DNA of 64,000 bases from an uncultured archaeon (GTDB lineage Archaea > Asgardarchaeota > Lokiarchaeia > Sigyniarchaeales > SOKP01), in assembly GCA_964583985.1 (NCBI GenBank), contig CAZOYD010000002.1, positions 1 through 64,000 of the forward strand. Reading direction: 5' to 3'. The translations under genes were made by a program, and so were the position numbers. The notes under the pieces are model-generated. The model was not told where the DNA came from, searched no databases, and saw only the letters and a program-made list of their open reading frames with translations. Of this stretch, positions 1 through 64,000 are shown piece by piece. How positions within the stretch are numbered: the stretch's first letter is position 1; every line of letters begins with the position of its first letter.

Positions 1-1247
1 CGCACGGCAAATCGTCCCATTTCTGGAAAATCTTCATATTTTTCAATGCAGAGTTTCTTTATGGGTTGTAATTTAACGATAGCAGATTCGTTTCGTTTTA
101 TGAATTTGGGTGAATCTTCAATGACAGCACCAGTTTTTTGATCAAGTTTCTTAATTAGTTCTACGAACTTTGCTGCTACTTGAGCGGTATGAGTGTGGAT
201 GACGGGAGTATACCCTTGAGCGAGGGCTGTTGGATGCCAAATGACGATTACTTGTCCAATCCAAAAGCCTTTTGGGGTGACAACAGTTGGTGGATCCTTC
301 GGATGACCCATGCAATCTCCCCTAGAAACATCCTTTAGTTCAATCCCTCTAATACTGAATCCAATATTGTCTCCTGGTACCGCTTCTTGAATTTCCTCGT
401 GATGCATCTCTATGCTTCGGATTTCCCCTTGGAATCCAGTTGGTTGAATGATGACCTTATCACCTTTTTTCAATATTCCAGTTTCTACCTTTCCAACAGG
501 CACTACACCAGTCCCCTTGATTCGATAGGCATCTTGAATAGGAACGCGCAATGCTTTACCCGTAGGTTTTTCTGGAATTACGAAGCTATCAATAGCTTCA
601 ATTAGAGTAGGACCCTTGTACCAAGGCATGTTAGGTGAAGGTTCGGTAAGGTTTTCAGCTTTAAGTCCGCTTACTGGAACGAAGTGGATTTTTTTTACGG
701 GAAAACCAATGTTTCGAAGCAATTCAGAGACTGCAGCGACGCATTCGTTGTATCGTTCTTCTTTGTATTCATAACTGTCTGCTTTATTTATGGCAACAAC
801 TAGTTGCTTTATGCCCAAAGTTTGAGCCAAGTAAGCATGCTCTCTGGTTTGACCGTTAGCTGCAATGCCCACTTCCATATCTCCTTTCTTTCCAGAAACG
901 ACAAGAACTGCGGCATCAGCTTGAGAGGCACCAGTGATCATGTTCTTTACGAAGTCAGCATGACCTGGAGCATCAATGATGGTGAAGTATTTAGAATTGG
1001 TTTCAAACTTTCGGAATGCTAAATCAATTGTAATACCTCTTTGACGTTCTTCTTTAAGGCGATCAAAGACATAGGCATATGACCAAGATTCACGATCGTA
1101 TTCCTTTGCTAGCTTTTCAAGCTCACGGGCTTCTCTATCTGAGATAGCTCCCGTTTTAATGAGCAGTGCGCCCATCATCGTTGATTTACCGTGATCTATG
1201 TGACCAATTATTACGAGATTTAAGTGCGGCTTATCTTTTCCTGACAT
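1..1247 (-). CDS. tuf: Translation elongation factor EF-1alpha (3' end runs off window)
   Basis: Not in the ORF track. Manual translation from ATG at 1247 gives MSGKDKPHLNLVIIGHIDHGKST...RGITIDL...DAPGHADFVKNMITGASQAD...INKAD, and MGRFAVR at the window edge is in the same frame. Confidence 0.97.
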   Translation of the reverse strand, partial: MSGKDKPHLNLVIIGHIDHGKSTMMGALLIKTGAISDREARELEKLAKEYDRESWSYAYVFDRLKEERQRGITIDLAFRKFETNSKYFTIIDAPGHADFVKNMITGASQADAAVLVVSGKKGDMEVGIAANGQTREHAYLAQTLGIKQLVVAINKADSYEYKEERYNECVAAVSELLRNIGFPVKKIHFVPVSGLKAENLTEPSPNMPWYKGPTLIEAIDSFVIPEKPTGKALRVPIQDAYRIKGTGVVPVGKVETGILKKGDKVIIQPTGFQGEIRSIEMHHEEIQEAVPGDNIGFSIRGIELKDVSRGDCMGHPKDPPTVVTPKGFWIGQVIVIWHPTALAQGYTPVIHTHTAQVAAKFVELIKKLDQKTGAVIEDSPKFIKRNESAIVKLQPIKKLCIEKYEDFPEMGRFAV

Positions 1248-1508
1248 TTTCAATCAATTTCCTTATTTTAATTTCAAAACAATATTTAAGAGTACTTTAA
1301 AAATAATTCTGAAATACAGTTTGAATAAGCAATTTAATGATATAAAATATATATTTTTTACGATAATTTTTAGCATGTTTTTGATAAAATCATGAGGGAT
1401 AAATGAAGTATGGTTCTTTTTCATTTTTCCCAGCGCGATCCTCCAATTGTTTATTTGATTTTTTTCATGGAAAAGGGTAAATTTTATGAAAATTGGAAGG
1501 TTCGAAAG

Positions 1509-1955
1509 CTAAAGCAGATCTTCGATTAATTCCAATTGATGTTCTTTAAATAATGCAAATATTTCATTTAATTCATCCATGAAATTGATGCAATTGCCAT
1601 TTTCATCCATAATCTCTGATTGCACTTTGTTGTTCAAAAATTTTGCAAACACGAGATCTAAATCATTTAGATTTAATCGTGTTTCTTTAAAAAAATCTAA
1701 GAGGTGATGAATATAAAAAGCTTTAACGTACATTTTCTCCTTGCTATATTGTTTTTCTAGATCTTTTTGATAAAAGAACTTTAATTGCCGTGATGCGTTG
1801 GTCTCTTCTTCATCAATATTGCTTCGGGCTTCATTAGAAAATGCCCATTCTGTTCCATAATCTATATTTTGATTGACATAATTTGCAATCAAACGATCGA
1901 TTTTTGCTTTATCTGTCCATTTACCATGTATGACCCAATTTGGCATTTTTTTCAT
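1509..1955 (-). CDS. Hypothetical protein, possible small metal-dependent hydrolase
   Basis: 148-aa ORF. N-terminal MPNWVIH and internal HHLLD loosely resemble Zn-dependent hydrolase ligand motifs. Confidence 0.5.
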   Translation of the reverse strand: MKKMPNWVIHGKWTDKAKIDRLIANYVNQNIDYGTEWAFSNEARSNIDEEETNASRQLKFFYQKDLEKQYSKEKMYVKAFYIHHLLDFFKETRLNLNDLDLVFAKFLNNKVQSEIMDENGNCINFMDELNEIFALFKEHQLELIEDLL

Positions 1956-2110
1956 GAGAATTTATAAAAGTGCTGTGATAAAAAATAGAGATAAAATAAT
2001 AAATTTTAAGGCATGAAAGCCAAAAATAAAAAACAATAACTGCTTACTGATCTTAAATTGCATGATATGCAATAATTTTAATATTAAAGTTATACTTCTG
2101 TTGATTCCCC

Positions 2111-2935
2111 ATGGTTAGAAATAAAACACAATTCCCAAAAGAAGGAGATTTTGTCATCGGTCGCGCAGTGAACATTCAAGATCAATATATTTATGTGGAT
2201 TTAACGGACTATGAAGGATTGCCTTCAGAAGAATTTGCTCAAGGGATGATTCACATAAGTGAAATTTCTAGTCGTTGGATAAAAAACATTAGAAATTATG
2301 TTAGGATCGGACAAGTTATTGTATGCCGAGTCTTAAAGGTAGATCCTTCAAAAGGACACATCGATCTTTCACTACGAAGAGTAAACTCAGCGCAAAAAAA
2401 GAAAGTCGCCAAAGAAAGGAAATATGCCGTAAAATTTGACAACATCCTGCAGTTCTTAACTGAAACTGAAGGAGTAAACATGACATTAGATGAAGCGTGG
2501 GAGAAAATCGGGTGGCCTTTATTGGATAATTTAAAATTTTATCAAGAAACTATTGAAACCCTGAAAGAAAATGGTGATGAAATCGTTTCAGAGCTAACAG
2601 ATATTCCCGATGATATCAAGAAGAAATTCCTTCAAGTTGTAAACGAGAATGTGGAAATCACCACGGTAAGGATATCTGGGAAGATCAAACTTATTAACAG
2701 GAAAGGCGATGGAATCGATCGAATCAAGGATACCCTGAAAAGCGTTATCGAAGTCGTAAAAAATCCTCGAGAAACGCGAAAACTCGATATCACGTATCTT
2801 GGAGCACCATACTATAGAATGGAAGTGATATCTAAGGATTATCTTGATGCGGAAGGCATTATTTCTGATGCAATAGATGTCTTAGATACTAAGATGGTGG
2901 AACATGAGGGGATATTTGAATTCGTAAGAGATTAA
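2111..2935 (+). CDS. eif2a: Translation initiation factor 2 alpha subunit (aIF2alpha)
   Basis: S1 domain with GMIHISEISSRWIKNIR, KGHIDLSLRRV, C-terminal YLGAPYY. Confidence 0.96.
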   Translation: MVRNKTQFPKEGDFVIGRAVNIQDQYIYVDLTDYEGLPSEEFAQGMIHISEISSRWIKNIRNYVRIGQVIVCRVLKVDPSKGHIDLSLRRVNSAQKKKVAKERKYAVKFDNILQFLTETEGVNMTLDEAWEKIGWPLLDNLKFYQETIETLKENGDEIVSELTDIPDDIKKKFLQVVNENVEITTVRISGKIKLINRKGDGIDRIKDTLKSVIEVVKNPRETRKLDITYLGAPYYRMEVISKDYLDAEGIISDAIDVLDTKMVEHEGIFEFVRD

Positions 2936-2955
2936 AACAAGAAGAAGGAATCATC

Positions 2956-3153
2956 ATGGTAAAATATCTCTTAAAATGTAAGGAATGCAAGCAATATGGT
3001 CTCAATAATCCAGAAAATACCGCAAAATGCTCGCATTGTGGAGGTCAACTGCTAAATCCGAGACCGTCAAAATATTCACCTATCGATAAGTATGGAAAAT
3101 ATCGGCGGGAATATTTCAAAGAAGATTTTAAAAAGAGATTTGAGAAAGATTAA
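2956..3153 (+). CDS. nop10: H/ACA RNP protein Nop10
   Basis: CxxC..CxxCGG zinc ribbon plus PSKYSPIDKYGKYRR; usual position after aIF2alpha. Confidence 0.93.
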   Translation: MVKYLLKCKECKQYGLNNPENTAKCSHCGGQLLNPRPSKYSPIDKYGKYRREYFKEDFKKRFEKD

Positions 3154-3800
3154 GGTAAATCTATTTTTTCAGCGAACTTTTCATTTATTAATATGATTGC
3201 GTTTTTGTAAGGCATGTTAATGACATCCTCCTTTTCAAAAGGACCATAATTTTTCATATCAACACCGACCAATGGAGGAGAATTCTTCACCATCCGGATG
3301 AGAGTATACTGATAATCAGTTTCCTCTTGAAAGGAGTCAGACTTTATAGGTTCTATTTTCACAGGAACTTCCAAATTATCCTTCTCTAACGACAATGTGG
3401 AAGATTCTTCAGAGATTGATTTCTCTATTGGTCTTTCTGGGAGAGGTGCAATATTGATTTTATCATAAGTTTTAAAGGAACCCACGAGATTTTGATAAAA
3501 TTTTTTTTCATGTTCGATCAGATGGTTAAGATTAATTTCTTCCAAATTCATAGCTGAATTAATTATCTTTATCTTCCTGACATGCAAAAAATCATCAAAA
3601 AGATAATTAAAATTTTTTCTAAATTCTTTTATGAGTCGGATTTTTATTGGATCATTGTCATTTAGATTAAAATCGTTGATTTTAGACTTAATTTCTTGAT
3701 ATCTAAGAAAAGTTTCTTCAGCTAAATCAATGAGATTCACTTGTTCTATTTCATTTTTCCATTGATTATATAGATCCTCATAATCTTTTTTGAAGTTCAT
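3150..3800 (-). CDS. GINS complex subunit Gins51 (Gins15)
   Basis: Helical A domain (RKIKII) plus C-terminal B domain VGVDMKNYGPFEKEDVINMPYKNA; directly downstream of priS. Confidence 0.88.
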   Translation of the reverse strand: MNFKKDYEDLYNQWKNEIEQVNLIDLAEETFLRYQEIKSKINDFNLNDNDPIKIRLIKEFRKNFNYLFDDFLHVRKIKIINSAMNLEEINLNHLIEHEKKFYQNLVGSFKTYDKINIAPLPERPIEKSISEESSTLSLEKDNLEVPVKIEPIKSDSFQEETDYQYTLIRMVKNSPPLVGVDMKNYGPFEKEDVINMPYKNAIILINEKFAEKIDLP

Positions 3801-3856
3801 CTAAATCTCATTTGATATGATATATAAAACAAGTTTACATACAATTAATTTTTAAC

Positions 3857-5173
3857 TCATATAATTTTTGCTACACCTTTACACAACAGAAATACGGCTA
3901 TGTGATGGGGAACTTCAATTTTCTCACCCCGTTCATATTCTCCATATGTTTCTCCTTTAATTTTTGTTAAGGGCACTTTTAATGAGGTGATTTCCAATTT
4001 CTGAGTGACATTTTTCTTACTTTTAAATACAATCGGGTCAATAAGTTCATTACTCTCATCTAATGGGTTAAATTCATCAAGTTGGGCATACTTAAGTTCC
4101 TGAACCTTAAACCCTGTTTTTCCATGTAAGGTTCCCGGATATCTGATGAGTCGGTGGATATCAATTGATACCGGTTCATCGATCTCAGCACCAACCTTCT
4201 TTATTACCGCTCTAAGTACTTTTTTCCACGTGGGCAAGCCAAACCCTTCTATTGCCCATATATTTCGCTGGTTATTATTGATAGTCTCTAAAAAATCTTC
4301 TCGATATTTCAATAAACTGTTAATTTGAGCGGAATTTAAACCACCAAAATGAGGATCACGCAAGAAATGATCTATTTCAAGGGCATTCAATCGTAAAATC
4401 TCCTCAAGTTTCGTCATTATCTTGTTTGACCAGCCTTGGTTTTCTTTTAAAAGCCCAATTATACCAGAGGATTTTTCACGTAACCCTAAAATTTCTAATG
4501 ATAAGTTTTCCCCGGTCAGGTAATCAACTATTTCTCTTCGCTGTTCACTAGTTAACGTCCTGATTCTTGGATCTTCGATCTTTAAATGATATCCCCGGTG
4601 GCCTGAGAATGCTATTTTGATTTGTTCAACATTTAGCGCAAAATCAGGTACCAGATAATTATCTATTAATTTTAGGATTTCCTTCTTGGTAAAATCTAAG
4701 CACTTATCACATATCCACGCAACACGTGTAATCCTTGATTTTTCACAGTTAGGACATTTTTCAGTCATACCCGTGCCATTCTTTCCACAATCATTACAAT
4801 ACCAAAGATCGTGATCGTTTTTACAATCGGTATAAAAATGATCCACATCAATATCTATTACAAAATCACAACCAAGATACCCCTTATCATCCATATCTTT
4901 TTTATCCGGGTGAGCATAAAGAGTTCCGCTTGAATAGGCGTGCTTTGGACTTTTTTGAATTAGAAATTGCCTTAACCCATCAATTCTTTTAAATCCTTCA
5001 TGTCTTTGCATGTGTTGATAATCCCATAGAAGAAATCCAAATTCTCTTTGATCCAGCAAGCTTACTTCTGGAATAATATTCTTGGGTTCTTGATAATAGG
5101 CTTGGAACAAATTCCGAAGAAAAATTTCATCACTCAATTTTCTTTTTTGGTTTAACCTCCTCTTTAGGTCCAT
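3857..5173 (-). CDS. priS: DNA primase catalytic subunit PriS (true start probably TTG at 5137)
   Basis: REFGF, DIDVD, FSGHRGYH, IDEPVSIDIHRLIRYPGTLHGKTG motifs; Cys-rich insertion. Confidence 0.96.
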   Translation of the reverse strand: MDLKRRLNQKRKLSDEIFLRNLFQAYYQEPKNIIPEVSLLDQREFGFLLWDYQHMQRHEGFKRIDGLRQFLIQKSPKHAYSSGTLYAHPDKKDMDDKGYLGCDFVIDIDVDHFYTDCKNDHDLWYCNDCGKNGTGMTEKCPNCEKSRITRVAWICDKCLDFTKKEILKLIDNYLVPDFALNVEQIKIAFSGHRGYHLKIEDPRIRTLTSEQRREIVDYLTGENLSLEILGLREKSSGIIGLLKENQGWSNKIMTKLEEILRLNALEIDHFLRDPHFGGLNSAQINSLLKYREDFLETINNNQRNIWAIEGFGLPTWKKVLRAVIKKVGAEIDEPVSIDIHRLIRYPGTLHGKTGFKVQELKYAQLDEFNPLDESNELIDPIVFKSKKNVTQKLEITSLKVPLTKIKGETYGEYERGEKIEVPHHIAVFLLCKGVAKII

Positions 5174-6317
5174 GTTTTCGATATTGTTTTAATTGCACGT
5201 AAAATAAGGGGTGTTGGATCTTTTTCTGAGAATTATTTTTTTTAGAAAAATACCCTTCCAAGCATAACTCATCATTATATTGCTTTGCCATGCAGAGGCT
5301 ATATGATTTTAATGTAGAACAAGAGTGGGGTGAATATTCCTTCTTTTTGGCAAATTGCACCTGATATTCCGTTTTCTTTCTATCAAAATCGGGTAATTGT
5401 GCAAACAAGTTTACAATCTCATCAATTGGAATTTCTAAAGAATGTAAAAAGAAAACAAGAAATAATCTTTCAATATGAGTTATATTTTGTCCTTGATCAA
5501 TCTTTAAAAGGATTTCGGCAACGCAAGGAGGAAAACTTTCTTCTACTTTTTCTCCTTTTTTATACTTAATTTCAAATGAAAATTCAAATTCTTCCTTCTT
5601 TAACTCCCATTCACCCAGAATTCTCTCGTTGAGTTCTCTGATTTCTTCGACTTGTAAAGCTCTTTTCGTAAAAGCTTCTAAACTGGCAAGATCTTTCTCT
5701 TGTTGAATTATTATCTTTTTTCTTATGACCTCTTGTAATAGACGAATTAAATCTTTTTTTTCAATCAGCACATATCCTTCAACTAAAGGGTTATGAACGA
5801 GCTTTCGATAATCATCTCTTAAATTAGATGCAAGCCGAAGGTAATCAATATAATGAATGCTGAATTGTGTTTGAAGCACTTGCTTTCCATTCTTATCTAA
5901 AATTAATCCAAAAGGAACTGGTTTATCGTAATATTTAATATCTAATTCCAAATCTTTACAAATAGAAAATAAATCGGAATCATTATTTTCTTTGATCATT
6001 TTATGATACATGTGTTTAGAATATAGGTTAGCAACTCTATTTGCAATTGGTATGCTATTATTCAGGTAAAGTAGAATTTTTAAAATGGTATAAAGAGAGA
6101 CGTTCAGCTCGTCTGCTTTATAATTTTTTATTTCTTCTAGGTTTTCAAAAGCGGTTTTAAATATACTAAAAATTCGATCCACTAATTCCCCATCGGGGTA
6201 TTCTGCTATTTTTTCCTTGATAAATTCCACAGGATCTTTTTCAGTCATCTCCGAATAATAAATATTCTTAGAAGGTAACCAAGGATAGTGTTTTATTAAC
6301 TCGTATGAGATGTCCAA
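5130..6317 (-). CDS. priL: DNA primase large subunit PriL
   Basis: YPW N-terminus, FPPC, HIER, Fe-S cysteines in YSPHSCSTLKSYSLC...C, HPL; overlaps priS. Confidence 0.93.
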   Translation of the reverse strand: MDISYELIKHYPWLPSKNIYYSEMTEKDPVEFIKEKIAEYPDGELVDRIFSIFKTAFENLEEIKNYKADELNVSLYTILKILLYLNNSIPIANRVANLYSKHMYHKMIKENNDSDLFSICKDLELDIKYYDKPVPFGLILDKNGKQVLQTQFSIHYIDYLRLASNLRDDYRKLVHNPLVEGYVLIEKKDLIRLLQEVIRKKIIIQQEKDLASLEAFTKRALQVEEIRELNERILGEWELKKEEFEFSFEIKYKKGEKVEESFPPCVAEILLKIDQGQNITHIERLFLVFFLHSLEIPIDEIVNLFAQLPDFDRKKTEYQVQFAKKKEYSPHSCSTLKSYSLCMAKQYNDELCLEGYFSKKNNSQKKIQHPLFYVQLKQYRKHGPKEEVKPKKKIE

Positions 6318-6785
6318 ATCAACATCGACTCCTTTTGAATTGTTCCTTCATCATGGTATGAAAAAATAAAGCAGATAAATAAGTAAATACTGAATAAAAT
6401 TTCTAAATAAATGTGTAATTACGATAAATAAATTAAAAAAATGTCTTGGAAATTTCAACGTACAACGCATTCTTTGATAGTCTTTTATTTTTTTACGATA
6501 ATTAAATTAAAAAATGAATGTTAAAATAAATGTAAAAAGTTTTCTACTGAGATTATCAAATAGAAAATAATAAATAACTAAAATAGTAAAATGAGATATA
6601 AAACAGAAATTTCCTTATCTCTTAAAATGAATAAAAAACAGTAAATATTTGAAAACCATAAGAAAAAATACCAGATTTTTTCTTAAGTAGAGAATAAAAA
6701 GTAATACTCATTCAGCGTCTCTCTTGGAAATTTTTATATACGTAATTATTCTAGTAGTACTTAACCAAAATCAAAATCAATTTTA

Positions 6786-8471
6786 TTGATAAAAATGAAA
6801 GAAGATATCAAATACTTATTACTTTCAGTTTTAATCTTTCCTATACTATTAATCATTGGGTTGAGTGTCTCATTTATGATATCGAGATTCATGCCTGGAG
6901 ATCCAGTTTTAGCATATCTTCCGGAGGGAACATTCACCATGACACAGTATCTACAAATGAAAGAAATCTTGGGGCTCAATGATCCCCTTATAATACAATT
7001 TATTAGATATTCACTAAACATGCTTTCTGGTAACTGGGGACTATCACTATCAATTGCACACTCTACACCAGTATTAGAATTAGTTTCACAAACGTTTCCT
7101 CGCACTTTAGATCTTTTATTTCTCCCATTATTAGTAAGCTTAGTGATAGGATATTATATTGGCAAGATCTCATTAAAAAGAACCGAATTAACAAATAGAG
7201 TGATTCAAATTGTTTCACTCCTGATTCTTGCTATACCAATAATGATAATCGGGATTGGATTTCAATTCTTTTTAGGTGGTATGTTTCCAATTTCTGGATA
7301 CAAAACTGTAGGGTCGGATGATCCCCCTTTTGTTTCTGGATTCCGTATAATTGACTCGATGTTATCAGGACAGTCGTACATTATCTCTGATTATTTATAT
7401 CATTTGATTTTACCTTGGATTACGTTAACGATTGTATTAGTTCCGCTCATAATTTTTCTCACTAGATCATATTTTTTAAACAGAAGATCTGAGCCCAGTT
7501 TACATCTTAAGTACCCCGTCGCCTCAATCTTGGCCACTGTCGCATTAGGTTATGGAATGGTAATGTCATTCACATTTTTGGTTGAAGGGATTTTTGGATT
7601 AAATGGATTTGGTCAATTATTAATCGCCGCAATTCATAACTCTGATAATTGGGTACTTAATATATTTGGGTTCATTTTTCCTCTAATTTTCACTTTCTTA
7701 ATATCCGGAAGCATGCTCCTGCTCACATTATACAGTTATATCAAGGGTGATCGTACAAATAATTTTAAATCAAATGAAATGGAAAGGAAAGAAAAAGATA
7801 TAACAGTTAAAAACGATAAACTCCGAAGTTTATATTTCCAGAACTTTAAAACTGATATACATGACCTTGGAAAAGACTTACTCGTAAAATTGAAATTGCC
7901 TTATACAATTATTGGGCTAGGAATAACAATTTTCGCAGTTATATTATATTTTATATTTGCATTACCAATCTCACTCATTTCGGTCTTTGTCTTTATTAGC
8001 GTAAGCTATGGTTTAATTGGAGGTTTAATTATTGGTTCTTTATTTAATCTGGTGAGAAATCGATATAAACGATCATTAGATGGCATGTTGATTCCGTTTT
8101 TCATGTATCCCATAATATTTACTGGATTTTTTAGTAGTTTAATCTTTATTCCATTTTTAGACATGGGAATGCAATATTTATTTATGGAATCAATCTATGG
8201 GATGATGCTAATACCAATCTTTGCGTTAATCATTACAAAAGCTAAATTTAATTTCGTAGCGATTTTGAAACAATTAATACCTTACATTCCGCTCATGATG
8301 GGATTCGTTTTAACAATAGATACGTATTTAGGATTTTTAGTATATTCTAGCACTATTCTTGGGGGTGATTTTTATATAGCACTTTTCATATTACTGTTGG
8401 GTTTTTACCTTCTTTATGTGGGATTAAGTCAGATTCCAAGAGAAATTCAAGAAATTAAGAGCGACATTTAA
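6786..8471 (+). CDS. Orphan peptide/nickel ABC transporter permease (DppB-like N-half fused to a second hydrophobic region)
   Basis: MPGDP, GLNDPLIIQF..Y..GNWGLS, HLILP, VEGIFGLNGFGQL motifs of DppB/OppB; ~220 further hydrophobic residues. Confidence 0.75.
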   Translation: MIKMKEDIKYLLLSVLIFPILLIIGLSVSFMISRFMPGDPVLAYLPEGTFTMTQYLQMKEILGLNDPLIIQFIRYSLNMLSGNWGLSLSIAHSTPVLELVSQTFPRTLDLLFLPLLVSLVIGYYIGKISLKRTELTNRVIQIVSLLILAIPIMIIGIGFQFFLGGMFPISGYKTVGSDDPPFVSGFRIIDSMLSGQSYIISDYLYHLILPWITLTIVLVPLIIFLTRSYFLNRRSEPSLHLKYPVASILATVALGYGMVMSFTFLVEGIFGLNGFGQLLIAAIHNSDNWVLNIFGFIFPLIFTFLISGSMLLLTLYSYIKGDRTNNFKSNEMERKEKDITVKNDKLRSLYFQNFKTDIHDLGKDLLVKLKLPYTIIGLGITIFAVILYFIFALPISLISVFVFISVSYGLIGGLIIGSLFNLVRNRYKRSLDGMLIPFFMYPIIFTGFFSSLIFIPFLDMGMQYLFMESIYGMMLIPIFALIITKAKFNFVAILKQLIPYIPLMMGFVLTIDTYLGFLVYSSTILGGDFYIALFILLLGFYLLYVGLSQIPREIQEIKSDI

Positions 8472-8763
8472 ATTATTTTTTTTTTACTTTTTTGAAAAAG
8501 GATCTTTTATGATTCAGTATCACACGTAACTTATATAAGAACGAGAAATTCTGCTATAGCTTCGATTGAAACTAGGAATACCGAATGAGGTAAAATCACC
8601 CCAAATAAAAATGATGGATATATAGAATATGAGATTTTAAGGGGGTGGCTTCTAATCATTCTATTTTTTCTAAATTTTCAAAAAAAATGTGATGGTCTAT
8701 ATCATAAAGAACTTATAGGATAGAAAAAAAGGGATCTTAAAATTTCTAAATAAATGATTTTGG

Positions 8764-8992
8764 CTAAAAATCATCCACGTCCTCATTGTCATCTTCATCT
8801 TCTTCATGTTCGACTCTTGGTGCCAGAAATAGTGATAATTCACAATCGTTTTCCAATTTAAAAATGATTTTTAGAGGGTAATCCGATTTTAAGCCCATTT
8901 CTAAATTCATGGTGATTGATGATATTTTCAGGATGGCTTTTAAGAACTCGAGATTATAGGAGCCAATGCAAGTCTCATTAATATTGTTAGAA
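8764..8992 (-). pseudogene. Duplicated 3' end of the PCNA gene (direct repeat of 12389-12617)
   Basis: Manual alignment: ~229 bp, 10 mismatches, perfect core ~8798-8946. Encodes SNNINETCIGSYNLEFLK...EDVDDF* with no in-frame start upstream of the homology. Confidence 0.93.
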
Positions 8993-9160
8993 GGTATGTG
9001 AGAGAAGTAAGATTTTAGCTTTATTAAAATTTAGACTGATTCAAATTTGTAATTAAATCGGACCTTTTTAAAGCTTTCATAATAATCTGGGACTAAACTC
9101 ATAAAAAATTGGAAGATAATATCCTTTTTTCAGATTATTTTAGATGAAAGTGATTTCACT

Positions 9161-10771
9161 TCATTTAAGTATTTTTGTCAATCTTAAGAGATATTCACCG
9201 TGAGAGATTTGTTTGGATTTTAATTCTTCAGAGAGTTCCTTCAATTGTGTTAAATTTTCCATTAGATCCTCTCTAAATTCCACGGATTCAAATAATTCTC
9301 CAATGATTGATTTCACATTTTCTCTTTCAGCATCAATTTTTCTCTCCTCTACATTCAGTAAGTCAAAATCTCGCTTATATTGTTTAATGTACTCATAAAG
9401 ATTTAGGCAAAAAGCGTCCATTTTTTCAGTTTCACCGTCAAATTCAAAGCCGAGCTTATCACTTAAATCAAAATAACTGTATCCTCCCCCATTCAAGTCG
9501 ATTTGTTTTAAATCTTCAAATCCAATGTCAGTTCCTTTTATTGGAATGATCTTAATACCATTGGTCAAGGCTAAAACGAGCTCATGCCGACTCTGAATAT
9601 CAGTAATCGAACTATTAGTAGCAATGAATAATAATAGATGGCTATCAGAAACGTCATTCTCTCCGCTACTATACACGTCAAGAATCTCTTCTTGTTCTTT
9701 TAATCTTTTCTTGAGGCCATTCACATTATATTTATTTTTATCATCTTTCGAATGGCTGATAAAAATTATAATAGGCGTTTTTCCTCTGCAAAACTTTAGG
9801 ATTGCGGGAGTATCTAAATTTGTTATATCCTTCCATTCATCATCCCACGGGTTGCCATACAAATGAGTATAATTTAGATTCTTACATCTCCCAAAGGAAA
9901 GCGGGAGAGATGACAACTGATTATAACCTATACTTAGTCTTTGGAGAAAGGAGAGGTCACCTATCGACTCCGGAAGAAATGTTAAATTATTCTTACTCAA
10001 ATGAAGTATTTTAAGTGATTTTACGAGACCTATCGCCTCGGGGAGAGTCTTTAAATTGTTATTTTCCATTTCTATGCTTTCGAGAGCTTTTAGCTTTGTT
10101 ATTGACTCCGGAAGAGAAGTGAATTGATTATTCTCTAAATCAAGTTTCTTAAGCGAGGAGAGGTTCCCTATAGAATCCGGTAGAGTTTTTAACTTATTAT
10201 TCTTCAAATTAAGTTCCTTAAGCGAGGAGAGGTTCCCTATGGAATTCGGGAGAATAGTCAACTGGTTATCATATAAATATAGATCCTGTAGCAATTTTAA
10301 ATCCTCTATTGATTCTTGGATATTTCTTAAATAATTACCACTCACCAATAACCGCTCAAGTGATGTTAGCTTTTTTATTGATTCTGGGAGATTTGTTAGC
10401 TTATTGTTACTCAAACCAAGATATTGAAGAGAAGTAAGATTACCTATTGACTCGGAGAGAGTTACTAACTGATTATCAAGAAGTACTAAACTTTCTAGTG
10501 ATTTCAGGTCCCATAATGACTCCGGGAGAGTAAGAAAATTATTTTTCCTTAAACCAAGATATGTGAGGTTGGAGAGATTACTTATCGATTCGGGGAGAGT
10601 CCTCAATCCTTGATTGAAGAGGAATAATCCAACAATGTTATCTCCTTCAACTTTATACCCAAAAATGTCCCATTTAATCTCTTCTATTTGTGGAATGGGT
10701 TTACCTATTATCTTTTCCAATTCTATCAAACATTTCGCTTGTTCGCGCTTTACATTGGATTTTGTTGTCAT
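9161..10771 (-). CDS. LRR-TIR protein 1 (about 11 LRRs + TIR-like domain + helical tail)
   Basis: 23-aa repeats LPESIGNLxxLxxLxLxxNxL, then IIIFISHS...LLLFIATNSS..SRHELVLA...IIPI. Confidence 0.85.
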   Translation of the reverse strand: MTTKSNVKREQAKCLIELEKIIGKPIPQIEEIKWDIFGYKVEGDNIVGLFLFNQGLRTLPESISNLSNLTYLGLRKNNFLTLPESLWDLKSLESLVLLDNQLVTLSESIGNLTSLQYLGLSNNKLTNLPESIKKLTSLERLLVSGNYLRNIQESIEDLKLLQDLYLYDNQLTILPNSIGNLSSLKELNLKNNKLKTLPDSIGNLSSLKKLDLENNQFTSLPESITKLKALESIEMENNNLKTLPEAIGLVKSLKILHLSKNNLTFLPESIGDLSFLQRLSIGYNQLSSLPLSFGRCKNLNYTHLYGNPWDDEWKDITNLDTPAILKFCRGKTPIIIFISHSKDDKNKYNVNGLKKRLKEQEEILDVYSSGENDVSDSHLLLFIATNSSITDIQSRHELVLALTNGIKIIPIKGTDIGFEDLKQIDLNGGGYSYFDLSDKLGFEFDGETEKMDAFCLNLYEYIKQYKRDFDLLNVEERKIDAERENVKSIIGELFESVEFREDLMENLTQLKELSEELKSKQISHGEYLLRLTKILK

Positions 10772-11128
10772 TGATTTTCTCTGCTCCTGAATTTCTTTTT
10801 CATTAAAAAGCTCTTTCTCGAGACTTAAATGGTGTTTTTAAGAATTTTAATGTTATAATTTTTCTTTAAAATTTAAGGTTATGGATCTTAAATCCTGAAT
10901 AGCAGAAATTTTCGGTAATGCTTAAAATTAGCTTCTGGAAACAGATACGCCTTCTCATTAGATAAAACCAAAATTTTTAAAGTGTTTCTGTTTTTTTATT
11001 ATTTCATGCCGGAAAGAAAAAAACAAATTCCTCAAAATTATCATATAAAATCTGAAAAAGCTCAAGCTTTTGAGGATTTAAGCAAACTTATAGGTAAACC
11101 CATTCCACAAATAGAAGAGATTAAATGG
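10670..11128. repeat. Perfect 39-bp inverted repeat (10670-10708 / 11090-11128) in the 5' ends of the two LRR-TIR genes
   Basis: ataggtaaacccattccacaaatagaagagattaaatgg present on both strands (IGKPIPQIEEIKW in both proteins). Confidence 0.9.
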
Positions 11129-12316
11129 AACACATTCGGAATTAAATATGAAGGAGGTAATTTAGTTGGATTAAATTTATATAATCAAGGATTGACGACT
11201 CTCCCCGAGTCAATAGGCAATCTTACTTCTCTGACACATCTTAGATTGAATAATAATCAGTTAACAAATCTCCCCGAGTCAATAGGCAACTTAAAATCAC
11301 TAGAAATTCTTGATTTAAGTACTAATAAATTCACAACATTTCCGGAGGTTGTGTTGAATCTTAAATTTCTTAAACAATTAAGTTTACAGAATAATAGATT
11401 AACGACGCTCCCGGAATCCATTGGGAATCTCACATCACTTAGATACTTAATGGTACATGGAAATGAGTTAATAACTCTCCCTGAGTCGATAGGCAATCTT
11501 TCCTCTCTCGTTATCCTACATATATATATGAATAAATTAAGGAATTTACCTGAATCCTTTTCTCAATTGAAAAACTTGGAGGCTGCTTCTTTAGCAAAAA
11601 ATGATTGGAAGGGAGAATGGCAAGAATTATCATCAAATGACGTTCCAAAAATTTTGAAGCTCTGTCGAAAATTACACGGGATTGATATTTTTATCAGTCA
11701 CGCTATGATAGATCAAGAAGAGTATCCAATCATTGAGCTCAATAAAAATTTGGAGAAATGTGAAGAAGTCCATAACGTGCATCTCTGTGAGGAAGATTTA
11801 AGAGATAGCATAAAAGCTTTTATGGATAATAACGTTCCTAAAAGCCAATTATTGATATTCATTGGTACGAAGAATTCCCTCAATTCTAAAGATTGTCTAT
11901 ACGAACTCTCATTAGCAAAAAAATTCAGCATTAAGATTTTACCTATCAGAGGAAATGACATATCTGTGGAAGATTTAAAGCAAATTGATTTGAGAGAGCA
12001 CGAGCAAGATTTTTTAGATTTAAGTATATTGAATGTTTTTGAATTCAATACTGAAGTTTTCGATAAGCTCCATGAGTATATTTCGAGCCATCAATCTGAA
12101 TTGAAAATGTTTAAAAAAGAACAAGAAAAACTTGAAGATGAGAAATCAAATATGTGGAAAAATCTCATGGATTTCGCAGATTCTAATGAATTTACGGAAC
12201 AATTAAAAGATAATTTCGAAGAATTCCAAAAGATTTTTCAAGATGTAAGGAACGATCGAATTACTAATTTAGAATATATTTTGAAATTAGGACAAATTAT
12301 TAGTAAAAACAATTGA
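10982..12316 (+). CDS. LRR-TIR protein 2 (about 6 LRRs + TIR domain + helical tail; likely start ATG 11006)
   Basis: LPESIGNL repeats, then IDIFISHA...LLIFIGTKNSLNSKDCLYELSLA...ILPI. Confidence 0.87.
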   Translation: MFLFFYYFMPERKKQIPQNYHIKSEKAQAFEDLSKLIGKPIPQIEEIKWNTFGIKYEGGNLVGLNLYNQGLTTLPESIGNLTSLTHLRLNNNQLTNLPESIGNLKSLEILDLSTNKFTTFPEVVLNLKFLKQLSLQNNRLTTLPESIGNLTSLRYLMVHGNELITLPESIGNLSSLVILHIYMNKLRNLPESFSQLKNLEAASLAKNDWKGEWQELSSNDVPKILKLCRKLHGIDIFISHAMIDQEEYPIIELNKNLEKCEEVHNVHLCEEDLRDSIKAFMDNNVPKSQLLIFIGTKNSLNSKDCLYELSLAKKFSIKILPIRGNDISVEDLKQIDLREHEQDFLDLSILNVFEFNTEVFDKLHEYISSHQSELKMFKKEQEKLEDEKSNMWKNLMDFADSNEFTEQLKDNFEEFQKIFQDVRNDRITNLEYILKLGQIISKNN

Positions 12317-12388
12317 TTCTAAATCCTCCAAATCTCAAAAACAAAAAAAAATGAAGCTAGGAATGAAAACTATATCAAATTTATTAAT

Positions 12389-13204
12389 TTAAAAATCATC
12401 CATGTCCTCATTGTCATCTTCGTCTTCTTCATGTTCGACTCTTGGTGCCAGAAATAGTGATAATTCACAATCGTTTTCCAATTTAAAAATGATTTTTAGA
12501 GGGTAATCCGATTTTAAGCCCATTTCTAAATTCATGGTGATTGATGATATTTTCAGGATGGCTTTTAAGAAATCGAGACTGTAGGAGCCCATGCAGGTTT
12601 CATTAATATTGCTAGAACGTAAATCTTCAAGATCGAGAAAATACTCCATTTCACCTATCGTTCCTATTGAGGAGAACAAGAGTCCTTCTCCTTCAGTAGC
12701 CTTTAAACTTAGCACTTCTGAGTAAATCTCCGCGTCTTTTATCGCTTCTACTAAAAATGCAGGTTCTATTTCCCAGTTAGTATTATATTCTATTTCATAT
12801 AATCTATCCAAGTGAAGATTTTCAATTTCGTTTTCTGAAAGTGCTAAACTAAAAGTACGCGTCAATTTTTTCTCTTCATCGGTTGTGCGTTGCAATTTTA
12901 TTTTTATTTTGTTATCTGCTTCCTTGAATGCTATTTCAAGCGAATCATTTAAAGTACTCCTCTTGAGGATCTTATCCAAATCATCTATATTTAGATCGAT
13001 ATCCAATTTCTTATCGCAAGAAAATTCATCGAAATCTTCCCCCTTGATCTTAAGCTGTAACAAACAAATACGACTATCGTCAAACGCAAGTATCGTTAAT
13101 CCCTTAGGGGTGATCTTGAACTTAGCCTCAGTGACAATACTCGCGAGAGTTTCGATAATGACTCTTAAGACCCGACTTTTATCTAATTTTAACGAAAATG
13201 ACAT
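12389..13204 (-). CDS. pcn: DNA polymerase sliding clamp PCNA with acidic tail
   Basis: AFDDSRICL, DLDKILKR, YSLDFL, DYPLKI, FLAPRVE motifs. Confidence 0.95.
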   Translation of the reverse strand: MSFSLKLDKSRVLRVIIETLASIVTEAKFKITPKGLTILAFDDSRICLLQLKIKGEDFDEFSCDKKLDIDLNIDDLDKILKRSTLNDSLEIAFKEADNKIKIKLQRTTDEEKKLTRTFSLALSENEIENLHLDRLYEIEYNTNWEIEPAFLVEAIKDAEIYSEVLSLKATEGEGLLFSSIGTIGEMEYFLDLEDLRSSNINETCMGSYSLDFLKAILKISSITMNLEMGLKSDYPLKIIFKLENDCELSLFLAPRVEHEEDEDDNEDMDDF

Positions 13205-13374
13205 AATTTAAACGTTCCTTTACTTTTTTCTTCGTGTTAAATATGTTTTAATGACAATATATATAAAATTCGGTATTAGACCTTTAATAAATACTTAGTA
13301 TTTATTTCTGGAATAATTATTTATAGTCACCTCAAAATTATAAAATTTTACCACAATTCGAGAAGGTATTAGAA

Positions 13375-13719
13375 ATGGAAGAAAATAAAGATAAATTAAA
13401 GACCTCCGCTAAACGCGTAATGATAAAAGATCTCGAACAAGTTGAGATCGGTTCATCAATTCAAATTATGGGATTTGTAAAAGGAAATATCGAAGGTCAA
13501 AAAATTATCCTCGATGATAAAACTGGAGAAATTACGATTCATATCAAAAAACTCAAATTTCCATTCAAGACGGGGGACATTGTGAATGTTTTTGCAAATG
13601 TCAAACCCACGATGGAGGGTGAAAAAAAATTGGAGGCTCTTTTTTTCCAAGACATGACTGGCCTCAATTTTGAGCATTACCAGACACTCTATGAAATGAA
13701 AAAAGAATTGATTAAATGA
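13375..13719 (+). CDS. Single OB-fold protein, RPA small subunit (RPA3/RPA14)-like
   Basis: KRVMIKDL...IMGFV...ILDDKTGEI...GDIVNVF...DMTGLNFEHY; divergent from PCNA. Confidence 0.65.
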   Translation: MEENKDKLKTSAKRVMIKDLEQVEIGSSIQIMGFVKGNIEGQKIILDDKTGEITIHIKKLKFPFKTGDIVNVFANVKPTMEGEKKLEALFFQDMTGLNFEHYQTLYEMKKELIK

Positions 13720-13831
13720 TTTTAATTTTTGAAAGAATAATTCTCAACCTTAACCCCTTTTTGAAGGAAAACTTTTTTAGAGATCCAACTTTTGTTAATA
13801 TAATCTACTTAATTTTAAAAAACTCTTTAAA

Positions 13832-14170
13832 ATGGTTTGTTTTTGCCCCGAATGTTCTAGTCTTTTACGCGAAAAAAATGTAAATGGAACGTATATACTA
13901 GCTTGTCGTTGTGGATATGAAGAAGTAAATGCTTCTCACGAAGCTGATCTGAAAAAAAAAATCGAAAAAAAGAAAAACGCAATAAGAAAGAATTTAGTCG
14001 TGATTAAAGAGGAAGATAAAATAATAGTCCACCCTTTAGTCTCTAAATATTGCCCTAAATGTAACCATAAGGAAGCAGAGGCTTGGCAAGAGCAGACCAG
14101 AAGTGCAGATGAACCAAGTACCTCGTTTTTTAAATGTACCAAGTGCAAGCATACTTGGCGCGAGTATTAA
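13832..14170 (+). CDS. tfs: Transcription factor S (TFS/RpoM family)
   Basis: FCPECSSLL N-terminal ribbon; CPKC...QTRSADEPSTSFFKCTKCKHTWREY. Confidence 0.94.
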   Translation: MVCFCPECSSLLREKNVNGTYILACRCGYEEVNASHEADLKKKIEKKKNAIRKNLVVIKEEDKIIVHPLVSKYCPKCNHKEAEAWQEQTRSADEPSTSFFKCTKCKHTWREY

Positions 14171-14215
14171 AAGAATATTCTCTTTTTCCAGGTATCACTC
14201 CTAGATACATGATTC

Positions 14216-14239
14216 TTCGTGAAAGGAATCTTTCACGAA
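14216..14239. other. Perfect 10-bp-stem inverted repeat between convergent tfs and GNAT genes (terminator or binding site)
   Basis: ttcgtgaaag-gaat-ctttcacgaa; function not demonstrated. Confidence 0.4.
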
Positions 14240-14309
14240 AAAAGGAAATTTTTTTCTAAAATTAAACGAATATGATCTATTTTTATAATGAATGAGAACC
14301 AAGCTGATC

Positions 14310-14765
14310 TTAGCGCTTATTTTTCAAAATTTTTAATATGTGAGTTACTTTAATACCACTTGATTGAATAAATCCCAAGGATTCATAAAAGGAACCAGCA
14401 TTTGGAATATCCGTGTATAATCGTAGCATTTCAAAATTCTCCACTGCCATATTAATAATTCTTCTAAGCAATACTGTAGCAAATCCTTTTCTACGATGTT
14501 TTTGTGATATATATACATGTCGAATTCGTCCTATACCAGGATCTTCGATATATGGATCAATATTCAATCCACCAATACCTATACATGAATTAGATAAAAA
14601 GATTCCGAGTAAAATCTCACCCTCCTTAGAAAAATCATTTATTCCGCTCTTCCAGTCGTCAATTGCTCTCCTTACGAAACTATAACCTTCAGAATACGCT
14701 TCAATAGCTAAATTTTTTAGTAATCCAAAAGATGAATCAGTAATTTGCTTGATTTCTACTTTCAT
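14310..14765 (-). CDS. GNAT family N-acetyltransferase
   Basis: RIRHVYISQKHRRKGFA acetyl-CoA motif; AGSFYESLGF. Confidence 0.88.
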   Translation of the reverse strand: MKVEIKQITDSSFGLLKNLAIEAYSEGYSFVRRAIDDWKSGINDFSKEGEILLGIFLSNSCIGIGGLNIDPYIEDPGIGRIRHVYISQKHRRKGFATVLLRRIINMAVENFEMLRLYTDIPNAGSFYESLGFIQSSGIKVTHILKILKNKR

Positions 14766-14805
14766 CGTGAAATCCAGCGATTGTTAGTATTAAAATTAGG
14801 AGATA

Positions 14806-15012
14806 TTAGGATAAAACTTCTAAAATCTTAGTTAAAACTCGTGCCTTGCCTCCAGTGGATTGTAACAGTACTTTCCCACATACAAGGCATTCGACATCCG
14901 TAGCAGAACATCCAAAAACAATCTGTTGATTTCCGCAATTCAAACATTTAACTCTTAAAAACCTGCTATTCGGTTGCGGGATCAAATCTTTTTCTTTTTT
15001 CTTCTTAGGCAT
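14806..15012 (-). CDS. rps27e: 30S ribosomal protein S27e
   Basis: [13 protein letters not shown]...[16 protein letters not shown]. Confidence 0.96.
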
Positions 15013-15027
15013 GATTAAATAACAACT

Positions 15028-15309
15028 CTATACTTCTTGTAATTCAAATTTTTTAACTCGATACGACTTTGCATATTGCTTCTTACCGCATTCTCCACAC
15101 TCTAATATGGGTAAAGTTCGTTTGTTTAACTTGGCGTTTTTATGAAAGATCTCCTTTGGAAATGAGCCGTAACCTCTCTTTTTTCTTTCAACTCTTCTTC
15201 TTCCCTGATTTAGCATACGCTCTTTCCCTTTTTTATATACCGATACATTATGCTGTGTATGTGTTTTACACTTAGGACAATAACGGTTAACTGTTCTTGG
15301 ATAACGAAT
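15028..15309 (-). CDS. rpl44e: 50S ribosomal protein L44e (full length, apparent ATT start at 15309)
   Basis: The 62-aa ORF-track call extends upstream in frame as (I)RYPRTVNRYCPKCKTHTQHNVSVYKKGKER, giving 93 aa; adjacent to S27e. Confidence 0.92.
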   Translation of the reverse strand: MRYPRTVNRYCPKCKTHTQHNVSVYKKGKERMLNQGRRRVERKKRGYGSFPKEIFHKNAKLNKRTLPILECGECGKKQYAKSYRVKKFELQEV

Positions 15310-15497
15310 ATGAATCCACTCGAGCTTTTGATGACAATCGATTAAAATGATATATTGTAATCTAATTAAGCAATAATTATAAATTTTATTATTTCCTTAG
15401 CCTAAGCTCTTAAATTATGAATTATTAGTCACGATTAATAGATAACATTTAAAATCATAGATTCATAATTTTAATAAATTTTTAGATTGGGATTGCG

Positions 15498-16418
15498 ATG
15501 TTTAAAGAAAAATTTAAAGAGGGAATTATAACCGCAAAAGATTTCACTAGGGATGATATTGAATATATACTGAAGAAAGCACGAGAAATGACCCGTAATG
15601 ATATAAATTCGCAACTTTTAAGCAATAAAATTTTAGCTACGTTATTTTTTGAACCCTCTACACGAACCAGGTTAAGTTTTGAATCTGCAATGCATAGATT
15701 GGGTGGAAGTGTAATTGGTTTTCATAAGGGAGATGTTTCATCGGTCACAAAAGGAGAAACGCTTGCAGATACGATCAGAACAGTAGAGAATTATAGCGAT
15801 TGTATTGTAATTCGTCATAATTTGGAGGGAGCAGCAAAATTAGCGTCGAAGTTTTCGAAAATTCCTATTATAAATGCGGGTTCGGGTAGTGGTGAACATC
15901 CTACTCAAGCATTATTGGATCTATTGGCCATAACTGAAGAAGGACAAAAGTTGGACGGTATGAATATCGGAATCATGGGTGACCTCAAGTATGGGAGAAC
16001 TGTTCATTCTTTAACGATTCTTTTGTCTAATTATGATGCGAATATCTATTTAATAAGTCCAACTGAACTGATGTTAAGAAATCGAGATAAGGATTTCCTA
16101 CAAAGAAGGCAAGTGAAATATAAAGAAATCACCCAGTATCGTAGGATTTTAGATGTGCTTGATGTGTTATACATGACACGAATCCAAAAAGAAAGGTTTC
16201 CAGATCAAGAGGAATATGATCGAGTGAAGAATTTTTATGTATTTAGAACAGAAGATCTTGAGGATACAAAAGAAAATTTCAAACTCATGCATCCCTTACC
16301 GAGAATTACAGAGATCTCTCCAGAAGTAGATAGTTCCCCCAAGGCTATTTATTTCAAGCAAACTCACTATGGTATTCCAATGAGAAAAGCAATATTAGCA
16401 GAATTATTATCTGATTAA
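15498..16418 (+). CDS. pyrB: Aspartate carbamoyltransferase catalytic subunit
   Basis: FFEPSTRT, HPTQALLD, GDLKYGRTVHSL, MHPLPR. Confidence 0.97.
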   Translation: MFKEKFKEGIITAKDFTRDDIEYILKKAREMTRNDINSQLLSNKILATLFFEPSTRTRLSFESAMHRLGGSVIGFHKGDVSSVTKGETLADTIRTVENYSDCIVIRHNLEGAAKLASKFSKIPIINAGSGSGEHPTQALLDLLAITEEGQKLDGMNIGIMGDLKYGRTVHSLTILLSNYDANIYLISPTELMLRNRDKDFLQRRQVKYKEITQYRRILDVLDVLYMTRIQKERFPDQEEYDRVKNFYVFRTEDLEDTKENFKLMHPLPRITEISPEVDSSPKAIYFKQTHYGIPMRKAILAELLSD

Positions 16419-16426
16419 ATTTTGCC

Positions 16427-18382
16427 TTATTTTATGAATAACGCATTCATTTTGGATGTTTTTAATAAATTCAATAAGTTCAACCGACTTGCATCATCAT
16501 CAATGTCTTGAAAATAAAAAAAGTTCCCCCCATCAAGTATTGATTGGAATTTTTTAAACAATTCAAGCTGTTTATCGATTGGTAGAGTCGTTTCTTGTCT
16601 AATAATGGAACTAGAATAATATTTTGACTTTAATGAAGGATCAATAGGATTGTTATTGGAAAAATTTATCAAATGATGGGGTTGAGTTAAGACATAATTT
16701 TCTTCTAATCTTTTATTTTTTTTGATGATCCTTTGCTTTATTTTCCCCAATACTTTCAAGGAAAAATTCTCACTAACTTCAATTCGATCCAACTCAATTC
16801 CACAATGATGTTCTATTGCCTCGTTTAATCCTATAAAGCTTACTGCTTTTGTTGAATATTTTATGAGATTTTCTGGCGTGTCATTAAAATATGTCTCACA
16901 TGCATTAATCCAACGCTTTTGAGAATTCAATTTCTGGTTAACTAACTCTTTTTTAATTTCAAAAAACTTGAATACGTTAGAAACTTGCTCGTGCAGATTT
17001 TCTTCAAAAATATCATCATCTCCATTTGAATTTATTGCGATTTTATGCAAGTTTATCAAAATCTTGTCGAGGATTATATGATTAGCATTGAGCGGTTCTT
17101 GGAGAGGACGTGCTTTTTTTATACTAATCGCAGTTGAATTTAATGCTCCAGTCATTTCTTTGCTATAAAAAAGAACATTATTTTCAAGTTGTGTAAGGAT
17201 TTGATGGTAATCTAAAAGATCCATGCCCACATATTCAAATAAAATAAGTGGAAGAACGTTTACCAAATTTGATGTGCATCCCTTAATCATGCAATCGAAA
17301 AATGATCCAACTTCAGTTTTGCATTCTTTCTTGTTAAATGAAAAATCTAAAGATATTGCTGGTCCAGCATTGAGAAAAGCATTATTGTGGTTGTTTAATT
17401 TAAGCAATTCCAGTACTAAAAATGTAAATGTTGACTCATCATGTCCTTTCAAGTAAGGTAATAGGGCACTATCGAAATTACCCAGAACTATATCTTCAGA
17501 TAAATATGGATGAATACTTGAAACGCTCGTCATGAATGAGTGAATCAAGCGGAAAATCTTTCGAGGATCATTCGAATTATTTTGCATGTCAAGATTTTCT
17601 TTGTCAATTCCATCCAAAAATGTATTGGTATTTATATAAGCACCAAGTGGCCGTAAACTCCAATAATTCAAGTTTAAAAGAATGATATCTCCAGAAAGAT
17701 ATGAATCGGCAAGATCTCTCGGCAGTAAATTCAGAAGTATAAATTGTTCTGAGACGTCAGATCCAAGTTCATGGATAAACTGTTCCGGATTAAGGTGAAG
17801 GTTGTTAAATAATTTCTTAACTTCAAAAGGAGGAGTCCCTAAACGTGTTAATCTATGTCTCACGTGTTCTAATCCATTTTCTAATAAAATTCCATTTATA
17901 TATTCACGCATTAGGGGAGTGGTTAAATATTCTACTTGAGTTCGAGATAATCTATTGCTGACTTCATTTGCAATTTGCTTAGCTTGAAATAGTTCCATTC
18001 CCCCCTCTCTTACTAAATATTCCTCAATATTTCCAATATTAAAGGGTTCTGTCGAATATCTTGAAGTACGGATCATTATGGATTTATCTTGATCGGCAAG
18101 AATCTGTTCCATTGAAACCATATTTCCTAAAATTTTCTTGCCCAATGAAGTTAGGAGGTAACCTTCATCAGATGTTTCTATCAAATCGTTTGTTTTTAGT
18201 ACTTTAAGATGAAAGGAAAAATTTACTGAATTGGGATTTGATCCTAAGACTTGTTTTTGAAGCAAGGAATAACTGATAGGAATCGAGCTTTTATCCAGGT
18301 TCTTTAAAATATCTATTCTAATCTTTTGACCTAATATTTTTAATTGATGTTCTAACAAGTCACTGTTTTTGTCGGAATGCAC
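16427..18382 (-). CDS. Winged-HTH + ATP-cone + degenerate class III RNR (NrdD)-like protein
   Basis: ArsR-like N-terminus (RIDILK..SFHLKVL..YLLTSLG); ATP cone (IRTSRYSTEPF...YLTTPLMREYIN..LLENG); NrdD-like RHRLTRLGTP, LLPRDLADSYLSGDI, INL, FIGLNE, GGN. No C-terminal Zn or glycyl-radical motif. Confidence 0.7.
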   Translation of the reverse strand: MHSDKNSDLLEHQLKILGQKIRIDILKNLDKSSIPISYSLLQKQVLGSNPNSVNFSFHLKVLKTNDLIETSDEGYLLTSLGKKILGNMVSMEQILADQDKSIMIRTSRYSTEPFNIGNIEEYLVREGGMELFQAKQIANEVSNRLSRTQVEYLTTPLMREYINGILLENGLEHVRHRLTRLGTPPFEVKKLFNNLHLNPEQFIHELGSDVSEQFILLNLLPRDLADSYLSGDIILLNLNYWSLRPLGAYINTNTFLDGIDKENLDMQNNSNDPRKIFRLIHSFMTSVSSIHPYLSEDIVLGNFDSALLPYLKGHDESTFTFLVLELLKLNNHNNAFLNAGPAISLDFSFNKKECKTEVGSFFDCMIKGCTSNLVNVLPLILFEYVGMDLLDYHQILTQLENNVLFYSKEMTGALNSTAISIKKARPLQEPLNANHIILDKILINLHKIAINSNGDDDIFEENLHEQVSNVFKFFEIKKELVNQKLNSQKRWINACETYFNDTPENLIKYSTKAVSFIGLNEAIEHHCGIELDRIEVSENFSLKVLGKIKQRIIKKNKRLEENYVLTQPHHLINFSNNNPIDPSLKSKYYSSSIIRQETTLPIDKQLELFKKFQSILDGGNFFYFQDIDDDASRLNLLNLLKTSKMNALFIK

Positions 18383-18689
18383 TTTACTTATCCTGTTATT
18401 TACTATCTCAAATCCTCGTTATCTAATTATTGCACGTGACCGTATTTAAAATTTAGGACGAAATTGATTTTACACTAATTTTTCATAATACATGGGTGAT
18501 ATATCTGCCAATTTCACAAAATAATGCATCTACAAATATTATTAATGCAAAATGATAGGGTAATGAAACAATAGTAGAATAATATTCAATAATATGGTTT
18601 CTTTTTACCGCGATAATTTATGATTATCATCGAGTTTAATATGATGATTAAAAAGCAAGTGTATAAATTTAAGGTTAAAAATGTAATTT

Positions 18690-19307
18690 TTAACGCGCAG
18701 ACACGGCAATTCGTTCAATTTCATCCTTTTTTTTCACGGCACGCGATTCTTGACTGTTTTCCGCTGCAAGCATTAATTCTTGTGCCAAGTTTGCTGCGAA
18801 ATCTCTCTCATTTGAATGAGTTCTTGCACTGATTGCTTGAACTATGTATTTTATGCCAAGATCTACGCGTCGTTGGGGAGAAATATCAACTGCAGATGCG
18901 TAACTGATTCCCCCCATCGCGATTCTCGTAGTTTCTTCTCTAGGCGAAGAGTTACATATTGCATCAACGATTACCTGAATAGGATTTTGACCAGTATTCA
19001 ATTCAATCAATGTAAATGCGTTTATCACCATTTTAATTAACTTATTCTTTTTCCCCGAATTATAAGAGCTTTTTCTACCTTTTATTTTAGAGTCAATAAA
19101 ACCCGGGGATAATAACCTATTGATAAAACGCTCAATGATTGATACGCGTGTGGTTTTCCAAAACCTTCGATGCTCATGTCTTCCACAACTTTGAGGAATG
19201 ATTATAGGTTTTAAATTAATATATGACTCCAGCGTCCAATCAGAAATTTCTATTTCATCAAAAGACCATTTATCAAATAATTTTATTTCAGTATCAGTTT
19301 TACTCAT
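18690..19307 (-). CDS. rps7: 30S ribosomal protein S7
   Basis: KLFDKW, NPIQV, SPREETTRI, AVDISPQRRVD, KKKDEIERIAVSAR. Confidence 0.97.
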   Translation of the reverse strand: MSKTDTEIKLFDKWSFDEIEISDWTLESYINLKPIIIPQSCGRHEHRRFWKTTRVSIIERFINRLLSPGFIDSKIKGRKSSYNSGKKNKLIKMVINAFTLIELNTGQNPIQVIVDAICNSSPREETTRIAMGGISYASAVDISPQRRVDLGIKYIVQAISARTHSNERDFAANLAQELMLAAENSQESRAVKKKDEIERIAVSAR

Positions 19308-19320
19308 GATTATTTCCTCT

Positions 19321-19755
19321 TTAACGTAGGGGTTTTTCTCTTTTTCCAGAAACTAATGCTTCCAAAGACACGCCATTTACTTTTACAACTCTCCATCTGA
19401 CACCGGGAAGGTCTCCAATTGAACGACCCTTTGCACCACCAATCCCTTCAACGGTAACTCGATCGTGTTCTTCAATGAAGTTTAAACTACCATCTCCTGG
19501 AAGGAAGGCTGTAATGGATTTTCCATTTTTCTTAAGTTGTACGCGTACGCATTTACGAATTGCGGAGTTGGGCTGTTTACTCTCCCGTCCTACCTTTTGT
19601 AGCACAATCCCAAGAGCCTGAGGTGCTCCTTCGAGCGGATCTGAATGTTTTTTTAATTTCAATTTTGTTCGTTTATAATTTGTTTTCGACCAGCGGAATT
19701 TTTTACGGTTTGTTCGCAATTGTCGAGCAGCATATAAACCTTTTGGTTTTGACAT
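19321..19755 (-). CDS. rps12: 30S ribosomal protein S12
   Basis: [23 protein letters not shown]. Confidence 0.98.
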
Positions 19756-19853
19756 TTTCTTTTCCTATATCGAGTAAGTTAATTAGATGATATTAGATAA
19801 TATGGGTATTATTTCCTTAAACTTAAAATTTATGAAATTAGATAAGTATTGAT

Positions 19854-20327
19854 TTAATTTTTTGTATTGATAATCACGTTATCCACTTCAAAATGGCGAG
19901 TAACTAGCAGTTTAATCTTTCGAATCATTGATCCTTCTTTGCCGATGGCTTTTCCTCTATCTTGGGGTTTTACTGAAATTATGACGGTTTTTTTCTCATT
20001 TTTATTTTCTTTAATTTCAATCTCTTGAACAGTAATGGAATTTTTAGAGGTATTTAGAATGAATTGAATGAATTGTTCAAGTTTTTCTGAATATGGAATT
20101 ACATCTATTTTCTTTTGAAGCTTGTTCATTAAATCCTTGACATGTTCTCCTGACTTACCAATTGCTTTTCCAACATCTTCTTTTTTAACCAGGAAAATAA
20201 TAATTTCGGAATTATTTTCTGGAGATTCAAACGTTAAGCAATCTTTTATGATCGCTCCTGAAAGGTTGTTAAATAACGAGATGAGTTCCATGGATTTTCT
20301 ATCGAATTTGATATTTTTTCTTATCAT
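19854..20327 (-). CDS. nusA: Archaeal NusA (two KH domains)
   Basis: GKAIGKSG and RGKAIGKEG motifs; usual operon position. Confidence 0.93.
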   Translation of the reverse strand: MIRKNIKFDRKSMELISLFNNLSGAIIKDCLTFESPENNSEIIIFLVKKEDVGKAIGKSGEHVKDLMNKLQKKIDVIPYSEKLEQFIQFILNTSKNSITVQEIEIKENKNEKKTVIISVKPQDRGKAIGKEGSMIRKIKLLVTRHFEVDNVIINTKN

Positions 20328-20359
20328 GTTAGCTTGGACTCTTAAGTATAAATATTAAA

Positions 20360-20743
20360 TCACTTAGTTTTTAAGGTTATTAACGCACTATCACCGAATT
20401 CATTGATTCCTATAACCGAGATCATGTATGGCTTTCCCATGGCTAATCCAAGTTCCCAAGAAGATCCTTTATACTTGTAAATAAACATACTATTTTTCAT
20501 AAGGCTATTATAGTAGTTTATTTGATTTTCAAATTCGGTAGGACAATTTTGCGCGATGATCATCATTTTAAATGGTTTTTGCCTTAATTGCCGTAAGACT
20601 TGACTTTTACCAAAAATTATTTTTCCCGTTTTATATGCTACCTTGATATTTGTTTCGACGTCAAGTTCCTTCTTCTTCTTGCGTGATAGGTCGATTGAAT
20701 CACCAATGTTTTTGCTTTTCTTTGCCATCGTCTTAAAAACCAT
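20360..20743 (-). CDS. rpl30e: 50S ribosomal protein L30e
   Basis: KTGKIIFG, AQNCP, ELGLAMGKPY..S..I...GDS. Confidence 0.92.
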   Translation of the reverse strand: MVFKTMAKKSKNIGDSIDLSRKKKKELDVETNIKVAYKTGKIIFGKSQVLRQLRQKPFKMMIIAQNCPTEFENQINYYNSLMKNSMFIYKYKGSSWELGLAMGKPYMISVIGINEFGDSALITLKTK

Positions 20744-20866
20744 TTAGAATTTATCATACAATAATTAAGTAATAAAAGAAATACATGATGATTTAAATTT
20801 TTAATGCTAGTTTATGCCAAATTTCATGTTCAAATTTGAGGTTTTAGTCTTTTTTCTGTAATATTG

Positions 20867-22066
20867 TTAAATTTTTTTATTCTGTTCCAATATTTCCAGA
20901 TTACGATCTAGGTCAAACATGACTGAAACTCTCCCACTACCTATTGGACAGACTTGACCGACTATAACGTTTTCAGGAATTCCAAGTAAGCGTTCTTCTT
21001 CACCATAAAGCCCCGCATCAAGTAATTGATTTACAGTCACTTCGAATGCAGCCCTAGCAAAAACGCTGGATTTTGATCCCGATATACCATGTCTTCCAAT
21101 TGATTGAATTGCGCCATCCACTGTCATTAAATCAGATAAAATAAGTAAATGCCTAAGGTCTACATCCAATCCTTGTTGTTCAAGTACTTTTCTAGCTTCC
21201 TTAATAATCAATCCGCGAGCAGCTTCAATGCCATATAGTTTTTCAATTTCATGAATGTGATTTGAAACAGTTCTTGAAGCATCTACGCCTTCAATTTGCA
21301 CTACGCTTGGTAGATTCGTACCTTCAGTTTTAATGATCCATTCCTTATTATCATCCGTAGGGGTAATGAGTCCTCTTTTTATTCCTCTAATTCCTTTGAC
21401 GACTTTCTTGAGAATTTTTTCTCTTAATTTTTGAAGGCTTTGCAAATCTTCTATTCCAGGATCTATGATTATTGAATTACCTTCCCGTACGATCGTACCT
21501 TTTTTCTTATATCGCTTTAGAATTTCCGGAATTTTATCAATTTCAATGCTCTTTTTCTCGCAAATATCCGGTATGAGATGGATTACAATTTTCCAATCAA
21601 TGAAATCAAGATCCACATCAGAAGCAATTTGTTCAATTCGGATTTGTTCAATACGATTATGAACTTCAATTGCTTTAGCTTCACTCTCGTTGTAGGGCTT
21701 TTCCAAGTATATCTCCATCATGGGAGTTGATGGAAAACGGCGGGCATCAACAATTTCGATAAGTCTGGGAAGACCTTGAGTTACTGAAAATTCTTCTACT
21801 CCTGCATAGTGAAAGGTTCGGAGCGTCATTTGGGTACCTGGTTCTCCGATTGATTGGGCTGCAACGGTACCAACAGGTTCAGAGGTTTCTACGCCTGCAT
21901 TATTAAAGTTGATATAAATCTTATTCAGCAAGTATTCCAATTGTTCTTCTTCTAATTCCTCATTTAGAAGCTTATTTCTTATTTTATCGATTAGATCTTG
22001 CGGAATATCGTCTTCAATTAAATGAATTAATTTTTCTTCTAAATATTTTTTTGTTATTTTTACCAT
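20867..22066 (-). CDS. rpo1C: RNA polymerase subunit Rpo1C (A'')
   Basis: [48 protein letters not shown]. Confidence 0.98.
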
Positions 22067-22074
22067 TAAATCAC

Positions 22075-25024
22075 CTATATACTATATCTCTCTTTCTTCC
22101 AATCTAGATATCCTTTGGTTAATTTACCTCTCCATTCAGCATTTTTACCTGTTTCTTCTTCATAATTTTTTCTCATTGCATCTTCATCGGGGACGGAGTC
22201 CTTTGTTTTGACTTCCTTCTCTATTTTCTTAGGTTTCTCAACGGTTTTCTTAGGGCTTTGTCTTTTCGGTTGAGCGCTTGATTTTAGTTCATCACGGATT
22301 TCATTAATATCTAGCGCTTTAGCCTTGAGCAATAATACATCAAGATTAACCGCATCGCTATGATCGGTATGCATAGGATCAATTCCATCATCACCATAGT
22401 AAAATTGAATTATGTTCTTATCAGAGTTTCTTACGGTGTGATCGTTCTCTACCACCATATCTTGCAATGCGTTTACAAGTCTTCTCTGCATATATCCAGA
22501 AGTGCTTGTTCTTACTGCAGTATCTACTAAGCCCTCACGACCACCCATCGCGTGAAAAAAGAATTCTTCGGGATTGAGCCCATTTCTATAAGAAGACTCG
22601 ACAAATCCCCTCGATCTTGGAGTAAGGTCATTTATTCTAAAGTGTGGTAGTGTTCTTTGACTGTATCCTCTGTTAATTCTTTCGCCTCTAATAGCTTGTT
22701 GTCCAACAACCGCAGACATCTGTCCTAAGTTTAATATATTTCCTCTTGCTCCAGATTTGGTCATAATAACAGAATGAGCTTCATCACCAATAAAATCAGC
22801 GGCAATTTCTTCGGCTTGTTTACGCGCTTCTGCTAATAATTGTCGAATTCGCAATTCTAAAGTTTCTTTTAAAGATCGTCCAGGAGCACGTTTCAAAATG
22901 GTCGTATCTTCTTCATAAAATGCGTTAATTAACTTATCAGCTTCTTCATCCGCGCCTTTCAATACTTTTTGTATTGCTTCATACGCATGACCATGAACAT
23001 AAACTTCATCTAACCCAATTGTCATTCCATTTTGTCTGATTACATATAATAGCATTTTAGTTGCATTATCTAAGAATTCTCTTCCTCGAGCATTTCCATG
23101 ATCTTTTATAATTCTTTGTAGAATGCTATTAGATTGCATTGGACCAAAAGAATTCTCATCTATTGTCCCTGTAACTAATTCACCGTTTTTTATAACGACG
23201 TAAGCATCATATTTACAATTTTCTTTCTCGCAGACGTCGCATTTTTTACAGAATTTGGATTTAACTTTAATATTTAAATCATCTGGAAAGAGTGAACTAA
23301 AAATTTGCTTGCCAGAATATAAGTTCTCAGGATCAGTCTGAGCAGGTACTAGGTTTTCTAGCTTAAAATCGGGATTTGAATCAAATACGCCCCCCATATA
23401 AAGCAAGTTTAAGGTATCTTTTTTATTATAAAGGGAGTTCAAACTAGTAAATTGAAAAACTGATGAAATAAAATCTTGAATCCCCCCTAAAATTGGTCCA
23501 CCGAATCGAGGAGATAGAATATGTTCTTGAACTTTAAGTAATAATTCTGCTTCCGTTCGTGCTTCCTCGCTTTGCGGAACATGAAGGTTCATCTCATCCC
23601 CATCAAAGTCAGCATTATATGGCGGACATACAGTAAGATTAAGTCTAAATGTTCTTCCATCCATAATTCTAACTTCATGAGCCATGATAGACATTCTATG
23701 AAGAGAAGGTTGCCGATTAAATAGAACTAAATCACCATCACTGAGATGGCGTTCTACTGTAAATCCAGGAGCTAATGTGTCAGCGATAATTTTACGATTC
23801 TTCACGTATCTGAGATCGATTCTTCTTCTGTCGTTTCTGATAATATAATTTGCACCAGGATGTCTAAAAGGTCCATTGATGACCATCTGCTTCATTTCTT
23901 CAATGTTCCAATCGTTAACGTTCGTAGGGATTGTTAAAATTTTAGCGATTTCAATAGGAACGCCCACTTCATTAATGCTAATATAAGGATTAGGTGATAT
24001 GACACTTCTTGCTGAAAAATCTACTCGCTTTCCACTTAAATTACTCCTGAATCTTCCTTCTTTTCCCTTTAATCTCTGAGTCAACGTTCTTAAAGCTCTA
24101 CCAGATCTATGGCGAGCAGGAGGAATTCCTGAAACTTGATTGTCAAAATAAGTGGTTATGTGATATTGTAATAATTCCCACAAGTCCTCTACGATTAAAT
24201 GCGGCGCTCCAGCGTCTATATTTTCTCTTAATCTCTGATTGATACGAATTACATCAACTAGTTTATGGGTTAAATCATCTTCTGATCGTATCCCACTGTC
24301 TAAAGTGATACTCGGTCGTGCACAAACAGGAGGGATCGGTAGAACTGTAAAAATGACCCATTCTAAACGCGCATTTTCAGGAGAAATGCCAAGAATTCTC
24401 AAATCATTGTCAGTCATTTTTTTCAAGCGCTCTAAGATCTCTATTGGGGTTAGTCTTCGAGATCCTTTACTCTCTTCTTCTTCATAATAGGTTGTGGGTT
24501 TTTCAATAATGATCTTCTTCTTTTTTGCTCCACAGTAAGGACACACTTTACTTTTTCTTGCCCTCTTGAAGACTATTTTTGAAGCATCCTCATCCCCCTC
24601 AAAAAAAATTGTTCTATGTTGTTGCTGTTCTGAATGGAACTTTTCCTTTTCTTCCTCTGTAAGCATCAATCGAGAACATTCGGGGCAAATCGATCTTAAC
24701 ACTTTCAGCACTTTTTTTGAGTATCCAACATGAATAACTGGTCGGGCCAATTCGATTTAGACGTTTTGAACGAAGAGTTCAGAAACAATGTCCAAAATGA
24801 CCCATACAATTACTAACCAGATTTCCACATGTTTGACATCGCTGTCCCGGCTCAATAGTGCCTAATCTTTGGTCCATTAATCCACTTGGAATTGGAAGCC
24901 CGTCTTCATCATAAGTATCCGCAGTAATAATTCGAGCGGCACTCATCTTACGAATTTCATCCGGAGATAAAAGACCAAACTTAATCTTATCAATTAACTT
25001 GGTACGTGAATATGTATAACTCAT
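22075..25024 (-). CDS. rpo1N: RNA polymerase subunit Rpo1N (A'), interrupted: join(25024..24788, 24756..22075), 972 aa if spliced
   Basis: Segment 1 (79 codons) MSYTYS...[10 protein letters not shown]...[17 protein letters not shown]; segment 2 [11 protein letters not shown]...NRQPSLH...[11 protein letters not shown]...TSGYMQRR. The two parts are in different frames, separated by 31 nt. Confidence 0.95.
24757..24787 (-). other. Candidate 31-nt bulge-helix-bulge (relaxed) intron in rpo1N
   Basis: mRNA GGAC-AU^U-GUUU-C-UGAAC-UCUUC-GUUCA-AAAC-GUCU-AA^A; removal restores GHFGH-IELARPV exactly. Confidence 0.8.
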
Positions 25025-25163
25025 ATTATAATAACATCCTCTAATTTTTGAATAAAATGAATGATCGTTATAGAATAAGTGAACAAATACTGCACTGTAA
25101 GAAAGAGAAGTAAGCAAATATTAAAAATTTTACTATTTCACCATCATTCATTATTATTTCCTC

Positions 25164-25820
25164 ATGTTTTTTTTTGAAGAAATTTTATTTTATTGCAATA
25201 TTTTAACCTATTTGATAATGAAGATTAAAACTATATTTAAAACCAAGATCGTTCTTATTATTATTCAGTTTTTGATATTAACTCTAGTGATTTATAGTTT
25301 TAATCATTTTTATCAAATAACCTTTGAAAGCGAAACGACCATAGAGCAACGAGCTATCATCCAATTTCTTGCGAATTATGTTACATTTGATGATATTAAT
25401 AGCATGATATTCATGTATGTACTTTGGATGATTGTCTCACTCATTCCAATCACTATCTATTTTGATCTTAAAAAAGCTTATTCCACCAACTTGAGTACAT
25501 TCTTTTTACTTAACTTTTTCTTCTATGTGTTTTTATATTGGCATTCACGTAATTTCTTTGACAGCCATTTCCCTTTTTTTATTATAAAAACTCTCTTACT
25601 TGGTTCTACCATAGTTGTATTTTCAATTGGATTATCGATAGGTTTAAATCAATTAAAAAAACATAGGAAAAAACAGAAACAAGAACAATCAACTCCGACA
25701 GGAGAAAAATCATTGATGATTTGTCCCAAATGTGGTACTGAATTTCAATCAATTCCCATGTTTTGCTTTAATTGTAATACTAAACTCACAAATGGAGAGG
25801 ATCTGAACTCTGAAATCTGA
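25164..25820 (+). CDS. Membrane protein with C-terminal zinc ribbon
   Basis: About 4 hydrophobic segments; CPKCG...CFNC. Confidence 0.7.
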   Translation: MFFFEEILFYCNILTYLIMKIKTIFKTKIVLIIIQFLILTLVIYSFNHFYQITFESETTIEQRAIIQFLANYVTFDDINSMIFMYVLWMIVSLIPITIYFDLKKAYSTNLSTFFLLNFFFYVFLYWHSRNFFDSHFPFFIIKTLLLGSTIVVFSIGLSIGLNQLKKHRKKQKQEQSTPTGEKSLMICPKCGTEFQSIPMFCFNCNTKLTNGEDLNSEI

Positions 25821-27273
25821 AAGTTCACGGAATTATTTTGATGTTCTGTTTAATCCTATAAACATCATGATATATGAAGCAAACCCAAAAATTTCATTTT
25901 TTGTGAACGGATTCATTCGACAAAATTTCGATTTAAACAATTTATTCCTAATTTCATCCAATTTCGATTCTATTCTTGATGTAAAATGTTTCAAATCAAT
26001 AGAGGAAGTTCCAGCGGAAATTATCGATTTAGTTATTCTCTCTGTCAGACGGAGCATTTTAATCGAAACTTTAGAGAACATTTTATCAAAAAAAAAAATT
26101 AAATTCTTCCATATTTTTACAGCAGGGACGGGAGAATCGGATGATGTCGGAGTTGAGATTGAGAAAAAAATAAAAAAGATTTTAAATCAATTTAGTGAAA
26201 CTAGAGCAATAGGTCCGAATTGTATGGGATTGTATTGTCCTAAAGGTAAAATTGCATATTACTCTTCATTTCCAATTGAATCAGGAAATATTGGGTTGAT
26301 TTTTCAGTCTGGAGATTTACATTCAAAAATGATAAAGTTTGGATCAAATCGATATGGTTTAAGGTTTTCTAAAGGAGTGAGTGTTGGAAACTGTGTGGAC
26401 ATTCAAATTTCTGAACTTTTAAGCTATTTTAATAAAGATGTTGATACTGATATAATCTGCGTGTATCAAGAGGGTTTTTCTCCATTTTCTAAAGAAGAAG
26501 GCAAGAGATTACTTAAGGTCATGAAAAAAATGCAAAAACCTGTTTTATACATGCGAGGAGGGAAAACAACACGAGGTCAAACGGCTGTATTGACCCATAC
26601 AGGCGCAATCGCAACTTCAAAAAATATTTGGAATGCTATATTCAAGCAAACTCCTATTATTGAGGTAAAATCTTCTTTAGATGAGCTAATCGATTATTCT
26701 TACTTGTTCTCAAAATATTTTTATCATTTTCAAGCACGTAAAAACCCGATATGCTATCCTGAAAATAAGAGAGTTTTGGTTGTTTTGTGGTCTGGGGGAT
26801 TTGGAATATTAGCAACAGATTCTTTAACGGAGTTAGGCTTTGATCTTCCACATTTCCAGGGGGATGCATTAGAAAAACTTAAGGCAATTTATCCATCAAA
26901 GATTGGTAGCTTAGCGAATCCATTTGACTTACCGTGGGTAACTTCTAAGAAAGAATATTTAGATGTATGCAAGACTGCGATTGATGATAATATTGATCTC
27001 GTTTTAGTAGAAACTGATGCTTGGAATGACTTTGAATCAGACAATTTTAAGGGATATTACCATAATTTAAATGAAATAAAAAAGCATGTCAATTCTCTAA
27101 ATAAAGTCTTAATGATTATATTACACGAATATCCAAGTGAATCAAGAAAAGAGTTTTATGAAATGCTCATCGCAGATAATTTTCTAGTATATAGGAATAT
27201 TGAAATCGCCGCCAAGGCATTTCTCAAACTTTTTGAATATGGTCAGAAACTAAAACATCTGGATAATCTCTGA
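25810..27273 (+). CDS. Acyl-CoA synthetase (ADP-forming) alpha-subunit-like CoA-binding protein (likely CTG start 25810; first ATG 25867)
   Basis: FDVLFNP N-terminus upstream of the ATG, IGPNCMG, QSG, SVGNCVD, THTGAIA (phospho-His), SGGFG, NPFDL. Confidence 0.85.
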   Translation: MKSESSRNYFDVLFNPINIMIYEANPKISFFVNGFIRQNFDLNNLFLISSNFDSILDVKCFKSIEEVPAEIIDLVILSVRRSILIETLENILSKKKIKFFHIFTAGTGESDDVGVEIEKKIKKILNQFSETRAIGPNCMGLYCPKGKIAYYSSFPIESGNIGLIFQSGDLHSKMIKFGSNRYGLRFSKGVSVGNCVDIQISELLSYFNKDVDTDIICVYQEGFSPFSKEEGKRLLKVMKKMQKPVLYMRGGKTTRGQTAVLTHTGAIATSKNIWNAIFKQTPIIEVKSSLDELIDYSYLFSKYFYHFQARKNPICYPENKRVLVVLWSGGFGILATDSLTELGFDLPHFQGDALEKLKAIYPSKIGSLANPFDLPWVTSKKEYLDVCKTAIDDNIDLVLVETDAWNDFESDNFKGYYHNLNEIKKHVNSLNKVLMIILHEYPSESRKEFYEMLIADNFLVYRNIEIAAKAFLKLFEYGQKLKHLDNL

Positions 27274-27335
27274 GATTTTTAGTTATTTTCAATTTTTTTC
27301 TGAAAAAATATATCTCATGAATTACAATTATCTTA

Positions 27336-28289
27336 ATGGCTGGAGAGTTTATTGCAATTTTTGCTGTTTTAACATTTGTTGTATCAAATGTTATATTTAA
27401 AAGGGTTGAACCTGAAGCAAGCCCGATATTCATTAACTTTGTTCGCACAGCTATTGGAACGCTCACGTTTTTCATAATTTCAGTAATATTTAACGTGATC
27501 TTTAAAATATTTTTTCTTCCGTGGGAATTATGGATGATTCTATTCATTAGTTTTATATTTGGACAAATAATAGGTGATACGGCATACTTTATTGCCCAAA
27601 AAGACTTGGGGACTACGCTAGCTCTTGCAGTTTCCATGATTTTCCCGCTCATAACTTTTATTCTCTCAATAATCTTTTTAAATGAACCATTTGACTTACG
27701 AATAGTTTTTTCGCTTTTCCTTGTTGGGATAGGCATTTATATAATTGGTCAAAGCAAAATAAGTATTAATTTACCATCCAAAACTTTTAAAGAATCAGAA
27801 AATACTAATTTTAAAAGTTCTAAACCTCGATTTAAGGCAATTAGCTTTGGACTTTTAGCTGCTCTTGGATGGGCAATAGGTTTAGTAATTATTGATTTTG
27901 CTACTAATGAAATCAATCGCATTTTATCAGTAGCAGAATTAAGTTCTGTAATTGGAAATGTCATAAGGTTTCCATTTGCTTTATTAATATTACTATCAAT
28001 GGTTTTACGTGAAAATTATAGAACAAAGTTAGCGTATACAAATATAAAAAGAAGTAGAAAAACCTGGACTCTCTTAATTATAGGTGCGATTATTGGTACA
28101 TCTATAGGCGCTTACTTTTATACTGAAGCTGCTCGAGTAGCAGGTGCGACAATCATGGCATTGATTGCTAGCGCTAGTCCCCTATTTTCCCTCCCACTAA
28201 CATATTTCATAAATAAAGAAAAAATTACTAAATTTGGCTTTGTTGGGGTTATTTTAACAATTTTAGGTGTAATAATTATTATAATTTGA
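27336..28289 (+). CDS. DMT/EamA family transporter
   Basis: About 10 TM helices in two repeats; GDTAYF, LNEP, NKEKI. Confidence 0.85.
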   Translation: MAGEFIAIFAVLTFVVSNVIFKRVEPEASPIFINFVRTAIGTLTFFIISVIFNVIFKIFFLPWELWMILFISFIFGQIIGDTAYFIAQKDLGTTLALAVSMIFPLITFILSIIFLNEPFDLRIVFSLFLVGIGIYIIGQSKISINLPSKTFKESENTNFKSSKPRFKAISFGLLAALGWAIGLVIIDFATNEINRILSVAELSSVIGNVIRFPFALLILLSMVLRENYRTKLAYTNIKRSRKTWTLLIIGAIIGTSIGAYFYTEAARVAGATIMALIASASPLFSLPLTYFINKEKITKFGFVGVILTILGVIIIII

Positions 28290-28389
28290 GACTTTCTCAA
28301 ATTATCGAAGCTAATTGAAAAACCTGCTTAATTTTGTTTCAATTAATGAAAATATAATTCTTTTTAATTAATTAAAGTTAAATAATCAT

Positions 28390-28959
28390 ATGAATATTGA
28401 AATTAAACCATTACAACCACATTTGATTGATGATTTTTTGTATTATTTTGATGAAGTAGGATTTACTGATAATCCCGAATGGTCGAGATGCTATTGTTAC
28501 TTTCATCATTTCCCTGGTTCAACTAAAAAATGGATGACCCGCACAAAGGAAGAAAATCGCGCTGATTCCGCAAATTTGGTCCTAAGTGGTGTTATAAATG
28601 GTTTTCTAGCTTACTTGGATGGAAAACCTATTGGATGGATAAATACAGATCTAAAAGAAAATTACTTAAGGGTGCCTTTTGAAAAAGATTTAAAACCAAG
28701 TAAGGAAGGAAAATTGGCCTCAATAGTGTGCATATTGATAGCTCCTTCGTATAGAAAAAAGGGTATTGCTAAACAGCTTTTGAAGAATGTTCTGGTAGAA
28801 TTGAAAAAAAAAGGTGTAAAATGGGTAGAAGTGTATCCTCGATTAGGTGATTTACCTGACGCACATCAGTATCATGGACCTCTTTCATTATATCAAGCTG
28901 AAGGTTTTTCGATTGTTAAGAAATTAAAGAATATGGTTGTAATGCAAAAAGAACTATAA
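28390..28959 (+). CDS. GNAT family N-acetyltransferase
   Basis: WSRCYC, CILIAPSYRKKGIA, VEVYP, YHGPLSLY...GF. Confidence 0.88.
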   Translation: MNIEIKPLQPHLIDDFLYYFDEVGFTDNPEWSRCYCYFHHFPGSTKKWMTRTKEENRADSANLVLSGVINGFLAYLDGKPIGWINTDLKENYLRVPFEKDLKPSKEGKLASIVCILIAPSYRKKGIAKQLLKNVLVELKKKGVKWVEVYPRLGDLPDAHQYHGPLSLYQAEGFSIVKKLKNMVVMQKEL

Positions 28960-29028
28960 TCGATAAAATAACCATTCTTATCCTTCTTTATAAAAAAATT
29001 ACTTAATAATGATAAATAAAGCAAAGAA

Positions 29029-29805
29029 ATGGAAAATATTTGGAAGATTAGAGACATTATTCAAGAATTTGAGGATTTAAAAGAAGATATTATAAAATTT
29101 TTAAAGATCCGTAAGGAATTGGATATTGTCACTAAAAACCTTTGGATTGCAGATGTAAAAGATTTTTACTATAATATCGTATCCGCTTGGGAAATGTTAT
29201 ATAGCACGACGAAAGGAAATTTGGAATGTTTAGATAATTCTAAAAATTATTTACACCTCGCAAGAGGTCAGTTAGCTAAATCCATAAGTGAATTACAATT
29301 TTATAAAGAGGAGTCTGTATATAATCTAATAAAAGAAGTTGAATTTATTTTTGAACAATGCTGGAATGCTTTTCATTTCGAATTCGCACATTTAACTCCA
29401 ACTAAGAAAAAAATTGAGCCTATTGCCAGAGTTATAAAGGTATCTAAATCAGAATACCACTTACCTTGTTCGATATGTGGTAAAATTTCTGTCAAATTTA
29501 AGATAGGTCCTGATTGGCTTGATAAACATGAATCACTAGTTTACAGTGGCATCACGCATAGTAGATCATTAAGCAAGAAACTTGCTATCCCGTTATTTGA
29601 AATTCTGGATAATGAAGATATTTCAGGAGTTCATCAGTTCATGTTAAAGCATCATTCTTTCGAAGGATTAGATGCTTATTGTCCTGAATGCGATAAAGTA
29701 TATTGTTGGGAACATTATAACGCAAGAGAAGAATATGATGATGGATTTTACGATTATACTTATGGTGAATGCCCAAATGGACATCGAAGGATGATCGATG
29801 ATTAA
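29029..29805 (+). CDS. Hypothetical protein with C-terminal Cys/His metal-binding domain
   Basis: CSIC...YCPECDKVYCWEH...CPNGH. Confidence 0.65.
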   Translation: MENIWKIRDIIQEFEDLKEDIIKFLKIRKELDIVTKNLWIADVKDFYYNIVSAWEMLYSTTKGNLECLDNSKNYLHLARGQLAKSISELQFYKEESVYNLIKEVEFIFEQCWNAFHFEFAHLTPTKKKIEPIARVIKVSKSEYHLPCSICGKISVKFKIGPDWLDKHESLVYSGITHSRSLSKKLAIPLFEILDNEDISGVHQFMLKHHSFEGLDAYCPECDKVYCWEHYNAREEYDDGFYDYTYGECPNGHRRMIDD

Positions 29806-29846
29806 TATGAAAAATATATTTCATTTAAATTATAGAGATATTTGCT

Positions 29847-30935
29847 TTATTCGTAATATTTTTCAAAGAGGTCTAATTCGTCTGAAATCTCTTTCAGTTT
29901 CTTGAGTTCTTCTTCAGTTGGAATCTCTTCGTTATAAATATCATACAGTTTCAAGCCTAGACTTTTTCGTACCTTTTGTTCAAGCTTATTAATTTTTTGC
30001 TTAGTTGCTAAAAATTTTATTGCTTTGAATTTGAGTTTAGTCAGTGGTTTTTCCCATTCTTTAGTGAATGTTCCATTTTGAATATCTTCTAACACTTTTT
30101 TCATAATTGGTTTCAGAGGAATGTTGCGATATCTTATTCCCCTGCTCATGGCACCATATTGGCTGGTTTGTGAATGATAGTCTACTTGTTTTATTAATCC
30201 AATTTCTGCCATTTTCTTGTATGTATATGACATTTCATTGCTCATGTATAACTCTACTAAGACCGCTTCAGGTGGATAACCCGCATCAATTAAAGTATAG
30301 ATCGCTGAAAGTAAAACTCGCCCAAAAGCAGGACCAAATCCTTGCTCATTAAATAAGTCCAATTCAGCTTCTTGTTTAAAGGTGACTTGAATTGCACCCT
30401 TTTTTAACGTACCTATACCGTTCGCTAAAGCTAATAATATTTCCAATGCTTTCCCGGTGAAATTTCTTTCCACGCTAATAAAGCTAAAGAATCCTTGATT
30501 GTTGAGATAGCTTTCTCTAACTCCTATGCCAATCATTCTAGGAGCTAACAATAAAACATCGATATATTCAGGTGGCTCAATTAATTTAAATCCGATAGTA
30601 TATCCCGACGCAAAAACTAATGCATTACCTGGTTTTAGAACGGTATTTATATTAGAATTAAATACTTCTTTCATTATTTCATCAGGAATTAGAAGGAATG
30701 AAATATCTGCTAATTTTACAGCTTCTTGAATCGAATATATAGAGAATCCATCTTTAATAGCAATTTCTTTATATTTATCCTCACGATTTCCAATTATAAC
30801 TTCTAATCCAGAATCTCTTAAGTTTAATGCTTGAGCACGACCTTGATTTCCATAACCTATGATTGCAATGGTTTTATCTTGTAATACTTCTAAATTTGAA
30901 TCTTTTTCGTGAAATATTTTAGACATTAAGATCAT
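29847..30935 (-). CDS. ilvC: Ketol-acid reductoisomerase
   Basis: IAIIGYGNQGRAQALNLRDSG, LIPDE, APR, EAELDLFNEQ, SQTSQYG. Confidence 0.93.
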   Translation of the reverse strand: MILMSKIFHEKDSNLEVLQDKTIAIIGYGNQGRAQALNLRDSGLEVIIGNREDKYKEIAIKDGFSIYSIQEAVKLADISFLLIPDEIMKEVFNSNINTVLKPGNALVFASGYTIGFKLIEPPEYIDVLLLAPRMIGIGVRESYLNNQGFFSFISVERNFTGKALEILLALANGIGTLKKGAIQVTFKQEAELDLFNEQGFGPAFGRVLLSAIYTLIDAGYPPEAVLVELYMSNEMSYTYKKMAEIGLIKQVDYHSQTSQYGAMSRGIRYRNIPLKPIMKKVLEDIQNGTFTKEWEKPLTKLKFKAIKFLATKQKINKLEQKVRKSLGLKLYDIYNEEIPTEEELKKLKEISDELDLFEKYYE

Positions 30936-30996
30936 CTTCTTGCTTTTAATAATAGCTTTTTAGGATATAAATAGAAAATTAGCCATTCCTATAATA

Positions 30997-31581
30997 CTAT
31001 TTTTTGAGAATTTTTTCATATTCAAACTCGTTCTTCTTTAGGATGGTTTCAGCCATTTTTGAAAACACGGTATGGATGTTAATGCCATCTTTAGAAGAGG
31101 TTTTATAATATGGAATCGAATCATGCTTCATTCTGAAATTTTCTATAACTAATTCATCTACAGTTTCAGGGTCCTGTATTAAATCGCTTTTAGTACCCAA
31201 CAAGATTTTAGGTATTGTTTTAGGTAGTAATTTTGATAGATGATCGTTCCACCAATTCAGCCCCAAAAGTGAGTTGTTTAAATTATATAGGCTAAAAACG
31301 AGGAAAACCCCATTAGCGCCATGAATGTAATAACTGAACATCTTTTTGAATTGTTCTTGTCCTCCAAAGTCCCAAATTGAGAGTCGTACAAACGATTCTT
31401 CATCATTGATGATTATTGGAAGGTCATGTGTATAGAAATCAATACCTATCGTTAATTTTGTATTAGCATCAAACGTATCTAAGCACAATCTTCTCGCAAT
31501 ACACGTTTTTCCCACTCCTCCATTCCCAATTAAACAAATCTTGAAAATATAGGTGGGTTTAGCATCCTCATTAAACATCAA
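30997..31581 (-). CDS. Rab-like small GTPase
   Basis: GNGGVGKT, TIGIDF, WDFGGQEQF, TKSD, TSSK. Confidence 0.93.
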   Translation of the reverse strand: MMFNEDAKPTYIFKICLIGNGGVGKTCIARRLCLDTFDANTKLTIGIDFYTHDLPIIINDEESFVRLSIWDFGGQEQFKKMFSYYIHGANGVFLVFSLYNLNNSLLGLNWWNDHLSKLLPKTIPKILLGTKSDLIQDPETVDELVIENFRMKHDSIPYYKTSSKDGINIHTVFSKMAETILKKNEFEYEKILKK

Positions 31582-32157
31582 GTTCTTTTCTCTTTATATT
31601 AATTTTAATTCACATATACCTATGTAAGAATAATCGATATTGTTAATTTTAAATCTTTAGAAATATAAAAAAAAGATAGTTTTTAACTAAAACCTCTTTT
31701 TTTTTAATGATCTTTTTGGCTTTTTAGTATAGTCTTGAAATATGTTTCAGCTTAAATTTTATTATACTCTTTTTAGCTTTTGATTAATTGATTTAGAATT
31801 ATTACTCTTAATTCAATTTAGTATCTCCCAAATATAAAAAAGTTTTATCTCAGATATTGATATACGATAAATGGCTACAATATTCATCAAGAACATCATA
31901 TAATAAGCAAATGGATCAGATCAACATGCTTATTTGAACTCAGTTTTTGATCAAATTTACTGATCCGAAATTACTACTAAAAAAATTGTTTCAAATCACA
32001 TGTGATTTTTTTTGTCGAACAGATCTCATCCATCTTATTTCTCAGATTCACATGCATCAACCAACACATTTATATATGAGTAATACCAATTTAATTGTGA
32101 TTAACACTATAAATATTTAAAAAACATTTAAAAAACAATTGTGGAGGAAAAAAAATT

Positions 32158-32364
32158 ATGGCAGCTTTTGCATGGTCTCCTCTTCGCTCACTTATGAAAA
32201 AAGCAGGTGCTGAAATCGTAAGTCGCGCAGCAGTAGACAAATTGATGGATTATCTTGAGGAATACGCAAAGGAATTAACAGGTTGCGCCCTCGATATCGC
32301 TAAGCACAGCGGTAGAAAGAAGGTAACACAAGATGATATGAAAATCGCTATTGGATTAATCTAA
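32158..32364 (+). CDS. Archaeal histone (tail-less, HMf-like)
   Basis: PLRSLMKKAGAEIVS...AKHSGRKKVTQDD; upstream GGAGG. Confidence 0.93.
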   Translation: MAAFAWSPLRSLMKKAGAEIVSRAAVDKLMDYLEEYAKELTGCALDIAKHSGRKKVTQDDMKIAIGLI

Positions 32365-32461
32365 AATTAAGATTTGATTAATTTAAGCAATTTTATTGTC
32401 AACTTCTTTCTGAAAATAAATTCTTTTTTTTTTATTTATTTCTTATTAGTATGAGAGAATT

Positions 32462-33871
32462 TTAGTTTAAACGCATTTTGAGATATTCTTGATACGTACA
32501 CAATTTATCTAAGGATTTGGCTAAAGCTTCAATTGATTCATATACGGGAATTTTCAGTTTGAACATTTCTTTCTTGAATTGTAATCTGTCGGAATAATAA
32601 TTAATATCGTCAGTGATCCTGTACGCAATGCAAATAAACGGTTTTTTCATCTCGTAATATGCTTTTTTCACATATTTAAGAATGATGTCATCAAAATTTA
32701 TAACCCAGCCAAAAACAATAGCCGAGATATTAGGATCTCTATCTAATGCTATGAGAGATTTGTAAAAAACTTCGGGATTAATTCCGCTGCTTCCAAGATC
32801 CAACGGATTACGAACTATGGTATTCACATCAGGAAGAAATTTGAGAATATTTTCTCGTGTTTCGGGCAATAATCTTGGAATTGATAGGTTATATTGCTCA
32901 AGTATATCAGTTATTTGTATTGATGCTCCGCCTCCAATGCTTAACACGCCGATCTTTCGATCAATGGATAAATTTAGGAGATAATGAAATGTCATTGCCA
33001 AGTTTTGAAATTCTTCGGCATTTTTCACGAGTATTGCTCCAGATTGATGAGCTAAACCTTCCCATATTGCTTGAGATCCTGCTAATCCTCCTGTATGAGA
33101 AATAATTGCTTCTTTTGAAGATTCACCCGATCCGACTTTCCAAATAATGACGGGTTTGTGCTTGAGAGCTAATTTTTTTAGGATTTGCCTAAAATTTCGT
33201 CCAATCTCCTTATTTTTTAAATTTTCGATATAGAGTCCCACCACATCTGTTTCATTATCAAGTAAAAAATATTCAAGAAAATCTACGAAATTTAAATCAA
33301 TTTGGTTTCCTATAGATATGGCTTTACTTATGCTATTACCGTAAATAGAAGAAGCCATTGAAGACATTTGGATTGCCAATCCACCTGATTGAAGAATCAT
33401 GCCAAAATTACCTGAATTCGCGTTCAATCTCGATGAAAACGAAATTTTATTTATAGGCGCATAAATCCCAACACAATTAGGACCGAGGATTCTGATTCCA
33501 TACTTTTTTGCAATTAGTAATAGATCTGATTCCAAAGACTTCATACCAACTTCGGAGAACCCGGAAGTGAATATTGTTACAAACGGAACCTTTCTCATTC
33601 CGACTTCCTCTAATATAGCAGGGCAGAGCTTGGCAGGAACTGCAATGATAACATAATCTATTGATTCTTCCATTGGAACATCCAAAATAGAGCCATAAAC
33701 CTGGAGACCTTTAATTATTTGACCCTTCAAGCGAGGATTAAAGATGTAAATAGGTTTATCAAAAGGCATTCCTTGAAGAGCTCGAAGGAAAAAGCCTCCT
33801 CCGTAAGGTTTATCACTAACCCCGATTATCCCTATAGCCCGGGGATTAAATAAGCGATTCAAGTCAAGCAT
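32462..33871 (-). CDS. Acyl-CoA synthetase (ADP-forming) alpha-subunit-like CoA-binding protein
   Basis: LFNPRAIGIIG, SGFSE, LGPNCVG, QSGG, SIGNQID, SHTGGLAG, NPLDL. Confidence 0.9.
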   Translation of the reverse strand: MLDLNRLFNPRAIGIIGVSDKPYGGGFFLRALQGMPFDKPIYIFNPRLKGQIIKGLQVYGSILDVPMEESIDYVIIAVPAKLCPAILEEVGMRKVPFVTIFTSGFSEVGMKSLESDLLLIAKKYGIRILGPNCVGIYAPINKISFSSRLNANSGNFGMILQSGGLAIQMSSMASSIYGNSISKAISIGNQIDLNFVDFLEYFLLDNETDVVGLYIENLKNKEIGRNFRQILKKLALKHKPVIIWKVGSGESSKEAIISHTGGLAGSQAIWEGLAHQSGAILVKNAEEFQNLAMTFHYLLNLSIDRKIGVLSIGGGASIQITDILEQYNLSIPRLLPETRENILKFLPDVNTIVRNPLDLGSSGINPEVFYKSLIALDRDPNISAIVFGWVINFDDIILKYVKKAYYEMKKPFICIAYRITDDINYYSDRLQFKKEMFKLKIPVYESIEALAKSLDKLCTYQEYLKMRLN

Positions 33872-34002
33872 GATATCTCATTTTGCTTAAAATTTTCAAG
33901 TTTTAATAATGATAATTTATTGAGCAATTAAAAGCCTATTAATGAAGCTTTTAAATTAAAAATCAACCTTGATCATTGGTTTTTAAATCATGGAATGAAG
34001 GA

Positions 34003-34536
34003 TTAATCGTCAATAGGATATTTCTCAAAAAGAATATCAGTCATGACCTCGAAAGCTTTCTCCACGTTTTGGCCGGTTTTAGAAGATAATTCAATAAATG
34101 AGGTCAAACTAAAGGTTTTGGCAGCTTGGATTCCTTCCTCCCTTGTCACGACACGATATTCCTCTAAATCAACTTTAGATCCTACTAGCATTATTGGTAT
34201 GTCTCCAGCATGTTCTCTAACGAGTTGAGTCCAAGCTGGAAGATGCTCTAGTGTTCTGGCATTTGTTATATCATATAAAAAAAATGCGGCATTTGCCCCT
34301 TTACAATATTGAGAAAGCAAGAATCGAAATCTTTCTTCACCTCCAAAGTCCCAGATTTGGAGTTTTACCCTATGCTTGTTGTGAAAAAGAATGTTTTTTG
34401 AATAAAAGTCGACTCCGATTGTTAGTTTCAGATCGCGAAGAAAATATCCAGAGATGAATCTTATTGTAAGTGAAGTCTTCCCAACGGAAGCATCTCCAAG
34501 CATCATTACTTTAAAAGTATAATCGAAATCCGTCAA
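34003..34536 (-). CDS. Rab-like small GTPase
   Basis: GDASVGKT, TIGVDF, KLQIWDFGGEERFR, SKVD, LSSKTGQNV. Confidence 0.94.
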   Translation of the reverse strand: MTDFDYTFKVMMLGDASVGKTSLTIRFISGYFLRDLKLTIGVDFYSKNILFHNKHRVKLQIWDFGGEERFRFLLSQYCKGANAAFFLYDITNARTLEHLPAWTQLVREHAGDIPIMLVGSKVDLEEYRVVTREEGIQAAKTFSLTSFIELSSKTGQNVEKAFEVMTDILFEKYPIDD

Positions 34537-34700
34537 TATTCTTAACCTAAATTAAAAAGTGCTTTCCTTATTATTTAACATGCTTTTCAAGGGGAGAGTG
34601 ACTGATAATTTTCTTAATGATTCTTTTATTATTTGAACTGATTAATGAATAAAAATTATATCTATTATTATTTAATCTTTCTTCTTAAAAAATCATGCTA

Positions 34701-35354
34701 TTAAAAGATTAAAACTAAGATATTAAAGAGGGAATGTGCAATCATGTTTGGTAGGAGTGATTCGTTATTTATTCGATAAAGTACACCAAATAACATTCCA
34801 AATGTGAAATAATATCCAAAAAATGTGATTATTGTAGATATGGGAACCAATATCGGGGGAACATGATAAATTGTGAAACAAAGGGACGAAATAATCAATG
34901 CTAAGGGATAATTTAACTTCATGTTAATTTTTTTTAAAATGAAACCTCGAAAAAATCCTTCTTCACATGGACCTATTATAAATACTTGAAGAACAATTAT
35001 GATAATAAGTTCAATAGACTGAGGATTTTGGGGCTCAACATTAATGGCATTGTTGATCGCATTCTCAACAAAGACAGGATCCAGCACATTTTTAACTATA
35101 AAATCTACAAAAAAAACGAAAATCCATCCTCCGATAAAATAAAAAAAAACACCAATTAAAAAACCCTGAAAAATTAAATAGAGAACTCTTTTAATATTTA
35201 AATTCGATATATCAAAGCCCATATCTACCAATTCTTGTTTAAATGATTTCTTTTCTACGTAGGCTGCTATTAAGCTTGGAATAATTAATAAAAGAATTTC
35301 CAAACTCATAAAGAAAATCAAGATAATTGGATTTGCTCCTAAATTGATTGACAT
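34701..35354 (-). CDS. CPBP family intramembrane protease (CAAX protease II-like)
   Basis: EEGFFR, FTIYH, AHSLFN motifs intact. Confidence 0.9.
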   Translation of the reverse strand: MSINLGANPIILIFFMSLEILLLIIPSLIAAYVEKKSFKQELVDMGFDISNLNIKRVLYLIFQGFLIGVFFYFIGGWIFVFFVDFIVKNVLDPVFVENAINNAINVEPQNPQSIELIIIIVLQVFIIGPCEEGFFRGFILKKINMKLNYPLALIISSLCFTIYHVPPILVPISTIITFFGYYFTFGMLFGVLYRINNESLLPNMIAHSLFNILVLIF

Positions 35355-35422
35355 TGTTAAAGTAATAATAGATTATTTCCATTTTATAAATTATAAAACT
35401 AAATCTCTCATCATTATTATTA

Positions 35423-36724
35423 TTGTCTTGTAATTATTCATTCATAATGACGATAAAGAACACATTCACTCTTTTTGATCAGAATGAAGTTGAGAACTTA
35501 AATTTTGATCATTTATTAAATCAAAATGGATTAACAAAAGAACAGCTACTCTTTAAAAACCTGAAAGAAATCGCATATGATTATGTGAAAATTGAGGAAA
35601 CTAAAAAAGATTTCATGAGGTTAATCCAAAAAAATAGAAAAACTCTTGATTTTTCTCAATTTATAGAAGATCCTTATTTTGATATAAAAGAGAACTTTTT
35701 ATCGCGTGAAATGGTTCATGCAAACATTCGGGGTTTGAATGTGGCTAGTGTTGATGGTAGTTCTGTTGTTAAACATTTTATGAATGCTGATTTCTCATTT
35801 CTGAAGGCAATTTGTGTTAAATATTATTTTTATAAAAACCAATGCTCTAAAATTGAATATTTTCCAGATATGAGTGGATTTAATAATTATTTAGTTCAAG
35901 GGAATTTTATTAACGTGGAAGAAAATAATGTCAACGCTCAGATCTCAATGGATATGAACTTTATGGAGATTAAACTCCTCAATGATTTGATCGAGAGGAG
36001 TGATAATTTAGATCTTATTATTTTAGATGGTTCAATAGTTCCAATGCCTATAAATCTCATCTTTGGAAGAGATGACGATATTTCACATAAATACGATAAA
36101 CTCCTAAGAGAGTATGGCCAGTTATACACAAATTGTAAGGATAAAGATATCGTGTTAATCGGTTCAATCAAAGATACCAGAACATCATCATTAATTCATT
36201 CATTGCGTAGTGGTATTCAATTATTAAAACCAAATAAGTCTAAATTAAGTGATTTCACGAAGGTAAATTATCGCCAAGTAATTACTTATTTCTCAGACTT
36301 AGATTTTTTTACACGATTATTAAATAAATCGGAGAGATCCTGTATATTTAATTGCAAGAAAGATATGGAGAAAATACGTGAATCAGGAATTAAAAAGGAA
36401 ATTCCGAATTATTTCCCTTATAATTTCTTTGCTTTTTATCTAAAAACGGTAGAATGTGACACGCCATGCCGAATCGAATTTTTCACCAATGATGATGATA
36501 CAATACATGAGGCTTCTGAAAGAGCAGATTTAATTAGTTCTATAGTATTACCAATATCAAGTTACAATGAAAATTACGGTTTACCAATACCACAGATTGA
36601 AGCTCATAGAAGAGCCGTGTTCAAACCATCAGAAATAGACCTTTTATTTAATAACTTAACGAGAAATCTTAGTATAAATGGGATAACTTTGCTTGAAAAA
36701 AGGAGGGCAAGAAGACCTTTTTAA
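35423..36724 (+). CDS. nurA: NurA family nuclease (likely start ATG 35447)
   Basis: SVDGS, MEIK, ILDGS, IGSIK, YGLPIPQIEAHRRA. Confidence 0.85.
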   Translation: MSCNYSFIMTIKNTFTLFDQNEVENLNFDHLLNQNGLTKEQLLFKNLKEIAYDYVKIEETKKDFMRLIQKNRKTLDFSQFIEDPYFDIKENFLSREMVHANIRGLNVASVDGSSVVKHFMNADFSFLKAICVKYYFYKNQCSKIEYFPDMSGFNNYLVQGNFINVEENNVNAQISMDMNFMEIKLLNDLIERSDNLDLIILDGSIVPMPINLIFGRDDDISHKYDKLLREYGQLYTNCKDKDIVLIGSIKDTRTSSLIHSLRSGIQLLKPNKSKLSDFTKVNYRQVITYFSDLDFFTRLLNKSERSCIFNCKKDMEKIRESGIKKEIPNYFPYNFFAFYLKTVECDTPCRIEFFTNDDDTIHEASERADLISSIVLPISSYNENYGLPIPQIEAHRRAVFKPSEIDLLFNNLTRNLSINGITLLEKRRARRPF

Positions 36725-36725
36725 T

Positions 36726-37415
36726 TCAATCTAGAACCACCGCACGATTTAGAAAAATGTCTTCAAAAAAGATATGTTGTTTTGCTAAAACTTTATTTTT
36801 AAATCCTTTTTCTTTAATAAATTTATATAACTCATTTAAATTTGTTTTTGATGAACAGACATAATAAACATGACATTTTTTTTGAAGATTTAGATACATT
36901 TTTACTTGTGAGAAAAAATTAAAAAGTATTTTCAACCCATCGATCCCCCCATCCCAGGAATGATCAATACTTTTTTTTTCATTTCTTTCAATTGAAGGCA
37001 AGTAAGGAGGGTTGAAGATAATGATATCAAATGAGTTTTTTAAATGATTAGGAAAGTTTTCAAATAAATCAGAATGAATATATTTTATTTTGTTTTCAAT
37101 ATTATTTCTTTTTTCATTCATTTGAGCACATTTTATTGCATTTAGTAAAATATCTGAAGCATATACTTGAGATTGAAATATACCTAACTGTTCTAAATAA
37201 ATCGCTACAATTCCTGTTCCTGTTCCTAAATCTAAAATGGTTTTTATATCTTTAATGGGAATTTCATCAAAAAATTCTTGAGAAATATTATTTCTTATAA
37301 AATCTAAGATTAAAAAGGAGTCATCTGATGGAGAATAGACATTCTCAAAAGGATTATGAATGATAGGGTCAGGGATCATTTCTTTCATAATCATCAGATC
37401 AATTTTTAAATTCAT
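36726..37415 (-). CDS. HemK2/Mtq2-type release factor glutamine methyltransferase
   Basis: VYSPSDDSFL, LDLGTGTG, FNPPYLP, WDGGIDG. Confidence 0.9.
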   Translation of the reverse strand: MNLKIDLMIMKEMIPDPIIHNPFENVYSPSDDSFLILDFIRNNISQEFFDEIPIKDIKTILDLGTGTGIVAIYLEQLGIFQSQVYASDILLNAIKCAQMNEKRNNIENKIKYIHSDLFENFPNHLKNSFDIIIFNPPYLPSIERNEKKSIDHSWDGGIDGLKILFNFFSQVKMYLNLQKKCHVYYVCSSKTNLNELYKFIKEKGFKNKVLAKQHIFFEDIFLNRAVVLD

Positions 37416-38256
37416 AGAGAAGTTGGCAAGTTAATATTAATTCATTTATTTCCTTTTGAAAGACCTTTTCATCTGAAATCGAATTAGATATAAGAAAATT
37501 TGGAATATCTAAATCATTGAAATTAAGGGGTCTTTTATTTTTAAGATATAATTCCAACGAATTAGAGAATATTTTATTCTTATAGGGAGTGATACCAGCG
37601 ATAAATTCAATGAAAAATTTCCGATTCTTTGGCTCTTTGAGAAAAGGATTCAAAATCATTTTTGGTTTGACTTTTATAAGGGCTAGATCAATAGATGGAA
37701 TTGGATAAAAGCATTTTCTTGAGATCTCATATTTACTCACGAGATCCATAAATGCATTAAAAGTTACTCCTATCCGTGAGAAATTTTTGTATTTTTTAAT
37801 ATCTAAAATCCTCTTCGAGAGAGAATTCTCAATAATCATTATCCCAAGTGGAGAATTTTCTTTATAAAAGAATTTTTCGAGTATTGGTCCTGTAGTAGAA
37901 TAAGGAATATTTGAAACTATTTTATCATGAAATGGTATATCAGATTTTAAAGCATCAGCATTGATTATTTCAACATTTTTTGAAATAGAAAATTTATCCG
38001 TGAGGTATTGATAGAGTTTTTTGTCAATCTCATATGCATATACTTTTCTTGCTTTATTCCCCAGCTCTGCAGTTAGAGCTCCCAATCCAGCACCAATTTC
38101 TAAGATGGTATCCTCCTTAGAGATTTCAGCCTCATTTATCATTTTAAAGAGTATATTTCTATCCACCAAAAAATTTTGTCCGAGACTCTTATTCGGAAAA
38201 ACTCCAATTTTATCTAAAATAAGGCGAGTCTCTGTAAGATTCATTTTTTCATTCAT
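37399..38256 (-). CDS. rsmA: 16S rRNA adenine dimethyltransferase (RsmA/KsgA/Dim1)
   Basis: LGQNFL, EIGAGLGALT, YEID, SNIPY. Confidence 0.94.
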   Translation of the reverse strand: MNEKMNLTETRLILDKIGVFPNKSLGQNFLVDRNILFKMINEAEISKEDTILEIGAGLGALTAELGNKARKVYAYEIDKKLYQYLTDKFSISKNVEIINADALKSDIPFHDKIVSNIPYSTTGPILEKFFYKENSPLGIMIIENSLSKRILDIKKYKNFSRIGVTFNAFMDLVSKYEISRKCFYPIPSIDLALIKVKPKMILNPFLKEPKNRKFFIEFIAGITPYKNKIFSNSLELYLKNKRPLNFNDLDIPNFLISNSISDEKVFQKEINELILTCQLLYEFKN

Positions 38257-38899
38257 ATTTTTGGGTCTTGGAAAATATGTAATATTTTACTCCTTCTCTT
38301 TGAAGTTCTTTAATAATTCTCTGAGCAATTAATTTTGATGGATTCGAAATGCTAGTGCGATCAGATATATCTTGAAATGTTGTGAACTTTTGCCTATTTC
38401 TGGCATTGAGGATCTCCCACATATGCTTTTGTCCTACGCCAGGTAATAATTTTAATGCATGCATCCGTGGAGTGATGGATGTTGAGTTATTAAAGAAATT
38501 AATGAATTGCTCTTCAAAATTCATTACTTCTTGTTCAAGAATCGGCTGAAGAAGTGCTTTTGAGGTGTTTGTTAAGTCCTTATAATCAATCTTTTTAATA
38601 ACATCTCGAAGTTTATTTTGTCTCACGAATTCTTCATAAGTAGCCTTTTCTTGAACTCGTATATCGGAATCTCTATTCATTTTTACTTCATATAAAACAA
38701 AATCAGGAAATGTAATAACTTGCGCTATTGGTGTTTTTGACCAACTAGGTTTATCTTCTTCGGGATGTCCATGGAGAAGTAGGTCTATTATGATAAGCTC
38801 TCTATGTTTCTTTATAAATTGCTTTTTTTTCTCTTGTTCTTTTCCTCGATAATTGGATCTTCGAGGTTCTCGTCTGGATCGATCTCGAGGCCTTTCCAT
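38249..38899 (-). CDS. DUF655 family predicted RNA-binding protein
   Basis: PIAQ, FINFFN...ITPRMHALKLLPGVG, RIIKEL; usual position between rpo4 and rsmA. Confidence 0.88.
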   Translation of the reverse strand: MERPRDRSRREPRRSNYRGKEQEKKKQFIKKHRELIIIDLLLHGHPEEDKPSWSKTPIAQVITFPDFVLYEVKMNRDSDIRVQEKATYEEFVRQNKLRDVIKKIDYKDLTNTSKALLQPILEQEVMNFEEQFINFFNNSTSITPRMHALKLLPGVGQKHMWEILNARNRQKFTTFQDISDRTSISNPSKLIAQRIIKELQREGVKYYIFSKTQKYE

Positions 38900-39073
38900 A
38901 AGCTACACCAATTTTCTTGTATTTTATTTTCCAAAGATCCATAATAATTTTTTTTTTTAATATTCCTTAATATGGAAGGATTACTATCCTAAAAAGGACA
39001 TCTCACTAAATTTAATTACAACATATATTTTAAATTCTTCGGCTAGGGAATATCTTTAAAATCGTACCTAAAC

Positions 39074-39439
39074 TTAAGTAGATATAAGTTCTTCCATTTG
39101 ATAAAGGAGATCTTGCAGATCATTTTCATTTAGAGCTTTTCCAGCAATAGATTTTTCTAAAATCATTCTCAATTCTGGGACCGTTCGAGGATAAATGTTA
39201 ACGATATTTATTGCATATATTTCTTCAATGCCGTATTTATCCATTAAGAATTTTTGAAGTTTGGCTCCGTCTTTCTCACTCATTTTAGCAAATTTATTCG
39301 CATAATTATAGGTAATTTCTTGAAAGTGAGAAATTCCTTCTTCAGTGTCAATTTTTTCAATCTTCTCCTTAACGTCTTCCATAATTTTTTTAACTTCTGG
39401 AATCGAAACAACTCTTTCTTTTATTTTACGACCTGACAT
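39074..39439 (-). CDS. rpo4: RNA polymerase subunit Rpo4 (F)
   Basis: VSIPEVK, Q..TYNYA.KF, IVNIYPRTVPELR; follows L21e. Confidence 0.9.
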   Translation of the reverse strand: MSGRKIKERVVSIPEVKKIMEDVKEKIEKIDTEEGISHFQEITYNYANKFAKMSEKDGAKLQKFLMDKYGIEEIYAINIVNIYPRTVPELRMILEKSIAGKALNENDLQDLLYQMEELIST

Positions 39440-39463
39440 GAGTAATATTGTATTTATTGAATT

Positions 39464-39772
39464 TTAATTTTTTATTGCAGATTTGCTTAACCTAAGATGC
39501 TCTCTCCCAACAATTAGCAATTTTTTTGAATTTCCTAAACTCACTTGAACCTCAAAACATCTTCCCCTAAATCCTTTAATTGTTCCGGTTAACCCATGGT
39601 ATCTACGATGAGGCATCCCATGTTTGTGTTGAGAGGGATCTGTAATAATATCAACTTTGTCATTGATATTAAATTCTAATAAATATTTCTCCACAGAACC
39701 GATACCTTTATCTCTTACGTGCTTTCTATGTCGATTACGACACTTATTTCTATACCCTTTGTGTAAGACCAT
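39464..39772 (-). CDS. rpl21e: 50S ribosomal protein L21e
   Basis: KGYR..CR, GMPHRRYHGLTG, EHLR. Confidence 0.95.
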   Translation of the reverse strand: MVLHKGYRNKCRNRHRKHVRDKGIGSVEKYLLEFNINDKVDIITDPSQHKHGMPHRRYHGLTGTIKGFRGRCFEVQVSLGNSKKLLIVGREHLRLSKSAIKN

Positions 39773-39951
39773 TTTTTCCCACCGTACTATAAGCGATTCA
39801 TCAATTTTAGGTCAATAGGAAGGAAAAACCAAACTATTTACCATCTATGCTTTCTAATGAATCGAATTCAGTTATGAGTTTCATAAATGTAATAATTTAG
39901 TTAGTATATGTATGATAGTTTATTTATTTTGTTATTTTAGAAGGATCAATT

Positions 39952-41316
39952 TTATATTTCTATATGAAGAACATCTAGTTCTTTACAAATGAGTTGAGAA
40001 CCAAATAATTCCGCAAAAGAATTTGTGGTTCTTCCGTTATCTCCATTAATTAATTCCTTTATATATGTACCTCCTTGAGTTTTTATTGTAAATTCAAAAA
40101 GGTTAGATTTTAAATAACTCCCGTCTATTTCATAAATATATTTCTGTCTAACTTTATCAGCTCGTCGATGCGATACTCTTTCAGGCGTTCTTTGAGAGAT
40201 TTTCTTCCCAACAAGGTGATCTTTTAAGAGAATTATAAATTCATTAAATTGTGATCTTGTAATCTTATTCTCTGATTGTACGATTGCCTTGTATATTTTT
40301 TTTGTGTTTTCAGCATTGTTTTTTATTGAAATTACTTGATTTTTATTACTGAATTCTAAATCGTGAATCTCCACCCTTTTCCTTGTTATTCTGTTCACTC
40401 TCTTCTCAAGATTTCCAAGATTTAAAGTTCTAATCATTGGATTTTGTAATTCTAAAATAAATGGACGGCCTTTTCCGAGCATTTTCACATCAATATCTTC
40501 TCTTCCCGCACCATGAAATTTAACTCCCGTTGATTTTGATGCTTTTATAAATTCTGGGGCAATTAATTCCTCTACACTCGTTTGGTGTTGTTTTCCCGTA
40601 TAATTACAGATCTCACATCCCACTCCTTTACAAGTCCTACAATCCCAGTGCGTTTGAGGAATTCCCCTTATTAACTTATTGTATCGTCCAAAAATGAACA
40701 AAGATCTATTCACTAAATTGATTGAAAATGAATCAAAGCTCAATGAAAAAATAATGGTAATGTCTGGATTCGCAAAGTCGGTAGATTTATTAATACATGT
40801 TGATAATAATTTCCCTACTTCTCGATTAAAATGGCTCTTAAAGGACTCGGAACCTAATATTTTAAACTTGACCTTGAATTCATCCTCATTATTGATGATC
40901 TTACCATCTATATCTGTTCCTACTAAAAAGCTCTCATATTCCAGATTTTTTAGTCTTTTTGTTGCTTCTGAAGCATATTTTGTTAAATCTGAAAAAATAT
41001 CATTACAAAGATAGCAAGGAGGTTTAGATCCTTCATTAACAAATGGCAATCCTTCTTTTTCCAAGACTTTTATAGCAGGTATAAATTTCGCTTTTTCAGC
41101 CAATAACCTTAAATAATTAACAGTATCACTATTTTTTTCATTATTAGATAAGTAATTTTCATGCAATTGCATCGTGAGGGTCAGTAAGATAGAATTTCCT
41201 CTTTCGAAATTAGTTGTATTTGTAGCATAAAGAGAGAACATCCTACCTAAACAATGAGGACAAATATAATTATCATGGTAAATCTCTAATACTTTCTCGC
41301 TAATTGTCATGTTCAA
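39952..41316 (-). CDS. pus10: tRNA pseudouridine(54/55) synthase Pus10
   Basis: CPHCLGR, GRYNKLIRGIPQTHW, FHGAGREDIDV, QRTPERV.HRR, GGTYIKEL. Confidence 0.95.
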   Translation of the reverse strand: MNMTISEKVLEIYHDNYICPHCLGRMFSLYATNTTNFERGNSILLTLTMQLHENYLSNNEKNSDTVNYLRLLAEKAKFIPAIKVLEKEGLPFVNEGSKPPCYLCNDIFSDLTKYASEATKRLKNLEYESFLVGTDIDGKIINNEDEFKVKFKILGSESFKSHFNREVGKLLSTCINKSTDFANPDITIIFSLSFDSFSINLVNRSLFIFGRYNKLIRGIPQTHWDCRTCKGVGCEICNYTGKQHQTSVEELIAPEFIKASKSTGVKFHGAGREDIDVKMLGKGRPFILELQNPMIRTLNLGNLEKRVNRITRKRVEIHDLEFSNKNQVISIKNNAENTKKIYKAIVQSENKITRSQFNEFIILLKDHLVGKKISQRTPERVSHRRADKVRQKYIYEIDGSYLKSNLFEFTIKTQGGTYIKELINGDNGRTTNSFAELFGSQLICKELDVLHIEI

Positions 41317-41400
41317 TTGATAAAAGAAAGCATTCTATTTTTCTTTTCTTATTTACATAAAAAATAAAAATTAAAAAAAAAAGAGGTTAAAAGTTCTAGA

Positions 41401-42744
41401 TTAATTTTTCTCCCATTCAAAATCAAGCTTTACAAACTTTTTCGTGTAGAAGTAAGAGGCAAGTAAGATCACAGAGCATATAGGCCCCCACAATACCAAT
41501 CCTAAGGAATAAGTTAAACTCCCAACGGTTATAGGTGCTAATGCCAAAATTGATCCTACAATTAAAGGTCCAAAGGCTTGAAATATGTTAAGTACGATAC
41601 TCGGAAAGCCAACGTAAATACCTGCTTTCAATTCTCCTGTTTTTTTTTCGTCATCTTCCGCTAAATCTGCATAGTAGATATATGGAAAGAGATACCATCC
41701 TCCTAAGGCAGTTGCAATAATTAGAATAAAAATAATTCCAAATATTATGTTACTTGCAAATGGAATTAATCCAATTAATGATACTGGTAATAAGATCACA
41801 GCGAACAAAAATAAATATAATAGAGTTTGCTTTTTCCCTTTGTGTTGAATTAATCTTCTCCATGTATATAAAGCTCCAAATATACCCAAAACTAAAAATA
41901 TGGCAACAATATAATAATTTATACCGCTTAATCCTAAGACCTGTGCCACGAACACTAGCATGACGGTGGTAATTATTGACCATGCAAAACTTGCTATTCC
42001 CTGCATAAACACGATTAGCATATAATTTTTATTTCTAATAATTGTAATTAGGTTTTTAATTAAACTGGAATCCATTTTAAAATTGGGTTCTGTAGGCATT
42101 GTAAAGACGCTTGTGATATAGAAAATTATTACAATGATACCAAAGATGATAATTGGATATAAAACCAAGCTTGGAATTACATTGATTATATTATCAAATG
42201 ATGGAGTTAGAATCAGTAATGTAAAAAGAAGCATTATTGTATTACCAATATAGTTCATAGTGTTTTGGATTTGAGATACTTTAGGGCGTTCTCCCGAAGG
42301 AAATTGTTCTGCCATCCACGCTTGATATGGTGTAGTGACAGAATAAGATACTCTAAAAGTGATATCCCAAATTAATAACCAGATAAAAACAGCCATTTTA
42401 TCACTCATATTCGGTAAAAACAATGGAGGTAGCATCAGAAAAATGAAAGAAATTCCAAGAAATGGTGCCAGAATAAACACATAAGGTTTTCTCCTTCCCC
42501 ATTTCGTGTATTTCCTATCGCTTATCCATCCAAAAATAAACTGAGAAGCAGCAATGCTAAGATATCCCATTGCTTGAGCAAAACCAACAAGAAGTGATGG
42601 AACTCCATATCCAACATAATATAATGCAAACAATGCAGTACCCTCGATTCCAAGAACGATTGAACTTCCGATTCTTGGTGCACTAAAGTTAATTTTTCTG
42701 CCGGTGGAAGTATTTGGTCTAATAATCTCTGAAAGATCACTCAT
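41401..42744 (-). CDS. MFS transporter (GPH/MelB-like)
   Basis: GWISDRKYTKWGRRKPY, PYQAW..E, ADLAEDDE; about 12 TM. Confidence 0.9.
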   Translation of the reverse strand: MSDLSEIIRPNTSTGRKINFSAPRIGSSIVLGIEGTALFALYYVGYGVPSLLVGFAQAMGYLSIAASQFIFGWISDRKYTKWGRRKPYVFILAPFLGISFIFLMLPPLFLPNMSDKMAVFIWLLIWDITFRVSYSVTTPYQAWMAEQFPSGERPKVSQIQNTMNYIGNTIMLLFTLLILTPSFDNIINVIPSLVLYPIIIFGIIVIIFYITSVFTMPTEPNFKMDSSLIKNLITIIRNKNYMLIVFMQGIASFAWSIITTVMLVFVAQVLGLSGINYYIVAIFLVLGIFGALYTWRRLIQHKGKKQTLLYLFLFAVILLPVSLIGLIPFASNIIFGIIFILIIATALGGWYLFPYIYYADLAEDDEKKTGELKAGIYVGFPSIVLNIFQAFGPLIVGSILALAPITVGSLTYSLGLVLWGPICSVILLASYFYTKKFVKLDFEWEKN

Positions 42745-42921
42745 ATAATTTCACAAAATTTCATTTTTTAATTAAATTAAATTAATTAATTTATAAATTA
42801 GATAAAGGGCTATTTAAGGATTTTAATTCTTTAAATACTTTTTAATATTTCTTAAATTAATAGAATTTTTTATCAAATCCTTTAATAATAATAGGGTTAA
42901 AATGCTAGTTACTCTTATCAA

Positions 42922-43149
42922 TTACTCGTCTTCCTCATCCCAACCGAGATCCTTTAGAATTGATTCAAAAGCTTCTGATTCTTTATCCAAAACAAATTCA
43001 TTCTCATATTCTGATGCGGGTCCCAGAAATTGGTTATTGAAATCATGAGGTTTCAGGTCGATGAGAGGCAGTAGAAACTCTACAGGTATTGGTCCTTGTA
43101 CTATTTTTGGTTCTTGCACCGATTAATCCTCTACTATTTCCATTGGGGC
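42922..43149 (-). pseudogene. Diverged duplicate of the 3' end of the adjacent roadblock gene
   Basis: APMEIVED*SVQEPKI...EFVLDKESEAFESILKDLGWDEEDE versus TPMEIEEDASVDEPII...EFVLDEESEAFESILKDLGWDEDEEK; in-frame TAA at 43123-43125. Confidence 0.8.
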
Positions 43150-43339
43150 ATGTAGGTTCCCTTCAAGAAATTATTACAAATTCAAATTCCAAAACAAATA
43201 ATTATATGAAATCACTTTGAGATTTCGAATGCGTATTTAAAAAAAGAAAGTTGATTAATCCTTGATTTAAAGAGCCTTTAGAAAAATATTCATTTTAAAA
43301 ATATTTTCGAAAAATTTTAAGATTTGTGAAAGAGGAAAT

Positions 43340-44314
43340 TTACTTTTCCTCATCTTCATCCCATCCAAGATCCTTTAGAATGGACTCAAAAGCCTCAGAT
43401 TCTTCATCTAATACAAATTCAACCTCATATTCAGGAGCTGCCTCAAATTCACCTTCAAAATTTGGAGGTGTTAATTCATCGAAGGAAGGTAAAGGACTAG
43501 TTGATATAGGTTCTTGATATATTATAGGTTCATCAACAGATGCATCTTCTTCAATTTCCATGGGAGTGTAATCTTCAAGAGGAATAGGAGGGATCTCATC
43601 ATCATATACCTTAAATTGGGAACTTGAATCCATTTGAACATGTTCTTGACGCTCAATTGTATCCCTTTCGATAGGGGATTCAACTGCTTTCTCATATTCC
43701 ATACCAATGGATTTTGGGATTGATACGATGTTGTTAGGAGGAGTTGTTTCTAGTTCACTCTCATCAACGCCTTCTTTTTCCCAAGTATCTAAAAATCCGA
43801 GTAAATCATCTAATGCTGCTTTATCTTGCTCCACAGATGGTTTGATTACTGATAATTCTTCTTCATCTATTTGGATCCCTAATTTCGCTTTTTCAGAATC
43901 GTCAAGAGACAGCGTCATTTCAGTGATTTTATCCCCCGAAATCAAACGATTTAGCTTTTTTGCCAATTCTCGTAGATATCCTAAGTAGTATCCGATTCTA
44001 AAGACATTTTTTAATCCCCCAAATACGATATATTCATCATTTATAGCTAATAGAATGCTATAACCAAAAGTATTATGAAGAATTATCTCCGTAAGCGCTC
44101 CGTGGGCTGTCGCTTCGCTTAATCGTAAACCTAGATCAATCAGTGCAGTACTTGAAGCAGAAGTTGCATCTGCATCTAATTCAGATGATGTAGCGGAAGC
44201 AACTTTGATTCCTACTCTTGAAAGAACTGCTAAATTCTCTAAATCTGTTTTTTTTTCCTCATTACTGAGGATATTCATCATGTTTTCTCTTATATCTTGA
44301 GCGAGGGACGACAT
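43340..44314 (-). CDS. Roadblock/LC7 domain protein with long acidic, Pro-rich tail
   Basis: AVLSRVGIKVAS...SASSTALIDLG...GALTEIIL..GYSILLAI..IGYYLGYLR pattern; D/E/P-rich C-terminal half. Confidence 0.78.
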   Translation of the reverse strand: MSSLAQDIRENMMNILSNEEKKTDLENLAVLSRVGIKVASATSSELDADATSASSTALIDLGLRLSEATAHGALTEIILHNTFGYSILLAINDEYIVFGGLKNVFRIGYYLGYLRELAKKLNRLISGDKITEMTLSLDDSEKAKLGIQIDEEELSVIKPSVEQDKAALDDLLGFLDTWEKEGVDESELETTPPNNIVSIPKSIGMEYEKAVESPIERDTIERQEHVQMDSSSQFKVYDDEIPPIPLEDYTPMEIEEDASVDEPIIYQEPISTSPLPSFDELTPPNFEGEFEAAPEYEVEFVLDEESEAFESILKDLGWDEDEEK

Positions 44315-44411
44315 TTTTCATCAAATATTGCAGATTGTGACTTTTAATACTAAAATAATAGTAAACAAATATCTATCTATTAAATCATATAATAAAGACT
44401 AATATATTTTT

Positions 44412-45137
44412 TTATGTTTCACTTAAAAATTTATTTAATGTCAATTGAGTAGATGGCGGTTTATCGATCTTTTTAAAGGAATATCCTGTTAATTCAGCGA
44501 TTAATTCTTCAATTTTTTTTATAAGCTCTTCTTTTAATAAATGTTCAGTATTGATTACAAAGATTTTCGTTTTGTTATTTCTTGAAATCAAAAACTCATC
44601 GTAGTATTCAAGGATTTTGAGTAAATATTCTCTTTTATGTTCATTCCATTCTTTTCTTACCGATTCTAAAGAGCCTCGTTGTTGAATGCGTTTTAAAATA
44701 GTTTCTGGTTCAGCAGTAAGGTAAATAACGTAATCTTCTCTCCAATCAACAGAAGTATAAGTGTTTAAAATGAGATCATAATCTTTACTCTTGAGATTTA
44801 ATCCTTTGGAGTATATCAAAACACAAATTGGAGTTCTATCAAGAATTATTATCCTTCCATTATATGTGCTATCAAAATTAATTATATTCTTATTCCGACG
44901 TATTAATTGCTGAAGGAAATGAATTTCACTCCTAAACCCAATATTTTTGTCAGTAGATCCAAATGGAAAGGGTGGATTTTTAATATAACGCTCTGGGAAG
45001 AATTTAAACTTATTATTATCATAATACTTTTTCTTTAACATGTTAAACACGGTAGTTTTACCCACGCCATGAGCGCCCGCTATCGAGATGACGATATTTG
45101 CCTTTTTTCCTTTATTTCGATAGGTTTTTTTACCCAA
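44412..45137 (-). CDS. Deoxynucleoside/thymidylate kinase family protein
   Basis: GAHGVGKT, ILDRT, VIYLTAEPETILKRIQQRG; C-terminal QLTLNKFL. Confidence 0.8.
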   Translation of the reverse strand: MGKKTYRNKGKKANIVISIAGAHGVGKTTVFNMLKKKYYDNNKFKFFPERYIKNPPFPFGSTDKNIGFRSEIHFLQQLIRRNKNIINFDSTYNGRIIILDRTPICVLIYSKGLNLKSKDYDLILNTYTSVDWREDYVIYLTAEPETILKRIQQRGSLESVRKEWNEHKREYLLKILEYYDEFLISRNNKTKIFVINTEHLLKEELIKKIEELIAELTGYSFKKIDKPPSTQLTLNKFLSET

Positions 45138-45247
45138 ATTTCAAACTCCAATCAAGTATTATGATTTTAAATTTCTATAATTAATAATACCACTAGAGAT
45201 ATGTAATTTTCTCATTATTAAAGTTGTATATTAAAGCATAAAGAGAA

Positions 45248-46342
45248 TCATGGAAATAAAGTGATATTAAAATAGATTATCAGAATAATTATGATATCAT
45301 ATATAATACTCGCTATTATTGTATTAAAAAGATTTCCATTGATTTCGTAAATAATTCCTAACACGGTAAATACCAAGAAGTTGATTAGAAAGAAATATAT
45401 TCCCCCTGGAAATGTAAAGAAGAGTAGGAGTCCAGAATAGATTAATGAGATTGATAAAATAATTGTAATTCGTCCTGTTAATTTGTTATCAAAATATTGT
45501 TTTAAAGCATTATGCAGTACCCCCCGATAGACAATCTCAGTCGATATAGTTCCTAAACATAATAATATTATTAAGGGAATAATCCAAATCAAACCCGCAT
45601 CCCTAATGATCTGATTCTCTTCAATTATATAAGTTTTAACATCATAAACGTTAATTCCAATGTTATACATAAAATCAATGAGAAAATTGGAAGAAAAATC
45701 GATTAAAATTAAGCAACTAGCTCCTACAATGCTGATTAAAATGGTGATGTAGATCTTGTTTTTTATTAAGAATAATCCCAATTTTTTGAAATCGTGTTTT
45801 TTAGAGTAGATATACCATATAGGATAGACACCAAAAATAATAATTGGTATTTGTTGCAGTAATAAGGTTGTCATACTTGGTTTATTTGGGTCCAAAGAGC
45901 TTGATTGACTCACGATTAAAATAATAATTAAAAATCGTAGAAAAATATAAATCATTAAGGAATTACTAAAAACATTAATACCTTCACGGACTGACCACGT
46001 GTCCTTCTTCACGGAGTACTTGTTCTCTGATACGAATTTTTTATTTGTAAATATAACTCCTGCTTTTTTTTGATATTTTTCTTCAGATGCTATTTTTGGT
46101 TGCTTGATAACTTTCTCTAATTTAGTATTACAAATGGGGCATTGTTCCAAAATTGGAGAGTTAATAATTGAACCACATTTAGAACATATTCGTGAATTTG
46201 ATTGAGGTTTTATAGATTGAGGTTTAGTTAACTTAGCTGCTAATTTTCCACAATTTGGGCAATAAGTTTCGGAATTAGCAATTTTAGCACCACAATGAAC
46301 ACAATACTTAATTTTCTTTACAGTTTCTTTATCATCAGACAT
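45248..46342 (-). CDS. Double zinc ribbon + degenerate CPBP-like membrane protein
   Basis: Four CxxC pairs; TM region with STEIVYRG but no catalytic His residues. Confidence 0.72.
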   Translation of the reverse strand: MSDDKETVKKIKYCVHCGAKIANSETYCPNCGKLAAKLTKPQSIKPQSNSRICSKCGSIINSPILEQCPICNTKLEKVIKQPKIASEEKYQKKAGVIFTNKKFVSENKYSVKKDTWSVREGINVFSNSLMIYIFLRFLIIILIVSQSSSLDPNKPSMTTLLLQQIPIIIFGVYPIWYIYSKKHDFKKLGLFLIKNKIYITILISIVGASCLILIDFSSNFLIDFMYNIGINVYDVKTYIIEENQIIRDAGLIWIIPLIILLCLGTISTEIVYRGVLHNALKQYFDNKLTGRITIILSISLIYSGLLLFFTFPGGIYFFLINFLVFTVLGIIYEINGNLFNTIIASIIYDIIIILIIYFNITLFP

Positions 46343-46521
46343 GATACATCATTGATAATAGCTATTCTACATTAAAAAAGGATTATTATTGTTTCTTAGT
46401 GCAATATGGAATCAATTATTTTATAGTTTATCATTATTAATATCATTTTATTAGGGTATTGAACCATTAAAATAGCGGATCAGACAATTTTATTGAAATA
46501 GTTAGAACAACCTCATTTTTA

Positions 46522-47760
46522 TCAAGATGAAAAGGCTAAGTTCCGTTGGGCAAGTTTTGATATTTCCATCATTATTAGCCCATGATAATAAGATATCGAA
46601 TCATAATATACTTCTCCATCATCTCTATTGGCATAAATCAGTGCTAAGTGTGCATTAAGGGCAGCTTTCATTAGTAATACAATTCCATTGTAGATAATAT
46701 TTGGACTCCATATTCCTCGTTCTGGATTTGCCCACCAAGTAGTATCTGAACATATACTTCGATCATAAAACCATTTTGCGGTATTATAATAATTTTCAAT
46801 GTTCCATTCTTTAGTTAAATCTAATGTATCTGCCAAATCCATTAATTTATTTAAGCTTTTGACAATTTTCCAATAATAATTGTGAATTTTATTATGAGTG
46901 TCATTCCAGAGAGGATAAGGATTATTATTTTTCAAATCCTCACAAGATGTACTCCAACTTGAATCCTTGGGTATAATTGTTTGTTTAGCTATAGGAAAAT
47001 ATTTATCGAGTTCTGAAATAAATTCAACTTTTATTTCATCCCGTTCTTCAATAAGATCAAATGTTTTACTTAAAAAAATCCTTTCATATTTTTTAATGTG
47101 ATGCCCAAATGTTTCAGCATCCATAGCTGTGATTATGTATTTATCTTTTTTCCCTTTATTATTCCCATTGTTGAAGAGATTCATCATTTCCTGGATAAAT
47201 TCTTTTGCTTTAATGTTATTAAATGAGATTTTATTACTTAATATATCATCTCTAAAGAATAATTGTAACCCATTTGGTGAACAAAATATCTCTTCAGAGG
47301 GCCAATCAATTGGACATGATATACCACTTATAATCACCCATTTGTATCCTAACTCTTGTATGTATTTAGCAGTTTTAGAACTAATAGAAAGTTCAGGTGG
47401 AAAAAATCCGTTTCTCTCCCAATTTGGAAATATTCTTTTAAGATCTTCTTCATTTAGTCTAATCTGGTTAAGGATTTCTTTTTGAGGTAGTAAAGGGATT
47501 ATTGGATGAAATTTAGCTGTGCCCAAAATTTCAATTTTATTATCTGATTCAAGGTTTTTAAATAAATCAAGCGTGTCACCTAAACCAAACTCATACAATA
47601 AATCAATAAGAATTGTGTTAATATTAACGCAGATTTTAACGGGGTGTTCTTCAAGCATATTTAGTAATGGTTTATAGCATTCTTTGTCGATTTTTTTTAA
47701 CACTTCAAAATCTTGAAAACTGGGTTGGTAAAAATGCAATATTGGTGCCCAAAATATCAT
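46522..47760 (-). CDS. Glycoside hydrolase family 57
   Basis: HFYQP, HPIIPL, GFFPPEL, AMDAETFGHH, SSW, SD..WW. Confidence 0.9.
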   Translation of the reverse strand: MIFWAPILHFYQPSFQDFEVLKKIDKECYKPLLNMLEEHPVKICVNINTILIDLLYEFGLGDTLDLFKNLESDNKIEILGTAKFHPIIPLLPQKEILNQIRLNEEDLKRIFPNWERNGFFPPELSISSKTAKYIQELGYKWVIISGISCPIDWPSEEIFCSPNGLQLFFRDDILSNKISFNNIKAKEFIQEMMNLFNNGNNKGKKDKYIITAMDAETFGHHIKKYERIFLSKTFDLIEERDEIKVEFISELDKYFPIAKQTIIPKDSSWSTSCEDLKNNNPYPLWNDTHNKIHNYYWKIVKSLNKLMDLADTLDLTKEWNIENYYNTAKWFYDRSICSDTTWWANPERGIWSPNIIYNGIVLLMKAALNAHLALIYANRDDGEVYYDSISYYHGLIMMEISKLAQRNLAFSS

Positions 47761-47818
47761 TTCAATTTCATTCCTTTATGGTTTTAGTAATAATTTTTCA
47801 ATTAGTATAAATGTTGCA

Positions 47819-49366
47819 TTATTTATAACTATCAATAGCCTCTTGACGTTTAAGACAAGAATTACATTTACCACATGGTTCTTGAAAATCTCCATAACAA
47901 CTCCATGTGATGCTAATAGGAACGTGTAATTTATGAGCAAGGTTAATAATTTCACGTTTTGTCTTTTTGGAAAACGGAAAGAAAAAACTAATTTTATGAA
48001 AATCTTTATCATGTTTTGAATTTGCAATTACTTCTTCAAGATTTTTGAAAAAAGAAGGTCTTGAATCAGGAAATTTTTGAAAATCCTCTTGAATATGTCC
48101 TCCAATGATAGTAGTTGCTCCGTACATCTCAGCAAAATAAGCCGCAGTGGAATAAAACATTAAATTTTTAAGCGGTATATACCCCTCGGGAGCATTTGTG
48201 GCAGAAGGGATGGGGTATCCTTCAAGGCGTAAATCAGTTGCCCCCATAACATAAGGAATGGATAATTCGATCAATTTGATTTTCATCATTTCAGCCAATT
48301 TCTTAGCGGCTTCTTTTTCTTTCTCAGGACGCCATTTATAATTCAAAGATAGGGCTATAATTTCATACCCTTCATTTATCGCCCAATAAAGTGAAGTAGC
48401 AGAGTCTATCCCACCTGAAAGCATCAATATCGCTCGCTTTTCAGAATTTTTAATTTCTGGCGCCAATTTTGCTTTCACCGCAGCCTCGATTGCCTTATTT
48501 AATGGATGTAATGTAAAATTCAATGCTTTAGATGTCACAATTCCATCTGTTGTAATATTACATCTCATAACATCAACCATTTCTGGACATAGTCCTAACT
48601 TTTGAGGAGCATTTTCATAAGAAATGAATTTAATATCAGGTTTGGGAATATTCAAGCCAATTGCCTTGATTTGTTCCAAAATTCTTTCAATCAATTGATT
48701 CATATTTGTAGTTTCCATTCCCACTAATTCATAGATCCTATTATTCTCTCCTATTCCTTCTGAAGCATTTAAGAAGGCAGCAACAGCATCTTCGATAAAT
48801 ATGGGTTGCGATGGAACTTTTCCATCACCTACCACAAAAATGGTTCCATCATAGATTTGTTCAATTAGATCTGGAATTAATTCATCACCGGGTCCTAATA
48901 TATAAGATGGCCGAAATATGACATAAGGAGTACTACCCTGGATTAATAGATCCTCTGCTTTCTTTTTTGAGAAGAAATAATTGTTTGTTGCCCAATCCTC
49001 TAAATCAATTTTACTTATTCCAAGTCCAGAGGGATAAATTATTCTCGATATCCCCCCCTTTTCTGCGGCGATTAAAAGATTCTTTAACCCATCTACATTG
49101 ACCTTTTGAAACTGTTCCTTTGTCCCACATACGGTATTGGCAAAATGGATTATTGCTTGACACCCATTAAAAGCATTCTTTAATTGTTCAACGTTAAAAT
49201 TTTCAATTACAAAAGGAGTGGCTCCTAATACTTTAATTTCTCCAATGAGTTCATCTCTACGGATTATTGCGTTCACTAACCATCCCCTTTTAATCGCTGC
49301 TTTTATAGTATTAGTTCCAAGATAACCATTCGCTCCGGTAATTGCTATCTTTTGAATGTTAGCCAT
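47819..49366 (-). CDS. queC: NAD(P)-binding SDR/epimerase domain fused to 7-cyano-7-deazaguanine synthase QueC
   Basis: N-terminal ITGANGYLG, Y..SK, RPSYILG; C-terminal SGGIDSAT, YIPLKN, FPDSRP, TWSCY...PCGKCNSCLKR. Confidence 0.87.
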   Translation of the reverse strand: MANIQKIAITGANGYLGTNTIKAAIKRGWLVNAIIRRDELIGEIKVLGATPFVIENFNVEQLKNAFNGCQAIIHFANTVCGTKEQFQKVNVDGLKNLLIAAEKGGISRIIYPSGLGISKIDLEDWATNNYFFSKKKAEDLLIQGSTPYVIFRPSYILGPGDELIPDLIEQIYDGTIFVVGDGKVPSQPIFIEDAVAAFLNASEGIGENNRIYELVGMETTNMNQLIERILEQIKAIGLNIPKPDIKFISYENAPQKLGLCPEMVDVMRCNITTDGIVTSKALNFTLHPLNKAIEAAVKAKLAPEIKNSEKRAILMLSGGIDSATSLYWAINEGYEIIALSLNYKWRPEKEKEAAKKLAEMMKIKLIELSIPYVMGATDLRLEGYPIPSATNAPEGYIPLKNLMFYSTAAYFAEMYGATTIIGGHIQEDFQKFPDSRPSFFKNLEEVIANSKHDKDFHKISFFFPFSKKTKREIINLAHKLHVPISITWSCYGDFQEPCGKCNSCLKRQEAIDSYK

Positions 49367-49515
49367 TATATTCTTAGTTATTTTTTTTTAATTTTTAAGA
49401 TTATCTGATATAAGTTAAAAGATACTTCTAATTTTGAAGAGATTAATTATTTTATGTTTAGTAAGGGAAAAATATAAAAATCTTCTAAATGAATTTTTTA
49501 CAGACTTGATAAGAT

Positions 49516-49983
49516 TTGATTCTTATGAGTTTTAAAGTAATAGTAAATAATAATAGAGTTAAATTTAGTGCAAGCCACTTTTTAAAGGAACCCTTTAAGT
49601 GTTCTCGGCTCCATGGTCATAATTATTATGTTTCAGTAGAAATTGAATCTCAATTAGATGATAATTATTTTGTAGTGGATTTTATTGAATTAAAAAAATC
49701 TTTAGAAAAAGTCGTAAAACCTTTAGATCATTCTTTTCTATTACCATCTTTATCCAAGGAACTTGTTATAATTAATCATGAAGATTCTGTTGAAATAACA
49801 ACTAAAAACGATAAAAAATATGTTTTTCCTAAATCTGATGTAGTGTTTTTACCTATACCAGCAACAACAAGTGAATTATTAGCAAAGTACATACATGAAA
49901 AGCTAAAGTCTATTTATACTAATAAAATAATTACAGTAAAATTAGAGGAAAGTAAAAGCAACATCGCAGTATATCAAGAATGA
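49516..49983 (+). CDS. queD: 6-carboxytetrahydropterin synthase (QueD/PTPS family)
   Basis: FSASH, CSRLHGHNY, VVDF, LDH, TSELLA. Confidence 0.88.
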   Translation: MILMSFKVIVNNNRVKFSASHFLKEPFKCSRLHGHNYYVSVEIESQLDDNYFVVDFIELKKSLEKVVKPLDHSFLLPSLSKELVIINHEDSVEITTKNDKKYVFPKSDVVFLPIPATTSELLAKYIHEKLKSIYTNKIITVKLEESKSNIAVYQE

Positions 49984-49990
49984 ATCCTAA

Positions 49991-51103
49991 TTACTTCTCA
50001 ATTATGGTTTCTTTGACTGCAGTACCAAAATGAGTAGCACCAGGACCCACATATATTAATACTTCATCATTGATTTTAATATCAACTACTGGAAGAATTT
50101 TACCGTTTGCATCAACAAGTCTCACCGTTTCTGCATTTTGACAAATATAATTAATATAAATGACGTTATCCTCTATTAAAGCTTCTAGTTCAAATCTAAG
50201 CATGGGTCGAGTTTCAATTTTTACACGACTCACAGTAGCTATCCTAGTATTTCCTTCAATATCTATAATATAGACCTGATCTCCTCCTCTCAGCTCACTT
50301 AAATACTTGGTACGATATAATTCTTGTTTTTCGGAGGGAACTAATATATAAGCTGAAACATCCCCCGCGTTAACCCGAAATGGTCTTGAAGATACAAAAT
50401 TAGTATCAAATACTTCAGCATGTACTAATACAAATCCTTTAGCTGTACTCCCTATGAGCATGCCCTCACCTACTTCAAGAAGTGATGTTGTATCCACGCA
50501 TACTCGCTCACTTTCAGGTATGCTTTGAATGCCTATAACCTTCGCTTTCGTTAAGTTTATCTTCTGATATGATTTAGTAAATTTTTTCAATTCCTCTAAT
50601 TCATCTAAGTATTTGGGGGCGTATAAAATTCCATCAACCCCTATTTCCAAAACATTAAGCATTAATTCAGCTTCTTTAATTGAATAAACTTCTGCTATTA
50701 ATTTTGTATTGTTAGAGTGCATTGCAGCAATAAGGTTTTCATAAGGTATTATCTTCCAATTTTTTGCTCTAACGATTATAAAATCAAGTAAATTGGTTTC
50801 GGATAGCTTTATAATTATATTCTCATCTTCTTTTGTCGCCAACTCTCTATAAATCCCAATCTTTACCAAATTTGATTCTCTTTTAGATATAAATCTTTTT
50901 AATTCATCTAAACTTGAACAAATCAGATTTTTTACTGGTAATGAAAGATCTTTGGAATATGTATTTAATCTCTCAAATTGCAATATTTCTTGAAACATTT
51001 CTTTTGAAATCAGAATATCCAAGAAATTATGATTTAAAGCTTCTTGAATTAATTCTTTATATTTCGGGGGTTTCTGTTCAAAATTAAGAATGATAGTCTT
51101 CAT
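49991..51103 (-). CDS. 3-dehydroquinate synthase II (AroB')
   Basis: WKIIPYENLIA, ERVCVDT, SRPFRVNAG, KIETRPM, QNAETVRL. Confidence 0.93.
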   Translation of the reverse strand: MKTIILNFEQKPPKYKELIQEALNHNFLDILISKEMFQEILQFERLNTYSKDLSLPVKNLICSSLDELKRFISKRESNLVKIGIYRELATKEDENIIIKLSETNLLDFIIVRAKNWKIIPYENLIAAMHSNNTKLIAEVYSIKEAELMLNVLEIGVDGILYAPKYLDELEELKKFTKSYQKINLTKAKVIGIQSIPESERVCVDTTSLLEVGEGMLIGSTAKGFVLVHAEVFDTNFVSSRPFRVNAGDVSAYILVPSEKQELYRTKYLSELRGGDQVYIIDIEGNTRIATVSRVKIETRPMLRFELEALIEDNVIYINYICQNAETVRLVDANGKILPVVDIKINDEVLIYVGPGATHFGTAVKETIIEK

Positions 51104-51265
51104 ATCTCATTCCACTATAAAAATAAAATTTGGACTATGAAAGATTAAAGATTTGAAATTATTTTATATAAACTAAATTCTATTAAAATATTTAAGTCAA
51201 AAATATCTTAATTATTATTAAAGAGAAATAATTAATATAAACTTCCAATATAGAGATGAAACCTA

Positions 51266-51919
51266 GTGGGAATTAAGAAGAAACTTTTTCCAAGAAAAGC
51301 TCAAGAGAAGGAAGAACTAGTAGCAAAGGCTAAGGGACATATACGAAAGATGGCTTTAGTGAATAAAACCTACAGTAAAAGATCAGAAATCGCAAGAAAA
51401 AATGCTAAAATTGCTTTGAAGCGCGGTGAAAGAGAAAGAGCCAAAAATTATTTAATCCAATTTAAGCAATATCAACAGAAAGTTGACCGGGCTAACAACA
51501 TCCGTGCTAAGATTGAACGTCAAATCGAAGCAATTGAGGAGGGACAAATGATCTCAATGACTGGTGATTTAATGGGAGGAATTCGTGATGAGCTTGAAGT
51601 TATTGCAACCAAGGCATCTCCCACCAAAATTGCTGAAATTGCTGAAGATTCTGAAGCTTATGTCTCTGAAATAGAAGAGTCCGCTGAGATTTTAGCAGGA
51701 GATCCTGAAATTGACTTGGCCATTGATGTTACAGATGAATTAAATCAACTTGAAACCGAGATGCTACTCGATCAAGGTGGTCAGATACCCGAAGTACCTT
51801 CAGATGATTTACAATACATATCAGAGTTTGATAGCGAAGAAGAAGAGCCTGAAATACGGACTAAAGCAAAATTAGAGGATGAGATTGATAAATTACGTAA
51901 GGAGCTTGAAGGCAGTTAA
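51266..51919 (+). CDS. ESCRT-III / Snf7 family protein
   Basis: Basic helical N-half (AKIALKRGERERAKNYL), acidic C-half (VTDELNQLE..IPEVPS), terminal LEDEIDKLRKEL MIM1-like helix. Confidence 0.82.
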   Translation: MGIKKKLFPRKAQEKEELVAKAKGHIRKMALVNKTYSKRSEIARKNAKIALKRGERERAKNYLIQFKQYQQKVDRANNIRAKIERQIEAIEEGQMISMTGDLMGGIRDELEVIATKASPTKIAEIAEDSEAYVSEIEESAEILAGDPEIDLAIDVTDELNQLETEMLLDQGGQIPEVPSDDLQYISEFDSEEEEPEIRTKAKLEDEIDKLRKELEGS

Positions 51920-51976
51920 AAGCATAACAATAGAAAGAGAAATTCAATCAATTTTATGAAATTATAACTTCTTATT

Positions 51977-54076
51977 TTATGAATAGTATCTCCTACCATC
52001 AAATTCTCGAGATTTTTCTTTAATATCTTCAATTTCTTCCAATTCTTGAGTTAAATCCTCATAATTCTTATCAATTGTGTATATCTGTTTCTGAAGGTTT
52101 TTAAAGGTCCTAAAGTAGTCAACTTCAGAGATTATGCCTTGATCAAATTTTGTATTTAGTGCCTTCAAGGTTTCGTCCAAACTATATTTTTCCTTTTCGA
52201 GATCTCTTAACTTTCTAAGTTTATCTTTTTCTTTTTTTGAATACTTTCTATTGGTATTTATGTCATTTAAAGCGAAATCATCTTGTTTAAAATATTCTGA
52301 TAAATGAATTTTAGAGTAATCGTCGTATAATCCTATTTTTCCTTCATTTATATTTGTATATAAACCATGATCTCTTTGGTGGATATCAAATGCTCCATTT
52401 ATCTCTGGATTTTGTGAAAGTCCATTTTTTTGAACTTGTTCGAGTTGACGCATGAGAATTTTTTTTTTATTTGGATCGATTCTTTGATTATAATATTTGG
52501 TAATGAATTGATTCCTTTCATAGTTTTGAATCCTGTTTGGATCATATAGATTTTGTGGAATAAAGCGACTATCGTAAGTAGGTTGTTTATATTGAGTGTA
52601 AGGTCTTGGGTTTCCATAAACATATAAATTTTCAGGATTTTGGTTAGGATACATGCCATTATTAGCTTGTTGGGGTGTCAAATTTTGATAATCCCTTAAA
52701 AGGACGGGCTGCGAGCCTTGATAGTTTTGAGGTTGCATATTTGGAATATAATTTATTGGATTATTATCATAAATTCGATATTGTTGTTGAAGGTTTGCAA
52801 GATCGGGAGGAATATAATTTGGTTGTCCTGCCATATTTATTGAGATCGCCTTATCTGAATTTTGATTCATGCTATTGTATTGACATTTTAAACTAAAAAA
52901 TGAATTAATAGTTTCTTCAATAAATGCGGTGATATCATTTAATTCAATATAGATATTGTTAAGCCTTTCTGCGGTTTCTTGATCATATTTAATAGTGTCA
53001 TCAAAATTTCTTGCTAAAATAATATAATCCAAAACGCGAGTAATGTTATTTGGAGGTAGAGTAAATTCATATCTCCCATAGGGAAATTCAATATATAATT
53101 TCTTGAACATTTTACCTTGGGATTTGATTTTAATTAAATCTTTTACAGGAGCTTTAAAAATGATTTCTTTCTTCTTTTTTAATTTTCCATATTCTTGTAC
53201 AAAAGACAAGTCAAGATTTGTTATAAAAAGGATTCCTCTACTTTTTTTTAATTTATCTTGAGTATTTAAACCATTAGCCAATTTGGCATAAATGGCATAA
53301 ATTGGTTTTTCATTTTCAGCTAAATTTAAGAACTTTTTATAAGTTTCAAAATAAAAGATAATTTTTTCAATAAATTTCAAATAATCCTGGATGCTTTCCA
53401 AACTTGTAGAAATGGTTTTTATATTATTATTAATGTATTCTTGAATTGAATCATTACTCCTAGTTAGATTTTCAAGAATCCCCTCTATTATAATAACATT
53501 GGCATTTGGTTGGGAATAAATATCAAAAAAATATTCCTTGTTCAACGATAAATGGTTAAAAAGAATGCTAATTTTCTCATATAAATTATCTTTTGCATAA
53601 CCTAATAATTTGAATAAAGCTAAAAGGTCAGCTTCTAAATGAGGAAAGTGATAGCATTTAATTGGAGGTGCTCGTGCGTCTTTTGTTTTTTGGCGTAGCT
53701 GATATAAATTATTAATAAGGTCATTTAAAGGTTCAATGAAATATCTCACATTTTTAATTAAATCCAAGAAACTTTTTTCTAATTCCTCTTTTTTCTCATA
53801 AATATTGATAATTGATGTGGAGTGACATTTAGGACATGCTTTTAATAGTTGACTCCCTTGATTTAACTTTTCACTCTCACAATCTTTGCAAATTCCAGAT
53901 TTACCTGAAGCATTTATTTCTATATTTTTAGAATTACAATCTTGACATACAAAATAATCAATTTTTTCTTCATGTAAGCAATCAGAACAACAACTGACTC
54001 CACAATCCTCACAGTAATAAGCCAGCTTAATATGTCTATGGCAGAATCGACAAATTTGCATATTGTGTTCCGACAT
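51977..54076 (-). CDS. Multidomain protein: Zn fingers + coiled coil + PH-like domain + N/Q/P/Y-rich linker + steadiness-box/SHOCT-like C-terminus
   Basis: Multiple CxxC; RGILFITNLDLSF; low-complexity region; SLDETLKALNTKFDQGIISEVDYFRTFKNLQKQ. Confidence 0.6.
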   Translation of the reverse strand: MSEHNMQICRFCHRHIKLAYYCEDCGVSCCSDCLHEEKIDYFVCQDCNSKNIEINASGKSGICKDCESEKLNQGSQLLKACPKCHSTSIINIYEKKEELEKSFLDLIKNVRYFIEPLNDLINNLYQLRQKTKDARAPPIKCYHFPHLEADLLALFKLLGYAKDNLYEKISILFNHLSLNKEYFFDIYSQPNANVIIIEGILENLTRSNDSIQEYINNNIKTISTSLESIQDYLKFIEKIIFYFETYKKFLNLAENEKPIYAIYAKLANGLNTQDKLKKSRGILFITNLDLSFVQEYGKLKKKKEIIFKAPVKDLIKIKSQGKMFKKLYIEFPYGRYEFTLPPNNITRVLDYIILARNFDDTIKYDQETAERLNNIYIELNDITAFIEETINSFFSLKCQYNSMNQNSDKAISINMAGQPNYIPPDLANLQQQYRIYDNNPINYIPNMQPQNYQGSQPVLLRDYQNLTPQQANNGMYPNQNPENLYVYGNPRPYTQYKQPTYDSRFIPQNLYDPNRIQNYERNQFITKYYNQRIDPNKKKILMRQLEQVQKNGLSQNPEINGAFDIHQRDHGLYTNINEGKIGLYDDYSKIHLSEYFKQDDFALNDINTNRKYSKKEKDKLRKLRDLEKEKYSLDETLKALNTKFDQGIISEVDYFRTFKNLQKQIYTIDKNYEDLTQELEEIEDIKEKSREFDGRRYYS

Positions 54077-54270
54077 TTTTACATCTAAATCCCAAGTTGA
54101 TTATGAAAAAACAAAATTATTACATAGTTCCAATAATTTTGAAGAGTTTTTTTAATTTCAATAGGTATGTTATTTAAGTAATATCTCTAAAATACCAAAA
54201 TTGGACTAATTTAAATTATAAAGAAAATGAGAAGAAGATTTTTTTCACGATTAAAATGTAAAAAACGAAA

Positions 54271-54564
54271 CTATTTAATGATCGTAATTTTGGTACCCAA
54301 AGCTTGTCCGGGTAATCCTGCTTTTTTGAAATGTGCTCTAACCGCTCCACTATTACCATGAGCTCTAGTAATTACTCCCTTCATATCTTTTCCCGTTGGG
54401 CTTATCCATAAAACAGTTCTTCCTATTAATTTATTTGCCTCTTTCTTAGTTTTAATAGCCGGGAATACTAATATGCAATGTCTAGGGTGAACTGTATGTC
54501 TTCCTCGTTTATAATTTGAAATCGCACCTTCCATTCCCAGTAAATCTAATTTATTCAATGTCAT
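54271..54564 (-). CDS. rpl35ae: 50S ribosomal protein L35Ae
   Basis: NYKRG, GVITRAHGNSGAVRAHF..LPGQALG. Confidence 0.95.
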   Translation of the reverse strand: MTLNKLDLLGMEGAISNYKRGRHTVHPRHCILVFPAIKTKKEANKLIGRTVLWISPTGKDMKGVITRAHGNSGAVRAHFKKAGLPGQALGTKITIIK

Positions 54565-54706
54565 AACATACCACTCTAAATAGTTGTATCTTTTTCTTTA
54601 ATTTGAAAAAATATTTAAAAAGATAAAAAATTTTCGATAAATAATTCTATATCCTCTTTATTATAAAAAGTAAAATTTTTGTAGATTTTAAATTTATAAT
54701 ATATCT

Positions 54707-56083
54707 ATGAAAGTTGCGTTTGGAAAGAAAGCTACGACTCCATTAAATTTCCTTGGCATGCCATTAGCTGGTTATACACGGGAAAAACCGTGTGAAGGAA
54801 AATTAGATGATATTTATGTTTATGGCATCTTAATTGAAGAAAATCAAGATTACCTTTTAATGCTTTCATTTGACACCCTTAAGTTACCTTTAGCTATCGT
54901 AGAATATATGAAAAACAAAATTACTTCAATTTTCCCTTTCATTAAAACCGAAAAAATCCTAATACATGCCACTCATACTCATGCATCCTTTGATTTAACG
55001 GGAGAATTTCATTGGCCAGGAGGAACTTTAAATATATTAAGAGGGATAATGTTTGGAGCTAATAGAAATGATTTATATATTGTTTGGCTTGTTAATAGAG
55101 TTATTCAATTGATTCAGAAATTATCCAATCGATTAGAACCATGTCGGATTGCATGGAAGAAAAAACAATTAAATCCTGATATAGTTATCAATCGAAGACA
55201 TCCGACTAGACAATCAAAACCTGAACTAGGAGTCATTGTTTTCAAACATTTAAATAAAGATGATATGATTGGCATTGTTACAAATTACTCTTGCCATCCG
55301 ACCACGCTTTCATTTAAGAATTTTAAGTTATCTGCAGATTTTCCAGGGAGGTTTATTGAACGAATCGAACAATTAACTGATAAAAAAATTAATGCAATAT
55401 ACTTCAATGGACCATCTGGAGATTTGAATCCAATTACTACAAGTGGAATTGATTATAGCGCTTTAGAAGAAGAAAAGTCGTTAATATACGATCAGTTAGG
55501 TACATATAAAGATACAATAAAAATTGGTAATATCATTGCCGAAGAAGCATTAAAATTAGCAAGGTCTATTGATAATACAGATTATTATGATTCTATAAAA
55601 ATCGTGGCAGAATCAAACGAATTTTGGGTACCAATGAAAGATGCAAAATACTTCAATAAAATATGGTTTTCAAATAAGCTATATTATTGTATTAAAAAAG
55701 TATTTCTCCTTAAGATTGCACGGTTAGCTCTTTTAAACGCGAATTTTCCCTATTTTAGCTTGAATAAAAAAGGGAGAAAAGTTAAATGCAAGACAATTGT
55801 TCAACGTTTTCAAATTTCAGGTAAAACCAGAAATGTTTCAAATACGTTAGATCTAATAACTGTACCAGGAGAATTATTTGAAGATTTAGGAAATGAGATC
55901 CTAGAAAAATCCTTGTTTGGAAGAAAGAATACGTTCATTTTTCAAAACTCACAAGATTGGATTGCTTATTTATTTAGCATAAAAGAGTATATAAATTTTG
56001 GAGGATATGAACCCTTTCCAACCTTCAGTCCATTTTCTGGGGAAATTGTCTTAAATGAGGTTTTAAACTTTTTTCAAGAATAA
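54707..56083 (+). CDS. Neutral/alkaline ceramidase-like hydrolase
   Basis: LAGY, HATHTHA, NRR, NYSCHPT, SADFPG, NGPSGDLNP, PGELF, GGYE. Confidence 0.8.
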   Translation: MKVAFGKKATTPLNFLGMPLAGYTREKPCEGKLDDIYVYGILIEENQDYLLMLSFDTLKLPLAIVEYMKNKITSIFPFIKTEKILIHATHTHASFDLTGEFHWPGGTLNILRGIMFGANRNDLYIVWLVNRVIQLIQKLSNRLEPCRIAWKKKQLNPDIVINRRHPTRQSKPELGVIVFKHLNKDDMIGIVTNYSCHPTTLSFKNFKLSADFPGRFIERIEQLTDKKINAIYFNGPSGDLNPITTSGIDYSALEEEKSLIYDQLGTYKDTIKIGNIIAEEALKLARSIDNTDYYDSIKIVAESNEFWVPMKDAKYFNKIWFSNKLYYCIKKVFLLKIARLALLNANFPYFSLNKKGRKVKCKTIVQRFQISGKTRNVSNTLDLITVPGELFEDLGNEILEKSLFGRKNTFIFQNSQDWIAYLFSIKEYINFGGYEPFPTFSPFSGEIVLNEVLNFFQE

Positions 56084-57255
56084 ATCAATTCTTCTGCCAT
56101 TTCCCAAGCATATCTGTTAGATTGTACAATTGCAGAATTTATATTCTGACTTTTGAGGAGAGATTTTTTAACTTGATCAATAACCATTTTCTCATTAAAC
56201 TTTAGTTTAGATAAATATTGATTTGTGATATTGTTATTATCAAGAGTTCTAATGAAGCGAGAATGTCGGATCCAAAACCAATCGGTATTTTGATCTATAT
56301 AAGGTCCTGATTTTAATACTATCTGATTCTCAAGAGGGAAATTGTATGGTTTATATAAGCTTAAGCACGGATGCGCACATCCAGTGAACCAATGAATAGA
56401 ATTATTTACTTTCTCTCTTAGTTCAGAAACTTGAGATCCCGTTGATTCGAATCCACCATGCATGCATATCCCAGCATCATGTTCTCTTAGAAATTCCATC
56501 ATTAGTGAAGGTGTAATTTGTCCCATGTTTTCCTTTAGTAATAATTTAGACTTCCCACCACGTGAATATGGGGTGATATCATTAGAGAAATGACTTCCTG
56601 AAAAAGTTTTGGCAAAATCAAAATCATCATCATCTTTACAATATCCCATTTTAATTGCATGATCGATAATTCCTTCACGACGAAAATCTCCCATCCCGCA
56701 TATTGATATCCCATTTGAGATCGATCTAACATCATTGACCTTCTCCACGACCCACCAATCATCAGCAGTTTCTAAAACGTATGCTTCTTTAGAATCAGCA
56801 ATAATATAAGAGTTGTGATAGGTCCAGGTAGAATCCTCATAAGAACATCCACCTCCTTGATGATATTTCTCTAATAGTTCTGCAATGATTTTAGTAGAAT
56901 TAAGGGCAGAATTACCCCGTTCTAATCCTAATCGTAGAAGATCCATTCCGAGTAATCCCTCATTTCTTAATGGTTCTCGTGTATAAACCGCTTCATTTCC
57001 AATTACCACGCCATATTCATTTGCTCCCATCTCAGCACCCCACATCCAAAAAGGTTGACTAAGAAGAATTGCAGCTGTTTCTTTAACTTGTGGTATTTTT
57101 ATATAGGTGCAGTTAAGCATATCTCCCTCATTATGATGACATTTAGGTGCATATGTGATTAATTGTATCTCATTCTGGGGGCGATCGCTATTCTTACCAA
57201 AAATTACATTTCCATTATCAGTACTATTTCCCAAAGCAACTAATGTATCACACAT
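56074..57255 (-). CDS. C69 family dipeptidase / secernin-like
   Basis: MCDT, FGKNSDR, WMWGAEMGANEYGVVIGNEAV, LLGMDLLRLGLERG. Confidence 0.92.
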   Translation of the reverse strand: MCDTLVALGNSTDNGNVIFGKNSDRPQNEIQLITYAPKCHHNEGDMLNCTYIKIPQVKETAAILLSQPFWMWGAEMGANEYGVVIGNEAVYTREPLRNEGLLGMDLLRLGLERGNSALNSTKIIAELLEKYHQGGGCSYEDSTWTYHNSYIIADSKEAYVLETADDWWVVEKVNDVRSISNGISICGMGDFRREGIIDHAIKMGYCKDDDDFDFAKTFSGSHFSNDITPYSRGGKSKLLLKENMGQITPSLMMEFLREHDAGICMHGGFESTGSQVSELREKVNNSIHWFTGCAHPCLSLYKPYNFPLENQIVLKSGPYIDQNTDWFWIRHSRFIRTLDNNNITNQYLSKLKFNEKMVIDQVKKSLLKSQNINSAIVQSNRYAWEMAEELIYS

Positions 57256-57349
57256 CCAGTGAACTTCCTGTTTTTATAATAATAAGAAATCATTCAAATA
57301 GCATTATGAATTTTTCTATTCATCATTTTATGGATGAAGATGTTAAGTT

Positions 57350-58987
57350 ATGGGAATTTTAATTAAAAAGGGATTATTAATTGATGGGAGTGGAGTATCT
57401 GGAAGAATAACAGATATCCTTATTCAAGATGATAAAATTTTACAAATTTCTCGCGATATAAAAGAAGATGGCCATAATATTATCGAGGCAACGGGAAAAA
57501 TCGTTTCTCCAGGATTCATCGATATTCATAATCACGCGGATTTAACTATTCTGGAAGCAAATAAGGCAGAAGCATTTGTTGAACAAGGAATTACTACTCT
57601 TCTCGCGTGTGTTTGTGGAATTGGTGTAGCACCAGCAAATGAAAAAGTTAAGCAGTATTACTTTAATTTTGTTAATAAAGCTTTTTGCTCTTCCCCAGAC
57701 CTATATGAGAATATGTCGAAATTTTACCAAGCACTGGAGGAAAAAGGAGTTTCAATTAATTTAGCATTTATGATACCTCAAGGTAATGTTCGAGCTTGTA
57801 TAATGGGAACTAATACTGGACTTGCAAACGAGTCTGAATTAAATGAGATGAAAAAAATTGTAAGAGATAATATGAAAGCTGGGGCATTTGGTTTATCAAC
57901 TGGTCTTGTATATCCTCCAGGATCTTCAAGTTCAACTGAAGAATTAATAGAACTCTCTAAAATAGTAAGTGAATATAATGGATTCTATGATTCACACATG
58001 AGAAATGAAGGAGCAGGAGTTATTGATATTGGAATGACTGAACTAATAAGCATAGCTCGCAAGGCAAATGTGAGAGCCCATATATCTCATTGGAGCGTAA
58101 TAAGTAGATACAAATATAAAGAATTGACACTAAAGGCAATAAATTTAATCAATACCGTAAGAGAAGAAGGACTTAACATTACAGCAGATATGACTGTTTA
58201 TGATGATGGATTCACGAGCCTTTCATTTGTCCTCTTGCCGACATGGGTTTATGATGATTTCAAGGGAAATTTGAGTGATCCAGAAATTCGAAAACGAATT
58301 AAAAAAGAAATTTTCGATAAGCTTTATTCAATGTTTTTATCAGATGCACCATTTTTTATGAAACTGATTCCTAGATTTTTATTAAAAAAGAAGATAATTC
58401 CCCTTTTAAGTAAAGCAGTTGTAGTTATTTACGCACTAAAAAATCATGATGTTGAAGGGAAAACGCTATTTGAAGCTTTAAATATTCTTTATCCAGACAA
58501 AGATCTTGAAGATGCTCTTTTAGATTATTTCATCGATGAGGAAGGTGGAATAATGATAAGGATTCAACAAAAAAATGAGGAATTAAGCATGATCCCTCTT
58601 TTCAAGCAAGAATATGTCTGTCCTAGTTCTGATGCGGTATTAATTTTAGGAAGGAATACTCACCCTCGAGCATTTGGAGCTTTTCCTCGCGTTATCGCAA
58701 GATGGGTTCGTGAACGAAATGTATTTTCCTTGGAAGAAATGATAAGAAAAATGACTTCCTTGCCAGCTTCTATTTTAGGTCTTAAAGATAGGGGAGTTAT
58801 CCAAGAAGGGAAAAAAGCTGATATTGTATTATTTGAACTAGAGAAAATTAATGAAAGGGGAACCTTACAAAATGGATGTCAGCCTCCTCTTGGTATCGAT
58901 TATGTTATCGTGAATGGTCAGATTACAGTAGAAAATGGAGAACATACTGGTATCTTAAATGGAAAAATATTAAAACATAAATCCTAA
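57350..58987 (+). CDS. N-acyl-D-amino-acid deacylase family amidohydrolase
   Basis: PGFIDIHNHAD, GLSTGLVYPPG, SHMRNE, HPRAFGAFPR, GKKADIV. Confidence 0.9.
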   Translation: MGILIKKGLLIDGSGVSGRITDILIQDDKILQISRDIKEDGHNIIEATGKIVSPGFIDIHNHADLTILEANKAEAFVEQGITTLLACVCGIGVAPANEKVKQYYFNFVNKAFCSSPDLYENMSKFYQALEEKGVSINLAFMIPQGNVRACIMGTNTGLANESELNEMKKIVRDNMKAGAFGLSTGLVYPPGSSSSTEELIELSKIVSEYNGFYDSHMRNEGAGVIDIGMTELISIARKANVRAHISHWSVISRYKYKELTLKAINLINTVREEGLNITADMTVYDDGFTSLSFVLLPTWVYDDFKGNLSDPEIRKRIKKEIFDKLYSMFLSDAPFFMKLIPRFLLKKKIIPLLSKAVVVIYALKNHDVEGKTLFEALNILYPDKDLEDALLDYFIDEEGGIMIRIQQKNEELSMIPLFKQEYVCPSSDAVLILGRNTHPRAFGAFPRVIARWVRERNVFSLEEMIRKMTSLPASILGLKDRGVIQEGKKADIVLFELEKINERGTLQNGCQPPLGIDYVIVNGQITVENGEHTGILNGKILKHKS

Positions 58988-59025
58988 AAATTGATTAACT
59001 CGTTAAAGATAACTATTAGAAAATC

Positions 59026-59613
59026 ATGTCAGTAACCGTAAATGGAGAAGGAATTCAAGTTAATGAGGAAACTTTATACCTTGGTGGATTGAATATTAAA
59101 AATATTAACCAGATATATGGTTTGAACAATTTAACAGAACTAAAAAAGCTAATATTATATAATAATAATATTTCTAACATTAACAACTTAGAATCACTTA
59201 TTAATTTAGAGAGTCTTAATTTATATGGAAATAATATCAAGGAAATCATGGGGCTAGCATCCTTGAGAAAACTTAAGACCTTATTTCTTTCGAATAACAA
59301 AATTTATGAAATTAAGGGCTTAGAAAAATTGACCAAATTGGAAAGCTTATCATTAGAGGATAATTTCATTAAAAAGATCAAGGGATTGACCGATCTTACT
59401 CAATTGATGAATTTAAATCTTTTTGATAATCAAATTTCTTGCATAGAAAATCTTGGTTCACTCAGAAAATTAAATAGTTTGAGAATAGGAAATAATCCAA
59501 TTTCTAAAAAAATTTTAGAAGAGTGTGGTGGAATCAATGAACAAGGCTATGCATTGGAAGTGCAAAACTTTGTTAAATATTGTACAAGAGAGAATAAGAA
59601 TCTTGAATTTTAA
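59026..59613 (+). CDS. SDS22-like leucine-rich repeat protein
   Basis: 22-aa repeats LxxLxLxxNxIxxIxGL. Confidence 0.88.
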   Translation: MSVTVNGEGIQVNEETLYLGGLNIKNINQIYGLNNLTELKKLILYNNNISNINNLESLINLESLNLYGNNIKEIMGLASLRKLKTLFLSNNKIYEIKGLEKLTKLESLSLEDNFIKKIKGLTDLTQLMNLNLFDNQISCIENLGSLRKLNSLRIGNNPISKKILEECGGINEQGYALEVQNFVKYCTRENKNLEF

Positions 59614-59702
59614 AATACTAAAATTAAGGCTTTGTTTCTTAATAATAAAGAATATCTATGAATTTTAAATTAATTAAATAATAGAATATATTTATTAGAA
59701 TT

Positions 59703-61508
59703 ATGCTAAATATTTGGATTTTAACATTTGAATTTGCGGGCGTTGCAAAATTTGGAGGATTGGGAGAAGTCCCCGCAAACCAAGCAAAACATCTTTCTGG
59801 TACTCATAATATAACTATTTTTATGCCCTCCCATGGACAAATTGATAGATTAAAAAATAAGTATGAGTGGATTAAATTACCAATTTCTTGCGAAGGAGAA
59901 ATTGATGGTTTAGAATTAGGATTAGACACACCAAAAATGGACTATCAAATATCTTTTTATCAATTTATGATCGGGAACTTGAGAATTATTTTATTAAGTG
60001 GTGAAAATCCTTTAAGTAATTTTTTTCTGGATGATCCGACAATATACAATCCTGATACAATAAAAGGAAAGATCTGTTTATGCTCACACGGAATGAGATG
60101 TATTTCGAATCATATTTTTAGAGAGCAATTGTCTAAGGATATTCCAGATGTGATTCATTTACATGATTATCACGTGGTATTGCCATTCATTGCTTTAAAA
60201 CAAGAATTTACAAAAAATCAGGTAGAAATCGCTTCAATTTTAACGATCCATTTATTAACTTGGCCTCGGTTTGGAATAGATTTTTATAGTACATGTGGTA
60301 TTGATTCGTCTCCAATTAAAATTCGAATGAAAAAAGGATATAAGTTATTGAAATTGGAGGATATTATAGCGTTATGTTATAATAATTTGAATTGGAATCG
60401 AGCGCGTGAACCTCCTACGGTAGAAAAAGTTGGAGCTATAACGTGTGACCTTGTCACGAGTGTAAGTCAGTCATATTTAAATACAGATATTATCCCCAAT
60501 TGCGGTGGTGATTTAATAGACTTTAAAGCTGATTTTATATGGGATGGATGTGATTGGGAGTATCAAGAGATCTTAGAATCTGTGATGGATAATATAAGTA
60601 ATGATTTACGCATCTTTTTAAATATGGACTCAACCGTTCCAATCTTGAAAAGTCACATTAAAAAGTATTTGTTGCAATATAAAATTGGAAATTTAAGCCA
60701 GAGTCCATTAATAAGTTCTAAAAAGGTATTAGAAACTATTAATGATATTTCAAATGGAAATCCATTCATTAAAAATGGGAATATTAAAGCATTTACGGAT
60801 TCTGGACCATTATTGTTGACTACTGGGAGAATTTCTCCCCAAAAAGGATTTGAAACTATTTTTAACTCGGTACCTCCAGTAGTTGAAAAAATTCCAGATG
60901 CAAAATTTCTATTTTTAATTTTGCCGACAGACTATAGTTTGCCTGAAATTAAAAGTTATGCCCAATACGTAAAAGAGTATCCGAATAATTTAAGAATCAT
61001 TTTTGGAGTCGCTTCTGATATTTTTTATTTAGCACATATCGCTGCTGATGTATATTGCTCACCCTCACGATGGGAACCGTTTGGCATCATGGCTCTTGAA
61101 GCAATGGCATCAAAACTACCTATTATAGCTACAAAAGTTGGTGGATTGCAAGAAACCATTGTAGATGTAAGAGATTTTCCATCAATCGGAACAGGCATTT
61201 TAATAGAGAAAGATAATCATACTCAATTAACTAACGCGATAATTTCCTTCTTTAAATCTGCAGAAATTGCTGAGAAAACTAATCAATTAAAAGCTAATAA
61301 TATTTTTAACCCTGATCTCCTTAAATTAGCTAATGAAATTCCCGATGAAATAATAAAATCGAGAGTTTTGGTTGATCCAAGTTTTTATGATAAAATCAGA
61401 GAAAATTGTTATAAAAGAGTAAAGAATAACTTTACTTGGGAAAAAGTCTCTAAAAAACTAAAATTATTGTATGATTTCTTAGCAGAGCAGAAGTTTGATT
61501 TGTTATAA
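59703..61508 (+). CDS. glgA: Glycogen synthase (GT5)
   Basis: KFGGLG, IHLHDYH, TSVS, GRISPQKG, PSRWEPFGIMALEAM, TKVGGL. Confidence 0.88.
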   Translation: MLNIWILTFEFAGVAKFGGLGEVPANQAKHLSGTHNITIFMPSHGQIDRLKNKYEWIKLPISCEGEIDGLELGLDTPKMDYQISFYQFMIGNLRIILLSGENPLSNFFLDDPTIYNPDTIKGKICLCSHGMRCISNHIFREQLSKDIPDVIHLHDYHVVLPFIALKQEFTKNQVEIASILTIHLLTWPRFGIDFYSTCGIDSSPIKIRMKKGYKLLKLEDIIALCYNNLNWNRAREPPTVEKVGAITCDLVTSVSQSYLNTDIIPNCGGDLIDFKADFIWDGCDWEYQEILESVMDNISNDLRIFLNMDSTVPILKSHIKKYLLQYKIGNLSQSPLISSKKVLETINDISNGNPFIKNGNIKAFTDSGPLLLTTGRISPQKGFETIFNSVPPVVEKIPDAKFLFLILPTDYSLPEIKSYAQYVKEYPNNLRIIFGVASDIFYLAHIAADVYCSPSRWEPFGIMALEAMASKLPIIATKVGGLQETIVDVRDFPSIGTGILIEKDNHTQLTNAIISFFKSAEIAEKTNQLKANNIFNPDLLKLANEIPDEIIKSRVLVDPSFYDKIRENCYKRVKNNFTWEKVSKKLKLLYDFLAEQKFDLL

Positions 61509-61513
61509 AGGAA

Positions 61514-63493
61514 TTATAAGTTCCAGAAGGGATATAATACATTACTGATTGCATTTGCTTCATCAGGTATAATCTGGAGCCCATTCCTCGCCCATTCTGA
61601 TATCCAATTTGATTTCTGCTTAAATCTTGAATCCATGAAAATGATTGCTCCCTTATCTTTAATTTTTCTGATTGGTCTTCCAGAGGCTTGATTTGCACGT
61701 TGTATAGCAGGAAAAAGATAGGCAAAATCCCATCCTCTTCCATTAAAGGCAACATCATAATAGGCAATTTTAGCTTTAACTCGTGGAGTTGGAAGATGAT
61801 AAGGAAATCCTGCAATGATCACTGAATTCATATAGTTTCCAGGATAATCTTCTCCTTCTGAGTTCCTTCCTCCACACACTCCAAGTAAAATAGCGCCATT
61901 ATTGGGGGAAGATCCCAAAGATTTAAAATCATTAACCATCAAAGCATTTTCAGAAGCAGATAATCCGGGTTCTTCAATAAATAATTTTTTATTATATTTT
62001 CGGGCCAAATAGGAAATACCAGATGTATGTAATGAATTAAGTATCTTATATGAAGCGCAAAAAATTCCAACATTTGCAGGTGTAGAATAAATCACTTCTT
62101 CTATTTTAAGAATCATTTTTTTATACATCTCAGAATTTCTATTTCCCCCTCGAGTATCAACACCTTCAGTAATAAGAACTTTAATATTTTCCTTATTAAA
62201 AGGGGAACCACCATTAATTTCTTCATAATCCTTACCACTTTGTTTTAATCCCATTATATTATGATATACATTAGGGTTCACAGTACCAGAGAGGTTCAGA
62301 CTTGTGTAAACTTCCTTCAAAACAGGAATCACCATCTCTCTTGGATCTAAAGCGACTATCTCAAGTGAAATGGTTTGATGCTTTTTAGAATCGATTACGT
62401 TGTAACAGAAAAAGTAATTATCTAAAAAATAGCTATTAATCCATTTTAACCAAAAATCTGCGAATGATCCAACATTATCTCTAGAGATTTCTCCATTTGC
62501 TATCCTTTCTTCATGAATAGATACACTAAAATTATGAATTTCTTCAATAAAATTTTTAAATTCTGTAAGAGATTGTAATTGCAATCGTTTAATAATTTGA
62601 TTTAAGAAACCTTCTGGATTAATCTCCTCTTCAGAATTCTGAATATTTCCTTTTCTTTTATTCAAATGAGATGCCAGTAATTCCACAAATTCTTGCATAA
62701 GTAGAGGTGAACGATACATTTCTAGATCTCTCAAGCATAAATTTAAAGAATATGGTGTTAATCTTTTAGAATTAATCTCTGTCGCTATATCTATTAAATT
62801 ATGGCATTCATCAATGACCAATATACAATCTTGAAGATCCTTTTCAATAAAAGCCAAGAAGTTTTCTCGGATGTGAGGATTAAAGATCCATTGATAATTA
62901 CATATTATGAGTTGCATCTTGTTTAAAAGAAATTTACTTAGAAAGTATGGACACATGTGTTTATCTTTACATATATTGATTAAATCTTCTGCATCGATTG
63001 GTTTTTCTAATATTTCAGGATCGATGAGAATGGTATTGTCACGTTCATCTCTCATTTTAATTAAATTAAGGTAATATTTACAATTTCTATTTTTCCTCAG
63101 ATCACTACACAATGACATTGATTCTTTTGGACCTAATTTTAATTTTAGCAACATCTCATTTAAACACATTTCATTCCTTCCCCGAATTGAGATCCCACTC
63201 ACTTTATGGTTAAGATCCTTTTCTTTACGAAACTTTGAAATTCTGGTCAATTCTTTAATGATTCGAGTATTTTGAGCGTGAGTCCTACAAGTGTATATGA
63301 TTTTAAGATTTTTATCGTAGGCTAAAGGTAATAGCGCACTTAATGCCATTATTGTTTTACCACTTCCGTTTGGGGCAACCAAGAGAGTATTTTTACCTTC
63401 TATCGATGATTTTTCTATTTTTTTGATGATACTTTCTTGTTCTTGCCTAAAATTTTTGTATGGAAAGAAATCAAGGTATTTCATATTATACAC
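61514..63493 (-). CDS. xpd: XPD/Rad3 family Fe-S DNA helicase
   Basis: FRQEQ, APNGSGKT, Fe-S cysteines including CPY, DECHN, SGT, SEG.D, QASGRPIR. Confidence 0.92.
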   Translation of the reverse strand: MYNMKYLDFFPYKNFRQEQESIIKKIEKSSIEGKNTLLVAPNGSGKTIMALSALLPLAYDKNLKIIYTCRTHAQNTRIIKELTRISKFRKEKDLNHKVSGISIRGRNEMCLNEMLLKLKLGPKESMSLCSDLRKNRNCKYYLNLIKMRDERDNTILIDPEILEKPIDAEDLINICKDKHMCPYFLSKFLLNKMQLIICNYQWIFNPHIRENFLAFIEKDLQDCILVIDECHNLIDIATEINSKRLTPYSLNLCLRDLEMYRSPLLMQEFVELLASHLNKRKGNIQNSEEEINPEGFLNQIIKRLQLQSLTEFKNFIEEIHNFSVSIHEERIANGEISRDNVGSFADFWLKWINSYFLDNYFFCYNVIDSKKHQTISLEIVALDPREMVIPVLKEVYTSLNLSGTVNPNVYHNIMGLKQSGKDYEEINGGSPFNKENIKVLITEGVDTRGGNRNSEMYKKMILKIEEVIYSTPANVGIFCASYKILNSLHTSGISYLARKYNKKLFIEEPGLSASENALMVNDFKSLGSSPNNGAILLGVCGGRNSEGEDYPGNYMNSVIIAGFPYHLPTPRVKAKIAYYDVAFNGRGWDFAYLFPAIQRANQASGRPIRKIKDKGAIIFMDSRFKQKSNWISEWARNGLQIIPDEANAISNVLYPFWNL

Positions 63494-63589
63494 TTTGGTA
63501 TAGTGGCGCGTGATATTAAGATTTTTTCTATAGTTTATATTAGCAAAGAGTATAAAAGTTTAATTATTAAGAAAATTTACATAGAAATT

Positions 63590-64000
63590 ATGAAGGAAAA
63601 TAATACGAATGACGAATATCTAACCCTAAAAGATATTTTGAATGAAAATTTGCTTCGAGACTTAATCATATTTATAGTATTGTATTTATTTGTCCTCATT
63701 CAATCATGGAATGATCTATTTTTACTTATATTTCCAATAATTACTTACATTTTCTCAATAACCTTCAGAATTATAAATACGAATAAATGGCGAATATATT
63801 TCGGGAATGGAACGATAATTTATAACCCTTTAGGATCTGAAAAAAGAATTGCAGATAGATTATACTTCTCCTCAATCTTATTACTAATCATGCTCTTTTG
63901 GATTGGCTCAGAATCACTATCCCATCCACAGTTAATAGATAATTATAATTTATATTTTAATATTTTATTCATATTAATTTACACTTTTGGGTTTTATTGG
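63590..64000 (+). CDS. Hypothetical membrane protein (runs off window)
   Basis: Open frame from ATG 63590, MKENNTNDEYLTLKDIL..., with several hydrophobic segments; not in the ORF track. Confidence 0.7.
   Translation, partial: MKENNTNDEYLTLKDILNENLLRDLIIFIVLYLFVLIQSWNDLFLLIFPIITYIFSITFRIINTNKWRIYFGNGTIIYNPLGSEKRIADRLYFSSILLLIMLFWIGSESLSHPQLIDNYNLYFNILFILIYTFGFYW

Follow-up and report, generated by a model that had tools for sequence, protein, structure and literature searches.

At attTn7, downstream of glmS, the TnsD pathway inserts Tn7 at a set, short interval behind the stop codon of a gene that is both essential and conserved. The gene is not disrupted, there is one site per genome, and the right end of the transposon adjoins glmS. 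The site collects decayed and mini elements carrying varied cargo, and these give rise to genomic islands. Bacterial defense hotspots flanked by core genes are exchanged by homologous recombination. The Tn7-family elements of archaea, including Asgard archaea, have fused tnsAB genes, TGT ends, 5-bp duplications and attachment sites at housekeeping genes (bioRxiv 10.1101/2025.07.27.667033). The attachment sites that it names comprise tRNA genes, nrdD, a DNA methylase gene and a radical-SAM gene, and the main text of the same preprint mentions neither PCNA nor primase nor the sliding clamp (bioRxiv 10.1101/2025.07.27.667033).

Here, we analyzed a 64-kb stretch of DNA (the window) in which the initial annotation had described an LRR-TIR cassette bracketed by a direct repeat of the PCNA 3′ end. 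That observation is confirmed, and its interpretation is partly supported. The gene order TFS-OB-PCNA-priL-priS-GINS is kept in every genus locus that spans the region (two short contigs end inside or at PCNA), and the PCNA-priL distance is ~60 to 190 nt in 21 of the 23 genus loci. The window contains the following parts of this locus.

3150-3800, reverse strand: GINS51 (Pfam Gins51_C)
3857-5173, reverse strand: priS (Pfam DNA_primase_S)
5130-6317, reverse strand: priL (Pfam DNA_primase_lrg)
6318-6413, reverse strand: rest of the native spacer upstream of priL; a 19-mer has its second copy (6395-6413) at the start of this stretch; collinear with G022, G001, G006 and L056
12389-13204, reverse strand: intact PCNA gene, 271 aa (Pfam PCNA_N and PCNA_C), the last 232 bp of which are repeat copy B (12390-12621)

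The genes at 3150-6317 form the conserved right flank of the attachment site. Upstream of PCNA, whose protein product is 90 to 96% identical to those of G006, G022 and G001, homology to relatives is unbroken. Empty sites are present in the sister species G022 and G001, in which the PCNA stop is joined directly to priL and the sequence corresponding to window 1-6413 abuts that of 12388. Because these genomes join its flanks directly, window 6414-12387 is an insertion. The cassette had been proposed to be an integrated unit; the insertion and the empty sites are both there, but the inserted unit measures ~6 kb, is composite and includes a dead Tn7-like transposon.

The family to which this transposon belongs is best seen in relatives. 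A 118-nt model of the priL-side end, searched across 134 family genomes, was found once per genome in eight of them and adjoins priL in six (G000, G007, G148, G089, G085 and G138). G089 carries an intact 8.1-kb element in the PCNA-priL spacer (L098 3954-12071), which encodes a fused tnsAB of 874 aa (TnsA_N, HTH, DDE and Mu-transposase_C), TniB (tniB/tnsC; E 1.7e-44) and TniQ (E 2.3e-22), and which has 25/26-nt TGT...ACA inverted ends, subterminal repeats and the 5-bp target duplication TTTTC. Decayed copies with differing cargo occupy the site in G007, G148, G085, G138 and two metagenome contigs. Cargo differs from element to element, orientation is uniform, the tnsAB-bearing end facing priL, and the left end lies 21 (G089), 18 (G085), 10 (G148), ~11 (G007) or 9 nt (L056) past the PCNA stop. 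In this family of Promethearchaeota (Asgard, Loki-type), the attachment site used by a Tn7-like group of transposons is the PCNA-priL spacer, and the constant distance to the stop codon suggests that TniQ reads the PCNA 3′ end.

These elements resemble the described Asgard Tn7 family in their fused tnsAB, tnsC/tniB, tniQ, TGT ends and 5-bp duplication, as well as in their single-orientation insertion by a housekeeping gene, often defense-related cargo and many incomplete copies. They differ in the site itself, 9 to 21 nt past the PCNA stop in six genomes and two metagenome contigs, which appears to be unreported. An nrdD-like gene lies 3 to 5 kb away on the PCNA side, and the preprint's Promethearchaeota element "adjacent to nrdD" might for this reason represent the PCNA locus. 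With its fixed short distance, intact essential gene, single site per genome, decayed copies and varied cargo, the PCNA-priL spacer plays the role of attTn7 and glmS. In contrast to Tn7, the cargo (left) end is the one nearest the target gene, the target is a eukaryote-type replication gene, and the 232-bp duplication of the target-gene end in the window is not a Tn7 feature. As in bacterial defense hotspots, defense-like cargo between two core genes (PCNA and priL) varies, even between close strains, and most copies are without a resident recombinase; here, however, a site-specific transposon family explains the hotspot. Our literature search found no archaeal hotspot examples at replication genes.

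The window holds a dead copy of such a transposon beside the LRR-TIR genes, followed by a stranded end of PCNA.

6414-6713, forward strand: Tn7-like right end, with the tip TGTAATTACGAT at 6414, then the tnsAB leader and first ~17 codons
6714-8577, forward strand: 1.86-kb block, a clean insertion in tnsAB codon 17/18, holding the permease-like ORF
6786-8471, forward strand: permease-like membrane ORF, 561 aa (weak Pfam BPD_transp_1 match)
8571-8666, forward strand: tnsAB pseudogene scrap covering TnsAB aa 17-50, interrupted by one stop and one gap (tblastn, 56% identity)
8668-8712, reverse strand: inverted tnsAB pseudogene scrap, TnsAB aa 90-104 (tblastn, 73% identity)
8738-8763, reverse strand: S_A, 26 nt of native uninserted PCNA-downstream spacer, matching the empty-site sequence of G022 and G001
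8764-8996, reverse strand: repeat copy A, comprising the terminal 76 PCNA codons and a TAG stop, open and in frame, pseudogene-like

The right end has subterminal repeats at 6420-6439 and 6494-6513, is 75% identical to the right end of G089 over 266 nt (E 9e-43) and 84% identical to that of G148 over 300 nt, and is the only end-like sequence in the window. In G089 and G148, the sequence TACTCATT (at 6713 in the window) runs directly into ATACCGAATGAGG (at 8578), and the tnsAB scraps match tnsAB of G089 with a blastn E of 1e-9. Homologues of the permease-like ORF are multi-copy ABC permeases of at most 55% identity. No tns homologues were found elsewhere in the window's genome. Because the left end is absent, the transposition origin of the remnant rests on the homology to G089 and G148. 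The 19-mer CATTTATTTAGAAATTTTA is present at both 8738-8756 and 6395-6413 as a perfect direct repeat, and because the left junction carries this 19-bp repeat of empty-site sequence, it was not made by a transposase.

The two PCNA ends, 8765-8996 and 12390-12621, form a direct repeat of 232 bp with a start-to-start distance of 3625 bp, 95.7% identity and 10 mismatches (8778, 8797, 8947, 8954, 8956, 8965, 8971, 8974, 8987 and 8993). The initial annotation was right about this repeat and its spacing, and whole-MAG self-megablast showed no other kb-spaced direct repeat in the 3.8-Mb MAG. The longest perfect run is 149 bp (P = 2.3e-4 if the 10 mismatches fell at random), and an 11th difference between the copies is at 8764, the final base of the stop codon (TAG in copy A, TAA in copy B). 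Window-specific substitutions and a 3-bp indel are common to both copies. Copy A has the derived state at each of the five non-synonymous differences (S>N, M>I, S>N, D>E and M>V) and in the TAA>TAG change, and all of these hit positions that are invariant in seven other PCNA sequences; the changes in copy B are synonymous only. Copy A evolves like a pseudogene and not, as had been supposed of both copies, like a functional PCNA allele. Copy A is the former PCNA end and attachment site, since native spacer of the G022/G001 type follows this copy only, the transposon remnant adjoins it and it has taken all five non-synonymous changes.

Neither a second PCNA C-terminal match on the same contig nor the PCNA-end repeat was found in 133 other family genomes, no recombinase or circle came to light there, and the repeat is also absent from three metagenome contigs. 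Because of this absence, the repeat is a one-off recombination scar within the ~6-kb island and not a recurring integration signature. The expectation that the PCNA-priL interval of relatives would show variable cargo with the same repeat is correct for the cargo but not for the repeat. PCNA does anchor exchangeable genes, as had been suggested, but it does so mainly because a Tn7-like attachment site lies just past its stop, with no repeat recurring.

The initial annotation also held that only two LRR-TIR genes, and no recombinase, lie between the repeat copies. We found two LRR-TIR ORFs and no recombinase ORF there, along with a ~114-nt spacer piece and a 30-nt filler.

8997-9026, reverse strand: filler of 30 nt marking the illegitimate joint; 24 of these nucleotides resemble an LRR-coding unit (NLTSLTYL)
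9027-9140, reverse strand: copy of the G006-type PCNA-downstream spacer, made up of X1 (9075-9137) and S′ (9027-9072), ending after GTCTAAATTT
9161-10771, reverse strand: LRR-TIR1 gene, 536 aa (Pfam LRR families), divergent from LRR-TIR2 over a 210-bp spacer
10982-12316, forward strand: LRR-TIR2 gene, 444 aa, with LRR repeats, a TIR_2 domain and a coiled-coil tail (Pfam LRR_8, LRR_14 and TIR_2)

LRR-TIR2 scores 34.3 bits for TIR_2 (cut-off 28) and has a weak ThsB-like PADLOC match. The C-terminal part of LRR-TIR1 remains under the TIR_2 cut-off at 19.5 bits and is 36% identical to the LRR-TIR2 tail (E 1.4e-26). Paired LRR-TIR homologues are found in tandem in G062 and G106. The closest relative of LRR-TIR2 outside its own genome is 50% identical, the best match to any LRR-TIR homologue, and no donor with PCNA followed by an LRR-TIR pair was found. 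PCNA homology begins abruptly at 8996. The LRR-like piece of the filler matches LRR units of both LRR-TIR genes at 83 to 88%, and X1-S′ is 93% identical to spacer segments directly 3′ of the G006 PCNA stop.

The repeat, the empty sites, the intact element with its ends, the remnant and the junction anatomy are together best explained, with a probability of about 0.6, by a three-step build at the Tn7-like attachment site, in which arrival of an element was followed by its decay and then by recombination anchored in PCNA homology. In the order of events that we infer, which would comprise at least three steps for 6414-12387, a Tn7-like element would have inserted directly after the present copy A at a time when copy A and its 26-nt spacer were the working PCNA end. 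The element would then have decayed until only its right end, some 50 initial codons of tnsAB and the inverted scrap (codons 90-104) were left, the left end being lost, and the 1.86-kb block with the permease-like gene would have entered tnsAB. Last, linear or circular DNA from a related strain, in which the LRR-TIR pair directly followed the PCNA stop and was itself followed by G006-type spacer, may have recombined in, with PCNA homology at one side and the illegitimate 8996/8997 joint with its 30-nt filler at the other. PCNA would thereby have gained a new 3′ end, stranding the old 232 bp as copy A; the edges of copy A would later have drifted while the 149 bp in its middle either retained or acquired identity with copy B, probably by gene conversion.

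Recombination anchored in PCNA homology, with one illegitimate joint, is the most likely route by which the intact PCNA end and the LRR-TIR pair arrived, and the earlier suggestion of homologous recombination at PCNA fares well in that PCNA homology is the likeliest anchor. A donor with G006-type spacer is indicated because X1-S′, after LRR-TIR1, is so close to the G006 post-PCNA sequence. Against a simple donor/recipient mosaic, two of the three derived states in the 3′ flank are carried by copy A and not copy B. When PCNA and the region upstream of it were compared with four relatives in sliding windows, no clear recombination breakpoint emerged. To account for the 149-bp perfect core, one must further suppose gene conversion or near-identical parents.

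We consider it unlikely that the 3625-bp unit is instead a self-contained integrative circle with the PCNA 3′ end as its attachment sequence, inserted and excised by homologous recombination or an integrase encoded elsewhere, and that PCNA is a regular dock for exchangeable immune genes. The arrangement is reminiscent of elements such as the archaeal and bacterial integrative elements with tyrosine recombinases that target tRNA genes, in that direct repeats of a gene 3′ end bracket foreign genes, here exactly the two LRR-TIR genes, and the target stays intact; it differs in having no recombinase, a long repeat that is imperfect at both edges, one border that is an illegitimate joint with filler, and no recurrence in relatives. 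The empty sites and alternative cargo in the same PCNA-priL interval would suit a circle, but these cargos are bounded by Tn7-like ends rather than PCNA repeats, of which there are none in the 133 other genomes and three contigs. The assembly graph is equally compatible with a chromosome plus a 3625-bp circle, and PCNA homology travels on mobile DNA, because metagenome contig L055, which is virus- or plasmid-like, bears a complete PCNA gene with 88% identity to that of the host. Nevertheless, the island and its surroundings contain no integrase, both flanks are collinear with relatives, the 8996/8997 joint looks illegitimate (truncated spacer, 30-nt filler and LRR-like scrap), and the LRR-TIR pairs of other genera are not beside PCNA fragments.

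An assembly effect, in which a misresolved repeat path or the merging of two co-existing strains conceals a true order of PCNA, old spacer and transposon remnant while the LRR-TIR segment lies elsewhere or is circular, is very unlikely. False assembly joins normally need shared sequence, and the 8996/8997 joint falls within unique sequence and has a filler that is absent from both allele types. The 149-bp core is longer than common k-mer sizes, but the copies differ at both edges, which ties each to its own flanks, and k-mer reasoning indicates that the near-identity of the core is real, with at most one to two interior differences lost to bubble collapse if the largest k-mer was ~55. Exchanging the repeat exits does yield a plausible chromosome, with the PCNA end and then native spacer, but leaves a 3.6-kb circle without a replication gene. 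The MAG is in 138 contigs with an estimated contamination of 5.25%, and in the relatives G007, G004 and G060 the assemblies stop at the PCNA 3′ end or within it, suggestive of strain heterogeneity at this site. That Tn7-like machinery itself made the duplication, with the LRR-TIR pair as cargo of a newer tandem element or moved by aberrant transposition via a pseudo-end inside PCNA and a copy of the attachment site carried along, is likewise very unlikely. In its favor, the LRR-TIR genes are PCNA proximal, the cargo side in G089, the duplication coincides exactly with the presumed attachment site (PCNA 3′ end plus insertion point), defense-like cargo is typical of Tn7-like elements (discussion of bioRxiv 10.1101/2025.07.27.667033) and a Heimdallarchaeota element bears a 75%-identical copy of its target gene (bioRxiv 10.1101/2025.07.27.667033), but neither 8997 nor the sequence following the stop of copy B has a TGT... 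end or subterminal repeat, the cassette borders have no 5-bp duplication, the genome yielded no tns genes, and chromosomal donor DNA is indicated by the spacer of G006 type that separates LRR-TIR1 from copy A.

As a scar of recombination at a Tn7-like attachment site, the PCNA-end repeat comes without machinery of its own. The idea that the repeats permit excision or amplification nonetheless stands, as a repeat of 232 bp whose core is perfect over 149 bp could lead to deletion or amplification of the cassette, and ordinary homologous recombination would still be able to lose or amplify the LRR-TIR pair.

What this analysis chiefly adds is a new attachment site, located downstream of PCNA and used by elements of an already known kind. 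In the related genome G089, the interval between PCNA and priL holds an element of 8,118 bp (locus L098, 3954-12071) whose genes, read from the end nearest priL toward PCNA, encode an 874-aa protein combining TnsA_N, HTH, DDE and Mu-transposase_C domains, followed by TniB and TniQ. The tnsAB gene (L098 9204..11828) matches Tn7_TnsA-like_N at 33 bits (cut-off 26.5) and Mu-transpos_C at 26.7 bits (cut-off 21.7), together with HTH_28, an IS481-like DDE region (E 3e-18) and a weak match to rve; TniB scores 152 bits (E 1.7e-44) and TniQ 80.6 bits (E 2.3e-22), and DUF6262 is also present. The element ends in inverted repeats of the TGTAACTACGA... type that match at 25 of 26 nt and read 5'-TGT...ACA-3', both ends carry a repeated subterminal motif of about 20 nt, and a 5-bp target duplication, TTTTC, lies on both sides. 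Judged from its sequence, this is a Tn7-like transposon, with a TnsA-like endonuclease and TnsB-type DDE transposase, a TnsC/TniB AAA+ regulator and a TniQ/TnsD target selector.

A conserved terminal module ending in ...TTACA forms the priL-side end of foreign blocks in the window, in G007, where the block has 26-nt terminal inverted repeats, and in the metagenome contigs L056 and L057. A sequence-only model of this module (118 nt, built from the window and G007) gave one match per genome in 8 of 134 family genomes, and the match lies just upstream of priL in the window's own genome (G000), G007, G148, G089, G085 and G138. The place and orientation of insertion are identical in these genomes and in L056/L057, and G148, G085 and G007 have the same Tn7-like ends as G089. 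Left ends follow the PCNA stop by 21 (G089), 18 (G085), 10 (G148), about 11 (G007) or 9 nt (L056). Between the right end and priL the spacing varies more, at about 92-160 nt, and the fixed reference for insertion is therefore probably the end of PCNA, much as TnsD uses the end of glmS at attTn7. Apart from the G089 element, the copies in relatives are decayed, and their contents are diverse.

Copies of the element in relatives
G148: both ends, three tandem subterminal repeats, a tnsAB scrap and one membrane-protein gene
G085, mini-element at L099 (G085:C72) 11992-12323: 332 bp, two ends only, gene-less, without a matching 5-bp duplication
G138: an end, a TniQ scrap and TPR-protein cargo
G007: a MarR-like gene (150-aa winged-helix protein, named from sequence) and a 4Fe-4S protein gene
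L056/L057: a wHTH gene, a membrane-protein gene and a CPBP-protease gene

Other identities for the module fared poorly: it is unstructured (RNA fold z = +0.99), which rejects an RNA gene; its other matches in the window's genome are chance or coding only, which rejects a multi-copy MITE; and integron attC-like sites, casposons and replication-origin boxes were dropped as explanations of the inverted ends once the tns genes had been found. In G088, a genome of another genus, the same end module (L101, G088:C138 4060-4175; 57.5 bits) adjoins an ACP_syn_III-like gene near a contig end, with neither PCNA nor priL within 6.5 kb; either the genes are ordered differently there, or this may be a second target site. 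A tnsAB fragment in G008 stands away from that genome's PCNA.

The copy in the window is a dead remnant of such a transposon. Window 6404-6668 aligns with the G089 right end (E 9e-43) and 6414-6712 is 84% identical to G148; 8571-8666, interrupted by a stop and a gap, corresponds to TnsAB residues 17-50, and residues 90-104 are represented by an inverted scrap. In G089 and G148 ...TACTCATT runs uninterrupted into ATACTGAAC..., and at exactly this point the window carries an insertion of 1,864 bp with a 561-aa permease-like ORF. The inverted partner of the right end was not found anywhere in the window, and a genome-wide search for tnsAB, tniB and tniQ homologues returned the tnsAB scraps alone. 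CATTT occurs on both sides of the remnant, embedded in a 19-bp repeat of empty-site sequence, and at the left junction 26 nt of empty-site sequence precede an abrupt break into tnsAB. Because of this arrangement, the left junction does not look transposase-made; it would fit repair or recombination with an unoccupied allele.

A 2025 preprint (10.1101/2025.07.27.667033) describes, according to its main text, Tn7-family elements across archaea, many of them in Asgard, with fused tnsAB, TGT ends and 5-bp duplications, features shared by the element at the PCNA site, and reports one archaeal element active in E. coli. The attachment sites that it names are tRNA genes, nrdD, a methylase gene and a radical-SAM gene, whereas the site here is downstream of PCNA; PCNA, primase and sliding clamp are absent from the preprint's main text, and a search of the literature on archaeal Tn7-type transposons and PCNA found no description of such a site. 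A gene for an HTH, ATP-cone, NrdD-like protein (window 16427-18382; also in loci L098, L099 and L091) is conserved on the PCNA side of the attachment site. In G089, G085 and G148 only 3-5 kb separate it from the site, so the preprint's "nrdD-adjacent" Promethearchaeota element may occupy the same locus.

The window organism is itself represented by a Promethearchaeota (Asgard) MAG. The order TFS-OB-PCNA-priL-priS-GINS is kept genus-wide in every locus that spans it, and PCNA and priL are about 60-190 nt apart in 21 of the 23 genus loci; the exceptions are G007, with two foreign genes in the interval, and G004, whose contig stops within PCNA. In the sister species G022 and G001 the sequence equivalent to window 1-6413 (GINS, priS, priL, spacer) joins 12388 (PCNA stop) directly, which identifies 6414-12387, about 6 kb, as an insertion relative to these two. 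The initial annotation had described an integrated unit; insertion is borne out, and its extent is larger than was proposed. Flanks of the island are collinear with relatives. A composition profile was uninformative, the cargo having a GC content of 0.27-0.36, like its surroundings. Read in the sense of PCNA, the junctions run as follows.

Junction order across the island
12389: PCNA stop
10982..12316 (+), then 9161..10771 (-): LRR-TIR2, then LRR-TIR1
9140-9027: X1 and S', a copy (93%) of the G006 spacer located behind the PCNA stop, abruptly cut
30 nt between S' and copy A: filler containing an LRR-like scrap
8996-8764 (-): copy A, a PCNA-end fragment, then 26 nt of native spacer of the G022/G001 type
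8737-6414: second foreign block, then native spacer again, then priL

The second foreign block is bracketed by a 19-bp perfect repeat (8738-8756 and 6395-6413). The G006 spacer (L035, G006:C126 2914-3040) is about 125 nt longer than that of G022/G001; its extra sequence, X1 plus about 50 nt, begins 2 nt after the stop, and X1 recurs in the window after LRR-TIR1. This extra sequence may be the footprint of a lost cassette. Contig breaks at or within the 3' end of PCNA occur in several assemblies (G007:C103 end, G004:C278 start, G060:C10 and C161), which fits strain-level differences just downstream of PCNA.

Repeat search, pairwise alignment and whole-genome self-megablast all confirmed the direct repeat of the PCNA end on which the initial annotation was built: 8765-8996 and 12390-12621 are 95.7% identical over 232 bp and lie 3625 bp apart, a layout read from the assembled contig. 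Self-megablast found no other kilobase-spaced direct repeat in the 3.8-Mb, 138-contig MAG. Copy B is the 3' end of an intact 271-aa PCNA gene (12389..13204, minus strand), and copy A is an open fragment of 76 codons ending in TAG. ORFs and Pfam matches agree with the earlier statement that only the two LRR-TIR genes, and no recombinase, lie between them. Window-specific substitutions and a 3-bp indel occur in both copies and are absent from G006, G022, G001, L056/L057 and L055, a further metagenome contig, so the copies are each other's closest kin. The proposal that both derive from functional PCNA alleles did not hold: each of the five non-synonymous differences, like the stop-codon change, is a derived state of copy A at a position that is invariant elsewhere, and copy B has synonymous changes only. 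Copy A is in decay, not a second functional allele. Because the native spacer follows copy A alone and the dead element adjoins it, copy A is best understood as the place where PCNA formerly ended and the transposon landed. The window contains another stranded gene end: the last 76 codons of a roadblock gene (43340..44314) recur at 42925-43152 (minus strand), about 190 nt downstream of the gene, with 59% protein identity and an in-frame stop.

The simplest history of the repeat is one recombination event. Donor DNA carrying PCNA, the LRR-TIR pair, X1 and S', in that order, would have joined through PCNA homology at one border, whereas the other border, at 8996/8997, would be an illegitimate joint; the product would be the same whether the donor was circular or linear. 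The 10 mismatches are confined to the two margins of the repeat, 50 nt at one edge and 34 nt at the other, leaving a perfect core of 149 bp (P = 2.3e-4 by simulation) that would require gene conversion or near-identical parents; divergence restricted to the edges is what conversion between repeats would tend to leave. We reason that the core identity is real: on the assumption that the assembler used k-mers of up to about 55, k-mer collapse would hide at most 1-2 interior differences. When PCNA and the region upstream of it were compared with four relatives by sliding-window identity, no mosaic breakpoint emerged.

The repeat is a one-off recombination scar inside the island, and the cassette, though real, brings no mechanism with it. 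Across relatives the PCNA-priL interval does hold variable cargo; the PCNA-end repeat is not shared. With an 83-residue query, a second PCNA C-terminal copy on the same contig was found in this genome only (0 of the 133 others among 134 family genomes), and none was found in contigs L055-L057. Integrative elements that duplicate a gene's 3' end carry a recombinase, whereas no integrase or recombinase gene was found in or beside the island, where the ORFs of 6414-12388 are the two LRR-TIR genes and one permease-like gene. The missing recombinase gene and the failure of the repeat to recur in occupied genomes make a recombinase-driven integrative element unlikely. The initial annotation stands as an observation, with its interpretation supported in part. 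It is improbable, in our estimate, that the stranded PCNA end still works, as a homology handle and an additional attachment site; in that scheme cassettes could leave as circles and return by way of PCNA homology, and a Tn7-like element could land behind either copy.

A viral vehicle was also considered. The virus- or plasmid-like contig L055 (Ga0307377_10003906) has a full PCNA gene (2599-3414; 88% protein identity to the window PCNA) among genes for a 924-aa Prim-Pol, an MT-A70 methylase, a phosphoesterase, a nucleoside deoxyribosyltransferase-like protein and an intein-split RNA ligase (LAGLIDADG domain). Its homology to the host is limited to PCNA, the end of this gene shows no special closeness to copy A, and nothing shows that the element integrates at PCNA. 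Across the family, its Prim-Pol is absent from the genus, with matches of 30-35% only in 3 genomes of another genus, and an invariant PCNA 22-mer had no match in viral contigs. ORFs of about 400 aa, weakly PCNA-like, stand apart from the regular PCNA in G008:C9:313236-314057, G056:C65, G134:C48, G012:C75 and G064:C54.

The cargo itself may be defensive. LRR-TIR2 matches TIR_2 at 34.3 bits (cut-off 28), and LRR-TIR1 reaches only 19.5 bits and has a tail homologous to that of LRR-TIR2. Domain content points to a putative TIR-domain (ThsB-like) defence protein with an LRR sensor; a PDB sequence search with the TIR-like region gave no useful match and no close solved structure. Within the order, 69 of 120 genomes have members of the TIR-tail family, which is multi-copy, and the best match is 50% identical; the pair is therefore an accessory gene set without a close orthologue. 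LRR-TIR pairs of other genera stand near neither PCNA fragments nor tns genes, and none of these lay beside the homologue loci of G062, G106 and G021.

For the LRR-TIR pair, the repeat predicts possible loss or amplification and little more; if the improbable exchange scheme were true, Asgard archaea would swap immune genes at an anchor provided by an essential gene of replication. For the Asgard Tn7 family, the analysis maps with precision a landing site that had not been named before, 9-21 nt beyond the stop codon of PCNA, which is a replication gene of eukaryote type, and G089 supplies an intact 8.1-kb element with defined ends and a target duplication, ready for the E. coli mate-out assay used on a Heimdallarchaeota element. 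After the death of the transposon, variable genes, some of them defence-like, build up at the landing site as a small island, which ordinary recombination between strains reshuffles, leaving duplicated gene ends as scars.

Follow-up and report, generated by a model that had tools for sequence, protein, structure and literature searches.

Why would an Asgard archaeon keep, back to back, two divergent genes for related receptor-like proteins whose TIR domains are unequal? TIR enzymes are common to bacterial, plant and animal immunity; to our knowledge, less is understood of how they are activated where neither a STAND NTPase nor a filament-forming partner takes part. In the window (the whole 64,000-nucleotide stretch of DNA analysed here), two divergently oriented genes encode proteins that join leucine-rich repeats (LRRs) to a TIR-like domain, and a sequence-only reading had proposed that they form a pair of immune receptors. 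Our results favour the view that each gene encodes one half of a single soluble receptor, which lacks an NTPase and belongs to an Asgard-centred LRR-TIR-tail family. With the proposed activation and NAD+ cleavage included, we put the probability of this reading at roughly one half.

Two paralogous proteins with a common layout

The two proteins, hereafter type A (P0001) and type B (numbered according to the longest open reading frame, P0002), are paralogous, sharing 41% identity over 383 aa (E=2e-84). Open reading frames, Pfam matches and structural models bear out the layout that had been read from the sequence, namely a cap, an LRR array, a TIR domain and a helical tail (Table 1), the tail being conserved both between the two proteins and across their relatives. 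Pfam LRR matches are present in both proteins. With a repeat unit of 69 nt or 23 aa, the LRR region of 258 aa in type A holds about 11 units and that of 150 aa in type B about 6, in agreement with the initial count. The number of LRRs differs between close orthologs, ranging from about 6 to about 14 in type B. The proteins are also soluble and NB-less, as proposed: Pfam detects no NTPase or NB-ARC/STAND domain, its matches being LRR, TIR and coiled-coil-like alone, the junction between LRRs and TIR is polar, and neither protein has a membrane-spanning hydrophobic segment (maximum 19-aa Kyte-Doolittle mean of 1.12 and 1.36). The spacer between the genes is AT-rich and 234 bp long; bacterial-type promoter and terminator scans of the locus did no better than shuffles.

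Table 1. Features of the LRR-TIR pair and its flanking repeats (positions in the window)
Feature	Position	Strand	Basis or remark
Leftover of last 77 PCNA codons, direct-repeat copy 1	8765..8996	-	96% identical to 12390-12621 (232 nt)
Type A gene P0001, 536 aa	9161..10771	-	cap, ~11 LRRs, TIR with BB loop and αB missing, helical tail
Type A helical tail, residues 448-536; predicted dimer interface 478-536	9164..9430	-	AF2 helices, complex model
Type A TIR domain, residues 331-447	9431..9781	-	AF2 model, Foldseek
Type A E397, Glu at catalytic position	9581-9583	-	
Type A site of 11-residue deletion	9641-9670	-	
Type A LRR array, residues 49-306, ~11 units of 23 aa	9854..10627	-	Pfam LRR_8 and LRR_14, 69-nt periodicity, motif count
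Type A N-terminal cap, residues 1-48	10628..10771	-	kept in type B and orthologs
Divergent intergenic spacer	10772..11005	.	A/T-rich TATA-like stretch ~30 nt before each start codon, read from sequence
Type B longest ORF P0002, 444 aa, opens at GTG 10982	10982..12316	+	ORF list
Type B gene P0003, 436 aa on record, ATG 11006	11006..12316	+	cap, ~6 LRRs, complete TIR, helical tail
Type B LRR array, P0002 residues 57-206	11150..11599	+	Pfam, motif count
Type B TIR domain, P0002 residues 232-358	11675..12055	+	Pfam, AF2, Foldseek
Type B BB loop and αB	11786-11851	+	
Type B E308 (P0002 numbering), Glu at catalytic position	11903-11905	+	
Type B helical tail, P0002 residues 359-444; predicted dimer interface 383-441	12056..12313	+	AF2, complex model
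Intact PCNA 3' end, direct-repeat copy 2	12390..12621	-	intact PCNA gene 12389-13204

Two TIR domains, one without the BB loop

The C-terminal domains of both proteins, initially described as TIR-like, fold as TIR domains in AF2 models (pLDDT 83 for type B and 79 for type A, the latter modelled without αB), and the best Foldseek matches of both models are TIR domains. The top match is the RPS4/RRS1 TIR heterodimer (4c6t) for type B and AbTir (TMt 0.68) for type A; across both, top matches comprise plant TNL TIRs, MyD88, AbTir (TMt 0.75 and 0.68), BtpA, SPARTA TIR-APAZ and SARM1. Type B exceeds the curated cut-off of Pfam TIR_2 (PF13676; 34.3 bits vs 28), a prokaryote-type family, and scores lower, 15.6 bits, for Pfam TIR. 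The partners in two further loci reach 28.5 (L020) and 29.3 bits (L022) for TIR_2. Type A itself has no Pfam TIR match at E<=1, and precomputed TIR matches are absent also from its relatives P0160-P0166 and P0064. A first PDB profile of 12 sequences gave only weak TIR matches, and by chance it also matched the tail with designed helical bundles; a broader TIR profile of 49 sequences was then used, and its best matches were the NADases Cat1 and TIR-1. The TIRs of TLR6, TLR2 and TLR1 are weak sequence matches sharing the C-x-x-E-L helix.

As the sequence-only reading had pointed out, both proteins have a Glu at the catalytic position in helix αC, within the CLYEL motif of type B (E308) and the SRHEL motif of type A (E397). 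Cat1, C. elegans TIR-1 and TLR6 have their Glu at the aligned position. A FISHA motif is located at residue 237 of type B and its counterpart, FISHS, at residue 337 of type A. The catalytic position is occupied by Glu in 131 of the 136 family modules and, in type A, by Glu (22) or Asp (4) in all 26. The difference between the two domains lies between strands B and C, where type A is shorter by 11 residues (about 10 by the initial estimate) and is missing the BB loop and helix αB that type B possesses. In NADase-type TIRs, the BB loop inserts beneath the αD/αE surface of a neighbouring TIR. Since only type B can provide a BB loop, the pair would represent a built-in asymmetric TIR assembly. Another deviation concerns a Trp that Cat1, TIR-1 and TLR TIRs, as well as SARM1-type domains, have four positions ahead of the Glu. 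It is replaced with Asp in type B and with Gln in type A; across the family Asp is the commonest residue (69 of 136 modules). This Trp is known from the SARM1 literature to matter for NAD+ binding, and its replacement therefore means that NAD+ binding is not assured.

These features bear on the possibility that the TIRs are not enzymes at all, but assembly or adaptor modules as in TLR/MyD88, serving an Asgard network of LRR proteins and small GTPases that is perhaps not immune. Such a scaffold would fit the missing Trp, the housekeeping genomic context, the large family with its many N-terminal repeat types, and the presence among the best sequence matches of TLR TIRs, which have the same Glu yet are not NADases (PMC9153377). 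However, the profile search ranks the NADases Cat1 and TIR-1 highest, type B belongs with TIR_2 rather than TIR, and the Glu is nearly invariant across the family. Moreover, a conflict system accounts better than core signalling for the patchy distribution, the varying copy number and the cassette-like relocation. We thus consider a non-enzymatic role unlikely. The replaced Trp and the TLR TIRs that carry the Glu without NADase activity run counter to our preferred reading as well.

Loop-less and complete TIRs are inherited together

The pair belongs to a large family with many N-terminal repeat types; a junction and helical tail specific to the family are conserved in more than 100 representatives. 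Every relative with a name comes from an Asgard lineage (Promethearchaeota, Lokiarchaeota, Helarchaeota and Hermodarchaeota). Related genomes have from 0 to 18 family members, often in local clusters. The tree shows two sister clades: type A, with 27 tips and a support of 0.96, is defined by the missing 11 residues of BB loop and αB, and type B, with 28 tips and a support of 1.0, has a complete TIR. Paired genes group congruently. As more loci were added, the deletion alone failed as a clade marker, similar deletions being found outside the type A clade; the clade was then re-tested from its original members.

In seven of eight contexts, type A adjoins a complete-TIR relative. The two genes are divergent in the window, L014, L018, L019 and L023, tandem in L020 and convergent in L022. 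Thus, the head-to-head arrangement emphasized by the sequence-only reading is genuine in the window and several other loci, but orientation is not conserved; it is the pairing itself that recurs in other genomes. It even occurs in a covalent form: P0013 (1298 aa), one continuous open reading frame on six contigs, joins type B to type A. A complete TIR beside a reduced one also recurs outside both clades, as adjacent genes and as fusions, and in these other lineages the reduced partner has neither the Glu nor the FISH motif. Both genes of the pair are under purifying selection, the TIR dN/dS lying at 0.15-0.24 in type B and at 0.30-0.43 in type A, where the FISH motif and Glu/Asp are retained. 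Crude dN/dS gave no sign of positive selection on the LRRs, whose synonymous sites are saturated and whose repeat alignment is unreliable.

Same-genus species representatives have only non-syntenic, partnerless relatives of about 38% identity, which by themselves would speak against a conserved pair; closer metagenomic relatives reverse this reading. Our preferred reading is at odds with two copies that have no partner: L021, a type A gene, and L005, a degenerate orphan in the source genome.

Could the two proteins nevertheless be independent receptors, that is, tandem duplicates each forming a homodimer with its own ligand specificity, adjacent by origin alone? Family members are indeed often clustered locally, some exist as single copies (L003, L006-L008), and homodimers are compatible with the complex model described below. 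On the other hand, type A and type B are only 37-41% identical and yet stay adjacent across lineages despite changed orientation and context, they are congruent in the tree and fused in P0013, and hardly any loop-deleted gene lacks a complete-TIR neighbour. Independence of the two is therefore quite improbable. The sequence-only reading had allowed for either different specificities or one regulatory partner; the co-inherited asymmetric unit fits the latter better than two independent receptors.

Predicted complex of the two proteins

The complex model of the TIR-plus-tail modules obtained a score of 0.81, compared with 0.00 for the best of three controls. The mark that this score passes is attained in 58 of 80 solved complexes, against 2 of 110 mismatched pairs; these counts are only rough because self-made alignments were used. 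Between model runs at least 90% of contacts are the same, and the partner pLDDT is at least 77. The A and B tails are modelled as a heterodimeric helical bundle, although the model cannot separate a heterodimer from a homodimer, because the chains are paralogous and the two alignments overlap. The modelled interface runs tail to tail without any TIR-TIR contact, another observation counter to our preferred reading. Taken together, adjacency, sister clades, the natural fusion and the passing complex model indicate that the pair is a real co-inherited unit.

Genomic setting and relocation

No defence island is seen around the pair; its neighbours are replication and metabolic housekeeping genes, the flanks comprising PCNA, a PCNA remnant, a permease-like open reading frame, primase and a TFS-like gene. 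Four SIR2_2 proteins are encoded in the genome, unlinked to the pair, and a scan found no relatives on viral contigs. The housekeeping neighbours and the lack of viral relatives, along with the weak PADLOC match discussed below, count against our preferred reading. The PCNA remnant (Table 1) includes a 48-aa open reading frame at 8764-8910(-), one residue off the PCNA C-terminus. On a related contig, a pair is bracketed by 248-nt repeats of the 3' end of another gene. Bracketing by 3'-end repeats of a neighbouring gene, here and on that contig, indicates that the pair moved as a unit; around the pairs in L018, L020, L022 and L023 no such repeats were found. Repeat-bracketed relocation, variable LRR number and variable copy number fit an accessory character.

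How the pair might work

According to the reading that we favour, the LRR arrays would recognize a trigger, most probably made by a virus or mobile element. Once bound, it might let both TIRs, or the TIRs of several heterodimers, assemble head to tail, with type B acting as the catalytic protomer and type A as a platform or regulatory protomer. The assembly would cleave NAD+, either depleting it or producing a signal, so that infected cells would stop growing. NAD+ cleavage by the pair and its part in antiviral defence are inferred. A pure platform role does not explain the Glu retained in type A. More specifically, type B might give both the BB loop and the active site and type A only an acceptor surface, so that in a tail-tethered heterodimer two LRR sensors would gate one composite NAD+-cleaving site without a STAND NTPase. 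We put this asymmetric heterodimer forward tentatively, as possible but doubtful.

In plants, RRS1 holds RPS4 in check, and the division of labour in the Asgard pair might likewise be that of guard and executor. A type B homo-oligomer would cleave NAD+, and type A, a dedicated negative regulator bound through its tail, would cap the type B TIR assembly until its own LRRs sense the trigger. Type A indeed lacks the BB loop needed for extending a TIR chain (PMC9153377), its TIR is under weaker constraint than that of type B, the tail-to-tail complex model passes, and the loss of Glu and FISH motif from reduced partners elsewhere is expected of a non-catalytic regulator. However, type A proteins of this clade keep both Glu/Asp and the FISH motif under purifying selection, and a stable covalent fusion of type B to type A would be awkward for a releasable inhibitor. 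Overall, this guard-and-executor division seems rather unlikely.

Comparison with known systems

A TIR fused to a repeat sensor is a recognised architecture class (PMC9153377). The pair represents a variant within this class. The likeness to RPS4/RRS1, drawn in the sequence-only reading, holds insofar as both are adjacent, co-inherited paralogous receptors with LRRs and unequal TIRs, in head-to-head orientation and apparently forming one unit. Otherwise the analogy is loose. The plant order is TIR-NB-LRR, whereas in the Asgard pair LRRs precede TIR; there is neither NB-ARC nor an integrated decoy, and the modelled contact is not between TIRs but runs through the C-terminal helical tail, which plant NLRs do not have. 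With TLRs the pair shares an LRR array N-terminal to TIR but, unlike them, has no signal peptide or membrane helix, and TIR_2 scores above TIR. As the LRR-TIR combination reportedly arose more than once (PMC2858798), TLR ancestry cannot be claimed. As for Thoeris, type B obtains a weak ThsB match from PADLOC (E=7.5e-6), whereas type A has no such match; no ThsA-type effector (SIR2/SLOG or Macro) was found in or beside the pair, and ThsB proteins, unlike the Asgard pair, have no LRR array or tail. AbTir, SARM1/TIR-1, Cat1 and SPARTA TIR-APAZ have the same fold and Glu position, but the Asgard family differs in its own junction and tail, the replaced Trp and the loop-less partner clade.

Implications

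No relevant report of an archaeal LRR-TIR family emerged from our literature search, and published surveys of Asgard defence do not mention the LRR-TIR-tail family (PMC11291487; PMC13700489). An Asgard virus encodes a Tad2-like protein, and its predicted host genomes have no matching Thoeris system (PMC13700489). Were the asymmetric heterodimer real, it would constitute an Asgard-specific way of TIR activation, apparently reinvented several times within the family and sometimes fixed as a fusion. The family is found in those archaea most closely related to eukaryotes, and its complete and loop-less TIRs, kept together, tethered by their tails and sometimes fused, could reveal how asymmetric TIR assemblies are built.

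The two proteins and their TIR domains

The sequence-only reading had described a head-to-head pair of LRR-TIR proteins, candidate sensor and executor immune receptors. The layout of paired paralogues is borne out by the two open reading frames, by 41% identity over 383 residues between the type A (P0001) and type B (P0002) proteins (E=2e-84), and by strong Pfam LRR matches in both. The LRR unit is 23 residues (69 nt) long and is repeated about 11 times in P0001 and about 6 times in P0002. All motifs quoted in that reading were found, and the segment it had called shorter in P0001 is indeed 11 residues shorter than in P0002, between strands B and C. No stretch of either protein is hydrophobic enough for a membrane span. 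A type B start at GTG 10982 would add 8 hydrophobic residues (window 10982-11005), while an A/T-rich, TATA-like stretch some 30 nt before ATG 11006 fits a start there.

That both C-terminal domains adopt a TIR fold, as proposed earlier, is supported by profile and structure comparisons. P0002 passes Pfam TIR_2 (34.3 bits vs a cut-off of 28), and the Pfam scan of P0001 gave no TIR match. AlphaFold2 modelled the junction-TIR-tail modules confidently (mean pLDDT 83 for P0002 and 79 for P0001), and the top Foldseek matches of both in the PDB are TIR domains, including RPS4/RRS1, Roq1, MyD88, BtpA, SPARTA TIR-APAZ, SARM1 and AbTir (TMt 0.75 for P0002 and 0.68 for P0001). A profile built from 49 diverse TIRs of the family finds Cat1 (E=0.0018) and C. 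elegans TIR-1 (E=0.0067), as well as TLR6, TLR2 and TLR1. In the Cat1, TIR-1 and TLR alignments, E308 of P0002 and E397 of P0001 align with the Glu of the C-x-x-E-L helix; four positions before it these matches have Trp, P0002 has Asp and P0001 has Gln. The P0001 model retains strands A-D and helix αC, with a short turn replacing the BB loop and helix αB.

Coordinates of the features (window positions unless a related contig, L014 or L020, is named)
Feature	Position	Strand	Remarks
Type A gene, P0001	9161-10771	-	ORF, 536 aa
Type B gene, P0002	10982-12316	+	ORF, 444 codons; recorded form from ATG 11006, 436 aa
Spacer between P0001 and P0002 genes			AT-rich, 234 bp; divergent genes either side
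Direct repeat bracketing the pair	8765-8996 and 12390-12621		232 nt, 96% identity; first base at the PCNA stop codon; PCNA 3' end
Repeat bracketing the orthologous pair	L014:4141-4388 and 7578-7825		248 nt, 82% identity; 3' end of UDP-glucose dehydrogenase gene
Further direct repeats (86-101 nt)	L014:2832-2922 and 3676-3766		
	L020:756-856 and 3235-3335		
	L020:1668-1760 and 2184-2276		
	42926-43011 and 43347-43432		
Membrane ORF	6786-8471		561 aa, multi-pass; weak BPD_transp_1 match

An Asgard-centred family

Exhaustive searching with a profile of the junction-TIR-tail module recovered 1012 cluster representatives at E<=1e-3, 170 of them at E<=1e-30. Since 104 of the 159 collected proteins span the whole module, junction through tail end, the tail is part of the family definition. 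The N-terminal parts vary (LRR alone, TPR + LRR, WD40 + LRR, beta-propellers), and no NTPase domain was seen among the family proteins scanned. All source-named members come from Promethearchaeota, Lokiarchaeota, Helarchaeota or Hermodarchaeota; at least one occurs in 31 of 40 related genomes, with 0-18 matches per genome and five in the genome under study. One of these (G000:C17:57503-58000) is a 317-aa orphan type A relative that carries the deletion and whose FISH motif and Glu are gone; its contig showed no partner gene, and this copy may be decaying. In two other members, P0155 (Helarchaeota, 1515 aa) and P0158 (1047 aa), the N-terminal parts are of beta-propeller, LVIVD, TSP3 or glycosyl-hydrolase-like types that often lie outside the cell; if a membrane helix separates these parts from the TIR, the topology would be Toll-like.

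Pairing as the conserved feature

Type A proteins form a clade of 27 tips including P0001 (FastTree support 0.96), all with the 11-residue deletion; its sister, type B, comprises 28 tips including P0002 (support 1.0), all with a complete TIR. The catalytic-helix position is Glu in 22 and Asp in 4 of 26 type A proteins, and Glu in 131 of 136 modules across the family. In seven of eight distinct contexts with a type A gene, the immediate neighbour is a complete-TIR family member. The pairing itself is thus conserved, but the head-to-head arrangement is not: the two genes are divergent in the window and in L014, L018, L019 and L023, tandem in L020 and convergent in L022, and in L021 type A stands alone. 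What is conserved is adjacency, not orientation. Paired genes group in the same way in both clades. In P0013, an uninterrupted ORF of 1298 codons found on six contigs, a full type B protein (TPR, cap, LRR, TIR, tail) is fused to a full type A one (cap, LRR, loop-deleted TIR, tail). We consider the linkage of A and B well supported, with a probability of about 0.8.

The theme of a complete and a reduced TIR recurs outside these clades. In one genome (G034) a deletion-bearing gene without the Glu is flanked by two complete members, in another (G023) the gene beside a complete member has a 7-residue deletion and lacks the Glu, and P0026 and P0123 fuse a complete TIR to one without the Glu.

The heterocomplex model proposed in the sequence-only reading was built from the TIR-plus-tail modules of B and A, each with its own alignment. 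It scored 0.81, 0.72 and 0.82, against 0.00 for the best of three controls, although a homodimer may score equally, because the chains are paralogous and the alignments share rows. Of 80 solved complexes, 58 reach the same mark, as do 2 of 110 mismatched pairs; these counts are only rough because our own alignments were used. Contacts agreed by at least 90% between runs, with partner pLDDT of at least 77. The predicted interface is almost wholly tail-tail (P0002 383-441 with P0001 478-536), plus a few type B αB/αC residues. As a prediction, the model supports A-B binding.

Comparison of the window pair with three orthologous pairs gave dN/dS of 0.15-0.24 (type B) and 0.30-0.43 (type A) for the TIR and 0.27-0.41 for the LRR, with synonymous sites saturated. 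Every region of both genes is under purifying selection, and neither gene is decaying. Positive selection is not visible in this crude comparison. Close orthologues do differ in LRR repeat number, type A having about 8 to 11 and type B about 6 to 14.

Genomic setting and relocation

The surroundings of the pair are not a defence island: its neighbours are GINS, both primase subunits (small and large), a permease-like ORF, PCNA, an OB-fold protein, a TFS-like protein, a GNAT acetyltransferase, aspartate carbamoyltransferase and an NrdD-like protein. The pair is nonetheless accessory. Direct repeats bracket both the window pair and the orthologous pair of L014, which lies at a different genomic place, and gene order is alike in the two: intact gene, type B, type A, remnant. 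The L014 remnant encodes the last 85 residues of UDP-glucose dehydrogenase (74% identity). The same bracketed geometry at two places indicates that A and B relocated as one unit; no recombinase gene lies between the repeat copies bracketing the pair. Of the further repeats, L014:2832-2922 and L020:756-856 lie in or at a gene 3' end, and the former, with its second copy, brackets two small unrelated ORFs. The further repeats resemble the scars around the pair, left by duplicated 3' ends on either side of small unrelated inserts. Such recurrence points to insertion or replacement as a general process in these Asgard genomes. Window 6302-9067, which contains the membrane ORF and the PCNA remnant, is missing from the syntenic contig L018.

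Proposed working and relation to known systems

The LRR-TIR pair is a real feature and the two-gene partnership is well supported; its biochemical role we infer. The tail-linked A-B complex would be a built-in asymmetric TIR assembly, with type B as loop donor and catalytic protomer and type A as acceptor or regulator; the LRR arrays would sense the trigger, and NAD+ cleavage would be the output. For NAD+ cleavage and antiviral defence we see roughly even odds, counting against them the lack of a Trp ahead of the Glu, the housekeeping neighbourhood and the Glu retained in type A.

With neither an NB-ARC domain nor a decoy, the Asgard pair resembles RPS4/RRS1 in function and not by family; its likeness to Toll-like receptors is one of domain order only. 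Membership in Thoeris fails, since no ThsA adjoins the pair. SIR2_2 domains are of the kind found in the Thoeris effector ThsA; the genome under study encodes four SIR2_2 proteins of 761-1849 aa (G000:C55:17533-17931, C17:45712-46092, C133:2462-2830 and C94:5959-6333), none linked to the pair. The literature that we searched gave no description of the LRR-TIR-tail family or the A/B pairing. Architectures of the class 'TIR fused to a repeat sensor' are already recognised (PMC9153377).

Tad2 is the Thoeris anti-defence protein. An Asgard virus is reported to encode a Tad2-like protein, although a complete Thoeris system was not predicted in the host genomes (PMC13700489). Unrecognised TIR systems such as the LRR-TIR-tail family are candidate targets of this viral protein.

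Follow-up and report, generated by a model that had tools for sequence, protein, structure and literature searches.

A candidate relaxed bulge-helix-bulge intron in the RNA polymerase gene rpo1N of an Asgard archaeon

The interrupted rpo1N gene

The gene for RNA polymerase subunit Rpo1N lies on the minus strand of the window, by which we mean the whole 64,000-nt stretch of DNA that was analysed. Its reading frame is broken near the 5' end. Exon 1 (24788 to 25024; 79 codons) runs from the ATG at 25024-25022 to a CAT codon at 24790-24788, and its product ends in GHFGH. Exon 2 (22075 to 24756; 893 codons) runs from IELARPV to the stop codon. Between them, 237 nt into the ORF, is a 31-nt insert at 24757 to 24787 that reads UGUUUCUGAACUCUUCGUUCAAAACGUCUAA on the minus strand. 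Subunit A'' is encoded by rpo1C, a 399-aa ORF on the same strand (20867 to 22066) that lies 8 nt downstream of rpo1N and is probably part of the same transcript. Exon 1 contains a zinc motif, Cys-x2-Cys-x6-Cys-x2-His, and aligns colinearly with the orthologues of 28 relatives, in which the gene is uninterrupted. The Pfam domain RNA_pol_Rpb1_1 is on record for an 81-aa product identical to that of the exon 1 ORF, the domains Rpb1_1 to Rpb1_5 for a gene identical to exon 2, and RNA_pol_Rpb1_5 for rpo1C in identical contigs.

The insert shifts the frame and carries an in-frame TGA (24781-24779). When the unspliced sequence is read, CF follows GHFGH and translation stops, giving an 81-aa product. 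Gene callers split the gene into ORFs of 81 and 863 aa. Removal of the insert restores the ORF; the product has 972 aa and contains GHFGHIELARPV, which is identical in the 28 uninterrupted orthologues. In a 7x7 table of cut registers, register (0,0) alone gives this sequence, and the neighbouring registers of equal length give Gln, Phe, Cys or a stop. A sequence-only reading of this DNA had proposed an intron here. It had quoted the minus strand at 24757-24787 exactly, translation reproduced its frame shift, TGA and 81-aa unspliced product, and the register table agreed with its claim of a unique GHFGH-IELARPV junction.

An identical 81-aa stub occurs on 21 contigs, and each of the 10 matches listed belongs to a different metagenome sample (JGI/ENA). 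JGI samples 3300031552, 3300031692 and 3300062536, for example, contain identical contigs. The insert was present in all eight listed places with readable DNA, as four sequence variants. The differences between samples fall in the loop, and the assemblers differed. The earlier reading had staked itself on there being no intact rpo1N elsewhere in the genome; we looked for a second copy in this genome, which is rated 100% complete with 5.25% contamination in the bin, and found none. Two insert-bearing lineages, A and B, differ with a dS of 0.51, a dN of 0.005 and an omega of 0.009 (499 codons), and dN/dS of exon 2 ranges from 0.009 to 0.023 between insert-bearing lineages. A dS of about 0.5 together with a dN/dS of about 0.01 indicates that the gene is in use. 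The intron itself differs at one position between A and B, versus the 11.4 differences expected if it were neutral (P ~1e-5). The gene is single-copy in this genome, and in the insert-bearing lineages it is functional and under strong purifying selection.

RNA structure of the insert and its counterparts in relatives

The RNA of this locus can form a motif with the geometry that the sequence-only reading had described (all elements are on the minus strand; ^ marks a cut site). In the 4-bp central helix H, GGAC of exon 1 (24790 to 24793; the Gly codon and the first base of the His codon) pairs with GUCU of the intron (24759 to 24762; intron nucleotides 26-29), opening with a G-U pair. The 5' bulge (24787 to 24789) reads AU^U, with the cut between 24788 and 24787. 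The 3' bulge (24754 to 24758) reads AA^AUC, with the cut between 24757 and 24756; it has 5 nt in the consensus fold and 3 nt if AAA alone is counted. The intron hairpin h' (24763 to 24786) has 9 bp. Its strand GUUU (24786-24783) pairs with AAAC (24766-24763), and after a bulged C (24782), UGAAC (24781-24777) pairs with GUUCA (24771-24767) across the loop UCUUC (24776-24772). An outer helix h, in which GAA of the exon 2 Glu codon (24751 to 24753) pairs with UUU of the exon 1 Phe codon (24796-24794), is present in the constrained fold of the window sequence.

This geometry, scored at fixed boundaries as four of four central pairs together with 4 bp or more of inner helix, arises by chance at a frequency of 2.5e-4 both in shuffled inserts and in random genomic 31-mers. 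The 86-nt region around the intron folds at z = -3.98. The minimum free energy structure of the region uses a competing UUUGG/UCGAA pairing, and the bulge-helix-bulge (BHB) conformer is 1.3 kcal/mol less stable; the central pairs of H have ensemble probabilities of 0.40-0.49 in the window sequence.

Inserts of 30-40 nt interrupt the same rpo1N site in 10 of the 153 genomes of the order, from five genera of family f1, a family of roughly 134 genomes, and homologous introns at this site are found in nine other species genomes. Further versions of 29-31 nt lie on metagenome and MAG contigs. A pattern search found no such rpo1N insert in the other 143 of the 153 genomes, and the site was uninterrupted in all 28 relatives that were read directly. 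In three of these intron-less relatives, the first 400 residues encoded by exon 2 show 98-99% aa identity. Three short Rpo1N stubs that a protein search returned were set aside. Two of them (P0029 at L091 and P0015 at L092) reflect single-base indels or degraded sequence on error-prone contigs and are not introns; the third (P0006) is read out of frame after GHFGHI and is most likely a plain frameshift.

Looking for same-site inserts with covarying stems had been proposed along with the original claim. Such inserts exist, as 19 variants with compensatory changes. Across these variants 93.6% of cells are paired, versus 81% in shuffles and 29-48% in slid controls. Double-sided changes occur at 10 pairs (48 cells), and none of 500 shuffles reaches the covariation score. 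The central helix H is paired in all 19 variants. At the third base of the Gly codon its pair is AU in 13, GU in three, GC in two and UG in one, and this synonymous GGA/GGG/GGU change is compensated inside the intron. All nine h' pairs have changed on both sides. RNAalifold independently predicts the same H, 3-nt 5' bulge and h', and the 5' bulge is 3 nt long, A-Y^N, in every variant. G-U pairs are many, for example in 18 of 19 variants at the first H pair, which makes the structure specific to the sense RNA strand. With lengths of 29, 30, 31 and 40 nt, the introns fall in all three reading phases, and every one of them carries a stop or shifts the frame. Despite this variation in length, the exon 2 codons directly after the insert are conserved at the amino-acid level.

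The outer helix of the original fold had to be replaced. It had been drawn as GGGUCA/UGGCCC, in which two pairs break in five to six of the 19 variants. The conserved exon helix is instead UUY/GAR, formed by the Phe and Glu codons. Its three pairs (13-67, 14-66 and 15-65) stack on the central helix in all 19 variants and leave a 5-nt 3' bulge. They vary on one side only and gain no support from covariation, because both strands are codons.

We found no copies of the intron elsewhere in the genome within five mismatches. Exact and gapped pattern scans of genome and metagenome contigs for the intron of the window returned one known contig only; three other matches lacked a hairpin and are due to chance. 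A 16-nt identity, TTCAAAACGTCTAAAT, at C102:4180-4195 in AT-rich intergenic DNA was likewise taken as chance (E 0.06, no hairpin).

Proposed splicing and rival explanations

The insert is real in the DNA, and its structure is conserved by covariation at the cut sites that restore the frame. The two cut sites lie on opposite strands of a 4-bp helix, each after the second bulge nucleotide, and h' is supported by evolution (nine pairs, 0 of 500 shuffles). The motif is not a strict hBHBh', in which both bulges have 3 nt and helices lie on both sides. Its 3' site occupies a 5-nt bulge flanked by an exon helix of only 3 bp, which places the motif in the relaxed HBh'/BHL class.

The genome also encodes the enzymes that would be needed. 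Its EndA alpha subunit has as best match the catalytic chain of A. pernix (3p1z_B; E 1e-36); it contains the catalytic Tyr/His/Lys as well as the Crenarchaea-specific loop with its Lys-Pro-Arg. A beta paralogue lacks the Tyr and the His. The alpha gene lies at L031:1456-2076 and the beta gene at L032:1426-2040, both on the minus strand. The Crenarchaea-specific loop confers BHL cleavage (PMC3241643), and the alpha/beta type has been reported for Asgard archaea (PMC5829648). Judged by sequence, this EndA is of the crenarchaeal alpha/beta type, has the broad-specificity loop and is predicted to accept relaxed motifs; the ligase RtcB is encoded as well. For cbf5, the stated rule places the cut behind the second nucleotide of the bulge (PMC2738675), and the cuts required by the frame obey this second/third-nucleotide rule in all 19 variants.

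We suggest that the 31 nt at 24787-24757 are an archaeal BHB-type intron of the rpo1N pre-mRNA that is, with high likelihood, removed by splicing, very probably by the enzymes that splice tRNAs. We infer cleavage, ligation and the identity of the enzymes that would perform them from the features above. Exon GGAC would pair with intron GUCU, flanked by the bulges AU^U and AA^AUC, with the 9-bp intron hairpin above and the short exon helix UUU/GAA adjoining. A heterotetrameric (alpha-beta)2 endonuclease would cut after the second nucleotide of each bulge. RtcB would then join GGACAU to AUCGAA and would probably circularise the intron. Ribosomes would make the 972-aa subunit from the joined mRNA in place of the 81-aa stub. 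Translation in archaea can start on nascent RNA. The intron would therefore have to go quickly, as truncated peptides would otherwise be made. A relaxed HBh'/BHL-type intron in the rpo1N mRNA of an Asgard archaeon, as the earlier reading had proposed, is supported by recurrence, single copy, selection, covariation and the encoded EndA and RtcB. The scope of that proposal has to be widened, because the intron is patchily distributed across a family and is not a one-off of one genome.

Several other explanations for the insert can be considered. It might stem from an error of sequencing or assembly, or it might be an insertion that disabled the gene, which would then be a decaying pseudogene caught by chance in a MAG consensus. 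A length of 31 nt is also a common k-mer size, the bin is partly contaminated, and the first 28 relatives lack the insert, including the three that are nearly identical in exon 2. However, independent assemblies of 10 samples, made with different assemblers, contain the insert and show loop variants, the genome has no other rpo1N copy, omega is near 0.01 at a dS of 0.5 between insert-bearing lineages, and the same-site inserts of five genera show compensatory changes. These independent assemblies, same-site inserts, covariation and omega effectively refute an artefact or pseudogene, and we give it the least weight of all. Alternatively, rpo1N might be a split gene, in which translation stops in the insert and restarts at the TTG at 24750 or at a later ATG, so that an 81-aa zinc-ribbon piece and a piece of about 890 aa assemble. 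Archaeal RNA polymerase subunits do tolerate splits (A'/A'', B'/B''), the TTG lies 6 nt after the insert in the window, and gene callers annotate two ORFs. Against this, the TTG position is CTG, CTA, TTA or CTC in other variants, none of which is a start codon, and no start codon near the junction is conserved. The IELARPV codons right after the insert are conserved with synonymous change only, a Shine-Dalgarno-like motif is not evident in the insert sequence, the insert lengths fall in all three phases, and the conserved RNA structure includes exon bases that a restart would not need. We regard a split gene as highly improbable.

Even less probable, in our judgement, is a translational bypass, in which ribosomes would skip the 31 nt, the hairpin and the stop serving as signals. 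The bypass in phage T4 gene 60 also has a stop near the take-off site and a hairpin in its gap, and here a stop lies two codons past the take-off region and a stable hairpin within the gap. However, the resemblance is superficial. Matching take-off and landing codons are absent, as neither CAU nor GGA is repeated at the 3' end of the gap. The gaps vary in sequence and from 29 to 40 nt in length, and what is conserved is a helix, with 3-nt bulges, in which exon bases pair with the 3' end of the gap; this is the EndA geometry. A true RNA-level intron might also be removed by another structure-specific RNase and ligase. The assignment to EndA and RtcB is drawn from sequence, and the 3' site sits in the relaxed 5-nt bulge. 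Nevertheless, the cuts required by the frame follow the EndA rule throughout (PMC2738675), and the loop through which EndA accepts relaxed motifs is present in the alpha subunit (PMC3241643). We consider other enzymes unlikely, if less so than a split gene or a bypass. Inserts of 29-40 nt are also far below the size of group I or group II ribozymes; self-splicing introns of these groups were ruled out, because their core needs hundreds of nucleotides and the insert is a single hairpin. Removal of the insert by EndA and ligation by RtcB is the reading we prefer.

Related introns, spread and other inserts in the genome

In the literature searched, no archaeal coding sequence other than that of cbf5 has a confirmed intron (PMC2738675, PMC7714728). 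The cbf5 intron occurs in Desulfurococcales and Sulfolobales (Watanabe 2002; Yoshinari 2006; Yokobori 2009, PMC2738675). Both it and the rpo1N intron are short (cbf5 introns start at 16 nt; PMC2738675) and lie in a conserved motif of a protein-coding gene. In both, the BHB is relaxed or otherwise unconventional, each cut is predicted to fall between bulge nucleotides two and three, the host has a hetero-oligomeric EndA, and the spread is patchy, which implies gain and loss among close relatives. However, the cbf5 intron sits at the catalytic Asp codon of an RNA-modification enzyme of Thermoproteota, whereas the host gene here, by its Pfam Rpb1 domains, is rpo1N, which encodes a catalytic RNA polymerase subunit of Asgard archaea (Promethearchaeota). 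Splicing of cbf5 was shown by cDNA and in vitro cleavage, while that of rpo1N rests on comparative evidence. The first 81 codons of rpo1N also contain additional intron sites in relatives. The rpo1N and cbf5 introns would work alike but are not homologous. What would be new is the placement of a cbf5-type mechanism in a catalytic RNA polymerase subunit of an Asgard archaeon.

The non-canonical tRNA introns of Asgard archaea (preprint 10.64898/2026.10.13.758758; nomenclature of Marck and Grosjean 2003) belong to the same motif class; under the rule of that preprint, four central pairs and a flanking helix make a 'canonical' HBh'. The preprint also reports many gains of tRNA introns on terminal branches and alpha/beta EndA in most genomes (10.64898/2026.10.13.758758). 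The rpo1N intron differs from these in that its substrate is an mRNA, the exon half of its motif also encodes Gly-His and Ile-Glu, and its removal is needed before or despite translation. The HVO_1309 mRNA of Haloferax volcanii has an intron in its 5' UTR that is likewise a BHB element; it is cut by the splicing endonuclease and released as a circle (PMC7714728). Unlike the rpo1N intron, it lies in an untranslated leader and leaves the reading frame intact, and the EndA of its host is homodimeric. In the IRE1/RtcB splicing of eukaryotic HAC1 and XBP1 mRNA, non-spliceosomal cuts and RtcB-type ligation change the frame, as we propose for rpo1N. However, IRE1 recognises two 7-nt stem-loops and not a BHB, and it acts as a regulated stress switch; we saw no sign of such regulation for the rpo1N intron. 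Phage T4 gene 60 resembles rpo1N in having a short, stop-containing hairpin gap in an essential ORF. It differs in its matched take-off and landing codons and in acting on the ribosome, whereas rpo1N lacks such codons and conserves an EndA-type geometry.

The distribution among relatives bears on the role of the intron. Most relatives lack it, and a regulatory role is therefore unsupported; use as a regulatory device is unlikely. The earlier suggestion that the intron ties transcription capacity to the tRNA-splicing machinery is speculation, given the 143 genomes without the insert and the 28 relatives with an uninterrupted site. The intron looks like an old, dispensable passenger that persists in certain lineages of a single Lokiarchaeial family, most others having lost (or regained) it. 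Three intron sites occur within the first 81 codons of rpo1N in different lineages: one follows DEDG, one follows GHFGH and one lies within the Glu codon of IEL. Presence or absence of the rpo1N intron differs even between near-identical alleles. A bolder and rather doubtful reading is that these codons are a recurrent landing site for mobile BHB mini-introns that are still inserting and being precisely deleted. Gain and loss would then take place wherever exon codons supply half of the motif, for example by reverse splicing and recombination. If so, mRNA splicing by EndA and RtcB, transcription machinery included, would be routine in the closest archaeal relatives of eukaryotes.

The case lies in the lineage nearest to eukaryotes, and its comparative proof is unusually clean, with 19 covarying variants that include a silent codon change compensated within the intron. 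Gene callers currently split such intron-bearing genes, and apparent frameshifts in Asgard MAGs are not to be written off as errors or pseudogenes. Together with a named enzyme pair, the rpo1N intron offers a short, defined substrate for testing mRNA splicing by the tRNA endonuclease. Its position near the start of the ORF bears on removal under coupled transcription and translation.

A genome-wide scan that combined BHB geometry with ORF joining gave 1371 hits, versus about 1360 in controls with shifted cuts, and thus no excess; its background of about 1,400 hits comes from ordinary gene junctions and places a few dozen true cases below its resolution. We also made a motif-free census of 361 ORFs (380 kb) from three relatives by tblastn against the genome, which is blind to introns shared with a relative. 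There, rpo1N alone had a genome-specific short insert, which indicates that private inserts are not dense in the genome. ARAGORN was dropped as a census of tRNA introns, as it finds only 22 tRNAs. Like inserts are present in two other coding genes of the same genome, those for RNase HII and uL11.

The rpo1N reading frame and its 31-nt insert

The rpo1N gene, which encodes the largest RNA polymerase subunit, starts on the minus strand with an ATG at 25024. Exon 1 ends with ...GGT CAT TTT GGA CAT, directly before a 31-nt insert (24787 to 24757). Exon 2 begins with ATC GAA TTG GCC CGA CCA, and its frame stays open through 893 codons; the stop is at 22075. When unspliced, the frame reaches a TGA at 24781 to 24779 and gives an 81-aa product. 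When the cut sites were shifted in a 7x7 table, GHFGHIELARPV was obtained only at the register proposed in the sequence-only reading of this DNA; equal-length neighboring registers yield Gln, Phe, Cys or a stop. Re-reading and the register table thus confirmed that reading in every detail of the insert, the 81-aa stub and the sole restoring register. The minimum free energy of the 86-nt region is -25.1 kcal/mol (z = -3.98). At the exact boundaries, all four central pairs together with an inner helix of 4 bp or more were found in 2.5e-4 of shuffled inserts, and at the same frequency when random genomic 31-mers were put there.

The upstream side of rpo1N (25025 to 25163) has no preceding rpoH-rpoB, unlike in many archaea. 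The upstream neighbor is a divergently transcribed 218-aa ORF with no Pfam hits, and beyond that ORF comes a Succ_CoA_lig-domain gene. The 16 nt TTCAAAACGTCTAAAT, made up of the intron 3' end and two exon bases, are matched exactly in AT-rich intergenic DNA of the same genome (C102:4180-4195). This match is probably due to chance, because its E value is 0.06 and the hairpin is absent.

The genome bin (G000; 3.8 Mb, 138 contigs, the window being contig C2; rated 100% complete, 5.25% contamination) contains a single rpo1N, and the intact second copy that would have spoken against an intron was not found in it. In all, 21 contigs encode the exact stub (...GHFGHCF). Among ten of these places, from ten JGI and ENA samples, the insert is at the identical spot in all eight with readable DNA. 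The loop is UCUUC in variant A (the window's), UCCUC in A' and UUUUC in B, which also has many silent exon differences; in variant C, one base of the stem and one of the loop are altered. The A and B exons differ at 125 of 1497 positions, yet in only 3 amino acids (dS 0.51, dN 0.005, omega 0.009; omega 0.023 over 695 codons). Their introns differ at 1 position, whereas the synonymous rate predicts 11.4 (P about 1e-5). The recurrence across samples, the single rpo1N and the A/B substitution pattern, with omega of 0.009 to 0.023, therefore exclude an assembly artifact or a decaying pseudogene. Selection acts on both the gene and the insert.

Covariation and the predicted splicing motif

Same-site inserts with covarying stems, which the earlier reading had suggested looking for, were found as 19 distinct intron variants. 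We aligned them with 20-nt flanks (alignment A2) and scored the structure first proposed. In this alignment, 93.6% of cells were paired, versus 81% in column shuffles; sliding the partners by 1 to 3 columns left 29 to 48%. Changes on both sides occurred at ten pairs (48 cells), and none of 500 shuffles scored as high for covariation. In 19 of 19 variants, the 4-bp central helix (H) is paired. Its third pair, between the third base of the Gly codon and the intron, is A-U in 13, G-U in 3, G-C in 2 and U-G in 1; therefore, silent exon change is matched by intron change. The intron hairpin (h') covaries at all 9 pairs. Because G-U pairs are frequent, the structure is specific to the sense RNA.

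With no structure supplied, RNAalifold returned the same central helix, 3-nt 5' bulge and hairpin. It added a 3-bp exon helix (h), UUY/GAR, formed by the Phe and Glu codons and stacked on the central helix, leaving a 5-nt 3' bulge, AA|AUH. The outer helix GGGUCA/UGGCCC proposed earlier is not conserved, as two of its pairs are broken in 5 to 6 of the 19 variants. With these elements, the motif is modeled as h-B(5)-H-B(3)-h'. The relaxed HBh'/BHL class first suggested thus stands, with UUY/GAR predicted in place of the original exon pairing. When the central helix and the two bulges are imposed, the window RNA folds at -23.8 kcal/mol versus the minimum of -25.1, and its central pairs have ensemble probabilities of 0.40 to 0.49. 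A preprint on Asgard tRNA introns scores four central pairs plus a flanking helix as canonical (10.64898/2026.10.13.758758), so the motif would count as canonical by that rule. Truly relaxed motifs are expected by chance at two thirds of boundaries (10.64898/2026.10.13.758758). Therefore, the case rests on covariation and not on the fold.

Splicing machinery, alternatives and distribution

The genome has two tRNA_int_endo genes, on contigs C4 and C3. The first protein (207 aa) best matches the catalytic chains of the Aeropyrum pernix, Sulfolobus tokodaii and Pyrobaculum heterotetramers (E 1e-36 against 3p1z_B) and retains the active-site Tyr, His and Lys. Its Lys-Pro-Arg aligns with K44-P-R46 of the Crenarchaea-specific loop, which with Lys44 enables cleavage of BHL and off-position introns (PMC3241643). 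In the second protein (205 aa), Phe replaces Tyr and the His is absent, as would be expected of a structural beta subunit. An (alpha-beta)2 EndA with the loop has been reported in Asgard archaea (PMC5829648). The RNA ligase RtcB is also encoded.

The insert is well supported by comparative evidence as a real intron of a known kind, and excision by EndA with ligation by RtcB is very probable; removal by another nuclease has a small probability. Restart of translation after the insert, which would make rpo1N a split gene, is most improbable: the window's TTG is CTG, CTA, TTA or CTC in other variants, the codons immediately 3' remain conserved, and the conserved part of the insert is a structure that takes in exon bases. 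Ribosomal bypass deserves even less credence, because the take-off and landing codons do not match and it gives no account of lengths of 29, 30, 31 and 40 nt with constant EndA geometry. In the papers searched, cbf5 is the one archaeal gene with a confirmed intron in its coding sequence, others being only "predicted" (PMC2738675), and Haloferax has a 5'-UTR intron (PMC7714728). In contrast to these mRNA cases, the present one is in rpo1N of an Asgard archaeon; our literature search found no report of such an intron in any RNA polymerase gene or Asgard mRNA.

In each of the first 28 relatives with a readable junction, GHFGHIELARPV is uninterrupted and exon 1 intact, and three of them share 98 to 99% amino acid identity in the first 400 exon-2 residues. 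We then searched 153 genomes of the order for the flanking codons separated by a 20- to 50-nt gap. Ten have a 30- to 40-nt insert at the exact site, a lower bound, since the pattern misses genes that lack Met-Gly ahead of the motif or have a gap longer than 50 nt. All ten are in one family, f1, in the genera g1 (this genome and G142), g16, g21 (three), g22 (three) and g23. Searching a protein collection with the stub revealed further same-site inserts of 29 to 31 nt on MAG and metagenome contigs, one an NCBI record named Promethearchaeota archaeon, that is, a Lokiarchaeia-type Asgard. A tree built on 660 nt of exon 2, from a biased sample, has some clean insert-bearing clades, one with the insert in 8 of 8 members, and requires at least five changes of insert state. 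The window's well-supported subclade is mixed, with the insert in G000/A' and B and none in G006, G001 and G022; variant C is nearly identical to the intron-less G006 across their common exon stretch. The intron is therefore old enough to be present across genera, yet it turns over on a short time scale by gain or, more likely, precise loss. The proposal that it couples RNA polymerase synthesis to tRNA splicing is unsupported, because most related species lack it. It looks like a tolerated passenger, persisting where the exon codons GGN CAY / AUH GAR supply half of the motif.

Inserts at other sites

Two further insert sites lie within the same 81 rpo1N codons in other lineages. In other lineages of the same family, a 31-nt hairpin insert interrupts, in phase 1, the Leu codon that follows TYDEDG (L073:1628-1658, L072:1564-1594, L078:862-892, L079:267-297 and L080:1328-1358), 37 codons upstream of the GHFGH site; it lacks one of the four central pairs. 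In a sister lineage (stub P0005, 106 member sequences), the Glu codon of IEL, 4 nt downstream of the window's site, is split by an 85-nt insert that contains three internal hairpins (L069:1742-1826; also L068, L070 and L071). When its register is set to restore HFGHIELARPV, three of its four central pairs form, along with a 4-bp inner and a 5-bp outer helix.

In the sole RNase HII gene of G000, a 30-nt in-frame insert that carries a TAA interrupts the catalytic motif DEAGR|GP (L066:2078-2107 = C1:127777-127806, minus strand). At the motif-restoring register, the central helix UGGU/GUUG is 4/4, all wobble, followed by a 9-bp hairpin, the same geometry as in rpo1N. The uL11 N-terminal domain is in four pieces (L067:1481-1801 = C27:35640-35960, minus strand), in alternating frames (..KALVTGG / KASGGPP / GPAVGPTG / YIKDVVDT..) with AT-rich hairpins between them. 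The last uL11 insert (C27:35788-35761, 28 nt) passed the strict test: its central pairs are 4/4, and its inner helix has 4 bp or more.

ARAGORN found only 22 tRNA genes in G000, 13 of them with introns, despite the 100% completeness rating. Many tRNA genes probably escape detection because they carry multiple or off-position introns, as described for Asgard archaea (10.64898/2026.10.13.758758).
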